A stretch of DNA of 63,078 nucleotides, counting the filler. It is 13 parts of 13 records of this genome, joined end to end, with 100 filler letters (N's around TTAATTAATTAA, not from the genome) between each part and the next. Parts side by side here need not be neighbours in the genome. Positions count along the whole stretch, not along the records: positions 36,608 to 45,016 come from SRR15195285_2320; 12 more parts are not named here. One strand, written 5' to 3'. Under the pieces are notes generated by a model. The model was not told where the DNA came from and ran no database searches. It saw only the letters and a program-made list of their open reading frames with translations. The position numbers and the translations under genes were made by a program. Within the stretch, counting starts at the first letter, position 1. Every line of letters starts with the position of its first letter. Positions 1 to 63,078 of this stretch are shown one piece after another.

Positions 1-322
1 TTTTTGGTGAAATCCTGAGAATCGATCCTTGTTTGGTGAACACTCGTCTTACCGGGAACGAACGGGATGTCAGATTATGCAATCCGGTTATCAACGTACA
101 TGTAACCCGGGGCGTGGGAGGGGTGCCCACAGTTCTCAGTATCTCAGCAGTGAGTTTTCCGTACTCAACGAATCCAACCCAGCCGGAGCCGCCAATCGAG
201 CCAATCGAGCCAACGCCCGCGAGCAGCGCTGCTGGGCACAGCGGCTTCCATCCGCAAACGGCAGACCTTGGCACGCAGTATCGTAGCGGCAGCCCTGCAC
301 CGGCCCTCGCAGCTAGGCGCCG

Positions 323-1869
323 ATGGGCGTGCACCCGCAGCCCGAGCACAAGCAGCCCTCTCGCTGGGTGCTCGGGCTGCTGGTGCTCGGCTCGTTGCTG
401 GGGCGCGCGCGTGCACCACACGCAGACACACCGAGAGTGCAGCAGGCGGACGGCCAGTGGCGCTGCCCGAGCATCACTCGCCCAACCATCTATGGAGAGG
501 TCACCCTGGAGTGTAGTGGGCGCGGCCCGTGCAACCGGCAGACGGGCGAGTGCCAGTGTCAGAACGGCGCGCATTGGGCAGAATGGCAGGTGCAGCCGGA
601 GAACCTTCACCCAAGAACCGAGAATGGCTCAAACTGCGGCGTCAACGCCGGCGAGGCCACAGGTAGCGATCTCGCACGCCACCAAGTCTACCTGGTCGTG
701 CTGTTCACCGTCGAGTTCGTGAGCTGCTGGTGGCTTTTCGGGCCTCCGCTTCCGTCGGTGCTGGCAAAAGTGCTCCCGCCACCGCCTCCACAAGTCAGAC
801 GGCTTAGGAATCAGCCGTGGATCCTCCCCAAGTTTGCGGCGGTGTCAGCCTGTGCAACTCTGTGTGCCACGATCCTGTCTTCAATCTTCGCTGGTGCTGA
901 CTGCGACTGCTACTGGCTGGCTGACTTCAACCGGTGCGACTTTGGCCCATCCTTCACCTTTCATCTTCATACGTGTGCCTAATTTTTTCCGTACGGCGGG
1001 GAGCCAGGTACCAAACCATAAGCGCCCTCGCGGAGCACCCTCCAATGACTGTGATCACGCCACTCGGCGTGCTTGTCTCGAGCTACCTCCTCACAGCTGC
1101 AACATGGCTGACGGTAGACCGCGCCCTGGCTTTGCCATGTTACGCGCACCCGCTCAGCCGTGCTGGCATGTGGAGCTGGGCATTCGTCGCGTGGAACAGT
1201 TCGTTGTGGGGCATCGGTGTCAACGTGCGAGTGCTTCCTCAGCGACGCCACTGGTCGTGATTTGCACTGCGAGGTCTCACGGCTTCAGCGCTGATGTGCA
1301 TAATTTCTGTTTGCAGGTGTTTTTCAACGAAAGCTGGGACCACGATACACATATTAGCCTCAGCTATTTCTGTAAGTGTTTCTCTTCGCGTGGCAACGGC
1401 AGCTGGCTTTCCGTCATGTCGCTTCGTCCCGTCACCCTTTCTGTGACACGCTGGGATGCAATGCTGTGACCGTGTGGCTGACTGTACCGCGACAGACTTC
1501 ACATTCGCCAGCCTGAACAATATTTTTCTTTTGCTAGCGCTCGCTCCGGAGCTCAAGTCCCTACATGCAGAACACTTCAGAGACAGCAACAACCTCATCG
1601 GTGACCTGTTCAAACTAGCAACTGCGCCGTCCAACTCAGCTAAGGTAGCGTTTCACGCGGCATGGGCAAGCCCTTTCTTGGCGATTGTTTATCTCCAGGT
1701 CTATGGGTATAAAGACAAACCACACTGGGTCCTAGGGGTGTACGAGCACGCCATGAGTTTCTTCCAGATCATTTGTGCAGGCGTGGCGCTATGCTCTACG
1801 ATGCAGGAGGGCACTGCCAAGAAGGCGTCGGGCACTGCGTTGCTGCCGCTGGAGCACGAGCCACCGTAA
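323..1869 (+). CDS. Membrane protein with signal peptide, EGF-like domain and a Frag1/DRAM/Sfk1-like multi-TM region (4 exons)
   Basis: Exons 323-933, 1008-1224, 1317-1371 and 1496-1869 join in frame via GT-AG introns (934-1007, 1225-1316, 1372-1495). EGF-like 'ECSGRGPCNRQTGECQCQNG'. Hydrophobic segments 'YQTISALAEHPP', 'HDTHISLSYFYFTF' and 'GVYEHAMSFF' resemble Frag1/DRAM family motifs. The family call is tentative. Confidence 0.6.
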
Positions 1870-1988
1870 CAACCCCGTACGAGCCGCCGCAAATGCAACT
1901 GTTTGTGGGTGTTCATGATTATTCAGCCACAACATCAGCTTCGTGGATCTACCAACTCGTCTAGACCGCGATCACGTGCTTGCAGGCA

Positions 1989-4900
1989 TCAAAGCCAGTT
2001 CTGGACTTTTGATATTGCCAGTTCTTGATCGATCTTGATTCGCTTTAGCGGCTCGTCCGCGCTATCTCGACGATCCCGGTGGAGAGAGGACGACGAACTG
2101 GCTCGCTTCTCAGATCGCACGCCTGCTTCCCCTCCTTCTCCGTTGCCTCCCTGCTCACCGTCTGGTCCCTGTGCCGCGACCCGATCAGCGCCGTCCTGTA
2201 CAACATCCGCTGTGGCTGCTTTCTCGACGAACGTAGTCGCAATCATCTCCAGTTTTCCGTCAGTGAGCTGCCGGCTTGCTGATTTCTCCCTCTGCATCGC
2301 AGCATCCACGACAGCCTTGGCCACCCGTTTGTACTGCTTGCGGTTGATGCGTCCAGAATCTAACGCGGCCTTAATCACCGCCCGCGTCTTAGCCAGAATG
2401 GCTGCTTTACGGTCCGCCCGCTCCTTCATCGACTGGTGCCCTGATTCTGATTCTGACTGTGCCTGTACGCCTGCGGCACTCACGTTACTCTGAACAGCGC
2501 TACCTGCATCGTCATGCGTAAGATCCACTCGGGTAGGTGGTCTAACGCTTGCCGCAGCGTTCACCCCGCTGATGCCAGCAACACGTGTTAGGTCCACTTG
2601 GTTAGGTCTACCGTTCGCCACACCATTCACCCCGTTGATACCGGCAGCACCGGCTGAAAGTGACGGGAGAGGCGGGGGACCACCACCATCTGGAGAAACG
2701 AATGGAGGGGGCGGCCCAACTTTAGGAGGCACGGATGTGGAGGTGTCGCCAGTGCTGCTCGGTCGATGCAGCCACGTGCCAGGAGGTGGTGGTCGCAGCG
2801 GAGCGCCGCCGAAACCAGACTGCGTTCCGATAGCTGGACGCTTTGCTGGTGGCATCTGCTCTCCAGAGTTGGTTTGGACCGGTGAGCGCGAGCGAGCTGA
2901 GCGGTAACTACGGTCGTTCGCAGATACGGCTCCGCCACCTTGTCCACCCCAGCCACTCCACTTGCTGCTGGAAGGCTTGACCGGTTCACTGTGAAGAGGC
3001 GATGTTCTCCCGCCTTCATTTGAACTGTAGTGTGCCCGGTGGGGTTGAGTGGCACCATAATTGTCTCTGCCGCCGCTATCCAGACCAAACTCGTGCTGCC
3101 ATGTGGCAACTTGCATTTCAATCGCCGCCTTGCATCGCAACATACCATCCCCAGTACCTTGGGTCAGAGTGACCTTGCGGCCGGGCGCGCCGATTGTCAT
3201 TTCGTGTTCTTTTTCGACATGGATCTTCACGCCCGTATCGGCTGTCAGTGCATTGATGTTTTGCCCTTGTCTGCCGATTAATCGTTTCACAAAATCGTTC
3301 GGGACATGCAGAACTGGCGGACTGTTCGGAACAGGCAGAGTATTTGAGTCTGTCGCATCAGCAGGGCGACTCGCGTCTCTCTGATCGTGTCCCTTATCAT
3401 CGCGTTTTCTATCCCTGTCGCGGCCCCTGTCCCTGTCGCGATCCCTGTCACGGCCCCTGTCCCTGTCGCGGTCACGGTCGCGGTCACGGTCGCGGTCCCT
3501 GTCTCTGTCGCGGGCCCGGTCCCTGTCGCGCGTCCCGTATTGTTCACGATGGTCGCGATCATCCCAACGATGACCACGAACATCCCAGCCGCCCCGTGCA
3601 CGTGAACCCACCTTTTCATCTGCTCTGTAGTCGCGACGAAATCCTGTATCACCTTCGCGCGACTGGTCACGACCAACATTGTCATGTACATTAACGTGCA
3701 AGTTCTCACGCCGTGGGATCCTCGCAGGCTTCACCTGGATCTCTGCCGACACCACCGCCGTCTCAGGTGGTCCCGGCCCACTGTCTGGTAGGGGACTCAC
3801 TTGTTGGGTGGAGTCAGTCGGAGATTGGCCTGCACCATCTGACGAGTCCTCATTATGACTGCTGCCCAAGCTGCGACGATCGGCTGATATGTTCGATGTG
3901 GCATCATTATCCTGCTGTTCAGCAGGCTTGCTCGTGCTCTGGTAGACTGTTCCACCCTGGCCGTCATCTTGCTGATGTGGTTCGCTGCCATTAGAATTCG
4001 CCTCGGTTTGAGAGTCACCCCAGCCGCCGCCAGTGAACAGCTCTACATTGCACTCCTCTCCTTCTAGTGCCGTTGCGGCCTCGATCTGGCTCGCATCTTG
4101 TTCCTCAGCTTCGTCTTCTGATAATGACATATCTTCCTGATCCTCACTTTCTGATGAAATTTGACTGCTACCTTCGTCTTGGTCTGCATCCGTTGGCTTC
4201 ACTGTTGCCCTCTCTGCCTCGAAGTCACGCGATGCTGCTGCTGCTTCTGCGGCCTGTTTGAGCATACGCTTCTTCAATCCACCGGCTTGTGCTGTTGGTG
4301 AAGGATGCACAACGGGCGACTCCTCAGGCTGCACGATATTCAGTCCAATTTGACCCTTTTCGGCTTCTATGTCTTCAGAACTCTTGCTTTGCTCACCATC
4401 CTCGTCGTCCTCACTGTCCTTATTGTCCTCATTGTCTTCTGCACGCTTTGATTTCCGTTTGGGCGCAACAGGACGGCTGCTCGTCCGCTTGGCTGTGGTA
4501 CGACTTTTTGCTTTGTCCGACGCAGCACGAGACTGACCTCGGCCTCCTCTGCCCGTTGCACCACGTCCACGGCCAGATTTTGCCGGGGTGGGACAATCAT
4601 TTTCGTCAACACTGCTGTCATCTTCTGTCTCCTTGCTGGAATTAGACGAAACCACCCGAGCGGCCCGCCCACGACCCCGTCCCCTGCCGTTGCCTCGAGC
4701 ATTGCTAGTCTTCATAGAGGACCTCCCTCTACCCTTGCTCTTACTACTTGTGTTCGACACTGCTTTTGCTCCACGTTTGTTCTCAGGAGCCTTTTTGGCA
4801 TTTTTGCCCTTGGCCGCTGCCTTCGTTGACTTGGAGTCTCCTTCATCCATATCCATTTTTGTGAACAAGTATGTCGCAGCTGCGTCAGCAGAGACTGCAT

Positions 4901-5826
4901 CTGTGGCCGCGACTGCTTCGGCAGCCCGATCCTCCTCGAAACCCATCTCTTGCACGAGGTATTCAATCATCCTATGTCGCGGAGACCGAGGCTCATATGT
5001 CTCTGCTTCTTCGTCGCTTGTCTTGTCAGAACCGCCGTCACTTGCTTCGTCACTGGGATACACAGCCTGAAAGTAAGCATCCATAGCAGCCTGATCGAAC
5101 TCCATTTCACCTTCGCTTTCATCATCACCTTGTGATGCCGACTCTTTCTTCCCCCCACGGCTACCACGGCCACTGCGAGACCCTCGACCCCTTCCTCGTG
5201 TAGGCTTGGACGCCTGTGCAGCAGCAGCGCGACCACGCCCTCTGCCACTTGTTGGCTTAGCGGCCACATCCTCGGTTTTTTCCTCCTTGTCGCTCGTAGA
5301 ACCTTTCGCTGCGCTTTTGCGTGGCTGCGCTGCAGATTTCTCCCTTTTCTGGGCAAGAAGCTGTGACACCGATGGCTTCGCAGGCCTGTCTTTCTTGCAC
5401 TGTTTCACCGCTGCCTGGAAGCGCTCATGCAGCTTGTGCTTCTCACCTACAAAGGCCTTTAACTCGGCAAATGATGCCTCGAACTCCCGTAGAGCGGTCG
5501 TTTTGTCCTGCATCCACCCAACCGTTGGGGGATCATCGTAGAACTTCACGTGAAACTCTTCTTCCTCATGCTGCCCTTTGCGAGGCGCCCGCATTCTGAC
5601 ACATTGATCGGTCGCCTCATTAGCACATATGCGAGCTGGCCACCATGGGAAGCCTTTGACACGTGCCCACACCCGCTCACCTTCACGTGGATGTCGAGGT
5701 TCTGGCTCACGCGCCGACTCGGGTGAGGCAGCTGCATCTGGTGTGTTTTGCGCGCCCCGGTCGTTCTTGCCGCGACCTCGACCTCGACCTCGACCTCGAC
5801 CGCGACCGCGACCGCGACCGCGACCG
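1989..5826 (-). CDS. PWWP domain + UBA-like + RD repeat + KH domain + C-terminal SRI-like protein (5' truncated by contig end)
   Basis: The frame is open to the contig edge (RGRGRG...ERVWARVKGFPWWPARIC). UBA-like 'LVQEMGFEEDRAAEAVAATDAVSADAAATYLF'; (RD)n tract; KH 'LHVPNDFVKRLIGRQGQNINALTADTGVKIHV'; C-terminal 'VIKAALDSGRINRKQYKRVAKAVVD'. Confidence 0.85.
3410..3540 (-). repeat. Coding hexamer repeat encoding an Arg-Asp (RD)n tract
   Basis: Tandem cggtca/cggtcg/cctgtc units translating to DRDRDRDRDR. Confidence 0.9.
5771..5826. repeat. (CGACCT/CGACCG)n hexamer microsatellite at contig end, encoding RG repeats on the minus strand
   Basis: Directly visible; runs into the N spacer. Confidence 0.9.
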
Positions 5827-5926
5827 NNNNNNNNNNNNNNNNNNNNNNNNNNNNNNNNNNNNNNNNNNNNTTAATTAATTAANNNNNNNNNNNNNNNNNN
5901 NNNNNNNNNNNNNNNNNNNNNNNNNN
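5827..5926. other. Artificial contig-joining spacer
   Basis: N44-TTAATTAATTAA-N44, which gives stops in all six frames. Confidence 0.99.
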
Positions 5927-6298
5927 TGGAATTATGAATGCAGTATGAAAAAGTCAGACATACACAGGAAACAAGTACCGTACGACTTGCTGATCGCGAG
6001 GCGCCTCGCATCACGCATGCATATGCCCAGGTCGCATGCGCGCCCGGCGCGGCGTTTTTCGTTTAAATGCCCAAGTGAGGTTGCGGTGGGCACCCGTGCG
6101 GTACCGCGGTACCGGCCCAGCGCCGGCGACACCGCGAGGGGTGCGTGTCGCGCGCCGCTCCGTCACCCTGCACCGACGATGGGGCTGTCTCGCTATAGCG
6201 CGAGCTGATTCAAAACCTGTCCACTGCGTGCTACGCGTCCGTACCGGGCGTCGCGCGCCCTCCAACGAACAGAGCACGGACGTCGGCGATAGAATTAC

Positions 6299-8809
6299 AT
6301 GCGTGTACTGGTGTGCGCCGTGCTCGTCGTCGGGTGCTGCCTGCTCTTGCCTGCGCCGGCGAGTGGTGGCACGAGGCGGAAACGCGCGACGCCCCTCGGG
6401 GTGGAGCAGGCGCAGGGACTGCTGGCGGAGGGGCTCGCGAAAAAGCGGATGGTGAAGGGGCGGATCGACGCGTCGAACGTGCATATCGTCGAGGAAGCTG
6501 TTGCTATTTTCGAAGCGGCCCTGGCGGTGTACGAGGCGGCGCTGCCTGGAGGTACGCCTGCGAACTGTGTGCTAGGACCAGTGCGCTCTGCGGGTCCGGT
6601 CTCAACGCGCGCGCACATCTACACTGTTGCTGCAGGTCGTGATGAAGCCAAACCGCCCGGCCTGCCGGTGGACACCTTCATTGACGTGGAAGGGCGGGGG
6701 CATGGACGCGTGATCGCGTTCAACTCCTACTGGACCGTCGCAGACACGCACAGCGTCGAGTTTCCAGATGGTGAAGTCGACGAGCTCGACCTGCAGAGCG
6801 AGATCTGGACAGTGCGCACCTACACTGACGGCGCAGCGCCAGAGCCAGTTTGGGACGACCCTGGGACCACCATCCTGGAAGAACTCGCCGGTGCACTGTA
6901 TCACTTGGGCAATGCGAGAAAAGAGATGGCCGGCGGTAGCCTCATTGACTACACGAGGAAGCCAGGCCACTCAGAGGGAAAGCAGGCAGCCGATTTATTT
7001 GGCAAGCTCGAGTCAGTTGTGCGCGGACCGAAGCGCGAGAGTGCCGCAGCTCAGACTGCCGCCAAGCGCCAGGCGGAATGCTACATGATGATGGACGACT
7101 TTGTTGCAGCCCGACCCGTGTGGTCACGCTACTTTCAGTACAAGGCCAAAGGAGACGTCACGAAACTTGACCCGGTAGAACGTACAGACATGCTCATGAG
7201 CTTCCTGGCTTCACATGACGCGGCTGAGATGGAGTTCGCGGTGCGCCTGTTTGATGCCGCGTTGCGGCTGAGGGAACTTTCTTACGACAAACGGAACCAA
7301 AAGCACATGCGTGTGCACTCTCTCGTCAACATGCGCCTCCATGAGCTGGTTGCACATTACAACGCTGCGACGGCCAGTGGCGAAGAGGCTGTTGTCGCCG
7401 GTGCCGCCGCGAAATCCGTCAAGTACTCTGACCTTATCGAAATGCAGTGGAAAAATATGGACCGCGCCTTTCCTTGGCGCCACAGGACTCAGACACCCAC
7501 CCGGTTTGATGCCTCGATCGACCCAGCCGACAGCCCTCCTATGCCATGGCTAGACTGGGAGAGCGATCCAAACTTTGACGTGAGATCTTGCACGTGGGCC
7601 TACAGCTGTGTTGTGAGTGTTGTGAGTGTTTCTGTTGATGATTCGTATTGGGGATTTGGGTCTTGCAGGTATGCAGAGAACTCGAGAGACACAAGGACGA
7701 CATCATTGCAGAGTACCGTGCGTACGTAGATGGTGACAGCAACGATGAACCGAAGCTTAAAAGTGTCAAGGAATGGCTCGCAGAAGCTACGGAGCTGAAT
7801 CAGGCAGGTGCTATTGCTGAGGACGAGATCGACGCAGCCATGGAGCATGACTCTCCTGCCGAAGCACTACGGACGCTGGTCGAGCTGGCCACAGAGACGA
7901 TCGAGCACACATCAGCGCAAACGAAATCAGCCGCTGAGGGAGCGACCACGTCACTGTTCACCGGAAATCACGCGGACATTAGCATCGTTGGGAGTGCCTC
8001 CGCAGAGAAGTGGCAGTATCTGTACGTCAAGCAGTCGGGGTCTAAGGGCAAGACAGGCCAGCTCGAGGATGAGACCTGCGTTCATTTTTCGAAGACCTGC
8101 GCCCTGCTTCGTTCTTTGCCTTCCGTAATGTGGATGTACAACGCTACGAGGTGTACAAACGGCGTTTGTCCCGTTCCTCCACGTACGATCAGCCCAAAGG
8201 AAGCGGCGCAACCCGCTGGTGTCGCTGCGTTCTATAAGCTAGCTCCGGGCACGGTGGTGCCCATGCACAACGGTCCCACAAACCAGCGGCTCAAGTGCCA
8301 GGTATAGTTTTGCAAGATCTCGTACATTTCACAAACAACCCGTGTCCTCCATTGCAGCAAATTACGGCAGTATTCCCAAGACTCACAGCCGTGTGCGTCG
8401 CTTGCAGCTTGGAGTAGATGTGCCGCCTGGCGTGCGGATCACGGTAGGCAACGTCACGCGTGAGTGGCGCCAAGGGGCAATCATGGCGTTCGACGATTCG
8501 TACCATCACTCTGTCGATGCAAGTCAAGCGGTACGCTCGCGCATCGCAAACGTTGTCTCAAAGCCCACGATGTGTGCATCTGCAAAACGCTGAAAATTGG
8601 TTTCCTATGTCCGAGCGCAGAAGGCCACGCGTGTCGTGTTTGATATTTCGTTCTGGCACCCGCGACTCGTACCGTCTCTGTTTCCATCGTTCGAGCATGA
8701 GTGTTGGGCAGGTGGGGGCGACAAGAGTGGAGATGGAGACGCATGTTGGGAGCTGCAACGGGCATCACGGGGTCAAGAGCACGACGTCCATCGCAAAGGC
8801 GAACTCTAA
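6299..8809 (+). CDS. Secreted or ER aspartyl/asparaginyl beta-hydroxylase-family 2OG-Fe(II) dioxygenase with TPR-like helical region (4 exons)
   Basis: Signal peptide MRVLVCAVLVVGCCLLLPAPASG. Exons 6299-7579, 7669-8301, 8408-8530, 8621-8809. Spliced catalytic motifs 'LAPGTVVPMHNGPTNQRLKCQLG', 'REWRQGAIMAFDDSYHHSV' and 'RVVFDISFWHP'. Confidence 0.88.
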
Positions 8810-9086
8810 CTCAAAGGGTCACGTGCACTAGGTCTACCAGACGCGAGGCGTCCTTGTGATCTTTCGACAATACTGTTCCTTCGACTGCATCAGTCCTGTG
8901 AAGTAGCGTTCGGTGCTACCACTGCCGCACCGGTGATGGCAGCGATCCAGTCCGCAATGATTTCGCTAGTGGATACAATGTACATGTTGGCAGTTCTCAT
9001 ACTCGCGTTTTCACACTCAGTAGTCGAATCATGCTACTTGAAGGTATGGTTTTGCGGCCCGACGAGAGCCCTCTAGCAATATCAAC

Positions 9087-9117
9087 AGTGACACAGGGCA
9101 TAAGGCCTTATGCCCTG
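9087..9117. repeat. Palindromic dispersed element AGTGACA-CAGGGCATAAGG/CCTTATGCCCTG (copy 1, truncated by contig end)
   Basis: Perfect 24-bp palindrome at 9094-9117; related copies at 32972-32999 and 44687-44703. Confidence 0.85.
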
Positions 9118-9217
9118 NNNNNNNNNNNNNNNNNNNNNNNNNNNNNNNNNNNNNNNNNNNNTTAATTAATTAANNNNNNNNNNNNNNNNNNNNNNNNNNN
9201 NNNNNNNNNNNNNNNNN
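9118..9217. other. Artificial contig-joining spacer
   Basis: N44-TTAATTAATTAA-N44. Confidence 0.99.
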
Positions 9218-9716
9218 GGATATTACAAACTCGTATGCATCGAATGTCTAAATAGATGATCTGATCAGGGCAAATTCGAAAATGCAAAATTGAAACACTC
9301 GAGAGAGTCAACGTTGGCCGTGCGCGTGGGCCGCCGCGCCGCCGCCGGGTGTCCGCGGCGCCCGCGGCGGCTCTCGCCAGTCGCATTCGCGTGCGCCGCC
9401 GTTGGCATTCGGATTTGTCGCATTTGATTCGCTCGCGCGCCCAGCGCTGCTGCCGCTGCGATTCTCAAGCGGACGTTGTGTGCCACGCAGTCCACACAGG
9501 CCGCCTTATCTAGGATATCCTTCAGGTGCGCCTGTTTCGCCCAGTCGATCCGTCCCATATTGTGCATGGCGACGAACGAAAGGGTGTTTTAACGCACCCA
9601 TGCCACGTCGCTCATACTCGCTCATGCAGTGTATACGATTTCGGAGTGACTGGGAGATTGACGGCAGCGATTTGACGCCACAGAGAGCCGGAAAGTGACA
9701 GTACGGATCAGCTGGA

Positions 9717-9862
9717 TGGTGGCGAACTGAGCGGTGCGACGTGCGTGCACATTACCACCTGCTCTCCGTCTCTCAGTGTGACCGACATGCATGCGCTGAG
9801 TACGCGTCGTTCTCAAATGCCATGTGCGGTGTTGCGGCAGATAGTGGGCGGGTTTCTAGCCC
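9717..9862 (+). pseudogene. Degenerate duplicated fragment of the downstream SLC25 carrier gene (exon 2 end, intron 2, exon 3 start)
   Basis: Aligns by eye with 11039-11185 (tggtggcgaactgagcggtgcgacgtgcgtgcacattaccacctgctc vs tggtggcgcactgagcggtgtgacgtgcgtgcacatcaccacctgctc; shared tcaaatgccatgtgcg). Confidence 0.8.
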
Positions 9863-10274
9863 GGTGCTCTGCTAGGAGGCGATGAAGAGCAGCGGCGAAG
9901 CCTAGGCGCGAGCGGTAGCGGGAGTTGTGTGGGAGAGCGTGCCAGGGCAGGGACTTTGTCGTCATTCGATTTGTGTTGAGCGCCATTTGATTGCCGCCAC
10001 ACGGTCGGTGCTGTGCAGTGTCCGGGGCACCGTTGAGTGGGGTTTTGATGGTTCTGCGGTAGTGCGTGGGGGCCTGGGCGTAGCTATTTCGTGGGCGGGC
10101 ATGGGCTCGATGTAGAGAGAGGGTACGAGAACCGAGGCGTGGCACCGCGCATCCAGCGGATGGGGTTCTGGCGACTCGCTTAATCGGCGTCGCAGACACG
10201 CTGAGGGCTCGTCGGAGCCAACTGCGGACCCATCGATTGGCTCAGCAGCAGTAGTTCCTTCCGAGGCTATTCAG

Positions 10275-11559
10275 ATGGCGGAAAATGCGGTTGACTTCAT
10301 CGCCGGGACAGGCGGCGGGTTCCTTGGCAAGCTGTTCGACTACCCGTTCGACACAGTCAAAGTGCTGCTGCAGACACAAGACGTGGTTGGCTACAAAGGC
10401 CCAAAGTACACCGGTGCAATTCACTGTCTTAAGCACACGGTCGAAACGGGAGGCGTGTTGAGCCTGTACAAAGGGATCTCGAGCCCGCTCCTCGGCTCGA
10501 TGGCAGAGAATGCCGTGCTCTTCCTGTCTTACGGCATCTTCAAAAACTTGCTTGGCGGGCAGGAAGCAGCTGCGAGAGGAGAGGATCTGAGCCTGTTTCG
10601 GCTATCCCTGGCGGGTGCGGGCGCAGGAGCCGTGGTACCGTGCGTGCTGACACCGGTCGAGCTGATAAAATGCCGGCTGCAGGTGCAGAACTCCATCAAC
10701 ACGCGTTTCCGAGCGTACACGGTGCGCATCCGTTCATGCGCATTTTACCGCACGTAGTATTCGAGTATCGCGCAGCATAGCGCGTCGCGAGCAACGCTGT
10801 ACAGCCTCGCATCAATATGTTTGCCATGGCATGTTGCATTGTAGAGCCCCATCGACTGCTTGATCCAGACCGTCCGCCAGGAGGGTATTGCTAACGGTTT
10901 ATACAAAGGCAACGCTGCGATGCTGCTACGAGAGATCCCGGGCAACTTCGCGTGGTACGGCGTCTACGAGGGCACATGCAAGGCACTCATCCCACCCGGT
11001 GGCTCAAAGAAGGACCTTGGGCCTCAGGTGCACCTACTTGGTGGCGCACTGAGCGGTGTGACGTGCGTGCACATCACCACCTGCTCCCCGCGTCTCAGTG
11101 AGACCGTACCGGGTGCGTCATTTGCTGTGTACTCGTTCAAATGCCATGTGCGCTTTTGCGACAGGTATTGGACGGCTTTCTACCCTGCAGACACCATAAA
11201 GTCGTACATCCAGACCGACCCACGCTTCAGTTCCTCCTCCATATACCAGGTTGGAAAAGGCATTTACAAGGAGCACGGGCTGTCTGGACTTTACAGAGGA
11301 TGGGTACGTAACGCACAGCTGCAAAGCACCTACCCCCATCTCTCCATCACAACGATGCTGTCTCGTCAGACCTGTCGGTGCGAGGCCTGGCATGTCGCCA
11401 GATGGTATCGAATGCTGCTGCTCACATTCCACACCCGTGCGCTACGTCATCCTTTAGGGCGTGACGGTTGCGCGAGCGGCCCCGGCGCATGCTCTAATCT
11501 TTGCGAGCTACGAGGCGATTTCGTCAGTGCTGATCAGTAGCAGCGCGGGGGAAGCTTAG
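10275..11559 (+). CDS. Mitochondrial carrier (SLC25), ornithine/carnitine/basic amino acid carrier-like (4 exons)
   Basis: Exons 10275-10721, 10845-11062, 11165-11303, 11458-11559. Three Px[DE]xx[KR] signatures (PFDTVK, PVELIKCRLQ, PADTIK), plus 'LREIPGNFAWYGVYE' and 'RAAPAHALIFASYE'. Confidence 0.93.
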
Positions 11560-11847
11560 GGGTCGGCGGCAAGCAGCGGTGCGCAGTTGCATAAGTCGTC
11601 ACCGCACGGCCTGAGTTGGTAGAAGACTGACCTCTGTCCACTCGATCGACGCCAATATGCTTATATTGTACAAGCAACGGCCAGAGGAATGCGCTATGCG
11701 ACCTGAGGCGGGGCTGCCTAGATGGCATTGTGGGGTTACGGGCCGTAGATGAGCTAGACAGATTATAAGTATATAAGCGGACCGTAGCTGTACACTATCT
11801 TGCTAAGGTAAAACCGATGGTAAGTATTCTAGAAGTCAGACGCTTCG

Positions 11848-13332
11848 TCAACGTCCCTTGGGTGGTGCAGGTGTGTACATCTCACTCGCCTCCAGTGCTG
11901 CGTCCAGAATGTCATCGCCAGCATCGCCGTCCTGTGCACGCGCGTTTGTCTCAGCATCCTGGCCACCCCCGCCTTCTCCAGAGGCGCGTGTCAATACAGG
12001 ACCAATATCAGGGTCGGACAGCAACACCTCTCGCGCCGGAGCACCTTCGCACAGCAGTGCAGCGATCTCAGCATCGGCGAGCAGTGCCGTGACGGCAGTA
12101 TCGTCCGAGAGCAAGGGGACGATGAACGCTCGGATCTGCGGAGTCGCTAACGCCATTTGAAGGACAGGAGGGGACTGAAGAGCCATTACTAGCTTTTGTT
12201 TTTCGGCGGGACTCGCCAATAGCGCTTGGACCGGGACAGCACCCAGACCTGCTGCTGCGGTCGGGACCGTTGACGGGGTGACATTGCCACCACCCACATC
12301 AGTGGAGACATCGTGGCGAGCAGAACGATTCACAGCGCTGGTGTTGGTGGCATTGCGGGCCGCAGGAGTGCCACTGCTGGCAACTGCTGCTGCTACCATT
12401 GGCATCACGACGCTCGCGGCCATTGGAATAGCAGCAGCAGCTGATTGAAACAGCTGTGCCGTCTGGTCAGATACTTGGCTCTGGTCGCCGTTGCTGCTAG
12501 AATCAGCAGAGGTCTGCTGCACCAGTTGCTGTGCCGCCATGACGGCCGCAACAGCACCGGCAAACTTTGAGCCTCCGCTGCCACGAGAGCTTTGAGCCGC
12601 GGCGAGCACTGGCCCCAGCTTCGTGGCGGCATCCGCAGCGATGGGTGCAAGCTGCTGGGCAGCTTGCAGTGCCTGTGGTAGCGCAGCCTCAACTTGCGCC
12701 CTCGCGTGTGGCAAACCCGCTTGAACCTGTGCCCTAGCCTGGGCAAGGTCCCTCTCCAGCGACGTGCGCTCGCGAGAGCCAGCGTTGGCAGCGGAAGTGG
12801 CTCGTTCCAAGCCACCGCCGAGCACACTGGCAGCTTGCTGTGCGACTTGCGCCAACGGGGCCAGCTGCGCCGCAGCATTCGTACCCCGCGACTGCGTGGT
12901 GGCAGAACCGTCCAGTAGTGCCGTCAGTCCGGTCAGAATGTTACCCACCTCGCGAGCGGCGACGTTTGCAGCAGCGTCTACCGCAGCGGCGCCGTTCGAC
13001 CGACTTCGGGGAGATGTAGCCGAAGGCACCGAGGGGAGGCCGGCTGCATGGCCTGGGGAGGGCACCGCGGGCAGAGCGCCAGGGGACATAGTCTGAGGTT
13101 CGTCAGAGGGCACCGCGGGCAGGACGACTGCAGATGGTGCCGAGGGCTGATCCACGCCAAAGCGTAGTGCGACGCCAGTGGCGCTGCGCCTCGGCTCGTC
13201 CGATGAGCCCGTGGATGCCGTCTGCAGCGGTTGCCGCTCCGGCTCCGGCTCCGGCTGAGGTCGTGACACCAATGGCTGTGTCTCCTCCTCGGCTGAGGCG
13301 AACCCTGCGTCATCATCGTCCTCACTGCTCAT
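11848..13332 (-). CDS. Hypothetical Ala-rich low-complexity protein with possible STI1/DP-like helical C-terminus
   Basis: Long single ORF; likely ATG at 13332 (MSSEDDDD). Contains an EPEPEP tract and 'ALQSPPVLQMALATPQI...LLSDPDIGPVL'. Confidence 0.65.
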   Translation of the reverse strand: MSSEDDDDAGFASAEEETQPLVSRPQPEPEPERQPLQTASTGSSDEPRRSATGVALRFGVDQPSAPSAVVLPAVPSDEPQTMSPGALPAVPSPGHAAGLPSVPSATSPRSRSNGAAAVDAAANVAAREVGNILTGLTALLDGSATTQSRGTNAAAQLAPLAQVAQQAASVLGGGLERATSAANAGSRERTSLERDLAQARAQVQAGLPHARAQVEAALPQALQAAQQLAPIAADAATKLGPVLAAAQSSRGSGGSKFAGAVAAVMAAQQLVQQTSADSSSNGDQSQVSDQTAQLFQSAAAAIPMAASVVMPMVAAAVASSGTPAARNATNTSAVNRSARHDVSTDVGGGNVTPSTVPTAAAGLGAVPVQALLASPAEKQKLVMALQSPPVLQMALATPQIRAFIVPLLSDDTAVTALLADAEIAALLCEGAPAREVLLSDPDIGPVLTRASGEGGGGQDAETNARAQDGDAGDDILDAALEASEMYTPAPPKGR

Positions 13333-13429
13333 CCTGGTTGGATGAGCGGGTAGCACTGCGTGCTGGCCGCGGCGGGTACCAGTATACCGCGGGGCGCGCC
13401 TCGGTGCTGGCCGGCTCCGCCACAGAGTG

Positions 13430-13529
13430 NNNNNNNNNNNNNNNNNNNNNNNNNNNNNNNNNNNNNNNNNNNNTTAATTAATTAANNNNNNNNNNNNNNN
13501 NNNNNNNNNNNNNNNNNNNNNNNNNNNNN
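13430..13529. other. Artificial contig-joining spacer
   Basis: N44-TTAATTAATTAA-N44. Confidence 0.99.
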
Positions 13530-13851
13530 CAACGTAATACCAAAGGCATAACAACCGTAGACTCTACATTCTAACATCCGGGGCAGTTCCAGGTCGCTGG
13601 CAGAAATCGAAGAAATGCACTGACGACGTGACGTCCGGTCCCGAGGGTCGTTCGACGTTCGTTGCGGGCCGTGATGGCAGAACGCGTCCGCCGCGAGGGA
13701 CTGGGACCTTCCACGAGGCCTGGCGTGGTGGACGGCCATGAGAGAGGCCGTTGCGGTTCTAAGGTGTGTGTGCACACTGCAGGAGTGTCGGTGCGATCTC
13801 GCGCTGCGGTGGGGGCTGGCTGAGGCTCGGGGTTGAGAGCGCGGCGGGCGG

Positions 13852-16643
13852 ATGGAGGCTCGGCAGGCGCTGCGGGATGCGATCGCGGCCCGTCGCTCGC
13901 TGTACGGCAAGCCGTGCGTCGATGCAGCGGCACTCTTTGGCGCTATCGACACAGGCGGCCGCATCGACGGCGCGGGCGTGGTGGAGACTCCGGACGGGAG
14001 CATTAGCGAGGCTGAGCTGACCCAGGCGATGGCGAGGCTTGGCATCGCGTTGCAGCCAGAGCAGCTTCATGCGCTGCTGGTCTCGGTCGATGCGGACAGA
14101 GATGGGTTCATCAGCAAGACTGAGTTTCTACGCTGGCTGCAAGAGAACCCGGCCGAGCTGGAAGCAGAGCTACATCGCGTCGACAGCAAGCGAAAGGCCG
14201 TCTTGGCAGAGATGGAGCACGAACGGGTTGTTGCCGCGGCCACCGACGTGGCCGAGCGCACTGCAGTCAGCGCTCGCGCCAAGGCGAAGGAGCGCGCCCG
14301 GCTCGCTTCTCGAAACAAGGCCTTTGCAAAAGCGGATGCAGACGGTAGTGGTGTGCTGGACGTGCGCGAGCTCCGCGCAGTCCTGCATTCGAGGGGTATC
14401 CAAACGACTGGAGCAGGTTTTGAGAAGATTCTTGCGGCAGTCGATGTGGATGGAGACGGGAAGATTTCGCGAGCTGAATTTGACCGCGTGAGCGCGCGCC
14501 TGAAGTCAATAGCAAAAACGGCAGAAGATGATGCAGCAAAGGACGCGGAGAAAACAGCTCAGCTCAAGTACGCCAAAGGACAGGCAGAAAGCGCCCTCCG
14601 AAGACCAGCGACCGAACAGGTGATACACGATACGCGAATCAGGATTACGGACCCGCAGCTGGGGCACGATGCCGCTGCAGATCATCCGCAGCTCGATCGC
14701 AAGGCCTGGCTGCCTTCCACGGTTGTCCACTTTGACAGGGACGGAAATCAAGTTGCAGCTGCCAAAACGGGGCCGACAATGACCGGATCTAGTGGGCTGT
14801 ATGACGCAGTTGATGCGGCTGATGAAGAGCTGCATCGTGCGCAGAGTCGACGCAAAGCTGCCGAGGCGGATATGCGGCGCATTCTGGCAGTTGATGAAGC
14901 TGCTGAGGTACGAGAGCGCATGACATTGGCGGTGCAGGCTTTCGTCAGCAATCCAATATACACACGTTATGGCAGCAAGGCCCGGGCACTCGTCAGCCGA
15001 TGTGAACAGCTCGGCCACGAAAGCGGTGCCCACCCGTACCAGCTGCTCTTCGAAGGCCTTGGGCAGTTGGCTGAAGAAGAGGGACGAGATGCAGCTGCAA
15101 GCCAGATGCGCGAGAAATGGGCTGTAGCGGGGAGGGCTCGTCGGGCAAAAGAAGAGAACCGAGAGTCACAGTTAGAGCTTGAGTATGCTATAATTGACAA
15201 TCGAAAAGCACAAGCAGTGGAACATCAGATGCAACTGGCTAGGGTACGCATCCCACGGTTGGTAGCGCAACAGGCTATTGCTGGCATCATTGATCGTGTG
15301 GTGGACCCGAGACGGACAGCCAATTCTAGCATCACAGTTGGTCTGCGATCAGTGGCGAAAAAAGTCATTGATGATGTTCTTGAGAATGTGGAGCTGAGAC
15401 AGCGAGTCAGAGCAGCTCGTGCTACTGGGACAGCGAGGCGTAGACAGGTAACATTTCTGGCGGACCGGCTCAGCGTTGCTATCGATAATGGTGACAGTAG
15501 AACTAGTACTCCCGGTCGAACTGCCGCGGTGAAGGCACCGGGCTCAACATCTGTCCAAGCTCCCAGCAAGGCTACTGTGACGGAGCTGAGGGGCGGTGGA
15601 GGTCGCAGAGTCGCGTTGCGCGAGTGCAACCGGACGACTGAGCACGAACTTGCAGGATCGTGGAGCTCTGCGGACGCTGCTCAGTGGGGACTTAAACGGC
15701 GAGAGGCCCAACAGCGTGCTACTGTCCTGCGAGCAAAGCGATCGAGGCAAGCTGATGAGTTAAAGATGCGGGTACTGCATTCAAACATACGTTTCAAATG
15801 ATGCCAAGCCAACCACTAGACTAAAACCAAAAACTGCTTTGAATTGACGTATTCTTGATGATGGAACAGGTAGACGATCACTTGCTTGCGCCTGGAGCTC
15901 TTGCAAAGCGGAAACAGCTGCGTCAGCGACGATTGTCAGCGCCATCAGATGTGGGTGCGTCTCACGACAAGGATGGTGGTGTCAGCAAGAAAACAGGTGT
16001 ACAACATAGACACAATCTGTTGGGATTGGATAGTCCTCTGCGCACTTCTCGAGACACTGCGGTAGTGAGGAAAAAAGACATTAATGAGGCCAGCCCAGAA
16101 GACATCATTGCAGCGTGTCTGCACACGTCGAGCCCAAGGATCCCGGAGCAAATGGCAAAGTGGCTGGTAGACGCGCGCCCGTTTCATGATTTTGAGGATG
16201 CGAAAGCACGAATTTTGACAGAAGTCAAAGCCTTGCAAGGTGCAGATTTCGGGTTTACCCTGCAGCTGATGAAGAAACTCAAAGCACTGGGTCTCGTGTT
16301 CAAGCCATGGCCGCTGGTGCACATTGTGGACTCGTTCCTTGCTGAATACGATTCGAAGTGGATTCAGCCAGCACCAGCTCAGGCCGAAGCAGGCAGCGTT
16401 CGTTTCAGATTGCTGCTAGCAGAGTGCACTGCGCTGTCGAAGCGTACTGGTGCGCGACCACAGCGGCTCATTTACAAAATGCTGAAGAGTCAATTTGGTG
16501 TTGATGTCGAGGAGTGGTGGGCGATGCAGCAACGGTCGCAACAGGCGAAACGGCGGGCAGCCGCCCTGGTGGCTCGACAGCAGCGGCAGCAGCGGCGAGA
16601 GCAGCGAGAGCAAGAGCTGATACTGGTGCAGCAGGTGGAGTAG
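13852..16643 (+). CDS. EF-hand calcium-binding coiled-coil protein with C-terminal helix-hairpin-helix-like domain (2 exons predicted)
   Basis: EF loops DADRDGFISKTE, DADGSGVLDVRE and DVDGDGKISRAE, plus a degenerate first loop. A phase-0 intron at 15772-15869 (GT..CAG) fuses it to the ORF containing 'KDINEASPEDIIAAC...RIPEQMAKWLVDARPFHDFED'. Confidence 0.75.
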
Positions 16644-16670
16644 CAGCAACAGCAACAGCAACAGCTGTAT

Positions 16671-17805
16671 CTACATAGTTACAATTGCTTTCGAAACCTC
16701 TGTTGCGAACGCTTCCGGCAATTCTTCCAATGTATACCTAGCCGTGATTATCCACTCTTCGCGTCAGTTCCGATCGCAAAACTGATAGAACTACAGGGCG
16801 AAAATCTGATCAATATCAAATGCAAGTAGAGGCTCACTCAGTCCTGGCAGGCAAGTCCACCACGCCCTGGTCGAGTAAAGATAGGCATGTCGCCAGAGCC
16901 TACGCCCACCACCAACGCTTTTATGAGCATAGGGCTAAAGCAATCGGACAGCAGAAGGTGGATTTCGCAGAGAGGGTCACCTCGCCATCTTCTTGAAAGA
17001 GCACGTAGTGGTAACGATGACTAGCTGAGAGCATCGAGCTGAGATGTGCCGGCACTGCCCTAGTATGACTTCCAGGAGTATGGAGCCCTATCACGTACAG
17101 TTGACCTCAAAATAGCCTTAGCCCAGCGACAGTGCAAGTTGGGACGCACCTGCGAGCTCAGCAGCGGCCTTTGCAGTCGCCTTGAACTGCGACGCAAAAT
17201 TGAACTCAATCGGGCCGCCGTTTGTTCCGGAGCCTGGTCTTGCAGCAATCTGGTCAGGTGACGGCGACTCGACGCAGCTTGCAACGTCACCAAGGCCGTC
17301 AATTGCCCGAATTAATTGTCCGTTCAAATCTAACAAGTGTCCACCCTCCCGCAGCACTGCTAATGACTGGCGCTGCACTGCTCCGTCTGCAACTCCTCTG
17401 CCGAGACCGTCCAACACCACATCGCAGGCCAGGTCGTGCTGCTGTGGCGAGCCTGCAGTGGCATCGGCGCTGGCTGCAAGGAAGTCATCTACAGACAGAA
17501 ACGTGGCCTGCGAGCACTGCTGTTGCAACTGGGAGATCTTGTCCGGCCGACAAGTCCCAATGACGCGGCACCCCACATGGTTTGCGAGGTACTGTGTAGC
17601 AAAGCTGCCAACGCTGCCAGCAGCGCCGTGGACAACAACAGTCTGCCCAGATTGTACTCGGGCGAGGCCGTTCAGCGCGCGCCATGCTGTGAGAGCGGCA
17701 AACGGAAGCGCAGCCGCGCGTTCCACAGTCACGCCGGGCGGCAGCAGTGCCGTCGCTGTCTCGGCAACGACAGTGTAGTCAGCATGACTGCCGTCAGCAG
17801 TTGGA
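16671..17805 (-). CDS. MDR-superfamily NAD(P)H quinone oxidoreductase / RTN4IP1-like protein (5' truncated, several introns)
   Basis: 'AAALPFAALTAWRAL...VQSGQTVVVHGAAGSVGSFATQY', 'CDVVLDGLG'. Downstream short exons read 'HRYHYVLFQEDGE', 'ALATCLSLLDQGVV' and 'YTLEELPEAF...IVTM*'. Confidence 0.85.
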
Positions 17806-17905
17806 NNNNNNNNNNNNNNNNNNNNNNNNNNNNNNNNNNNNNNNNNNNNTTAATTAATTAANNNNNNNNNNNNNNNNNNNNNNNNNNNNNNNNNNNNNNN
17901 NNNNN
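17806..17905. other. Artificial contig-joining spacer
   Basis: N44-TTAATTAATTAA-N44. Confidence 0.99.
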
Positions 17906-18415
17906 GACTCATCGCCGCGCGGTGAGTCGCCGGAGTCGTGAGATCGCACACGCGCGCAGACGTGAGTCCGCGTCCGTCACGACGACGCGAGCGCGAGGCC
18001 CACCCGTACAGTACAGCTGGAGACTTGCGTTGTCCTCCTCAGCATAGTTCGCTGGATGCGCACCGAGCTAGTGCAGACGCGGCACAATCGTGAGCTCTCT
18101 ACCTCAAGCTGCTGTAGGGTGGTCCTAGGAGATAGTCGGAGAGGTGTGGGTGGGCGGTCCGTGAGTGCTGCTGCTGCTGGTTCCACGCGCGCCCACTGCG
18201 TTCCATCGTCGGGAAGGTCGAGACGGAGTCTATGGCTCATATCTAGCCGCGGAGATCTAGCACCGTGTGGGTGCATGGTGTGGTCTGTGAGTGCTGCTGC
18301 TGGCTGGGCATGTAGCTGCTAGAGGAGTCGGGCTGGGACGGTTGCGCTCAAACTCCTGGTGGTGACGCTGGACCACGTGCGCGCGGAGGCGGGGTGCCAG
18401 GTGCGTGAGGTCAGC

Positions 18416-21400
18416 ATGGACGAAGCGAGGAAGGTGGCGAGAGCTGGTGGGGTGGACGCGGAGATGCGAGGCAATATCCCCGTCCTGATGACCAAGAACT
18501 TCCTGCTCAAGAAGCGAATGTGGCAGAAGCTTGTGTTCGGCTGCTTCCCGGCGATGCTCTTCATGGAGCTGATCGTTCCACCAGGGCTGCTCATCGGCCT
18601 AACCTGCGTGAAGATGGAGGCCCCACTGTACATGAAGACCACGGGATACGGTGGCTGGCCAGTGTGCAACGAAAACGAGCTGCATCCGTGCACGGAGACC
18701 ACGCCGATAGAATGCCGGGCAGGCGATGTGGGACAGGTTGATGTCGCCAGCGCAGCGAGTCGTGCAGGTGTGGCCAACGCCGCGACAGCGGCAGCTGGGG
18801 AGGTCAACACGATCAGCACCTGCGAGTCGAACTCGAAGTATGTGTTCCAGCCGGACCCTTTCTTCTATACGATGGTGGCCCTGCACTGGGCGAGGGATGG
18901 TGGTCCAAAGCTAGCGCTAACCGCGGACAAGCCAGGAGATATAGAGAAAGTGCGGCGCTTTCAACAGTGGGTGTCTCAGCATTGGTACCCCGAGCAGTAC
19001 ATGTCGGAGATTCCGTGCGCCGACCTAGAGCTGAGAGACAAACAAACAGAATGGGAGATCCGTGACACGCAGGAACAGCTTGCGGAGTCAGGTGCCTACG
19101 TCATGTGCGCAGAGGAAGAGCTGGAGAGGTATCCAACGAAGTATGCCACGTGCTGGTGTGATGGGCGAGTTAAAATGGGTACCGCAGGAGATCCTGCGCG
19201 GGATAAGGGTGAGTATTGGACCCCCTGGCGCAACAACACAGGTTACATAGAGTGTTCAGTAGATGTGTTCGGCAATCCAAACCCGGACCGGGACCAGTAC
19301 GACGACGATGAGTACTACGTGTGTCTGTGCGACTCATCGCCAGAGCCCGTGGAGCGCGACCAGGGAGAGTGGACAAATGAAGGCTGTACAATGTCGAAGT
19401 GCCGAGACCACGGCAACGACTGCTGCGCACCGCAGGCGTTCAGAGAAGTGGCTCGCTGTGCTGATGGATACCTGCCACACTGGGTGGCGCCCTGTGCTGG
19501 AATGGCAGGTGACGGTCGGTACACCTGCTGTCCTCCGCCCGCCGGGGCGGGTGGGCCGGGCGCTTGCCATTTTCAGGATGACAGATCGGGGACAATCAGC
19601 AGCTTTTCGCAAGTAACGAAGGTCTACGAGAGTCGCGCTACCATGGAGAGGCACATGAAATCGCCAGAGTACGGTGCTGGCAACCCATGGGGGTACGACA
19701 TTCTTGGCGCCGTCTCTTTCTCAAAGATTCCAGGCGACGGAAGCCCTGGTACTGCTGGCGACTGGGAGTACAGCCTGATGCTCAACGACTCGGCAATCTG
19801 GGGGGTCTATTTTGAACGCAACGTCAGTCGGGGATGGAAGCAGTACGAGGATCTCGATGAGCATTCCATTCGGTACGATCAGTCGAGGTTCCTCACGCTG
19901 CAAGCCCTCATCGACCGGTACATCATTCACCAGCGCAACAACGACCCCAGTTTTGATGTCGAACGGGGGCTGGACGCAATGTTTGCCACAAATAATCGCG
20001 TTGGTAAAAGAAGCTGGCCGGACGAAAACGGCTGGAACAGGGACGCGGTCAACCAGACCTACCTGATGGAACCTCAGATGTGGATGCCACAGTACGTACA
20101 GTTCGCTGCGTTGCCGATCATGTAAGCGAAGCCCCCTTTGCTTTGCTTCGCTTCTATCTGCTGCTCTGCCTTCGCCGTGTGCACCGGCGCTAACGCTTTC
20201 ACCTTACTCGGGGTTGCGCAGGGGCTTTCGGATCACACTGTTCTACTACTACTGTGACTTTGCGCTTGCGCTTCTTTTCATCTTAATATACCTGGACAAC
20301 ATGTACACTACAGTGACTACGTTCATCGCTGAGAAGGAGACGCGAATGCGCGAGGTGCTACGCATCCAGGGCGTCAGCACGTTTGAGTTCATCACATCAT
20401 GGTTTGTTTCGTATGTGGCCCAGTTTGCAGCACTGAACTTAATTATTGCCTGCGTCTGCGTATTTCCGATGATCGGTACCACTGGTTTTGGTGGAATATT
20501 TTCAGCATCGTCCTTGCTGGCAGTGTGGTGGTTCCTTTTCCTGTACAGCATGTCGTTTGTGGCAAAAGGCTTCGCGATCTCTTGCTTCTTCGGCAAGGCA
20601 CGAATAGGCGGAATGATTAGCTTAATCATCTACCTGTCGGGCTGGTTTATACAGGCTGCGCTCAAGTACCAACCGAGCAGTGCAACTAGTAAATCGCTGC
20701 TCGCCTTTGCATCTCCTGTCGGCGCCTTCGCATTTGGTGTTGAGCTGCTCAGCAAGCTCGAAGAAGCTGGAGCAGGGGCAACATGGAAGAACTTTGATTT
20801 CCGGCCGGACGGCGCAACTGGGCTGAGCTTTGGCGAAGTACTGTGGCTGATGTCTGGTCAGTTTGTGTTCTACTGCGTACTAGGCTGGTATTTGGACCAA
20901 GTCGTCCCGTCACAGTGGGGAATCAAGGAGAAACCTCTTTTCTTTTTAACACGCGAATACTGGACCAGGGCCAATTCAGCAGCTCCCGTAGCTGCGATTG
21001 CAGAACCTAACGAGTTAGAGTCACACGACAACCCTGTTGCGCCAGGCATGCGTATCGATGAGGATACGGTAGAGATGCAGCAGATGCGCAGGGATCACAA
21101 ATGCATCAACATTCAGAAATTGAGGAAGACGTTCCCCACGCCGGACGGCGAGTTTGTCGCGGTCGACGGCCTATCGATGACCATGTACGAGGGCCAGATA
21201 TTTTCGCTGCTTGGCCACAACGGGGCTGGGAAGACCACAACTATCTCGATGCTCACTGGTATGCTACCTCCAACCACAGGCGATGCTTACGTGTATGACA
21301 AGAGCATTGTTGAGGACATGGCCGGTGTGCGCAAAGATATTGGGTTCTGTCCACAGCATGATGTGCTCTATCCGTCTTTAACAGTACATGAGCACCTTTC

Positions 21401-24400
21401 AATGTTTGCATCGCTCAAGGGAGTTCCGGAAAGTGACGTTCAGGCTGTGGTGATGTCCAAGATTGCTGACGTCGGTCTTACAGAGAAAGTTCATTATCAA
21501 TCGGGTGGGTTGTCAGGTGGGCAGAAGCGGAAGCTGTCCTTGGCGATGGCGCTGATCGGAGACTGTAAGGCGATATTCCTCGACGAGCCGACAAGTGGTA
21601 GGATCTATTCATTTTTCTGAGAGCTCCTTCTGCTTGTCAGACTGCTCAGAATTAGTACGCATTATCTAGAGGTTTAGTATCTGACAACTGACAAATACAT
21701 GTTGCTGCTCTTCAGGTATGGACCCGTACAGCCGACGCTCGACTTGGAACATGCTGCAAGCTGCGCGAGCGGGTAGAGTCATGGTCTTGACCACCCACTT
21801 CATGGATGAGGCAGATATTTTGGGCGATCGTATCGGGATTATGGCAAAGGGTCAGCTGCGTTGCTGTGGGTCTTCACTGTTTTTGAAGGGCCAGTACGGT
21901 GGTGGATACAACCTGGCATTCGCAAAAACTTCAACTGACCCTGCACAATCTCTTCAAGATGCAATCACGAGCCATGTCTCCGGTGCCAAAGTAATAAGCA
22001 ACATCGGAACTGAGCTAAAGTGTCAGCTGCCTTTGGCTGAGATTGGCAAATTCCCAGCGCTGTTTGCCGAACTCGACGGTAACCAGCAGCATTATGGCAT
22101 TGAATCGTATGGGATTGGTTTAACAAACATGGAAGAAGTTTTTCTCCGCGTAGCAGAGGAAGGTGAGGTTGAGCAGGCCGAACTGTCAAACGAGGCCGAA
22201 GAAGGCGACCTGGGGGAATACAAACCGGCTTGTCAGAGCTGTACCCAGTCCGTACTGAACAGCAGTACATTTAGAGATGGAGATCCACTTTGGTACCACT
22301 CATGCTCATCATTTGTCAAACATCTGGTGGCAATGTACATCAAACGTGCACGCTATGGATTTCGGGACCGGCGCGCTCAAATTTGCAACATCATCACGCC
22401 GATTTTGCTATTGTGGTTCGGATTCTTCCTCATGTACGATCTTCTAGGAATCTTGATCGAAAGGGACTTGCCGGAGGTGACGTTAGACTTAAACATTGTC
22501 AAGGATGAGCTCCATCTGGACTCGCTGTCAGTTCCATACAACTCCACGTTCCCGCAAGCGAGGCCAGCTGTTTCGAAATTTCCTGGGGGTGTCGTTGCAC
22601 ATGCGGAGGACATTGAGTTGGGTCCTGAGGAGAGAGAGCTGTATGGGGTGGTGTACAACAACGGGAAGCCGCTGGGCGAAGATAGCTGCACGATGGAGCC
22701 GAGGCAGATGCTTTCTTTTTCCGATCAGTTGTTACAGGAAGGTATGGGTAGCGAAGGAAGGGATGTTGTCTACGGTGCGGTCATGTTTCCAGTAGAAGTT
22801 GCAGACTGTTGTGCAGACTACGAGATCCCTTGCGCGCAGGTGCAGCAGATCATGGTCACAGGCCTTGGGCTTGATTGCCAGACTGAGATACATCAACTCG
22901 CATCGCCGGATGGATTTGGATTCATGCGAGATCACATAGGTGGTCGCGGTCCCGTCATTGCCAACACGCTGGGATTGGAGGAAACTGCTGAAATGGGTAC
23001 GACAGAACAGCAGCTTGATGATATCTTGAGGCAGGGGGCCGACGCTGCCGCACTGTTCATCAACGTTGCCGGCTTGCTGGGTGTTAGTGAGCTGTCGACT
23101 GCCTCCTTGTCTGACTTCTGTCCAGGGCAGTGTGCTGGTGAAGAGTTTGGTCACTGGAATACTCGTGGCACTCTGGCTGTGATGATTCGAAATCGTTATC
23201 GCGTCTGTGATTTTGCAAAGCGCGCAATGGACAATGGGAATGTTCCGATCAGAACGTTGATGAACGTGCTGCAAACCACGGGCATGATACAATCATCAGA
23301 TGTTGGCAGCACAGCAATTCTGGACTGTGATACCACACCCGTGCAGCTGTCAGAGCAAGTAGCGCCTCTTGTAATCGCACTGGCTTCTTGCGCGCAGAGC
23401 TTCGTCTGCAGTAGGGCGCTTGATGCCGCGATGTCTCTGTACTCTGATGACATTGGACCTGATGACCTGTTCATGCTAATTGGTGGGCTCAATCAGACAG
23501 CAGAAGTGATGAGATCGCTTGGATTCGGTTCTCTAACCCTCGCGCAGGCCTGCCCAGACACTTGTGGCTACTGCAACAGGACAGTCAGCGCCTCCTCACC
23601 AAAAGACGTGAGGGCTGCCGAACCTGGACCAGCATCATTACGCCCAACCCGGCCATCATCCCTGGCACCCTCTCTTCCACCATGTGTTGACGATGAGAGC
23701 GTATGTGGTGGGGTTCGGAATGGATTATGTGAGGAACGCCACATCGACGCACCTTGCGAGTCAACGCATTCGTGCAATTGTCCATCCGGGTCAGACGGTA
23801 CAGATTGTGCAAGTTTACGCGCCGACTGCTTGGGTAGCCCTGGAACTGGCCGCCGGCTGCAGCGCTCTAGCGTACCAACACCACCGCCGGTAACGAAGCT
23901 AACGATTCTGTTCAACAGCTCGTTCACACACTCGACTCCTGTATTTTTTTCCCTGGGCAGCAATGTGCTGAAGAATCAGATTGGAAGCGGTGGATCAATA
24001 GTTGTACGCGGCACCATGTGTCCGTTCACTGACTGGCAAAAGTACAATTCTGATGCATCTGCTTTTATCGGCATCTTCCAGTCGCTGGTGGTCTGCCTCT
24101 TCATCATCATTGCGTTCTCGTTCATTCCAGGTGCGCTGGTGGAGTTCTCCGTTCGTGAGCGCGAGCACAGCCGCAATGCCAAGCATCAGCAATATGTCAG
24201 CGGATGCAGCATTCCTGCCTACTGGTTTGGAGCATACCTGTGGGACTTGACGATGATCGCCATGCCAATCGGGGCGACCCTGTTTCTTTCCTCGTGGTTT
24301 GCGGTGGGCCCACTTGTGCGTGGTGACGCTCCGTGGTGCTGTTTCGTGCTCTTCCTCGGGTATGGACTCGCCATCTGCCCCTTCACATATTTGATGGGCA

Positions 24401-25762
24401 ACCTATTCGCCTCGAGCGCTAAGGCACAGATCTACACAATTCTGTTCAATCTGATGACGGGCATTGTAATGATGGTGGCCTCATACATCCTTGGCCAGTT
24501 TTACAAGACGCACGAGATCAACGAGGTCTTGATGTGGTTCTACCGGGTCTTTCCAGGATTTTGTCTTGGGCATGGACTGTTGCAAGTATTCATCAATAAC
24601 AACGAGGTAACAGCTGCCATGACCGCGGGTATGTTTGGCGGGGGCGATACGGAAGACCCAACCATGTTCGATTGGGACATTGCGGGCAAAGATCTCTTGT
24701 ATCTGTACATGTCAGCCGTCTTCTATACACTATGTGTGCTAATGCATGATTTTTTGGCATCGTATCCAGCGCTGGACAAGAAGCTGCACGAAATGCTGCC
24801 AGGCAGCAGTGATCAGATCGAAGCGGTGCAGGAGGCGGCGTCGCAAATAGAGTTTGATGAAGATGTCAATGCAGAGGCAGAGCGCGTCGCATCAGGTCGC
24901 GCGGACGGTGATGTTGTCAAGTTGCACAACCTACAGAAGGTCTATGCTGGTGGAAAAATGGCAGTCAAGAATATCTCTGTGGGGATTCCGTTGGGAGAAT
25001 GCTTCGGTCTCCTCGGAATAAATGGAGCCGGAAAAACATCGACACTCAAGATCCTTAGTGGCGATCAGCTTCCGACCGCAGGTACAGCCCACATAGGTGG
25101 AATGAACGTTTTGGAAAACCAGCGTGCTGTGCGTACTCTCATCGGTTACTGCCCACAGTTTGACGCCCTGTTGGACCTGCTCACCGTCCGTGAGCACCTG
25201 GAGCTCTTTTCGCGGATCAAAAATGTCCCAGAGGTGGAGATAAGTAAATCAGTTGACTCCGCATTGAGCCGCATGGACCTGATGCGCTACTCCAACAAGC
25301 TGGCTGGTGCGCTAAGTGGTGGCAACAAGCGGAAGTTGTGCGTAGCGATGGCGATCATGGGAAAGCCCAAGGTGGTTTTCTTGGATGAACCATCGACAGG
25401 CGTTGATCCAGTAGCCAGAAGGTTCATGTGGGACATCATCTCGGAGATCTGCGCGGAGGATCGTGAAACAACAGTGATCCTTACAACGCACAACATGGTG
25501 AGATTCCCTGCAGGGCTTATCTCTACCGTGTGCTTAGTGCAGTTGGTTCTGATTGCTGTCCCATTGTCTCACCCTGCTTGTGCTACATCAGGAGGAATGC
25601 GAGGCGCTCTGCACGCGACTCGGCATCATGGTAGGAGGGTACATGCGCTGCCTTGGCTCTATCACCCATTTGCGGGATCGTTTTGGCCAGGGCTACCAGC
25701 TTGAGATCAAGCTCCGGTGCGCGCATGCTGTTGCTGCGGCGGCGGCGGCTGCTGCTGCTGCT
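18416..25762 (+). CDS. Full-length-type ABCA subfamily transporter (3' truncated)
   Basis: N-terminal '[12 protein letters not shown]'; '[14 protein letters not shown]'. NBD1 [32 protein letters not shown]2 [39 protein letters not shown]. Introns 20122-20221, 21598-21715 and 25498-25591 restore the frame. Confidence 0.95.
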
Positions 25763-25862
25763 NNNNNNNNNNNNNNNNNNNNNNNNNNNNNNNNNNNNNN
25801 NNNNNNTTAATTAATTAANNNNNNNNNNNNNNNNNNNNNNNNNNNNNNNNNNNNNNNNNNNN
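25763..25862. other. Artificial contig-joining spacer
   Basis: N44-TTAATTAATTAA-N44, preceded by a (GCG/GCT)n triplet run. Confidence 0.99.
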
Positions 25863-25927
25863 TGCACCCCGACCCGTAAATCACATTGTCATTGCCCCGC
25901 GCCGCGGCTTCTGGCAGAAAGCAGACG

Positions 25928-28900
25928 ATGAAGCTGTGGTCATGGACAGCCATGGTGGCAGTGCTGCTGCTGCTGCTGGTCTCGAGCCTAAGTGCGTCCA
26001 GCTCATCAGACGATGACGATCCATACAACCATCTTCCCGGAATCGGCGACGCACTGTGGCTGCGCTACCCGCTCATCTCTTCGTTGGCCCGGCGGGCGGA
26101 GTACAGACAGCTGATCGGACCACGCGCAGCGGTGGTCTGCCGTGAAAGTGGCGGAGGTTGCACCACCAATGTCGTCAAGCTGCAGCTAGATGCAGCGGCA
26201 GAAGAGCTGCGCACCGGTTTGACCGGCCTGCTCGGCGAGCAGATTAAGGTTAGCGTAGGTGACACGGCGGCCGGTGCCAGGCTGGTGGCCAGCGTGCTGC
26301 CGGCGCAGGTAGCTGCGCTGGGTACCGAAGGCTTCCGCATCTCACAGGTCAATGGCACCGTGCACGTCGATGCCGCATCCAGCTCCGGGCTGCTTTACGG
26401 CGTCTTTCGGTTGCTCGCGACGATGCAGCAGCACAGCCCGTTGCCGACGAACTACACGTCAAAGCCAGCGATGGAGCGCCGTGTCTGGGAATTGTGGGAC
26501 GTACGATACATGAACTCATGGATCCTTCGCGCATGCCATAAATTCTCTCTACATGGCTGTTCGTATAGCCTGCACATTAATTATCGTTCCACAGGTACTC
26601 GATGGATCAGTCACCCGCGGCTACGCTGGGAGGTCCTTGCTGTGGCCACACGCGCTGTACCATGACAACGTGGAGCTGCCGGCCAACAAGCTCTTCCTGA
26701 CTGCATGCAATGCGAGTGATCCTCACCAGCAGTGGGAGTTCCCGACCAACGGGGGCGAAGGTGGGCGACTGGAATCCAAATCAACTCACTAGAACCCAAT
26801 TTTCTCCCCGGGATTAGGGAGAAACTCGACTAGTCTGTGTGACTAGTCACAGGTATCTCCATGGAGCTGCTTTGCTGACTGTCTCGCTCGGGTCTCCGGT
26901 GGTGCAGGCCTGATCACGAATCTCGGGAATCAGGAGTGCCTGCCATCAGGTCCGCACCAGAACCCGATGCAAACTACAGCCAACAAGAGCGCCTGCACGG
27001 TGTGGCTCCTAAACGGCAACAGCTCAATCTCTGCAAAGGGCGAAGGCCGCTGCATTGACGTACAGAATGGGGAGGGCCCGGACGTGGACATCTGGCACTG
27101 CAAGCTACCGTACAGTGGTTCGGACCCGCACACCATCGCCGATCGAACCAAGCAAAAGTTCTCCTACAACACGACTACGAAACAGTGGATGACGGAGCCA
27201 GGTATGTACGCGCCCGGCTCGCATGGCCGGTGTCTGGGCGTGCTCCCGTTGTGGCCGGCGCCAGAGGGGCTGCCACCGTGGCAAGGGCGGTGGAAGAAAC
27301 GGTTTGAGCACATGGTCAAGCTGCTGAAGTCGGTGGGCATGAACGGGATGTCGTTGAATGACGTGAACGCGGACCCAATGATCTTGGACTCTGCGTTCCT
27401 CACCAACATAAGCGCAAATATCGGGCCGATCCTTGCGAAATGGGGCGTGGCGCCGTACATCTCGGCATCGTACGCCGCACCGTACACGCTGGCCAACATT
27501 AGCTCCGACCCAGCAAGTCCACTAGCTGAGCGCTGGTGGAAAGACAAAGTGGTGGAGATCAAGGCACAACTACCAACTTTCTCGGGCTTCGTTGTAAAGG
27601 CGGATAGCGAAGGGAACCAGGGGCCACAGAGCTTCAACAAGACCGAAGCCGATGGCGCCAACCTGCTGGCCCGCGCACTGAAGCCGGTCGACGGGGTTGT
27701 ACTGTGGCGGGCGTTCGTCTATGGCGGTCAGATCGACGGCCAGTGGCAAGAGCGGGCCAAACAGGCGTATATGACCTTCCAGCCACTTGACGGCAAATTC
27801 GACGAGAAGTGAGTCTACCGAACTTGAAATGAGTTAGCCTAACGCAAACTCCGGCTCTTCTGCTGATTATTCGAAATTGCTATCCAGCGTGATTGTTCAG
27901 ATCAAGAATGGCCCCATGGACTTTCAGGTCCGTGAGCCAGTGTCACCGTTACTTGCTGGTGGGCTCAAGCGCACCGTAAGTGCTGATACTTACTCGTCTC
28001 GTATTGCAGTAGGATCCGTACGGAGATGCTAACAAACACTTTTCGTACGCAGAATATCTTGATGGAGGTGCAGGCTGCACACGAGTACACAGGGCAGGTG
28101 AAAAAGCGGCCTCCTTGCTGTCATGTCTACCGGCTCAGTAGATGTAACCACTGTTTGTTTGTCATGCATACATAACTGGTGCCACCGTCTGCCTGGCCAG
28201 GCGCTACACGCTGTTGGCCTCACCACGATGTGGAAGAGTTATCTGGATTTCGACATCGCCAACGATGGAACTACCATCGCCGGTGTGCTGTCTGGCAAGG
28301 ACACGCAGCACTCCGAAGGTCGACCCATAGGTAAAGGCATGGCGTGCGTCTCGAATTTTGGAGACTGGGCCAACTTCACAGGTCATGTGCTGAGTGCAAG
28401 CAACGTGTACGGCTGCGGACGGCTTGCTTGGGATCCCACGCAAGCTTCCTCCACAATCCACGCCGAGTGGGTCTCGATGACGTTCGCGCGTCCGGCAGCG
28501 TCGGACCTCGCCCGTGCTACCGTCAACACAGCTATCACCTCCATTTTGGACAGAGGCTGGCTCGCGTTCGAGGGCTATACATCCCCCAATGGTATCGGGT
28601 TCATGTGCACTGGTTGCGACAGCGGCATGTCGCCGGAAGGCTGTGCGCCGCAGACGAAAGGACCAGGGCGTGGACCCGGCGGCGAAGCCTGCCCGTTCAA
28701 CGCTAACCCTGACGACCTACAGGGCGGTAAGACATGGGGGCATCCTGGTGGGCTCGAGGACGGGCACCAGGCCTGGCATTATTTTATAGACCCATGTGAC
28801 AACTATGCACAGGCCAACTATTCAAGCTTCGGCATTGGCTGCGATAGAGCCAACGTGAGTGGAGCAGGTACAGGCTACGTCGATCAGTACCTGCCACCGG

Positions 28901-29274
28901 TTGCAGCGATGTTCAAGAACGCTAGCACTTGCCCGACCGAGCTGCTACTCTTCATGCATAATCTTCCTTGGACGTATCCAATGCAGTTGGCGAACAGCAG
29001 TAGCGTGCAGCTCATCGACTACATCGCGGCCAACCACGCGGCAGCAGTGGCCACGGCGGCTGCTTTCGAGCGCGAGTGGCGAGCGCTAAAGCCGTACACG
29101 GCTGGAGCGGATTCACGCTTCCCAGCGGTCACGGCGCGGTTCCAGCAGCAACTCGTGGATGCACAAGCCTTCTCGGCCGTCGTAATGGGCCAGTATCTGA
29201 CGTGGGCTGGTCGACCGAACCCATATTGGAATTCCAGCACTGCAAGAGAAAACTCCGGTACATTTGGACTTTGA
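25928..29274 (+). CDS. Secreted GH67 alpha-glucuronidase with an inserted ricin-B (CBM13-like) segment (6 exons)
   Basis: Signal peptide. GH67 motifs [80 protein letters not shown] and EYTGQ. Introns 26501-26594, 26761-26907, 27809-27887, 27976-28052, 28098-28200. Confidence 0.93.
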
Positions 29275-29701
29275 AACAAAGGCAAGGCATGAAGCTTTAT
29301 AATGAATCCGACCGGCATTGTTTCGTTCATTCCCATCCAACAAAGTTCATTGATACAAGGCAAAAGGCCAGCTACAACCGTAGTTTCTGTAGTTAAGCTC
29401 GTGAACTGCGTCCACAGTACCGCAATTTCTGTGGTAGTGCCCTGTTCAAATTTCCGCTGCTTGCTGGGCGCGTGAGAGTGCCTTACAGTTTAAGTTGCGC
29501 GCACAAAGGCTGCAAAATTGCGCTGTGGTCTAGCACTTCTTGTGTCAAAAAGTGCCTCAGTTACAACCTGGGCACTGAGACTTAGGCGGGACGGACGGAC
29601 GGACACACGTCGCGCCCACACGAGAGGTCCTCCGCCTGCTGATGCTGCGCGCCGAACACAAGCATGCCCGCCAGCAATACCTCCAGGTACACTCCGACGC
29701 T

Positions 29702-29801
29702 NNNNNNNNNNNNNNNNNNNNNNNNNNNNNNNNNNNNNNNNNNNNTTAATTAATTAANNNNNNNNNNNNNNNNNNNNNNNNNNNNNNNNNNNNNNNNNNN
29801 N
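29702..29801. other. Artificial contig-joining spacer
   Basis: N44-TTAATTAATTAA-N44. Confidence 0.99.
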
Positions 29802-29803
29802 AG

Positions 29804-32800
29804 GCGTGGGCTGCGACAACGAGCGATGGGTCTACGCCATTGCACGACCTTTGCAAGAATGGAGCTACGCGGCCAGAGACCCTCGTTACGGCAGCGGCAG
29901 CCGCAAGTGCACTATCATTGCTGCGGATAATTTGTGAGGAGCCGCGTGTGACGTCTGACGCTCTAGATGTCGCGGTGAAGGCTGCGCGCGTACCCTTGAT
30001 CTTGCAGTCAGAGAAGGGCGCCGAGCCTGCGCTCGCTGGGCTGCTCAGGCGATTTGCCCCGGGCGAGCTGCCAGCGCTGGGCAAGGCGCCGCCTCACCGC
30101 TGGTTGTCACACGAGCGCCTGTGGGCGCGAACAGAAGAGAACACCGGCCACGGCTTGGAGCACAATCCGCTCACCGTTGCGACGAACCTCAAGAAGGGCA
30201 AATGGGTCGATGTGTTGGTCGATGAAATTCTGGTGGAGCACGACCTCGTGTACCGAGTGCCCGATCTTCATGCCAACCTGAAGCAACTGTTTGATGCCGG
30301 GTATGGTGACGCTGCAACTCGACTGCTGAGCCAAGGAGGCGTCCGTGTGGTGCCTCACCCAGTCGGAGTGTTGCCGTCAATCGACCCTGAGGATGCCATG
30401 GAGTTCGGTTGCGCTAACGATGCATGCAGCTGTGACCATGATACTGTGGAGCCGTTCAATGCCGAGACGCATTCGCATGGGGCTAGGGTTGTCGTGCGCG
30501 CGGACGCCGAGATCTATTGTTTCCAAACGTGGCTTAGTCAGTCATACTTCAAGCCCGGGCAATCCCATTGGCACACGTGTGAAACACGCAGCACCATTGG
30601 GGCCGAGCAGGTGCGTGGGCAGCTTGTCTCCGCTGCTTGGGATGACTACAAGCGTCTGCGTCATGTGCACGGGTCGATTGATGCGAAACCAGGCTGTGCC
30701 ACAGTTGATATTCCAACATTCGGGGTGAGCGGTGTGAAGTATGATGACTTGGAGGTGGAAGGCACCGCCGCAGCGTGGGCCGATCTCGTGCCCGACAAAG
30801 CAACAACTCCCCAGACTTGCCAACTGTACCCGCAGAAACGCGCCGTAAAGGCTGTGGCTGAGCCGGTCATGCTCGCAGTTGAGAACGCATCTTCGAAGCT
30901 GCTCCCACTCCTTCTGAAGCAAAGCGAGCGCCATGCAGACATCTTCAGCACAGAGATCGTGTGCAATCTGATCGATTTCAAGTGGAACAAGTACGGCCGC
31001 CGCCTCTTCTTTCAAGAGACGGGACTTCACTTGGCTCTTGTGTTGACGTGGCAGTGGGTGACCGTGCACGACGCGCAGACTAAATTGATCATGTTCGCCG
31101 ACTATTCTTTCGTCCAGGGCCTGACTGCCGTGGTGTTGTGTGCGGCACTGAGCATCGGAGCACGTCGTCTGACACGCTGGATGTCTAACAGCTGCGCAAC
31201 GGTGCTGGGCGCTGTGGCTGCCTTTGCATGCTTCCTCATTGGGTCGTATGATAGTAGTTGGTCTCCGGTCGTGTTGCTTGCGGTGCTAGTTGCACTGACC
31301 GCGCGAGCTGTGGCGAACGAGATTCGTCAGCTAGCACACGCAGTGCCAAGCCCCGCAGACTTCGACAGCGACTATCCGGGAGCAAACGTGGAATACCTTT
31401 CTGCAGAGCCAGATTCCGCACACTCGTCACAAGACATTGCAGATTCAACTACTGACCAGCACACTGAACAAGACGGCGATTCCACAGTCGGCGGTCAGCA
31501 CAAGCTAGCCGAACATGTACTAGGACAAGAGTTTGAGCGGCTGTTGACAGCTGCCACTGAGACGGAAGCCTCTACAGAGCAACGAAAGATCACACATCGA
31601 CGGCAACTGCAGCGCTATCTGGTCGGGCTGCTTGTCTACGGTCACGATCCCTGGAATTTGCTCGACGTCGCGAGTCTTGCGGTGGTCATGCTATCGATCT
31701 TGCGGTGGGTTTGCCACTCAAATGTCGCAACGGACAGTCATTTGGCAGCTGTCGGCACGTTTTTGCTGTGGATTCGAGTGATCGAATACTTGAATGGGCT
31801 CGAAATGACGGCCGCATACGTGCGCATGACGACGGCAGTAATCGCCGATATGATGCCGTTCATGCTGATTCTGCTGCTACTGATTGTGGGCAATGCTTTC
31901 GTGCTGCTGTTGCTATACCCACGAAGCCTTGAGCTTGACGAGAATGATTCTGGTTCTGGCTGGCATTTGGATAAGGAGGACGAAGAAATGATAGATGAAG
32001 CGTTTGGTGACTTTGGTGCTGCTCTGTTCACGGTGCGTTGCATCACTGCTGCATACTGCACTTTAGCACTGGGCAACATCCAATGTACCTAGTCAATGTA
32101 CCTAGTCTGACCATTGCTAAAGTGAGCTGGAACTTGTGAACTCAACTCGGTCGGCACAGTCCATCAACATGTTCTTCACGGGATCGGACACCGAGCTGCT
32201 AGACAGGGCACTGTCACCACTACTCGCGACATGGCACTACTTCTTCGTCGTCGTGATGACGCCGCTCATCATGCTCAACTTGCTGATTGCACTTATGGGG
32301 GGAAGCTACGAGCGTATCGAGCAAAACACCAAAAACGCGATGCGGCGCCAGAAAGCAGAGCTGTTGGTGTCGCTGGAGGTGCTCATGAGCGACGAGGACA
32401 AGCGCAACGACCAGTACTTTCCACGCTGGCTCTTTTGGTATCGCCCGGCCGAGCGCCAGGCGGAGGGCACGACATACGAGAACGGCGTGATTAACGGCGT
32501 CAAGCGAATGCTAGATCAGCAGACACAAGAGCAGAGCAAGGAGGCAATTGACGTTCGTGCCCAAGTACAGGAACAACTATCGCAGATGGGTGAGAAGATG
32601 GAGCAAGATTTAGCGCAGAGGGACACGAAGATGGAGCAAGATCTAGCGCAGATAAGCTCGAAGGTGTGTCAAATCGAGCAAGATCTAGCGCAGAGGGACA
32701 CCAAGATGGAGCAAGAACTAGCCCAACTGAATGCCAACGTCAAGCAGATTGAAAAATCGAATGCAGCGATGCTACAAGAGTTGTCCAGCAGGTTCGAAGA

Positions 32801-32831
32801 GGTCTTCGAGGGACGCAGGGACGGCGACTGA
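29804..32831 (+). CDS. TRP-like cation channel with N-terminal ankyrin remnant and C-terminal coiled coil (5' truncated, 2 exons seen)
   Basis: 'DGSTPLHDLCKNG' (ankyrin-like); 'LIDFKWNKYG', 'DPWNLLDVASL', 'LLWIRVIEYL', 'YVRMTTAVIADMMPF', 'IMLNLLIALMGGSYERI'. Intron 32033-32159. Confidence 0.85.
32594..32726 (+). repeat. Coding tandem repeat KMEQDLAQRDT (about 4 units) in the channel's coiled-coil tail
   Basis: aagatggagcaagat(t/c)tagcgcag(agggacac) repeated with a period of 33 nt or a multiple. Confidence 0.85.
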
Positions 32832-32971
32832 ACGCAGGTCATACGATACATACAAATCTACTCATTTGTACGAGTAGTACTGAATTTGAAACCATACCAC
32901 CTTCACTACAGTACCCCAGAACTTGAATAGAGTCGCGCTGACTGGCGGAGTGCCTCAAACTCCGCGCACAT

Positions 32972-32999
32972 AGTGACACCGGGCATAAGGGCCTTATGC
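32972..32999. repeat. Palindromic dispersed element, copy 2 (truncated by contig end)
   Basis: agtgacaccgggcataagg-g-ccttatgc. Confidence 0.85.
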
Positions 33000-33099
33000 N
33001 NNNNNNNNNNNNNNNNNNNNNNNNNNNNNNNNNNNNNNNNNNNTTAATTAATTAANNNNNNNNNNNNNNNNNNNNNNNNNNNNNNNNNNNNNNNNNNNN
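33000..33099. other. Artificial contig-joining spacer
   Basis: N44-TTAATTAATTAA-N44. Confidence 0.99.
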
Positions 33100-33550
33100 C
33101 ACGGCCTCGTGGTAGCGCCATTGTTGCGTGCGACATGAACATTATGTCAGATGTCATTGTGGCACAATGAGATCTGTGTGAAGTGACATCTGCCATCAAG
33201 TGTGCGGGGCACGCCGTCCTCAAGTCTTTACGCACAGTTTCAACGGGTTACGAATGCCGTGCGCTATGCAAATTGCTGGATATAGAACCAGAAGAGGCGG
33301 AGGAGAAAGAGGAAATAGCGCAAGAGGAGAAGGAGAGGCAACTGAGAGAGTTATCGGATAGCACTGGCGTGCACTCCAGCCAGGCGAAGATCAAGGTGAT
33401 TGGAATCAACGGTTAGGCTTTTGAGTGAAACACGCGCGTATCGATGTGACGACGACATGATCGCGCGAGCGCCGGCATAAAAGTGAGTCATCGAGCACAT
33501 TCACGCTGGAAGAGCACGAGTCGCTTGGCAAACGGATTTGCACAATGCCT

Positions 33551-36429
33551 CTACATTATCCAGTACACGCCGTCGGAGTCGCGGTGGAGTACAACATCGC
33601 CGTTGGTGGCGTTCCCCCGCCTCGCAAAAGTCGACCCACCCTCATCAATCAGCACGTCGAACTCGGCGCCAGCGTAGTTTAGGCCTCGTAGTTTCATGGC
33701 CGTCGCGTCTGGTGGCAGCAATGGCTCCATACTCACACCCTTGTCGTTGAAGCGCACACCACCGTAGCCAAAGACCAGCGACTGCAGAAACATTCCACCG
33801 GCTGTAATAAAGTTGACAGCCCCACCATCGTTGCGATCGTGCTCACTCCAGATCCGCCACGGAGCATAGTTCTTCTCCCGTCCTCTGGCAAACCACTGTG
33901 ACGCGTTTGAAAGGTCACGATGCGGTCGCTCCAACCAAGCTATAACGTAGTGGCCGGCGGTCATATAGCTCCCAGTTGGAGAGACACGTGGTCCCTGAGT
34001 GTGAAGCGCGACGGGACAGCGATCAGAGTTGACGCAAACACACGTGGAGTGAAAACTACCGTATCGATCCTACACTACAGTAGTATTGGTGACAATGGAT
34101 AGAGATGACTTACGTAATATGAAATGTCGTTCAATCGGACTTCCTCCTTCTTTCCACCCCAAACACGAGCAGAATTATTGAATTGCAGCGGAAATCCCAA
34201 AAGACACGAGTCAGCCTGCCCGATGCTTGGGTGGCTGAGGAACTTAGGCCCGTGCTTGTTTGGATTCTCAGTGTCGTTAACTGAGTTCGAGAAGGTATAC
34301 TGGTCATACTCGCGATGCAGGAGCCGGCCATCGAAGACTTCGAGCTGCAACTTGAGCTTGTCCACAACATGCTGCCACGCGGACAGTCGGGTATTAGAAA
34401 CAGAGACCCCAAGCTTCACCGCGGCAGCAAGTGCAGTCTCCACCGCAAAAACGAAAACTGAATTTGTATATATGTCGTTGTTGACGTCGGTCAGACCTGA
34501 GGTTTGGCGAGCAACCAAGGGTCATACACAGAATGGTACAAGAGAGCGATTTGGCCTGTCCCTATCTGTTTGACTCACCAGTGCTTTCGTCCGGTGCGAC
34601 AATGTTCTCGATCGACAGCCAGCCGTGCTCATCCGTTCGATTTACTCTCGACACCACGAAATCCGCGATACCTTCTAGTAGCGGGAAGAACTCGTGGAGT
34701 TCAGTGTTGTTCTGAGTCAGCTGGTAGTACTGTTTAATGAACAGGGCGACATCCCCTGCCACATGTACTTCTTCGTGGTTGACCAAATTGTCACGAGCGA
34801 ACCCGCCAGTAAATCCCACCTCCCAAGGGACGTATGCCCCCTCGAGGCCGAAAGCCTCGGCGTTGGTCTGGTACGCTGGCAGCTGAAACAGACGGTTCTG
34901 CAACAGGTTCTTTGCGACTTCAGGATAGAACACCATCAACGGAGGCGCCTGAAAAGTGTCTTGGTCCCAGAAAACGTGCCCGTCGTACCCATCTAAGAAA
35001 GCACCCACCGCGCCCATTAAGTCAGCACGAAACGCAAAGCCAGGGGCGATGGATACGCACGTGGATAGGGTGCAGCTGCGGCGATGGTTGACGGCACTAA
35101 GGTGGAGTGGAGCCAGTCGGATCGCGTCGACATAAGCAGGTAGTACAGCGTGGCGTTGGTGGTCTGTTGGAGTGCCAGGTCCGATGTCGACAGCTCGATG
35201 CCCCCACTATCCCAGAGCGCAGCCCAGCCTTGGCGATGTTCGTCCAGGAGTCGAGTTGAAGCTGTGCGTTTTGCATCGCTGTACAACTTCATTGCGTGCG
35301 CGACTACAGATTCCTTGCTACCCCTCAGTGCACCGGAGTCTTCGTTTGACAGTGCGAGCACGCTTAGCAGCTGCACAGTCGCCCGTGCACCTGGTGCCAC
35401 GGTCAGAAACTTCGGGCAAACATCGTGTACAAAGCCGAGTGTATGGTTGGTGTCGTAGAGGTGGCTGACCGACGGCTCACAGTTTTCAGGGGTGCGCAGC
35501 ACCCCAATGAGCTGTCGAGGGCTGCCTGTGACACCGGCTGCTCCTGCGTGCCTCTGCTGGAACACAAGGTCGCTCAGTTGCGAGTTGGTGAACGTGCGCA
35601 GCGAAACCTGCGTGCTCTTGGCACACGTCGCGCAGTCCACCTCTACCTCGGCCACGATGAGGTTACGGCGGGTCCGATGGAAGTATGTACGCATCTCGAG
35701 CTTCCCACCACCGACGAGTGCTGTCCGTTCGTAGTACACTGCGTCGCGAGTGTTCAGTGCTGCTCGAGAAGAGTTGGCGAGTAGTGCTGGGCCGAAGGCG
35801 ACAATTGAAGATCCATAGGCAGGGATGCTCGCCCGGTGTGCAAAGTCCTTTTGGGAGAAGCCACTGTCTGGCACGGGCGGGGGCGCGCTCGCTGACACTC
35901 CGCTGTACAGGCCTGCGATTCGCAGAGTCGGACCCTGTGCAATTCCTCCAAGAAATCCGTTCCCGAGGCCGGGCCACCAGAGTGCCGTGCAATTCGTATT
36001 TTCTTCTGTTGTTGGCCCGCACCGTTCCATCGGTAGCAGCTTTTCGAACTCAGGTCTGGGGCCTGGGTGATACCTGCTCCGATTAACATCGCATCATTGT
36101 TGAGTGACTGCATGTAGAACAGATTGACTGCAGGAATTCCACACGACAGCAGCGAGCTGAAATGTGGCGAACGGCGAGTCCGTTGACAAAGAAGTCATTA
36201 GGGGGAGTCGTTACAGCAGGTCTGCGCGCTGGTACGGCCCCAGCCAGTCGGCATCTCTGGACGTGGGTGGCGTCGGCGGTTCGCTCGGTGCAGAGGACGG
36301 TAGCTGCGCGGTGACCGGCGAGCGGGAAGCCGTGGCCACCAACAGCAGCGCCGCCAGAAAGGGCAGTGGCCCTAAAACGTTATTGCCAGTGATTCGATCT
36401 GTGGCAAAAACCCACATGTCCCCACCCAC
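33551..36429 (-). CDS. GH65 glycoside hydrolase (PGGHG / acid trehalase-like), multi-exon
   Basis: Motifs across exons: 'GLGNGFLG', 'LYYLLMSTR', 'YDGHVFWDQDTF', 'YVPWEVGFTG', 'EVHVAGDVA', 'NIVAPDE', 'VNNDIYTN', 'IGQADSCLLGFPL', 'GAVNFITAGGMFLQSLVFGYGG'. N-terminal hydrophobic signal. The start codon is uncertain (36429 or 36417). Confidence 0.9.
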
Positions 36430-36507
36430 GAGTTCCTTCCTCAGAGTCCCTGCTCCCTGTCCTGCCCTCCTGGACTGCCCGCACAGACCCGCCAGGGCGC
36501 CGCAGCA

Positions 36508-36607
36508 NNNNNNNNNNNNNNNNNNNNNNNNNNNNNNNNNNNNNNNNNNNNTTAATTAATTAANNNNNNNNNNNNNNNNNNNNNNNNNNNNNNNNNNNNN
36601 NNNNNNN
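36508..36607. other. Artificial contig-joining spacer
   Basis: N44-TTAATTAATTAA-N44. Confidence 0.99.
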
Positions 36608-39600
36608 GAGCCTGAGCCTGAGCCTGAGCCTGAATCAGCTCCGCCTAGGAGGTCGTTTGAGCTAACCCGGGATTCCGAATTGAACACTGAAGGGACGGCA
36701 GCAGCTACCTCCACGGGCAGCAGGGATGCCGGCGCGGGGTCGACGAACAAACGTCCGAGTAAGACACCTAATGATCGTAGTGCTGACGACGATGAAGAAG
36801 ACGAGGATGATGAGTTGCGAGTCTTGACTTTCAAGCTTGGGCTGCTGTGTAGCGGTGTTGGAGCCTGGCTTGCTGTGCTTGGCTGTCGGTGCATTTGGAC
36901 TGTACCTGAGGACACTCTAGGTATGCTCTCGACCAACGATACTGCGTTCTCGGACCGCTTCAGCGGCCTGTCTGGGCATATGGATGACCTCTCCGTGGCA
37001 GTTTCTGAACGAGTCGCGGGCGGGTGTCCACGCAACCGCGGCGTCATTCTCACGGTCGTCGGCATGTCGTCACTATTCATTGGCTTGCTTAGCCTGTTTA
37101 GTAAATCTGCACTGTCAGGCCTGCAAGTCTGGCAAAGCTTTGCTGGCGTTACCTTTTCCTTCGGAATGATTCTAATGATTGTGGGCAATGCCTGCACGGA
37201 GGATGGGACTGATTGGAGCTCCAACTGGACCAGCCTGGGAACCAATTTTGATCAGCCCACTCGCAGTGGCTGTGATGGTTTTGATGCCGCCATCATGCTG
37301 CTAGTAGGTGGAGCTTTGTTGACACTATCGTTGGTGCCAACTACCGTTGTTCATCTCGACCGACGGTATGCGCCTATCGTCCGGCAGGGGCAGTTTCTTG
37401 TCGGCGCGTTTCTATTTTCTGTAGGCTTCATTGTCGCCCAGTTCGGTCTTGCATGCGCGAGAAACGAACTGTGGACAGTTGAAGACTGCCCTCGCCGCGG
37501 ACATTGGAACACATCTGTCAAACTTCTTGTCTGGGGCTGGATGTCAGTTGCGATCGGCGCTTTCGTCATGAGTACGTGTATGTTTCCGTCTTTTTACGTA
37601 AAGATTTTGGGTCGATATGAAGACGTCATCAAGCTAACATCATGGCAGCCGAGATTTTCCATGTATGCTGGCTCTTGTGCTTTGGTACTCGGCATCCTCT
37701 TCGCATCGTTCGGTGGGGCATGTCTGGACAATACGCTGTTTTCCGATTGCCACGCGAACCATCTCAGTTCAGGTGTGGTCTTTGTATCTTCGGGTCCATC
37801 AATGTTTGTATTCGGGCTGTTCACTGTGGTAATGGCAATGGACTGGCGATGGACTGAACTCGATGGTGACACCAAGGCAGACAATGAGCCCTCGGCAGCC
37901 CACAAGGAGCCGGAGCCGGAGCCGGGGTTGGAGCCTGGGGAGCCGGGCGGAGGGCCTGTCCTCAACCCGATGAGAACTGCGTCGGCACTTTCCACGGAGG
38001 CAGACCATCAGTCTCCCACACGCGCGGCCGGTCTGCAGTGGGTGCCTGAATCTTCGAAATTGAGATGGCGATTAGGCTTTCTGCTTGGTCTAATTGGAGC
38101 CGTGTTAAATATTGTCGGCATCTCGTGCATAAAGCATTCGCTGTTCTTTTCAACGTCTGGAATCAACCACTCACTGAACGGCACGTTTTTATCCGATGCT
38201 GACATTCCAGCTGAGCTCGCTGAGCACTTGGAATTTGACGAAGGATGCGAGCGGTACAAAGGAGTGATCATGGTTGTCGTTGGTTCGTCGTCGCTGTTTG
38301 TTGGCATTTTATTTTACCTGTGTGAAACAGCGTTCAAAATCGCAGATGTGTTCCTGTACTTCACCAGGGATGCTTTTATTTTTGGCTTCACGCTAATCCT
38401 GGTCGGTTCAGTCTGCATGGATACGGCGGAGTGCAAACGTTGCCCACGTGTGGAACCAGCTGGATTCAACTGGAGCGACGGTGTCGTCATGGTATTTGTC
38501 GGCCTGTGGCTGGCAGTGGCTATGTCAGGCATTCCATACATATGGTACATGCTGTGGAAGTACTACCCGGAGACAGTGAGACAGCGTGCCTTTCAAATTG
38601 GCGCTGGCATATGGCTGGTTGGAATCGTCCTGTTCGTTCCTGGCGTGCTCTGCCAATCCGACAACTTGTACGGAGTAGATGGGTGTCAGACCAAAGGGCG
38701 GTTGTGGAACCACAAATGGAGCCACTCAGTGAAGCTGCTCTTCTGTGGTTTCATGTGCATGCTGATCGGTACGTTCATGATGAGCACCAAAATGTTTCCG
38801 GGGTTCTATGAGAAGCTTGTGGCGCGAATCAAGCAACTGAAGACGCAGATTCCAATCATTCTGGGTCTATTCTGCCTTGCAGCTGGCGTAATCATCGCGT
38901 CAGTTGGTGGTGCCTGCCTTGACAACACGCTCGTCTTCGTTGACGACTGCTTTGGCGACCATTTGGCCGCGGGCACAACGCTTGTCACTGTTGGGCCGGC
39001 GATGTTTGCGTTCGGAATGCTATTTGTCATGGTAGCATGCGACTGGCAATACGACTTCGACGTGCTGCCGTTGTTGTCATCATCAGCGACTGCAGACGGT
39101 GAAAAATCCCGACTTATTGATGGGCCGACCATCATCAAACCAACTTCGTCTGGTATAGAGCCCGAGCCTGAACCCGAGCCTGAGCAAGAGCAACTCAATC
39201 CATATGCAAAACAGCAACTAGTCAAAGGAACGGAGAAATCGGACCAGTCCAAGGGCAAAACTCAGAAGATTACAGCGCAGAAAAACGTGCAGCCAGCACA
39301 AAAAGGTGGTCTAGCTCAGTACTTGGCACCTTCGTTTTTCGCTGATTTTTCCGGTGGCATTAGTCTTCGGCAGAGCCCTCGCTTTGTGCTGGGAGCAGGT
39401 CTAATTTTCTTGGGCGTCATGCTGTCGTATTTTGGTGGCTCTTGCATCAACCAGTCGCAGCTTGCTCCAGAGTGCCAGAGACACAAGGGAATTATCATGG
39501 TAACAGATGGTGCTTCGGCTCTGTACGTTGGGATTGTGTTTGCTGGATCTGCGTTTTCGCGCACCCACGTGCAGCTGCTATCAGTGATCGCCGCCAACAC

Positions 39601-42600
39601 CTTCTGTTTTGGGTTCACACTGTGGATCGTTGGTGCATTGTGCATGGGCAACGCTTTCGAAACGCACGATGGACCGGGTGGCTGCAGTCTTGATGACGGC
39701 ATCTTAATGGTTCTCGTCGGTTTCCCACTGGTGTTTTTTGCTGTTTTTGTCGCTGTCGGCTGCGCTGTCCCAAGTTTTTATGGTGATTTTGTCTCACGAC
39801 TGTTCTCGCTACGACATAGGTGGCAGACGAAGGGTGGGTTGGCGTTTATCTTTCTGGGGATTCTCTGTGTTTGCGGTGGATTTGTGATGGGACTACAGGA
39901 AGGTCACGCATACCTCGCGATGGGCTTTTCGTTTGTAGTCACTGGTGCGTGTGTGTGGGTAATCGTAGCAGACTGGAATTGGGAAGGTGAGAACGGCAGG
40001 GAGATCCCGGACGAGGTACGCTACAATGATCTGGAGATACCAGAGTGGTCGGCACGCCCAGGAGCGCCATCATTCTTTACTGGTTGGAATCAGAAAGTAA
40101 CCATGTTTCACCGCCCACGGTTCTGCTTTGGTTTAGTGGTGATTTTCCTCGGCCTGATATTGGCTGGGGGCGGCGGAAAGTGCATCAACAACACCCTTCC
40201 AGGGATTGCTGAGTGCCCACGGTTTCACGGCATAGTTTATGTCACAGTTGGGACAGTGGCACTTTTCATGGGCATTTTGACAACGATGTCAACGTTCGCG
40301 AATGACATGTCACACCCGACAGCACTCGTGTTTCTGGAGTTCGTGTTGTTCGGGGCTGTGCTGTCAGGGATCGGGTTGGCCTGCTTCACGGACAACCTGT
40401 GGGGCGTCGAGCGTGATGCGCCTGCTGGATGCGATCGGCACGACGGCGCAGTAATGACGTTCACTGGGGGAGGTCTTGTGCTGTTCGTGGTTGTATCTGT
40501 TGGCCTGATGTTCGCGCAGGCAAACTTCCCCGATATTGTGATGCAGAAAAAGTGGTTCTTGGGTTTCACCATCTGGACAGTGGGGACCGTGCTGTCTTCC
40601 TTCGGTTTCGCTTGCGCGACCAACAATCTGTATGGTTACGAAGAATGCGACCGTAAGCGCAAATGGAGTGCTGCCGCGCAGCTGCTTGCGAGTGGATGGT
40701 CTGCCTTCGCGATCGGTGCCATCTCTATGAGTGTAGCGATCTTCCCGGCGTTCTACGAGCGAATTTATGATCGTGTGATGGCTGTCCGGAAACACTGTGG
40801 GCTTTGGTTTGGCGCGATTCTGTTCAACATAGGTTGGGTGGTTGCAGGGATCGGAGGCGCTTGTCTAGACGACACGATGGTCGGAATGAGAGACTGTCAA
40901 GATCTTGGGAAGCTGCTGCTGGTCGTTGGACCGATGCTTTGGGCAATTGGATTATGTATGGTCGTGCTGACCTGCGACTGGGAGTGGCCAGAGGACATTG
41001 CAGCTTTGAATCCGGAACACTTTGGCGAGTGTTCGGTGGACAAGGACTTAGACAGCAAGAAGTCTGGAAGCGAACAAGGATCTGATGCCCCGGAACCGCC
41101 ACCTCGACCTGCTCCGCCGGTTCCACCACGCCCTGGAGGTGCACCATCCAGGCCCGCGACTGACGACATTGAGGGAGTCCATATGGGAGGCGACATGAAC
41201 CCTCTCGCTAGGTCTACCTCTAGCGATATATTGCCTGTTCAGTCTGGGAGCGTGCAGCCTGCCATTAATAAGACTGCACCGCTACGCAAGGACACATGCG
41301 AGCTTGGAGTAGAGGTGCTTATGCTAGAAGAACCGAAAGTCCGTGGGATTGTGCTAAAAAAGGCACGCAAACACGTACAGGTCAACCTTTCCAGGAGTGG
41401 TGGACCGAGGGCAACGTTTATTCGTTACGAGAAGTTGAGGCTCGCGCCGTCCAATGGTGAACTCAAGCGTCGTGACAGGGGGCGGTTCTGGAAGAGGCAC
41501 ACCTTGTGGTTAGGGCTGGCGTTTTTGGCCAGCGCTTACACGATGCTCCGGCTCGGTGTTGACTGCTTGCTCTCCGTCGGCTGGATGGCAGATGTGTCCA
41601 ACGGCGACTGTCCGTTTCATCGTGGAGTGCTACTTTCGTGCAATGGCCTGACATCGCTGTATGTTGGGGTAATTCTTTTCGCACTGACGTTTGTTCGCAA
41701 GCCACGCAAGGTCTGGCTGGTGATTCTGCTGGATACCGTTTTGATTGGTTTGTTTATTATCGCAATCGGCATAGGCTGCTCAATGAACAAAGCTCCATTC
41801 GTACCACTAATCTGCGAGCATAGAAAGGAGGGCATTCTCATCATCGTCGGCGGATCCGCTGTCGCTGTGGTGGCACTGTTTCCGGCCGTGACTTTGAGCT
41901 GCCAGGCCTTCGTCCCCAAGGCTCCGCAGTACGGCACGGCGGTGAAGTACTTCTGGTTTGGCAGCATCGTTTCAATGCTCTCTTTCATCGCCGCGGTGTT
42001 CGGACAGATGTGTGAGGCCAATGCCCTCAAAGTGATCGGCCTCAGATCTTGCCCTCGCACAGAGACGCTCGGCCCGTGGAGCCCGGCGATGAAACTGATG
42101 TACTGGGGAGCGCTTGCGTTCGTGTTGTCGATAGGCCTATTTATTTTCTCATTCTTCGAGCGTGCCGTTGATGCATCTCGTGACTTTGCCAAGGCGAACA
42201 AGGTCTTGATGCTAGGTTTGGTAATGCTGCTGGCTGCCACTGTTTGGGGCATACTCGGAGTGCACTGCGCTGCCGACTACCTTCTAGGAGTACCGGACTG
42301 CCCGTCGGTGTACGATACAGATGGAATGCTCATATTTGGCACCACTGGCAGCCTGTCCGGGTTGCTGGTCATCATAGTTGGCTGGTACAAGCGAAAAGGC
42401 CTCGACAAGGATCTTTTCACTTCGATCATCTGGGTGCTGACATTTATCCTGGCGTTGGTTGGGGGGCTTGGCACCTTGATAGGGGCCGCCTGCTTGAACG
42501 AAACGAAGATCTGGTTGTCAGGCAGCTGCAAGGACGGGTGGGGTACTGTAGGCTTCCCGGTTGGAAGAAACATTCTGTTGCTGGCTATCTTGATGCTGCT

Positions 42601-44389
42601 GTGCAACACATACTTCCATCGTCGCGACACTTTCCGCCTTACTCCGCAGATAAGCGAGATCTTGAACTCTACAAATACACCAGGCATGATTTGGTACGGC
42701 CTAGCGATCGTGCTCGGTGCATTCTCGTTTGCCGTGGGTGCTCCCTGTCTGGCAGGCAAGCTCGTGCATTATCCTGACTGTCCAGAGGGTGTCGGTGCAA
42801 TGATGACTGCAGCGGGAGCCTGCCTCTTCTGCTCGAGCCTCGCCATATTCTTCTTGCGCACGGTTGACGCAAGGAGTCGAGAGCGCATTGAAAAACGTGC
42901 AACAGACCCGAATGCAGAGTGGAAGCGCTACTGTGCAAATCCAGACTGCATTCCACGCAACGGGTTGACAGTTTGGCAGAAGCCTCAGGTAGGCGTGGGG
43001 CGGCATAAAGGGAAACTGCCGCTGGGGGAGGAGGTGGCAGGCTGTTTGGTCGGCCTGTCAGCCAAATCTACAACAAAGTGGTTGCGCATCGTGTATCCGG
43101 TCGGGTCTGCTGAGGCCGGCTGGGTGCTAGCCATAGTCGGTGAAACGCAGTATGTGCTACCAGTGAAGGCCTCAGATGGTCAGGACGAGATCGTTGCAAT
43201 GCCCGATGCGCTCGACACAGAGGCGGCACTACGCCAGGCCGAGGCCTTTCGGCAGGAGCAGCTGGAAAAGAAGGGTTTATTGGAGCAGCAGCTTCACACG
43301 ATTCGTGATTTGTTGACACGCGAAGGTGGTGAGAGTATTGTTGAAATGCGTCGAAAACTCGAGAGATTCCAGTCTGCACAGAGTGCCGTGCACTCGGTTG
43401 CACCTGCGGCAGGGCAGAACAACGATGCGCTGCAGCAGAAACTCGACGCACTGATACGGCAGCACGCAGAGGCAGAAGCCGAGGCGGCACGAATGCGCAC
43501 TTCTGTTGCTGAGGTCACGCGCGCGCTCAGACAAGAATCCAATGCTCGCAATGAGCTTTACCAGCGGGCTGCTGTTCTGCAGGCCCGTAAGTCCGCCTCC
43601 GAGGCCACACTGCAACAGATGGATGCTGAGGTCGACCGCGCGCGGGAAGATGTCTCGTCTAAGTTCCTCGACCAGGCCGTGGCAGAGGGTTGGATTCGCT
43701 CGGGTGATCAGGCCAGAAGCGCAGAGCTGATCGCGGAGAGTAGGTTGATGCTGAAGCTAGGACAGGAGAATGCCCGGCTGGCGGCGGCAGCGGAGCGTGA
43801 ACGGAACCGGCATGCTGAGACGCAAGCTGGCATTGAGTCCGCGCGACAGCTGATGCTGCATGGCGGGCGGCTGGAGGATCAGAATGCACAACTACAGCAG
43901 GCGTTAGAGGCGGCCCGAGAAGAGGAGCGCCAGCAAGTGCAGCAGATGGAGTGGCTACGGCTCAGCGCGGCCGACGACAGCGAAGATGATGTCAGCGATG
44001 ACAGCGAAGGAAGTGATGAGGACCTACAGCACCATCACCATCGCCACGACCACTATCGTCGTGGCATCACGTCTGGCCTTGACAGCAGCGACAGCGATGA
44101 TGACGATGGTAGCAGTGACGGCAGCGGCAGCGACGGCGAAAGTTACTCGTCTGGATCATCACTGGACGATCTCATTTTGCCTCCGCCCCCACCGCCACCT
44201 CGCCCCGGCGTCGTGGGCAGTGCTCCCGGCGAAGTGTCCCCTGTGACACGAGAGGCGCTCGATGACCTGGAGCAGCTGGTCGTCGGCCCGGGGGAAGCAG
44301 CTGCAGCCCCGGTCGTGTCGCCAGGCACAAGGAGAGTGGAGCAAGAGCTGGCTGCGCTAGACGATATCACGATCGCGACGGCTGATTGA
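36608..44389 (+). CDS. Giant polytopic membrane protein (about 40 TM, five internal repeat blocks) with SH3-like, coiled-coil and acidic C-terminal regions; 5' truncated
   Basis: Uninterrupted 7.8-kb ORF open from the contig edge (EPEPEPEPES...). Repeated hydrophobic hairpins with paired Cys; blocks end in DW(R/Q/N/E)(W/Y). Confidence 0.9.
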   Translation, partial: EPEPEPEPESAPPRRSFELTRDSELNTEGTAAATSTGSRDAGAGSTNKRPSKTPNDRSADDDEEDEDDELRVLTFKLGLLCSGVGAWLAVLGCRCIWTVPEDTLGMLSTNDTAFSDRFSGLSGHMDDLSVAVSERVAGGCPRNRGVILTVVGMSSLFIGLLSLFSKSALSGLQVWQSFAGVTFSFGMILMIVGNACTEDGTDWSSNWTSLGTNFDQPTRSGCDGFDAAIMLLVGGALLTLSLVPTTVVHLDRRYAPIVRQGQFLVGAFLFSVGFIVAQFGLACARNELWTVEDCPRRGHWNTSVKLLVWGWMSVAIGAFVMSTCMFPSFYVKILGRYEDVIKLTSWQPRFSMYAGSCALVLGILFASFGGACLDNTLFSDCHANHLSSGVVFVSSGPSMFVFGLFTVVMAMDWRWTELDGDTKADNEPSAAHKEPEPEPGLEPGEPGGGPVLNPMRTASALSTEADHQSPTRAAGLQWVPESSKLRWRLGFLLGLIGAVLNIVGISCIKHSLFFSTSGINHSLNGTFLSDADIPAELAEHLEFDEGCERYKGVIMVVVGSSSLFVGILFYLCETAFKIADVFLYFTRDAFIFGFTLILVGSVCMDTAECKRCPRVEPAGFNWSDGVVMVFVGLWLAVAMSGIPYIWYMLWKYYPETVRQRAFQIGAGIWLVGIVLFVPGVLCQSDNLYGVDGCQTKGRLWNHKWSHSVKLLFCGFMCMLIGTFMMSTKMFPGFYEKLVARIKQLKTQIPIILGLFCLAAGVIIASVGGACLDNTLVFVDDCFGDHLAAGTTLVTVGPAMFAFGMLFVMVACDWQYDFDVLPLLSSSATADGEKSRLIDGPTIIKPTSSGIEPEPEPEPEQEQLNPYAKQQLVKGTEKSDQSKGKTQKITAQKNVQPAQKGGLAQYLAPSFFADFSGGISLRQSPRFVLGAGLIFLGVMLSYFGGSCINQSQLAPECQRHKGIIMVTDGASALYVGIVFAGSAFSRTHVQLLSVIAANTFCFGFTLWIVGALCMGNAFETHDGPGGCSLDDGILMVLVGFPLVFFAVFVAVGCAVPSFYGDFVSRLFSLRHRWQTKGGLAFIFLGILCVCGGFVMGLQEGHAYLAMGFSFVVTGACVWVIVADWNWEGENGREIPDEVRYNDLEIPEWSARPGAPSFFTGWNQKVTMFHRPRFCFGLVVIFLGLILAGGGGKCINNTLPGIAECPRFHGIVYVTVGTVALFMGILTTMSTFANDMSHPTALVFLEFVLFGAVLSGIGLACFTDNLWGVERDAPAGCDRHDGAVMTFTGGGLVLFVVVSVGLMFAQANFPDIVMQKKWFLGFTIWTVGTVLSSFGFACATNNLYGYEECDRKRKWSAAAQLLASGWSAFAIGAISMSVAIFPAFYERIYDRVMAVRKHCGLWFGAILFNIGWVVAGIGGACLDDTMVGMRDCQDLGKLLLVVGPMLWAIGLCMVVLTCDWEWPEDIAALNPEHFGECSVDKDLDSKKSGSEQGSDAPEPPPRPAPPVPPRPGGAPSRPATDDIEGVHMGGDMNPLARSTSSDILPVQSGSVQPAINKTAPLRKDTCELGVEVLMLEEPKVRGIVLKKARKHVQVNLSRSGGPRATFIRYEKLRLAPSNGELKRRDRGRFWKRHTLWLGLAFLASAYTMLRLGVDCLLSVGWMADVSNGDCPFHRGVLLSCNGLTSLYVGVILFALTFVRKPRKVWLVILLDTVLIGLFIIAIGIGCSMNKAPFVPLICEHRKEGILIIVGGSAVAVVALFPAVTLSCQAFVPKAPQYGTAVKYFWFGSIVSMLSFIAAVFGQMCEANALKVIGLRSCPRTETLGPWSPAMKLMYWGALAFVLSIGLFIFSFFERAVDASRDFAKANKVLMLGLVMLLAATVWGILGVHCAADYLLGVPDCPSVYDTDGMLIFGTTGSLSGLLVIIVGWYKRKGLDKDLFTSIIWVLTFILALVGGLGTLIGAACLNETKIWLSGSCKDGWGTVGFPVGRNILLLAILMLLCNTYFHRRDTFRLTPQISEILNSTNTPGMIWYGLAIVLGAFSFAVGAPCLAGKLVHYPDCPEGVGAMMTAAGACLFCSSLAIFFLRTVDARSRERIEKRATDPNAEWKRYCANPDCIPRNGLTVWQKPQVGVGRHKGKLPLGEEVAGCLVGLSAKSTTKWLRIVYPVGSAEAGWVLAIVGETQYVLPVKASDGQDEIVAMPDALDTEAALRQAEAFRQEQLEKKGLLEQQLHTIRDLLTREGGESIVEMRRKLERFQSAQSAVHSVAPAAGQNNDALQQKLDALIRQHAEAEAEAARMRTSVAEVTRALRQESNARNELYQRAAVLQARKSASEATLQQMDAEVDRAREDVSSKFLDQAVAEGWIRSGDQARSAELIAESRLMLKLGQENARLAAAAERERNRHAETQAGIESARQLMLHGGRLEDQNAQLQQALEAAREEERQQVQQMEWLRLSAADDSEDDVSDDSEGSDEDLQHHHHRHDHYRRGITSGLDSSDSDDDDGSSDGSGSDGESYSSGSSLDDLILPPPPPPPRPGVVGSAPGEVSPVTREALDDLEQLVVGPGEAAAAPVVSPGTRRVEQELAALDDITIATAD

Positions 44390-44686
44390 GTGGCGAAATG
44401 CTTGTATTGGCTCCCTAAACATCTTTTGCAACGTTCGCCAAACCATTGGCTCAAACTTTCGTTTCTCGTGGCTCGCGCTAGTGCGACTATTATAGACCCC
44501 AGGGGTGGGGCGGTAACCCGAGGCGCTTTCGCCTGCATTTCATCTTCATTTGCAATTCCGATTAGATATCGGGGGTCCACCGTCCACGGGACCAGCGATG
44601 GGGTTGCAGTAGGGGAGTGACGTGCACGAGTGAGATCTCAGGTTAGTGAGTGCATGCATTCCGGCGTGCGGCGCGTGGGTGATGTT

Positions 44687-44703
44687 CACACCGGGCATAA
44701 GGC
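44687..44703. repeat. Half copy of the palindromic dispersed element
   Basis: cacaccgggcataaggc matches the left arm at 32976-32990. Confidence 0.6.
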
Positions 44704-45016
44704 TGTCTGGCCGTCATCGGCACTTGGTGCACACAGTGGTAGTCAATTGACCCACCACGCGGTGGAACTAAGGAGGAACAGACTTCCTTTTGCAAATCGA
44801 TGGATTGCAGAGGAGCCAAATTTACAGAATTGTGTTTCTTCCCTTTTTTTTTAAAAAGTACAGCTGTATCGGTCCGGCGCTTGTATATTCTATATTCATA
44901 CCGGGTATGGGACGAGGCTCTGGGCCACAGTGTCGAGTGTGACTGTGATGAGTGTGCCCAGGTACCGGTACATGTAGGTTGCATTCGCTTGGACCATGGA
45001 GAACTCACTGAGAAAT

Positions 45017-45116
45017 NNNNNNNNNNNNNNNNNNNNNNNNNNNNNNNNNNNNNNNNNNNNTTAATTAATTAANNNNNNNNNNNNNNNNNNNNNNNNNNNN
45101 NNNNNNNNNNNNNNNN
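45017..45116. other. Artificial contig-joining spacer
   Basis: N44-TTAATTAATTAA-N44. Confidence 0.99.
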
Positions 45117-48100
45117 TGGGCGGGCGAGCACTGCGAAACACAGGTGAACGAGTGCGCATCCTCCCCGTGCCAGAATGATGCTGCCTGTGAAGATGGAGTA
45201 AATACGTACGCGTGTGACTGTCGGAATGGTTGGGTTGGCAACAATTGTGACCTGCCGGTGAACAATTGCCTGGCTGGCGAAGATAATTGTGACCTTGATC
45301 ACGGTGAATGCATCTCTACGGGGCCGGGTACTCACACATGCGAGTGCAATAGAGGGTGGGAGCGCCAAGGGGCGCGGAGACTGCAAGCGGCGCGACGTCA
45401 AACATGTACACAGATTGATGAGTGCCGATCGTCCCCGTGCCAAAACACAGGGCGTTGCACGGATGCGCTACTCAGTTACACCTGCACCTGCCCGCAAGGA
45501 ATTATAGGTGAGAACTGTGAAATGGACATCGATGAGTGTGCATCGGCACCATGTCTCAACTCTGGCCACTGTGCAGATCACGTGGGCACATACTCTTGTC
45601 GTTGCGCGCAAGGTTACGAAGGTGACAACTGCGACATCGATGTCGATGAATGCGCCGGTAGAGACAACCATTGCGATAACGGTGGAGCCTGCGTAGATGA
45701 ACAAAACTCCTTCAGGTGCACGTGCCGCGCAGGTTACACAGGATACGTGTGCGAGACGGAAATCAACGAGTGTCTTAGCAGGCCATGTCAATATGGCGGA
45801 TTTTGCACAGATGGTCTTGACGAGTACACATGCGCTTGCAATACTGCTTACAGCGGCGAAAACTGCGCCACGCCTGTTGGTGTGTATAACTGCACGGACA
45901 GCGGCTGCACTCTTGTCGGTGGTGAAAAGCCACCAGATGCACCAACAGATGGTAATATTGCGTGTGAGCAAATGGTCAGTGGCTCAACTGTTGGCATGCT
46001 AAGCAGGGTTGGAAACGATGCTGGTGACTACGTACTTGCTTTCTCCGTTCCAGTGGGCACGTTTTCGCTTCAATTTGATACATGTTCGAGCACTTTCGAC
46101 ACAATGCTGCGCATTATGACGACAGACCTTGGGACAGAACTTCAGTCGTGCGATGATTGTGGCCCTTGTAGCTCCCAGGCAGTTTTGGATACAATTATGA
46201 CATGTACAACGCCCACAGAAGACGACCACGAGTGTCACTATGTGTTGCTTCTTGAGGGATATCGCGCCGAAGAGGGGGATTTTGTACTGACTATGCACTG
46301 CAACCAGCCACATGGACTGGATGGAGCCATTGCATGTGATGAGACTGTCACTGGTAGCACGATCGGAGGAGCCAATGGTCTAGGTACAGGGTCTTCTGAT
46401 CATTACTATAGCTTCAGCGTTCCAGTCGACTGCGCGGTGCAGTTTGACAGCTGCGCGTCGACTTTCAATACGTTTTTGCGCATTTACTCGCCAGACCTTA
46501 TAGATGAGCTCCACGGGTGCGACGACTGTGGTGACTGTGGAACTCGGACGGTGCTGGATGCACAGCTCCGTGCAGGCGACTACATCTTGGTCGTGGAAGG
46601 CTACAGAAGCGATGAAGGTGACTATAGCGTGACCATGAATTGTCCGCATGCAGGAGAATATATTGATGGAACAATCGCGTGTGGAGACACCGTGCAAGGC
46701 AGTACGATTGCAGCCGGGTGGTCCCTCGTTGGAAACGATGCATCGGAGCACGTGTACACGTTTACACTTGAACGGGGAATGAATCTAGTGCAGTTCGATT
46801 CGTGCGAGAGTCAATTCGATACGTATCTGCGGATCATGACCACAGACCTTAGCACACAGATTGAGGGCTGCGATGATTGCGGTCAGTGTGGCTCGCAGAC
46901 TATACTTGACGCCCAGCTCCGCTGTGAAGAGGCTTTCTGTGAGTATGCCCTCGTCGTGGAAGGATTCGAGCAGCTGGAAGGAACATACTCTGTGACGATG
47001 CACTGCGACGATCCAAGTCAAATGGAAGGACCCATTGCTTGCGAACAAACAGTTATTGGTGACACCACTGCCCGAGATGGATTCTTGAACGGTGCTGACC
47101 ACTTCTACACGTTTGTTCTTGACGAAGAAAGCATAATTCAATTTGATTCGTGTCAGTCTAGCTACGACACATATTTGCGGATATTTTCTCCTGATCTCTC
47201 CGAGGAGTTGCATGCATGCGATGACTGCGGTGCGTGTGGCACACGAAGTATACTGGATGTGTCACTTCCATCGGGAAATTACATTCTTGTCATCGGGGGC
47301 TGGGAGTCAAACGCTGGTGAGTATTCTGTGACCATGCGTTGTCCTCGGTCACGAGCAGGATTTGTGGATGGCGCCATAAGCTGTGATCAGACTGTTGTTG
47401 GATCCACAGTTTCGGTTCGCAGCCACACTGGTGAAGGTGCTGGAGATCACATTTACCAATTCACAACGAACGAAACGGCCGCTGTACATTTCGATAGTTG
47501 TGCTTCGGACTACGATACGTACTTACGCGTCATGTCACCTGATCTGCTGACAGAATTCGCAGGTTGCGATGATTGTGGCCCTTGCGGCAGTCAAACTGTG
47601 CTAGACGCCGAGCTTGTGTGCGACCAAGCGCAGTGCAATTACGTTCTGGTAGTTGAGGGCGCGGGTTCCTCCGAAGGCTCCTATTCTGTTACCATGACAT
47701 GCGATTCAATTGATGACATCGAAGGAACTATTTCGTGTGGCGATACAGTGACTGGCAATACTGTCGGTGCCTCGAACTCCATGAGCGCAGCCGGCTCACA
47801 TGGCGGTGATCACATGTATTCCTTCGCAGTTCTTGAGACATCAAATGTTCAGTTCAATTCATGTCAATCGGACTATGACACCTATCTACGAATCTTCTCG
47901 GCTGAGCTCACCGAAGAACTACATTCTTGTGATGATTGCGGAGACTGCGGCACACGCTCAGTTCTTGACGCTGGGTTGGAAGCAGGCGATTACATCCTTG
48001 TGGTTGAAGGATTCTCCGGAATGGAAGGTTCGTATGCCGTCCAAATGATTTGTGAGGCTAATGGCTTAGGTTTCCACGACGGTGATATTCTGTGTGATCA

Positions 48101-51085
48101 GACAGTCCGAGGGAATACTGCAGCAGCGCCGGGGGCAGCTGGCCTTTCCCAGGCACACTCCTACTCCTTTAGCTTGCCGGACGGATCAAACATTGTTCAA
48201 TTTGATGCATGTAAGTCCTAGGCCAGCCTGTACCCATGCACTCCACACAAACGGACGTTGTCCGTCAATGCCACGCACCATTAGAAGCAAATGCAAAATG
48301 AACTGACGTACGGAAACCCGCAACAGGTGACTCAACATTTGACACAATTTTGCGAATTATGAGCGCTGATCTCTCGACCGAGTTGGAGACGTGTGATGAC
48401 TGTGGGCCTTGTGGCACGAGGACGGTGCTTGATGCAGAGCTTGTCTGCAACCGTGGCGGTGCAGCTTGCAACTACGCGTTGGTGATAGATGGTTATGGCG
48501 GTCAGCGTGGCCATTATAGCATCACCATGGGTTGCTCGCGAGAGAGTGAGGATATTGTTGGCTCGATTGGCTGCGGTGATACTATCGTAGGGACGACTGT
48601 TGGAGCAACAGCCTCAATTGGCATCGAAGGTGGTGATCATCTATATTCCTTTGTCGTCGACTACGCGCGCTTGGTGCAGTTTGACAGCTGTGCTAGTAGC
48701 TTTGACACGGCACTGCGAGTGATGTCGTCGCAGCTTGATAACGAGCTCAGCTCGTGTGACGATTGCAGCGGTTTGTGCGAAGGAAGAGCTGTGCTGGACG
48801 CAGACATGATGCCTGGCGATTACATCCTCGTCGTTGGTGGTGCCAGAGGATCTTGCCAGTGCAGCGGTGTGACGAACAATATTGGAGAGGGCGATGACTG
48901 TCACGATTTTGATATTGGGATTGGCGCATGGTGCTACACTAATCAAGGAGTCTGTGATGATGGAGAACCGAGTGGTAGAGTTGGAGGGCAGGACTATTCG
49001 TACGCCGCTTGCCTCCAACAACCGCAGGAAGAGGGAGAGTACTCCATTACGATGAACTGCCCTGGGGAGAGCGGCTTCTTAGATGGCACAATTGACTGTG
49101 GGGAGACCGTCACAGGCACGACACGCTTAGCGACAAGCCATGTTGGGACAGGAGCAGGCGATCACATCTTCTCCTTTGCGTGCGATACTGACAGCCCGCT
49201 CAATCAGTGCGATATCACCTTCGACAGCTGCGCCTCCGGTTTTGACACATACCTTCGGATTTATAACGAAGACATGTCGGAGGAGGTTGCTGGATGTGAT
49301 GACTGTGGAACCTGCGGAACAAGGAGCATTCTCTCAAATACTGTTTTGAACAAGGGAAACTACCACCTTGTTGTCGAAGGCTATTCCATGTCTGAAGGCT
49401 CCTATTCCGTTTTCATGGAGTGTGCTGATGTATCTGCACCGACCATCGAGCCGTGTGTTTGCAGTGGGGCTCAGAACGCAGCAGGAGAGGGAGCTGACTG
49501 CCTAGACTTTGACGGTGCGACGCCATGGTGTTACACCGACCACGATGTGTGCAATGATGGTGCACCGAGTGCATCGGTGGACGCAGACTGGAGCTACTCA
49601 GCCTGTGATCACTATGAGCCCCCACCGCCTCCGTCGCCACCTATCCGAGGCTGCACAAATCCTAGTGCGATCAACTACAATCCATTAGCGACTGAAAACG
49701 TCGATGCAGACTGCATCATTCATGCGCCACCGCCACCTCCATCAGTGCAGGCAGGCAATGCCGAGTACAACTTCTGCTTCGGCGACTATAGTTCTAGCAG
49801 TTTCACAGAGACATTTGACTCTGCGGATAGATGGACCCAGGTGGACGACGAATTTTTAACGGAGCCAGGCAATTGGGTGGTCACAGATGGTGTAGCAACG
49901 GAGATCTCAGACGCATACGGGAACAACCCAGGTGATGACGCCATCATGGGAACTTATCTCATGATGGATGGCATTTACGACCAGTTCATTCTGGAGGTCG
50001 AGGTTGTCAATAACGACAATGATGGCGTCGGGTTTCTTTTCGGATATCAAGATGTGATCGACCACTTCACAGCCACTGAGATCAACGACGTGTGGCCAAG
50101 TCCCGCAGCAGATGGCTACAGTGGCCCTGCCATGAAAATACGGCGGCGAGATGGAGAATCCATGACTACGCTCAATCGATTGACGACGCCCTTCTCTTTA
50201 TTAGACTCAGAAGACGGAGACGATGGTTTAAGTGTCAACAAACGAGGGTACACGCCATATTTAGTGGCACCGGCTGTTCAGAAGATGGCACTCAAGGTCG
50301 AATGCTGTGACTCTCGGGCCCACTATATCGTTACGTTTCAGTCGACGCGTGGCGGAAGCGCACCTGAGAGCGTGACAGGCTACACCGATGAGTATCGACC
50401 TGGGCAGATTGGCTTATTTGTTTACAGCCACACCTGTATGTTTGATAATTTGCGGATTACACCTCTTGGCCCAGGCTCTGTTCCTGTCCGCCACGATGTA
50501 GGCGGGATATGCACAGATGGCCAGCCACCTCCGTTGCTACCACCGATACCAATCCCTCCAGCTGGCACAGGGCTCGCCACTCCATCGACAGATGTGATGG
50601 TCGCGAGTGTCGACGCATCGTCTACAACATATCAACTCCGTATCACCCTAGGTGGAATCGCCCAGAACGTGTACACGTCCTTCGGAGATGCGGATGGATC
50701 TCTCGCACTGCCGCCGTCGTATCAGGTCCCGGCACCGTTCGGCGCTGACGTCGGAGGTGTCAGTCCTCAGTTCTTTCCCATTTTGCCCTCCTCTCAGTTC
50801 GACTCATGGCTGACGATTGGAGCGACAGATGGAAGTGAAACGCAATTGAGCTCTGTCGGGCTGGACTTCGCATTGTGGACTGCAGAGAGTGCCCTCAGCT
50901 GCTCTAATTGTGCAGTTTTTCTGATGGACCCGGATAGTGGCCCGACGACTAGCAGCATCGTTGTTGCGCAGGTGACGATGCGGCTCGGCGAGTCGGGTGT
51001 TGTGACGATGGGGCTGCAAGGGCGGTCGGTGGACACTGCGCTTGGGTCTGACTGGGCTAGCCACGTCCTTTTCGTCGTACCTTAA
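45117..51085 (+). CDS. Large extracellular protein: Ca-binding EGF array, 9 'CDDCGxC' repeats, small Cys modules, TSP-C/lectin-like domain and C-terminal beta domain (5' truncated, 2 exons seen)
   Basis: Notch-type cbEGF repeats (e.g. [36 protein letters not shown]). Intron 48211-48326 rejoins 'VQFDAC|DSTFDTILRI'. 'NNDNDGVGFLFGYQD...GQIGLFVYS' resembles the thrombospondin C-terminal domain. No TM helix at the C-terminus. Confidence 0.9.
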
Positions 51086-51391
51086 CCAATTCGTTCCCAT
51101 AATCATCTATCGCTTTGCCATCTACATACTACTATCTTGTAGCGCCATGCTCCACATGACGTCAATGGATACTCTGTTTTGAAAACTATAGAGAAAACCT
51201 GCACAGACCCCTACAGTAAATCGTAGATGTTCGTCCAGGCGAAGGCTGACACCACGTACAGGCCCGATTTATTTTCAGATCCGATTCCAGTCAATTGGGC
51301 AATACACAATTGCTGTTGGCTAGTAGACGTGCCACCCGCGAACGGCAAGTTGTGACACGGCCGATCAAAAATTCACTGCAAGGCTGTACCG

Positions 51392-51491
51392 NNNNNNNNN
51401 NNNNNNNNNNNNNNNNNNNNNNNNNNNNNNNNNNNTTAATTAATTAANNNNNNNNNNNNNNNNNNNNNNNNNNNNNNNNNNNNNNNNNNNN
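51392..51491. other. Artificial contig-joining spacer
   Basis: N44-TTAATTAATTAA-N44. Confidence 0.99.
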
Positions 51492-51492
51492 G

Positions 51493-53833
51493 GAAAAAAT
51501 CGCCCTCGACACGGCGATTTCACAGGGTCGATTTGCGGAGGCGCGGCAGCTGATCAATCGCCTGGAGATGCTGCGTGAGCCCACTCTGGATGCGCCAGGC
51601 TCCGGCACGCAGATCCGGCTTACACCCAAGTCTGCCTCTGCAGCACTCAGCACTGAGCCCACCGTCCTCAGTGCCGTGCCAGCGAACAGCTCGGTCTACG
51701 AAGCTCGCTTCGAGCTACCAACGAGTTTAGCTCCAGGGGAATACACAGCAGAGATCTCGAACGGGCTCAGCTCGCAGTCGAAAGGGCAATGGTTCCCTAT
51801 GGAAATGTTTGTCGGCTCCGACTCAAGCTCTCCCGTGGGCAACGGAAGCAACGGGAGCCTCTCGGTTGTGACGATAAGCAAGGCCAGGGACTGGTCGACC
51901 AAAGTGTTTCAGGTAGACTGCGAGTGGGACAAGCCTATCTTCGAGCGGCCCTGTGGGTGGGTCGGAGCCAGGGATACCGGACAGATCGACGCGGCGCTCG
52001 CAAAGGCCAAAGTGGCTGGCGGAGGAATTGTCTATCTGCCCAGAGGTCAGTACTACGTCGACGGCCCGATCGTCGTACCACCAAATACACGGCTGCGAGG
52101 TGAGGGGCAGGATTTAGTTGCGATTTACTTTCGCGAGCAGCAGCCGTGGGAGGCCCCAATGCCTGGGTACATTCATGCAAACAACTCTGCGGCTGCATGG
52201 GCAGTGGAGGACCTGACCGTGTACGTGAGCGCTTTCTACCACTCAGTCGTGCACGTTGGACCGACTACAGTCGACTTCACTCTGCAGCGTGTCCGCGTGA
52301 GAGCAGCAGCGTATGCAATGCTCGATGATCGTGGCTGTGGCACAACCTGTGGTTCAAATAGCCGTGGCAACAACATCAGCTGCCTGAACGACAGCTGCCC
52401 TCAAAACAAGCACCGTTTCGCCAACTTCTCACACATGTCCTCCGGTGAAGTCGTCATGCTCGCTGGAAACTCTGGCTATCGGATCACCGACTGCGATCTA
52501 CTTGGAACCGCCATTATCATACACACAGGCACTCATGGCGCGAGCAGTGGATCCCCTGCACGATATGGTTACATAGCGCGCAACATCCTCTGGAATGCCA
52601 ATGCAGCACATTGGTTCGACGGTAACTACTCCACGCAAAACCGTTTGTTGAGCTGATCGATTTAAATTGCGACTAATGGTCACCATACTTGCTTGTTTCT
52701 GACCAGGAATCAAGGAAGTCATCTTCGAGTGGAACGAGATCAAGCCTGGTGGTGCCAGTCCGAGCTGGGGCAATAATGTTGACACCTACGCCGGGGGCTG
52801 GGCTGGTCATGTTTGGCACGCTCACAACTCTTTCGCGTCTGTATGGATGGGTGACAGAGAGTATATGACCTTTGACGGCAGTCAAGCACTTTATTTCGGC
52901 CCTGCAACACAGCAGGGACCTGGATCAGCTACGCTCATTCTCAGTGACGACGTCCACGGCTCAGGGGAGCATGCTGCGTGCGCGACTGTTCTGGACGGTG
53001 CAGGCGCTGGGCAGTACCGCCGCGTTGTAGGCTGGACGAAAGGTAGCCCACGGCCTCGTTCGTGCTCGTCATCGCCACAACCCTGCAAGGCGAAAGGGCG
53101 CACGTTCTGCCCGACGTTGAACGAGAAGAACCAGTGTCAGTACCCGCCGAAGCCCTGTCCACCCTGCCCGAAGGTTCCGCCACCGTCATCAGGACCAAAT
53201 CACAACCAGACCATCACGTTAGACAAACCATTCACAACAGCGCTCGACAGCACATCGATGATCCAACTTGGCACTTGCCATATGATGTTACTCTTTCACG
53301 ACAACTATTACGCGGATGGTGGAGCTGTGCAAATGATTGGTGACGGGATGGATATTATCGTGTCAGAGACTCGTTTCGAACGCACGGAGGGATTATACAT
53401 GTGGGGAAGAAGCGGCAGTGGTGGATACAGCCCCAATTGCCGTGTGCAGTTTCTGGAAAACACTGTTCTTGAAGGAAACCATTTGTGGAACTACAACGGC
53501 AGCTATCCGTACGGCTACGAACCGCTTGGTCCTGCGAGCAAGACCGCTGAGCCCTTCTGGATGGGTGTGCCAGGTGGTGGTCAAGGACCTGGCTGCCCAT
53601 TCCAGGGTGCGATCAATCACAATCTTGTCTTTCGCTCCAACAAATTCCTGAGCAACGCGGGTCTCATCATTGCGGGCAATACGCTCAACGGGCTAATTGA
53701 AGGCAACGTGATAGTCAACTCGAGTGTCGGAATCAATGTGACTGCCCCTCTCCGCGACCCAACGAGCCCGTTCGATGGACAAAACGTCGTGAAGCATGTG
53801 CTTGTCACGAACAACAACGTCACGGTCGACTAA
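51493..53833 (+). CDS. Pectate-lyase-superfamily (Pectate_lyase_3-like) right-handed beta-helix protein, probable polysaccharide-active enzyme (5' truncated)
   Basis: 'DTGQIDAALAKAKVAGGGIVYLPRGQYYVDGPIVVPPNTRLRGEG' and Asn-rich beta-helix strands ('NGLIEGNVIVNS'). Intron 52622-52706 joins the two ORFs in frame. Confidence 0.8.
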
Positions 53834-54972
53834 GCACTATGAAGAAGCGTGGCCTTCTTTATTGGTATCCATGGACTGGTTCTTTTCGCCTTGGAGCACT
53901 TTGACGGTTTTGCTTGTGGCGTGCTTGTGAATGGACGCACAATATGTTATGTATGCTGCGCCTCCATTGAGAGTCCACGGCTTGCCGGGTGTGTGTTCTA
54001 CCTTCCCCTGCCCAAACTCAGGTAGGAGGTTGGGGTCGTTCGCCTTAACTCCCCACGATGCCATGTTCATGCCAAGCGGATCAAAGACTTCCAGCCACGC
54101 ATGATCTCAGTCAGCGTCGTGCCCATCGCAACCTCGACGCGTCGACTAGCGACGATGTGGCCGAAAGCGTAGTTCCATGGGTACTGGGTCGGTGACGCAG
54201 TGGCACTGTGTCAATCTTGGGTGCCAGCTTCTCCAGTGTAAGTTGTGTCGTCGTGATGAGTGATAGAGGGCGTAAGGTTCAAGATAGTCAAGTAACTGGC
54301 AATACTGTTCGGTGGGTCATGCATTATTTCTATTGAATTTCGGCGGTCGCGCGGGGCACGGCCGGGCCGCGCGACGCGCGCGCCTGCGTTCAGGGCGCGA
54401 GCGGAACAGTGCTGCAATGTAGCCCACGATTGGTACTTTGGCATCGCTGGCGCAGTATGCCTTGATGGACAGTTTCAACATGCGTCACCCTGTACACATT
54501 CTATGTATAATCATTCAAAATATCGCAAGTATCGTTGGCGAATATGGGAATATTTGTCTCGACAGCTCAGTAGATTTTGACCGAATTCGCAATTAGGTCC
54601 TCCAATCGTCCTCCAATCAGGTCCCGATTCTGAATATTGCAAGTTTTGCTACAGATACAGAATTCTGTACACAGTGTTTCTCATATACCGTTTGTCTAGC
54701 AACCTCAACGACAGTCATTTCATTTGAGGTGGCGCGAGTGATTGTTTGAACGCCTTTTCGATGCGGTATAATTCATCAGTCCAACGGCCGCTCTGTTTTA
54801 TAAGATTGCTTCTAGGAGGTCAGAACCATCTGAACTCTGAGCATCGTCGTGAACATCTACAGTACTGTACTCGACTTCGACTACGTACGGTACGTGTACC
54901 TGGTCCGGATAACATTTTTATCAATAATGCATAGACAGGCTCCGCTTGCGGAACAGTGCTGCAAACTCAGAC

Positions 54973-55072
54973 NNNNNNNNNNNNNNNNNNNNNNNNNNNN
55001 NNNNNNNNNNNNNNNNTTAATTAATTAANNNNNNNNNNNNNNNNNNNNNNNNNNNNNNNNNNNNNNNNNNNN
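54973..55072. other. Artificial contig-joining spacer
   Basis: N44-TTAATTAATTAA-N44. Confidence 0.99.
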
Positions 55073-55074
55073 AG

Positions 55075-56861
55075 GTGGTTGCAAATGTCATGCGACACGA
55101 GTGGATTGATGGCCGAGACTCCACTCGCGCCGAACTGGAGAAATTGAAATTTCCTGAGCTATTGGAACGAGCCCAGAAACTGAACCTCGATGCAATAAGT
55201 CTCGATCATTGCAAGAAACGGAGATTGATCGACATGCTCCAAGAGCGAACAGTGCAGCAGCAAGACGATGATGCCGATGAACAAGTGTTCCTGGACAGTC
55301 TGGAGATAAAAACTACCGAGGAACTGATGGTGCTTGCAAACGCGCGTCTCGGCATGCACGAACAAGAGGTGATTGTGGACGTGCTGTTGGAAGAGGAGAT
55401 CATGCAAAGTGATCATATCAGCAAGCTCCGTCAAGAGTGGCTGGATATTCCGTGCATCGGTGGCCAGCGCCGGCGGGAACTCATCAGGGAGGAAGTTGAG
55501 CAGGTGATGCGGCGGATGGCGGCGGAGGAGAAGAAGGCAAACGAACGAAAGGAGCAGGCCTTGAATTCATCACCGAAGACATCCTGTCGCCCCCACAACA
55601 TTCCGCATGCATGTGGAGCAGCGGTCGAGGACGTGATGACCTGTCTAACTGACAAGAAAACTGGAGAGCGCTGCCTGATCGAGCACCTTTTACAGAACCA
55701 TAATGCTCCACACCCACGTCTCACCAGTGTCATGCGTCGGCTGCTTAACAAGGCGCAGCGTGTGTCTTCTTCTTTTGCACACGCGCCACAGCTGGAGGTT
55801 GCCGAGAGCTCCAAATTTCAGCTGCGTGTCCCTCTAATTTTGCAAACCAAAATTGTGAAGCGTGCCACGTGCGACCGTTTTCGTTTACGATCGAGCTGGG
55901 CAGTTTTGTGCAACGCGCTGGACTGGTTCATCCCTCTCGGTTTCATCACACGGAACTGCTACTTTCATGCAAGCGTTGAGAGCCAGGTCGACGAGTTCCT
56001 TCACTCCAAGTGTGCGCATGCCAGCGCGGCGATGCCCGACGAGGTGGCACGAAGCCTTACACTGCAGATGGAGGAGTTCATGTCACCAGCGCACTCTGTC
56101 ACTCTGTCCGAGTTTATGTGCGTGTCTATGTTCCTGTGTTCCTCTGTATGTGTTCGAATATGTTGTGATGCCTCATCCATATGCAATCAGTAGTGTGAAG
56201 ACGCATACAGTCATCCACGACTGTGGCCGTAGGCAAGAGAGTCAGCATGCGTGTGTGGGCGTGTTGCAACTGCTGCAGGTATCAGCTAACCTACTACGTC
56301 TTCAAGGTGAGGAATCGGTCCATTGCCGACAGGCTCCGCTGCAACCTGCACCGATTGCTCTCGAAGTGTCACTGTGTGCAAATGAACTGGCCCAGCAACG
56401 CCTTGCGGCTGCCTTGGCGCGAAGCCTTCACGCAAGAAGAGGAAGAGCTGGCCATGAGCTACTTGCTCTATCGCTACAGTGACTTTATCGATCGAAGGCG
56501 TGGCTCCATCGCGCAGAAGGGGGGAAACGAGCCGTATACGTCTGGCGGTGTGCTGCTCGAGCCGCATGTCGTTGGACTGCTCAGAGAAGAGCGGGAAGCG
56601 TTAGCAACATCCGCCGAGCAGGAAGAGGACATGAAGGACGACATTAGGGCTATTGTTAAGGAGGAAGTGGAGCGCGCCTTGGAATTGGATCACCAAAGAG
56701 CGGATAACAAGGAGCTGCTAGTGGAGCAGCTAAGGCGAGAATTGGAGCAGGCCCAGAAGGAAGCGCTGGCAGCCAAGAAAGAGGCTCATCGAGTACAGGC
56801 AGAGATCGAGCATGTGCGTTCTGCTGTGCAGTCTGCGAGCACGACTCTCTCAGCTGATTGA
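55075..56861 (+). CDS. Hypothetical helical/coiled-coil protein (5' truncated, at least one intron near 56120-56278)
   Basis: Two consecutive long ORFs with coding-like composition; HeH/SAP-like 'ELEKLKFPELLERAQKLNL...KRRLIDML'; C-terminal coiled coil. No family recognised. Confidence 0.6.
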
Positions 56862-57091
56862 CCTCGGAGACGACTCCAGATGTTCATGATCGAGCAGATG
56901 GACCACGCAGGAAGGCCACATGCGAGTAGATTGGGAGCTGTGATACTCATGCACCCAGTTCATTTATCTGCGAGCATCTCCAGAGCTGTAGCCGGAGGCA
57001 GCTACTGCCACTACACACGCGCATCTGCGTGTACCGCATGTTCAATCACAATGTGATTGTGATTGGCACTTAGCTGGGCTGTCTCTCTGTT

Positions 57092-59096
57092 TCACCACGC
57101 AACCTTTAGCGTGCGTGCCGTCGTCGCCGGTGCCGTGCCGCACGCCAGCACTAGTGACGACGCCTCCACCATCAACTCATTGTCCCCTCCGTCTGCTAGC
57201 GTCTTGGTAACATCGCTCTTCTCCGCAATCCACCACCCTGGTGCTATGCCTGCATTAGTCTTCGTCAGAGGCTTCCCGTCACAGCTTGCGGACGAGGGGG
57301 GTGTTGCCTCGCCGTACATCACAAGCCAATGCGCCCTGGTGCTCGCCATGCCCTGGAACGTCCCATTGGGGGCAGATACCAAGACGTCTAGTGTCTTTCC
57401 ACTCCTGGTGCTACCAGACATCTGCAGCTCTTTGGTGTAGCCTGTGGTGTAGGTCAAGGTCGTAGTTGCTGCAGCCATCGGGCGAAGCTCAGGGCGCGCC
57501 ACATCGCGAAAATCTAAAGATTCACCGTCATCTTCGTAAACGACACCTTCACCCTTGGCATTCCCAGTGCCAGGGGCCACCATCCAAACGAGTGGGTCTG
57601 CGGTAGTCTGGTATGCAGACACCATAGTGCGCGTCGGAATCACCGCGCCTGCACGTACGTACACTGGGGTCTCATCCAAGCTATACTGCCTCGTGTCTAC
57701 GATGGGCCCCTTTAGAATCTCAGCTGGTGCCACATTCCTACCGACATCGGCTGCAGAAGATGACGCAGCACTTGTCCAGGCAACCCACTCACCAGGTGGC
57801 AGCCACACAGATCGTGGGACCGTGCCTTTATTGCGAGCATCCCACGTGGTGTCGTTGTTTGGCGGAGCTTCAGGGTCGTGAGAAAGTGGTTCGGTCACTG
57901 GCGCAACTAGAAAATCGCGACCGAAGAAATACTGCCGGCCGAACTCGGGCGCGTACGCCTCGGCCTCACTAGAAGCAGCGGGATCCCAATAGGTCGGGGT
58001 GAGCAGTGCCTCGCCGCTGCCATAGGCTCGTAGTGCGGCATGAGAATAAATGTACGGCACCTGCGCGTAGTGCAACGCAAACATACGCGTGAGTCAAAAC
58101 CAAGTTGCCTGCTAGTGCTGTGGATGGCAAATGACTTACAAGGTTTGATCGAGTCACCATCGGGCGACGCATCAGGGCGTACCAGTCAGCACCAAACGTC
58201 CATGGGCGCTGTTCACAGTATCGACAATGAGTCCTGAAGATCGGCGCATAGCATCCAAACTGTAGCCACCGCAAGTAAAGTTCGGGTCCTTCTGTGTGAT
58301 ATACGTCGTCCACAGGCGACCCGGAGAAACCGCCAATGTCGTGTGACCACCAGCCAAACCCGACATTTGCAGCGCGAGGTGTGAAATATGTCTGGTAGGT
58401 CAGCGTATCCCACTTGCGGACCGTGTCTCCACTGAAGCCAACAGGCGTGCGATGTTGCCCAAGCCCTCCATATCGGGAGAAGTTGATGCTACGCTTCTTC
58501 CTCTTGGTACCGGGGTAGCGCACGTAGAGCTCGTTTGTAAAGGTGGTGACTTCCGGGGAATCTGTCCACGAATAGTCTGCAGCAACGGATGCTCCACTAA
58601 CTGGGGTGGGATTGATCATATATTTGAAGTAAGCCTCCACGTACTGCCGAGAGCAGGTCATGGACTTGTCATGCGCCTCAGTGCCACATGCTTGGTTTAA
58701 GTCCGTCATCGTCTTGTTGCCATCTGTGTTGAACCCGATTGCTGCTGCCATGGCAGCATAGTTCTCTTGACACGCGTTGATTCCAACGTCAGGATGTGTG
58801 TTCACTGCTACTTTAATGCCGAGTGGTCCTCTCATTCCGTTGAGCTTCGCGACAAACGCATGTGGGTCTGAAAAGAGGGTTTTGTTCCATGTGTATCCTC
58901 CCCAGTTGCCTGGGCCACTAGCATAGCACGGCTGCGAGAACATGTTGTGCCATTCCATATCCATTACTAGTACGTGCATCGGAAGGTTCCGCTGTGTGTA
59001 ACCGGTGACCACCTCGTTGATGATGTGGTCCTCAGACATCACTCCGAAGTACTCGCCACCCCAAGGGATGTTATGTGGATTGCCCCAATGCCGACT
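57092..59096 (-). CDS. GH31 glycoside hydrolase (alpha-glucosidase/xylosidase-like; 5' truncated)
   Basis: 'PMHVLVMDMEWH', 'GGYTWNKTLFSDP', 'SRYGGLGQHRTPVGFSGD', 'WWSHDIGGF', 'ELYLRWLQFG', 'QYFFGRDFLVAPV', 'PVYVRAGAVIP', 'VYEDDGES'. Intron 58061-58139. Confidence 0.93.
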
Positions 59097-59196
59097 NNNN
59101 NNNNNNNNNNNNNNNNNNNNNNNNNNNNNNNNNNNNNNNNTTAATTAATTAANNNNNNNNNNNNNNNNNNNNNNNNNNNNNNNNNNNNNNNNNNNN
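59097..59196. other. Artificial contig-joining spacer
   Basis: N44-TTAATTAATTAA-N44. Confidence 0.99.
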
Positions 59197-59259
59197 AAAC
59201 GCTATGCCAGCATAATTCCGACGACCCAAGCCACAGGGCAGAATTTCGTCGGGGGCAGA

Positions 59260-59880
59260 ATGCTACTAGTATGACAAACAGGTAGCCTACATGCAACTTA
59301 CTATTTATAGTAGCACACTACTAGCTAGAGTGTACACAATTATACGGTCCTCAAGCTGTCCTCAGTACTCTGAGAATGATCGGGTACTCACTACCGTACC
59401 GTACTACGAGTACAGTACCAGGCTACTCGAGTACCTGAAGAGTAAGTATGAATAGGAACCCATTCGAATACTTGATCTACTATTATAATTTCAGTGATTA
59501 TTGCAATTACGACAATTACTAAATTACGAAGTTACACCCAGATACTTGATCTACCGGTAGTATAGTACCTCCTATCAATAGGTACTGTACATGTGCTGTA
59601 CTATCATAGCTACTATAATGGATCTATTATAATATTCGAATAGTACTGTACTTGAGAGAGTACTATGTACTAGTAGTACAAACTCTAAAGTGCCGCCTAC
59701 CGCGCACTGGGCGCACACCGTTCATGATTTCGACGTACCGGATCGTTGGTCGTATCTTCAATCTTATCTCTCATCAGGTACCGCGCCGGCGGCGGCGCGG
59801 TACGCGCACGCCCTCTACGCACTACGGTACGTACTATAGTACTATTATAGTAGTAGTAGTAGCACTGATCCGTAGTCGAT
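59260..59880. repeat. AT-rich low-complexity non-coding region dominated by TAC/GTA/TAG words
   Basis: Many gtac/tagta/tacta words; 13-bp direct repeat atacttgatctac at 59468 and 59542; (tag)n run at about 59848-59862. Confidence 0.7.
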
Positions 59881-60141
59881 ACGACGACGCTCGCCGGTGC
59901 AGGGAGTCCCGGGTGCTGCTCGTGTCATCGCTTCGTCGGCTGGCTGCTGGGCGTGACGCCATCGTCACCAACGAAGCCACATCGCATTGGCAGCGGACCA
60001 GTTGGAGCGGCTGGGCGCCTCCACCCGGGCGCCCAGCACCGACAGATAGAGTACACCAAGTGCCGGCAGAACGCCTGCACAGTTACCGTGCCCGCAGCTG
60101 GGTAGCCACACCGACGCTTCGCTCTGCATCCTTTGAAGACG

Positions 60142-60354
60142 ATGGCCGAAGAGCCACGCAAGCGGCCAGCAGCACCCAGTAGCGCGGCCGGCAGCGATGT
60201 GACCTCGGCGGAACCAAAAAAGGCAAAGAAGAAGAAAAAGAAGAGGAAGCAGGACCATGAAGAATGCGCAGGCACTGGCACGCTGGACCAGCTGTTCCTT
60301 GGGTTCTTATTCATGACCATTTGTCTCTTTGTGGGTATATGGTACCTATGGAAG
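60142..60354 (+). CDS. Small Lys-rich single-pass membrane protein, exon 1 (probable intron 60355-60464; 3' end uncertain)
   Basis: MAEEPRKR...KKAKKKKKKRKQ followed by TM 'LFLGFLFMTICLFVGIWYLWK'; GT donor at 60355 and a CAG acceptor at 60464 in compatible phase. Confidence 0.5.
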
Positions 60355-60622
60355 GTCCGTCCCCTCCCATCCTGCGCACGCTTTGGAACACGCCTGCATT
60401 ACCTAGCAATGCTTGGCCCTTAGATCTACTCGTGCGATTGAACTCCACTCGATGCTCATTACAGTTGCACGCACTCGCTGGAGCAGAGCAACAAGTTCAA
60501 ATTCCAGAAAAACCTGGTGTTGTAATCACATCATTTTGTCAAACCACGGCGATTTATTTTCGTGCGCCCGATCATAGCCCATTTTCACAACTGAGCCGAT
60601 CAAAATTCACAGAGCCGGCATG

Positions 60623-63078
60623 CTACTGCACCGCTCTGGCTCCTCTAGCTGCTTTTTGGTCGATCTTGAACTGGCGCAGGATTCGATCTAGTGCGACGGC
60701 AAGCGCTGCGAATCGTGGGCGCGTGTCCCGCAAGGCCAAGCATGCTGCGACTTGCGTGGACAACACTTCTCCGGCAATGCTAGGAAACTCGTTGATAGGA
60801 AGCAACGAACCTCCTTCTTTGTAGTAGTCGGACATCTGTAGATGTGCGATGTCCGGGTGCGTGATGACCTGCGGCTTCTCCACGAATGGCCGTTCTCGCG
60901 TGAAGAGCTCAAGCAACACCACTCCGTACGAGTAAACATCTGAAGCAGTGTCTGCCGCTCCCTGCTCCAGCAAGATCTCTGGAGCCAAGTAGTTGGCCGT
61001 ACCGGCGCCATCTGTCATAGCACCGTCACGGCGAGCCAGTCCAAAATCGCAGACCTTAACCCTCCCAGCCCGATCCACAAGCAAGTTGGCAGGCTTCAGG
61101 TCTCTGTGTACCACAGGCGGGGTTGCCTCGTGCAAGAAGGCCATTCCCTGCGCCGCGTCCTTGGCAATAGTCAGGGCCAGCGTGGTCGAGTAATGAGCTC
61201 GCTTTTCGCCATGCAGGATGGCCTCCACAGACATAGCGCAGAGCTCTGTGACGATGCAGAGATCTTTGCCAGCCCTACACCAGCCCATGAAGAGGACGAT
61301 ATTGGGGTGCCGGAGTTTGCGCAGCAGCTGGACCTCGCGACAGAAATCTTCTTCTACAGAACCACGCGCCATGCTGCCTGACACAATTAGTAGAAACCCT
61401 TGTGGCTTACCACCGGTATCGATGATGCGCTTCACCGCAACATCGCAGCCCTTGTAACTGCTGCGGTATACCACTCCGAATGCTCCCCTCGCTCCCTGCA
61501 GCGGTTGCCACGGCTTCTTCAGTTTGCTCTCTGGAATTTCATCCTCCTCCTGTAGTTCGAAAAGCTTGAAGTATGGGTCTGCAAGCGTCTGAACTGCCTT
61601 TATTCTCATGGTCGGGTCTGGGTGCAGCATCATCGCAATCAAGGAGGCTGCCTCAGGAGACAGCACGTGTTGCTCACCATCGCCGTTGCCACCCGCAGCG
61701 AGGACCCGAGCAGGACTGCGGCTTGCATCGTCTGCATTGTCTGCATCTTGGTTTGTGAGAGGTAGTTTCGGGCGAGGAGATTGCAACTGCTCCATAAAGT
61801 CTAGCTGTCGTTGCGCACGTTCTTCGACATCGGCCTCCTGCCATTCCGAACCCCACGCAACAATTCGAGCCTGCCGTTCGGTTTGCGTCTTGCGGTCTGT
61901 TGTTGGTCCACCTCCGCTCGAGCCCGCCGAGCTGCCTGAGACGGCTGCATCTCCAGATACCGTGTCAAATGGATGACTACCGCCGCTGAGCAGGTGAAAT
62001 AACACCAGGCCTGCGCTGAAAATGTCAGAAGCAGCACCCGCCTCAAGCTGTTGCAGTGCATCTGCATGAGCTTCACCGTCTGCGGCAGTGACATCCAGTT
62101 CCCAGATGGGGGGTTTCCAACCCAGCGTGCCCACATCGTCACCAAGTGTTGACATGCTGACCACAGCGTCGCGGCGTTTGCTCAAGCCCATATCACAGAT
62201 CAATAGTCTGGGCTCCCCGCTATCCGGAATGTCCACGAGGACGTTTGACGGCTTCAGATCCCTGTGCACCATGCTGACTTCTGCGGAGTGGAGGTACGTG
62301 AGTCCCTCCATCAGTTGCTTCGCCAGCTTGCGCTGCAAGGCCGGGTCACGCTGCGCTTGGGCTAGGAATACGCGGGCCTTAGGTGAGGCTATGGATAGCG
62401 AGGAGTGACATAGGTCCATAGCCAGGTACAGCAGACCATGTTCCATCTTGCATGTGTGGTAGTGAACCAAGCTCGGGTGCCTCAGGCTTCCTGATCTGTA
62501 AGCTTCCAGCTCTCTTAAGCTGCTCCGCTCTGTTGCGCTCATTCTCTTCACTGCACAGACCATGCCTCGGTAAGAGCCTTCAAATACCTGTCCTGTTGCA
62601 CCATCACCGAGGTGCCGCTGCGTGTACACAATCAGCGGATCGGTGGCCCCTGCATCAACCACCACCTGCTCGAAACTCTCACGACCTTCGGGCTGGTCTC
62701 GCATCAAAGCTATCATCTTCGACTCTGACTTAGACCGACCCCGTGGACTATCTGTACGCGGACTGGGCGTCTGCGCTGAGCCGCCTGTCGGTGCAGAGCT
62801 TTGGGCAGCCTTCGCGGACTGGAGCTCTTGTATGCCACGTGTCAGCGCCAAGCGATCACCAAGTGCTGTGATTCCAAGCTCATCCTTGAGCATGTTGTTG
62901 TCTAGCCATTCCAGCGCCGGGCCGTTAATACTATTATCGGCGAACGCCTTGATGCAGGCGTCCTTGCCGACCAGCCCGTTCAGGCTGCTGAGCCAAGCAC
63001 CGACCTGATCTACATCCCAGTCTGTCCACAAATCGAGGTCCAGCTTCACAGGCTCCGGCTCCGGCTCCGGCTCCGGCT
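60623..63078 (-). CDS. SAM domain + IRE1/RNase L-like kinase domain + TKL (Raf-like) kinase domain protein (5' truncated)
   Basis: SAM 'WDVDQVGAWLSSL...INGPALEWLDNNMLKDELGITALGDRLAL'. Kinase 1 LGDGATGQV, AVKRM, HRDLKPSNVL, CDMGLSK, GTLGW, DIFSAGLVLFHLLSGGSHPF. Kinase 2 GAFGVVY, VAVK, LRHPNIVLFMG, HRDLKPANLL, CDFGLAR, GTANYLAPE, SDVYSYG. Confidence 0.92.
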   Translation of the reverse strand, partial: PEPEPEPEPVKLDLDLWTDWDVDQVGAWLSSLNGLVGKDACIKAFADNSINGPALEWLDNNMLKDELGITALGDRLALTRGIQELQSAKAAQSSAPTGGSAQTPSPRTDSPRGRSKSESKMIALMRDQPEGRESFEQVVVDAGATDPLIVYTQRHLGDGATGQVFEGSYRGMVCAVKRMSATERSSLRELEAYRSGSLRHPSLVHYHTCKMEHGLLYLAMDLCHSSLSIASPKARVFLAQAQRDPALQRKLAKQLMEGLTYLHSAEVSMVHRDLKPSNVLVDIPDSGEPRLLICDMGLSKRRDAVVSMSTLGDDVGTLGWKPPIWELDVTAADGEAHADALQQLEAGAASDIFSAGLVLFHLLSGGSHPFDTVSGDAAVSGSSAGSSGGGPTTDRKTQTERQARIVAWGSEWQEADVEERAQRQLDFMEQLQSPRPKLPLTNQDADNADDASRSPARVLAAGGNGDGEQHVLSPEAASLIAMMLHPDPTMRIKAVQTLADPYFKLFELQEEDEIPESKLKKPWQPLQGARGAFGVVYRSSYKGCDVAVKRIIDTGGKPQGFLLIVSGSMARGSVEEDFCREVQLLRKLRHPNIVLFMGWCRAGKDLCIVTELCAMSVEAILHGEKRAHYSTTLALTIAKDAAQGMAFLHEATPPVVHRDLKPANLLVDRAGRVKVCDFGLARRDGAMTDGAGTANYLAPEILLEQGAADTASDVYSYGVVLLELFTRERPFVEKPQVITHPDIAHLQMSDYYKEGGSLLPINEFPSIAGEVLSTQVAACLALRDTRPRFAALAVALDRILRQFKIDQKAARGARAVQ
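63050..63078 (-). repeat. (GAGCCG)n Glu-Pro coding microsatellite at window end
   Basis: ggctccggctcc... on the + strand; the same kind of tract starts the contig at 36608. Confidence 0.9.

Follow-up and report, generated by a model that had tools for sequence, protein, structure and literature searches.

What kind of protein is encoded at positions 36608–45016 of this DNA, where an original prediction placed an intronless membrane protein of about 40 transmembrane (TM) helices built from Cys-loop hairpins? The window, the whole stretch of DNA analysed here (63,078 nucleotides), consists of 13 short contigs with 12 identical N spacers between them, and the contigs surrounding the one studied are separate records. 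The spacer immediately upstream (36508–36607; N44-TTAATTAATTAA-N44) is a strandless, non-biological contig join, and the DNA 5′ of it belongs to an unrelated contig. All other features described below lie on the plus strand. From the first base past this spacer, frame +1 is open to a stop codon at 44387–44389, giving a 7.78 kb coding sequence for a giant hairpin-repeat membrane protein (36608–44389; 2593 codons plus stop; 2593 amino acids), which was delimited from the open frame and a tblastn match to a relative, P0002. The 5′ end of the frame coincides with a contig break that falls within an (EP)n repeat, and the gene is therefore 5′-truncated; the first Met codon of the translated frame is codon 106, downstream of the first TM helix. 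The repeat, (GAGCCT)n encoding (Glu-Pro)n at 36608–36633, was recognized as an assembly break point from read coverage and joints. Further EP linkers of this kind occur at ~37906–37939 and ~39158–39191; reads of marine runs end at the EP repeats, and false joints arise between them. The gene is uninterrupted in the part present, and since its 5′ part is absent the description as intronless holds only there. The extent first proposed (36608–42870) is open throughout, but the frame runs 1.5 kb further and its 5′ end is cut by the contig join. The 3′ flank, from 44390 to the contig end at 45016, carries no long ORF and no Rfam match, and zero Rfam matches were obtained in the entire window.

Relatives of the window protein (P0001) include a 4264-residue orthologue, P0002, residues 1680–4264 of which correspond to it; tblastn with P0002 yields a single HSP of 2616 amino acids at 75.5% identity. 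Further full-length relatives are P0034 (4123 residues), P0035 (4124) and P0004 (4313). These proteins bear on whether the frame could be an assembly or binning artefact, with the ORF being either a chimera or a read-through of non-coding repeat. In favour of this, the window strings together short contigs, and EP-repeat regions draw false joints from other sequences; however, the independent P0002 aligns as one HSP, three more relatives are full-length, and the eight longest contig pieces listed for marine run X1 are collinear and gapless with 0–3 differences each, cover being found in 30 of 30 depth bins while no single piece spans the whole stretch. An artefact is thus extremely improbable. 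The stretch is partly present in 19 of the 23 marine runs listed (13 studies; six RNA libraries). Contigs from three RNA runs are collinear with the DNA with zero gaps, which, for contigs from RNA libraries, is not strict proof of transcription. A joint from 37925 to 39158 was considered as an intron and rejected as a repeat artefact, its sides being two EP repeats with foreign letters between them. Depth peaks at 37732–38012, 39137–39417 and 44757–45016 were likewise discarded as low-complexity pile-ups from other organisms.

The family is small. Only 21 matches were found among 1.84 billion representative proteins and one of them, P0019, is by eye an unrelated tandem repeat, which leaves at most 20 members. 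All seven cluster members that carry a taxon name belong to Picozoa, a phylum of marine protists known almost solely from single-cell genomes and one short-lived culture. A search for longer proteins with the hairpin profile returned two only: P0060, an orthologue represented by a C-terminal fragment, and P0022, which we regard as chimeric, its N terminus being argininosuccinate-lyase-like, and set aside; the corresponding search with the block profile found nothing, which by that search's own statement is weak evidence. Metagenome contigs queried with block 2 and with a five-sequence alignment of the last hairpin gave pattern matches and zero relatives.

Hydropathy analysis (Kyte–Doolittle, 19-residue window) gave 42 TM peaks, hand-grouped as 8+8+6+8+12, and automatic merging also gave 42. 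The by-eye count of the original prediction is thereby reproduced for the fragment, but its figure of about 40 understates the complete protein: the full-length orthologue P0002 has ~67 TM peaks and 29 detected hairpins. The five homologous blocks were recovered at nearly the positions first proposed. Block 1 (36818–37846; residues 71–413; 8 TM in four Cys-loop hairpins), block 2 (38060–39049; residues 485–814; 8 TM in four hairpins) and block 5 (41495–42871; residues 1630–2088; 12 TM in six hairpins) were defined by hydropathy, BLASTP, a hairpin alignment and an HMM; block 3 (39368–39985; residues 921–1126; 6 TM in three hairpins) by hydropathy, BLASTP and the hairpin alignment; and block 4 (40106–40984; residues 1167–1459; 8 TM in four hairpins), the block that was modelled, by hydropathy, BLASTP, the hairpin alignment and AlphaFold2. 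The motifs MFPxFY, GGACLD(N/D)T and DWx(W/Y) occur in the translation as originally described. Block homology is far above chance in BLASTP (blocks 1 and 2, 34% identity over 362 amino acids, E = 5e-52; blocks 1 and 4, E = 6e-41; blocks 2 and 4, E = 2e-41) and is weaker for blocks 3 and 5 (E = 1e-7 to 5e-14). The longest linker, of ~170 residues (40985–41494), is by composition Pro-rich and PxxP-like, followed by a short conserved segment (CELGVEVL...RYEKLRLAP) with no fold assigned, which by eye is kept in P0002 and P0034.

One pattern, G-x6-G-x6-G-x2-C ... C ... G-x6-G, fits all 21 hairpins, and the columns G, C, C and G are invariant in A2, an alignment of 17 hairpins. At least two loop Cys residues are present in 20 of the 21, the third hairpin of block 3 being the sole one without a loop Cys pair. 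An HMM of the hairpin detects 21 units in P0001, 29 in P0002 and 31 in each of P0034 and P0004; the 15 shuffled and three reversed controls contained no unit. The window protein is thus a member of the picozoan hairpin-repeat family, defined by the G/C pattern arranged as tandem hairpins in 8-TM blocks. The AlphaFold2 model of block 4 (pLDDT 83, pTM 0.64) consists of eight long helices, with an additional short one covering the FPAFY motif; each odd-numbered helix has Cys1 at its C-terminal end, and for each even-numbered helix Cys2 either opens the helix or precedes it by one to two residues. The loop Cys pair of each hairpin probably forms a disulfide clasp. The building unit is a hairpin of ~65–75 residues comprising two Gly-rich TM helices with heptad-spaced Gly, a Cys ending the first helix and a Cys starting the second; four differentiated hairpins make one 8-TM block, and disordered Pro/Glu-rich linkers join the blocks. 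The TM segments contain 14.3% Gly, with five charged residues in the 42 TM cores. Hairpin loops are mostly 14–29 residues long; the first hairpin loops of blocks 1 and 2 are longer (51 and 44 residues) and carry N-x-S/T sites, and the last hairpin, with a 14-residue loop, does not differ in type from the rest.

The two classes of loop differ in composition. The hairpin loops of P0001 are net acidic and Cys-rich (43 Cys, 43 Lys + Arg and 70 Asp + Glu in 711 residues), whereas its inter-hairpin loops are rich in Lys and Arg (7 Cys, 46 Lys + Arg and 22 Asp + Glu in 442 residues). The Lys/Arg and Cys biases recur in P0002, P0034, P0004 and P0005, and at least two Cys residues are present in 25 of 25, 25 of 26, 27 of 31 and 22 of 24 hairpin loops of these proteins, respectively. 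N-glycosylation sequons are found in hairpin versus inter-hairpin loops at 9 versus 1 in P0001, 1 versus 0 in P0004 and 0 versus 1 in P0005; the bias of P0001 is weak because it is absent in the latter two. The inter-block linkers of the paralogues P0004 and P0005 contain an EF-hand pair and tandem C2 domains above the Pfam cut-offs, which are absent from the window protein (Pfam-A, E ≤ 1). Both domains are typically cytosolic, but certain EF-hand proteins are luminal, and the linker argument rests mainly on C2. The charge bias and the EF-hand/C2 domains argue for non-cytosolic Cys loops and thus lend indirect support to the outer-face placement originally suggested. On these sequence features, the likely topology places both termini together with all linkers in the cytosol and puts the Cys loops, without exception, on the luminal or extracellular side.

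Loops that probably face outwards, the N-x-S/T sites in two longer ones among them and the colloid feeding of Picozoa, whose food is colloids of <150 nm (PMC3608682, in part), would suit a cell-surface receptor or adhesion protein with disulfide-bonded loops that bind food colloids or prey surfaces. We consider this very improbable: with most loops at 14–29 residues little protein would be exposed, and it is the membrane part and the helix ends, not the loops, that are most strongly conserved.

No known family was matched in Pfam, NCBIfam, PDB sequence profiles, Foldseek, VIA-align or the literature, in agreement with the earlier statement that the architecture is not recognized; a confident family match, far fewer TM helices or cytosolic Cys loops were not encountered. 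Pfam-A returned zero families for the whole window protein at E ≤ 1 and none for P0002 at E ≤ 0.1. P0004 and P0005 gave nothing significant besides EF-hand and C2, P0005 showing sub-threshold DUF2304 (E = 0.029) and PsbL (E = 0.048). When 17 block sequences were searched singly at E ≤ 10, no family appeared in more than two, and the weak ones were far below cut-off. PDB sequence profiles gave one match at E = 0.27 (ND5) and otherwise none, NCBIfam gave no family for the window protein, and the ESM Atlas gave no usable match for block 2. The block 4 model was good, but Foldseek assigned no fold to it (best E against the PDB 0.32, TMq 0.23), and all VIA-align matches (best Z 8.8, r.m.s.d. 8.4) lie below the level that the tool states as noise for helical bundles. 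Titles and abstract openings of the literature on Picozoa and giant protist membrane proteins describe no such protein. Taking architecture and lineage jointly, we hold it highly probable that the 3′ 60% of a gene lies on the contig at 36608–45016, that this gene encodes a giant polytopic membrane protein of ~4100–4300 residues and ~64–68 TM helices at full length, that this protein represents a previously undescribed membrane-protein family and architecture, and that the family is restricted to Picozoa as far as named records go.

The same searches weigh on a possible role as a transporter or lipid handler (a carrier, scramblase or flippase-like protein), with every 8-TM block acting as a transport domain. 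Many transporters of 6–12 TM helices arose by internal duplication, and the weak structural matches include SLC19A1 (Z 6.3, r.m.s.d. 7.1, 200 aligned). However, no Pfam transporter family was found in the window protein or its relatives (weak families in at most two of the 17 block sequences), the fold matches all lie below the helical-bundle noise level of the tool, and the conserved residues are Gly and Cys and not polar or charged. A single chain holding five to nine transport domains in tandem would also, to our knowledge, be without precedent, and a transporter is accordingly improbable.

Beyond the membrane blocks, a segment of ~84 residues (42914–43165; residues 2103–2186) is conserved in P0002, P0034, P0060, P0004, P0006 and P0013. 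By eye it resembles bacterial-type SH3 domains (SH3b; Pfam SH3_3) (G-x-V-W ... G-K-L-x-x-G-E-x-V ... W-L-R-I ... G-W-V-L), and its model is all-β with five strands but poor (pLDDT 51). Its best Foldseek matches are mostly SH3 or SH3b proteins (ALE-1, lysostaphin, Sla1), all non-significant (E = 0.41–2), and atlas clusters bearing SH3_3 score 0.93–0.94 against it, which serves as a lead only. It differs from these domains in that Pfam at E ≤ 10 matches zero families, SH3_3 included, in residues 2100–2190. On the poor model and these non-significant matches, an SH3-like fold is no more than probable. The following region (43208–43987; residues 2201–2460) is rich in Ala, Glu, Leu, Arg and Gln and, judging by this composition, is probably a coiled coil; NCBIfam gave only a non-significant match to SMC_prok_A (E = 0.23, residues 2204–2447). 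By translation and composition, the protein ends in a low-complexity tail (43988–44386) rich in Asp, Ser, Gly and Pro, in which a run of His residues and a poly-Pro stretch occur.

Among known systems, Piezo is likewise a very large single chain whose membrane part is mostly tandem non-polar helical units with cytosolic linkers between. A Piezo chain has 38 TM helices, arranged in nine 4-TM repeat units and a pore module; the pore module is C-terminal, and the last two helices flank its large extracellular cap. The picozoan unit is a 2-TM Cys-clasped hairpin in place of a 4-TM bundle, ~67 TM helices per chain are predicted in the full-length orthologue P0002 in place of 38, and the C terminus has no cap or pore module, its last loop being 14 residues long. 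No Pfam match to Piezo was found, in line with the absence of sequence similarity noted at the outset. A mechanosensitive or otherwise gated Piezo-like channel, in which the array of TM bundles curves the membrane and serves as a lever arm for gating a pore, with modulation by Ca2+-binding paralogues, would fit a very large, repeat-built protein with EF-hand and C2 domains in its paralogues. VIA-align matches that halve the 8-TM block (residues 5–146 and 155–301) loosely recall 4-TM units, and a fast sensor might, speculatively, be useful for motility. The blades of Piezo are likewise non-polar, so that few polar TM residues are compatible with a channel formed elsewhere (for example by oligomerisation, or within the N-terminal part that is missing). 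Nevertheless, Pfam shows no Piezo or other family at E ≤ 1, no Piezo chain is among the best 50 matches of each of three fold searches, there is no distinct C-terminal pore module or large extracellular cap, only five charged residues occur across 42 TM cores, and the internal repeats in BLASTP are shifted by one hairpin and not by a 4-TM unit. A channel therefore seems unlikely, although the motility of Picozoa is indeed abrupt and stereotyped (PMC3608682, in part).

At the level of the single hairpin, there is a likeness to the claudin/PMP22/Cav-γ proteins and tetraspanins, which are four-TM proteins. Claudins and tetraspanins possess a conserved Cys pair in an outer loop, and these families carry a β-sheet or a large EC2 domain in their outer loops. 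The picozoan protein shares helical hairpins with an outer Cys pair, but its loops, mostly of 14–29 residues, have no β-sheet or large EC2, and its unit is repeated ~30 times per chain. VIA-align matched block 4 to the γ subunit of Cav1.1 (3jbr_E; Z 7.9, r.m.s.d. 2.3, 61 aligned) and to Tspan15 (8esv_B; Z 7.5, r.m.s.d. 8.0, 96 aligned), both over one hairpin's length and inside the tool's noise level for helical models. Claudin, PMP22 and tetraspanin families are absent in Pfam both for the whole protein (E ≤ 1) and for the 17 block sequences (E ≤ 10). A functional analogy, with no claim of homology, can be drawn with the GAPM proteins, which have six TM helices and reside in the inner-membrane-complex cisternae of apicomplexans. 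These multi-pass proteins are believed to build rigid arrays within the membranes of flattened cisternae and to connect them to a cortical skeleton, and the idea of a rigid intramembrane array is common to both. In Picozoa, a large vacuolar cisterna shaped like a plate lies closely against the plasma membrane (PMC3608682, in part).

As a function, we tentatively propose a rigid scaffold inside the membrane with a connection to the cell cortex, in preference to a channel, while holding more doubt than confidence in it. The Gly-rich TM helices, the scarcity of charged residues in the TM cores and invariant columns of only Gly and Cys point to a scaffold over a pore, as do the ordinary last hairpin and the conserved adaptor-like C-terminal modules. 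About 30 clasped, tightly packed hairpins would assemble into an array that is long, rigid and non-polar and that stiffens a patch of membrane or gives it its shape; on the cytosolic side, the SH3-like segment, the coiled coil and the acidic tail might link this array to cortical or cytoskeletal partners, and the EF-hand/C2 paralogues would bring Ca2+ control to it. As the best explanation of the whole, architecture, lineage, topology and scaffold function together are almost as apt to be right as wrong. A bolder and rather unlikely extension is that the array constitutes a new membrane-shaping or force-sensing device with Ca2+-coupled paralogues, based on a previously undescribed disulfide-clasped hairpin fold with ~64–68 TM helices per chain, which underlies the cell architecture of Picozoa (the cleft, the plate-like vacuolar cisterna and the bulk-flow feeding apparatus) or their jump–drag–skedaddle behaviour.

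If the predictions hold, the protein would be new among membrane proteins in both fold and architecture, and its chain would cross the membrane more often than that of any structurally described protein, a comparison drawn from a single review (PMC9256749, in part), in which Piezo has the most so far, and not from a survey of predicted proteomes. Its compact, putatively disulfide-clasped 8-TM module would offer an expressible and solvable unit for membrane-protein structural biology. The sequence is present in the metatranscriptome libraries of several marine studies, which suggests that the protein is used in nature. The cell biology of Picozoa has been portrayed as different from that of all other eukaryotes (PMC3608682, in part), and the giant hairpin protein would provide a molecular handle on it and an antibody target for localisation.

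The hairpin-repeat protein (P0001) is encoded by a plus-strand ORF of 2593 codons in frame +1, running from 36608 to a stop codon at 44387–44389. The contig that bears it, the ninth (36608–45016), starts within a (GAGCCT)n repeat coding for (Glu-Pro)n; the frame is already open at its first base, 36608, and the first Met codon is codon 106, downstream of the first transmembrane (TM) helix. An assembly break has therefore removed the 5′ end of the gene. P0002, a protein of 4264 residues from a public collection, is 79% identical to P0001 (BLASTP), and its residues 1680–4264 match 36647–44386 as a single HSP with 75.5% identity over 2616 amino acids (tblastn). As the match begins at residue 1680, approximately 1680 N-terminal residues are missing from the window gene, and tblastn with P0002 shows that this part is not encoded on any other contig of the window. 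The original description of a membrane protein at 36608–42870 is correct as far as it goes: the membrane region ends at 42870, but the gene runs on to its stop codon, and this real and unusual gene is a fragment of a larger one.

The 63 kb window is not a single molecule; its 13 contigs (3.2–8.4 kb each) are separated by 12 identical spacers, N44-TTAATTAATTAA-N44, at 5827–5926, 9118–9217, 13430–13529, 17806–17905, 25763–25862, 29702–29801, 33000–33099, 36508–36607, 45017–45116, 51392–51491, 54973–55072 and 59097–59196. Genes adjoining across a spacer are consequently unlinked, and the sequence upstream of 36508, being a different contig, is uninformative on the hairpin-repeat gene. Several contigs end in simple repeats (GACCGC, GCT/GGC and GGCTCC), and low-complexity coding repeats therefore seem to be where the assembly breaks. 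A near-palindromic element, GTGACAC(A/C)GGGCATAAGG(G)CCTTATGCCC, forms the same terminus on contigs 2 and 7 (9088–9117 and 32973–32999). Its 18-base core occurs three times in the window with at most two mismatches, versus none expected; the third copy (44685–44702, in the 3′ flank of the hairpin-repeat gene) has only the first half in common. The element may be a dispersed hairpin-forming repeat. The remaining contigs carry eukaryotic genes for a PWWP/KH protein, an ABCA-type transporter, an EGF-repeat protein, a SAM-domain kinase and GH31 and GH67 enzymes, together with an Ion_trans-domain ORF (E = 9e-8; contig 7, 29840–32092, plus strand) and a 649-residue ORF with several EF-hands (contig 4, 13852–15801, plus strand). 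Three consecutive plus-strand ORFs on contig 5 (18359–20125, 20214–21620 and 21718–25704, within 18359–25704), with gaps of about 90 nt between them, appear to make up a single ABCA-type transporter (ABC2_membrane_3 and ABC_tran, twice). This splitting indicates that short introns are probably present in the genome, which makes the uninterrupted 7.8 kb ORF of the hairpin-repeat gene notable.

Contig 9 is present in part in 19 of the 23 listed marine or seawater runs, from 13 studies; 12 runs contain half or more of the sampled words, and six are RNA libraries. Collinearity was examined in one DNA run and three RNA runs, and the listed contig pieces of all four are collinear, with 0–3 differences each and without gaps. 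The only joint, between two EP repeats, contained foreign letters and was rejected as a repeat artefact. These data fit a gene that is expressed and, in the part present, unspliced, though contigs assembled from RNA libraries are no strict proof of transcription. The predicted lack of introns applies to that part. An artefact is very unlikely.

Hydropathy gives 42 TM peaks in P0001, grouped 8+8+6+8+12, the same count and grouping as had been made by eye. The five corresponding blocks (B1–B5) are homologous in BLASTP: B1 and B2 match with E = 5e-52 (34% identity over 362 residues), B1/B4 and B2/B4 with E of about 1e-41, and B3 and the first half of B5 more weakly (E = 1e-7 to 5e-14). Secondary BLAST matches are offset by about 72 residues, so that the basic repeat is one hairpin. 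The pattern G-x6-G-x6-G-x2-C, loop, C, G-x6-G fits 21 of 21 hairpins when aligned, and the only invariant columns in an alignment of 17 hairpins are Gly, Cys, Cys and Gly. At least two Cys are found in 20 of the 21 hairpin loops, the exception being the third hairpin of block 3. A hairpin HMM built from the 17-hairpin alignment recognizes 21 units in P0001, 29 in P0002, 31 each in P0034 and P0004 and 26 in P0005, and none in 15 shuffled and three reversed control sequences. The AlphaFold2 model of block 4 (17-row alignment; mean pLDDT 83, pTM 0.64) contains eight long helices and a short helix across the FPAFY motif; the first Cys of the pair is at the C-terminal end of every odd helix, and the second lies at, or 1–2 residues ahead of, the start of every even helix. 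The repeat of Cys-loop hairpins originally proposed is thus borne out.

When block 2 was compared exhaustively with 1.84 billion representative proteins (phmmer), 21 matched at E ≤ 1e-3, of which 11 reached E ≤ 1e-10. Most of the 21 are fragments; P0019 looks unrelated and P0022 chimeric. All seven taxon-labelled cluster members are Picozoa (Picomonas judraskeda and Picozoa sp. COSAG01, COSAG02, COSAG06 and SAG31), the remaining members carrying no taxon, and the family is so far restricted to this group; the window therefore most likely comes from a picozoan related to, but distinct from, the source of P0002. Full-length forms have 4264 (P0002), 4123–4124 (P0034/P0035) and 4313 residues (P0004), with 67, 64 and 68 hydropathy peaks, respectively. 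P0004 and P0005 represent a second subfamily, approximately 26% identical, in which an EF-hand pair and two C2 domains are inserted in inter-block linkers. P0005 and P0013, labelled as consecutive gene calls on one contig, would be one gene split in two by gene calling. The more distant P0016 cluster (3233 residues, E = 7e-8, no taxon label) has 43 hydropathy peaks, only seven recognizable Cys hairpins, EP repeats and a long C-terminal region rich in Lys and Glu. It may be a divergent third branch of the family.

Pfam yields no family for P0001, P0002, P0016, P0020, P0021 or P0012; P0004 and P0005 exceed its cut-offs for EF-hand and C2 only, and they and P0006 otherwise give a few sub-threshold rows. 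No weak Pfam family is common to more than two of the 17 block sequences, nothing real was matched in NCBIfam, and PDB sequence profiles gave one match at E = 0.27 for the hairpin and none for the block. The best matches to the block 4 model (Foldseek, E = 0.32, TMq 0.23; VIA-align, Z 8.8, rmsd 8.4, its other rows being single-hairpin matches) all fall within the tool's noise range for helical models, and thus identify no fold. Literature searches, judged by titles and abstract openings, brought up no account of such a protein. In keeping with the first reading, no described family matches it, and it belongs to a family and fold without a described relative. A review (PMC9256749) credits Piezo channels with more TM passes than any other protein found so far; the predicted number per chain in the picozoan proteins is about 1.7 times as large.

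The hairpin loops of P0001 (711 residues including helix ends) contain 43 Cys, 43 Lys + Arg and 70 Asp + Glu, and the inter-hairpin loops (442 residues) contain seven, 46 and 22, respectively. In an automated loop count the Cys and Lys/Arg biases recur in P0002, P0034, P0004 and P0005, where 25 of 25, 25 of 26, 27 of 31 and 22 of 24 hairpin loops have at least two Cys; for the Lys/Arg bias, Fisher p lies between 0.0054 and 1e-5 in this set of four and is 0.026 in P0001. Lys/Arg-rich loops of membrane proteins are cytosolic (the positive-inside rule), so the bias points to cytosolic inter-hairpin loops. Independently, the EF-hand and C2 domains of P0004 and P0005, both above Pfam cut-offs, sit in linkers between TM blocks, and C2 domains are cytosolic modules. 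On both arguments the Cys loops would face the lumen or the cell exterior, an environment that permits disulfide formation, in agreement with the outer-face location first suggested, and the Cys pairs of the hairpins are probably joined by disulfides. N-x-S/T sites in P0001 (nine in hairpin versus one in inter-hairpin loops) were given no weight for topology because their bias is absent from P0004 and P0005.

After the last TM helix, a segment of about 84 residues (2103–2186), conserved in both subfamilies, resembles bacterial-type SH3 domains by eye. It has no Pfam match even at E ≤ 10, its AlphaFold model is poor (five strands, pLDDT 51), Foldseek gives nothing significant, with top rows mostly SH3/SH3b (E = 0.41–2), and ESM Atlas returns SH3_3-bearing clusters at 0.93–0.94; an SH3-like nature is probable rather than established. 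The next 260 residues, rich in Ala, Glu, Leu, Arg and Gln, are probably a coiled coil, their sole match being a nonsignificant one to SMC (NCBIfam, E = 0.23), and the C-terminal tail is rich in Asp, Ser, Gly and Pro. The inter-block linkers are Pro/Glu/Gly/Ser-rich; the longest, between blocks 4 and 5 (40985–41494, plus strand), contains a PxxP-like run, PPRPAPPVPPRP, and beyond it some 50 residues that are conserved in P0002 and P0034. The run is conceivably a ligand for the SH3-like segment of the same protein.

The conserved features, namely heptad-spaced Gly on both helices, the Cys pair at the outer helix ends and the interfacial Trp of DWxW, are structural. The TM segments contain 14.3% Gly, with five charged residues in 42 TM cores, P0001 has no distinct pore or cap module, and its cytosolic end bears adaptor-like parts. 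These properties together favour a rigid array. Among the rival readings, a Piezo-like channel is unlikely, and a transporter or lipid handler and a surface receptor are each less likely still. Our leading reading, a tentative one, is that the hairpins pack tightly into a rigid intramembrane array, clasped on its outer face, which would stiffen or shape a membrane domain and be tied to cortical partners, with the EF-hand/C2 paralogues conferring Ca2+ control. Picozoa are described (PMC3608682) as having a deep cleft, a feeding apparatus that works by bulk flow and a plate-like vacuolar cisterna pressed against the plasma membrane; we speculate that these structures could need such an array.
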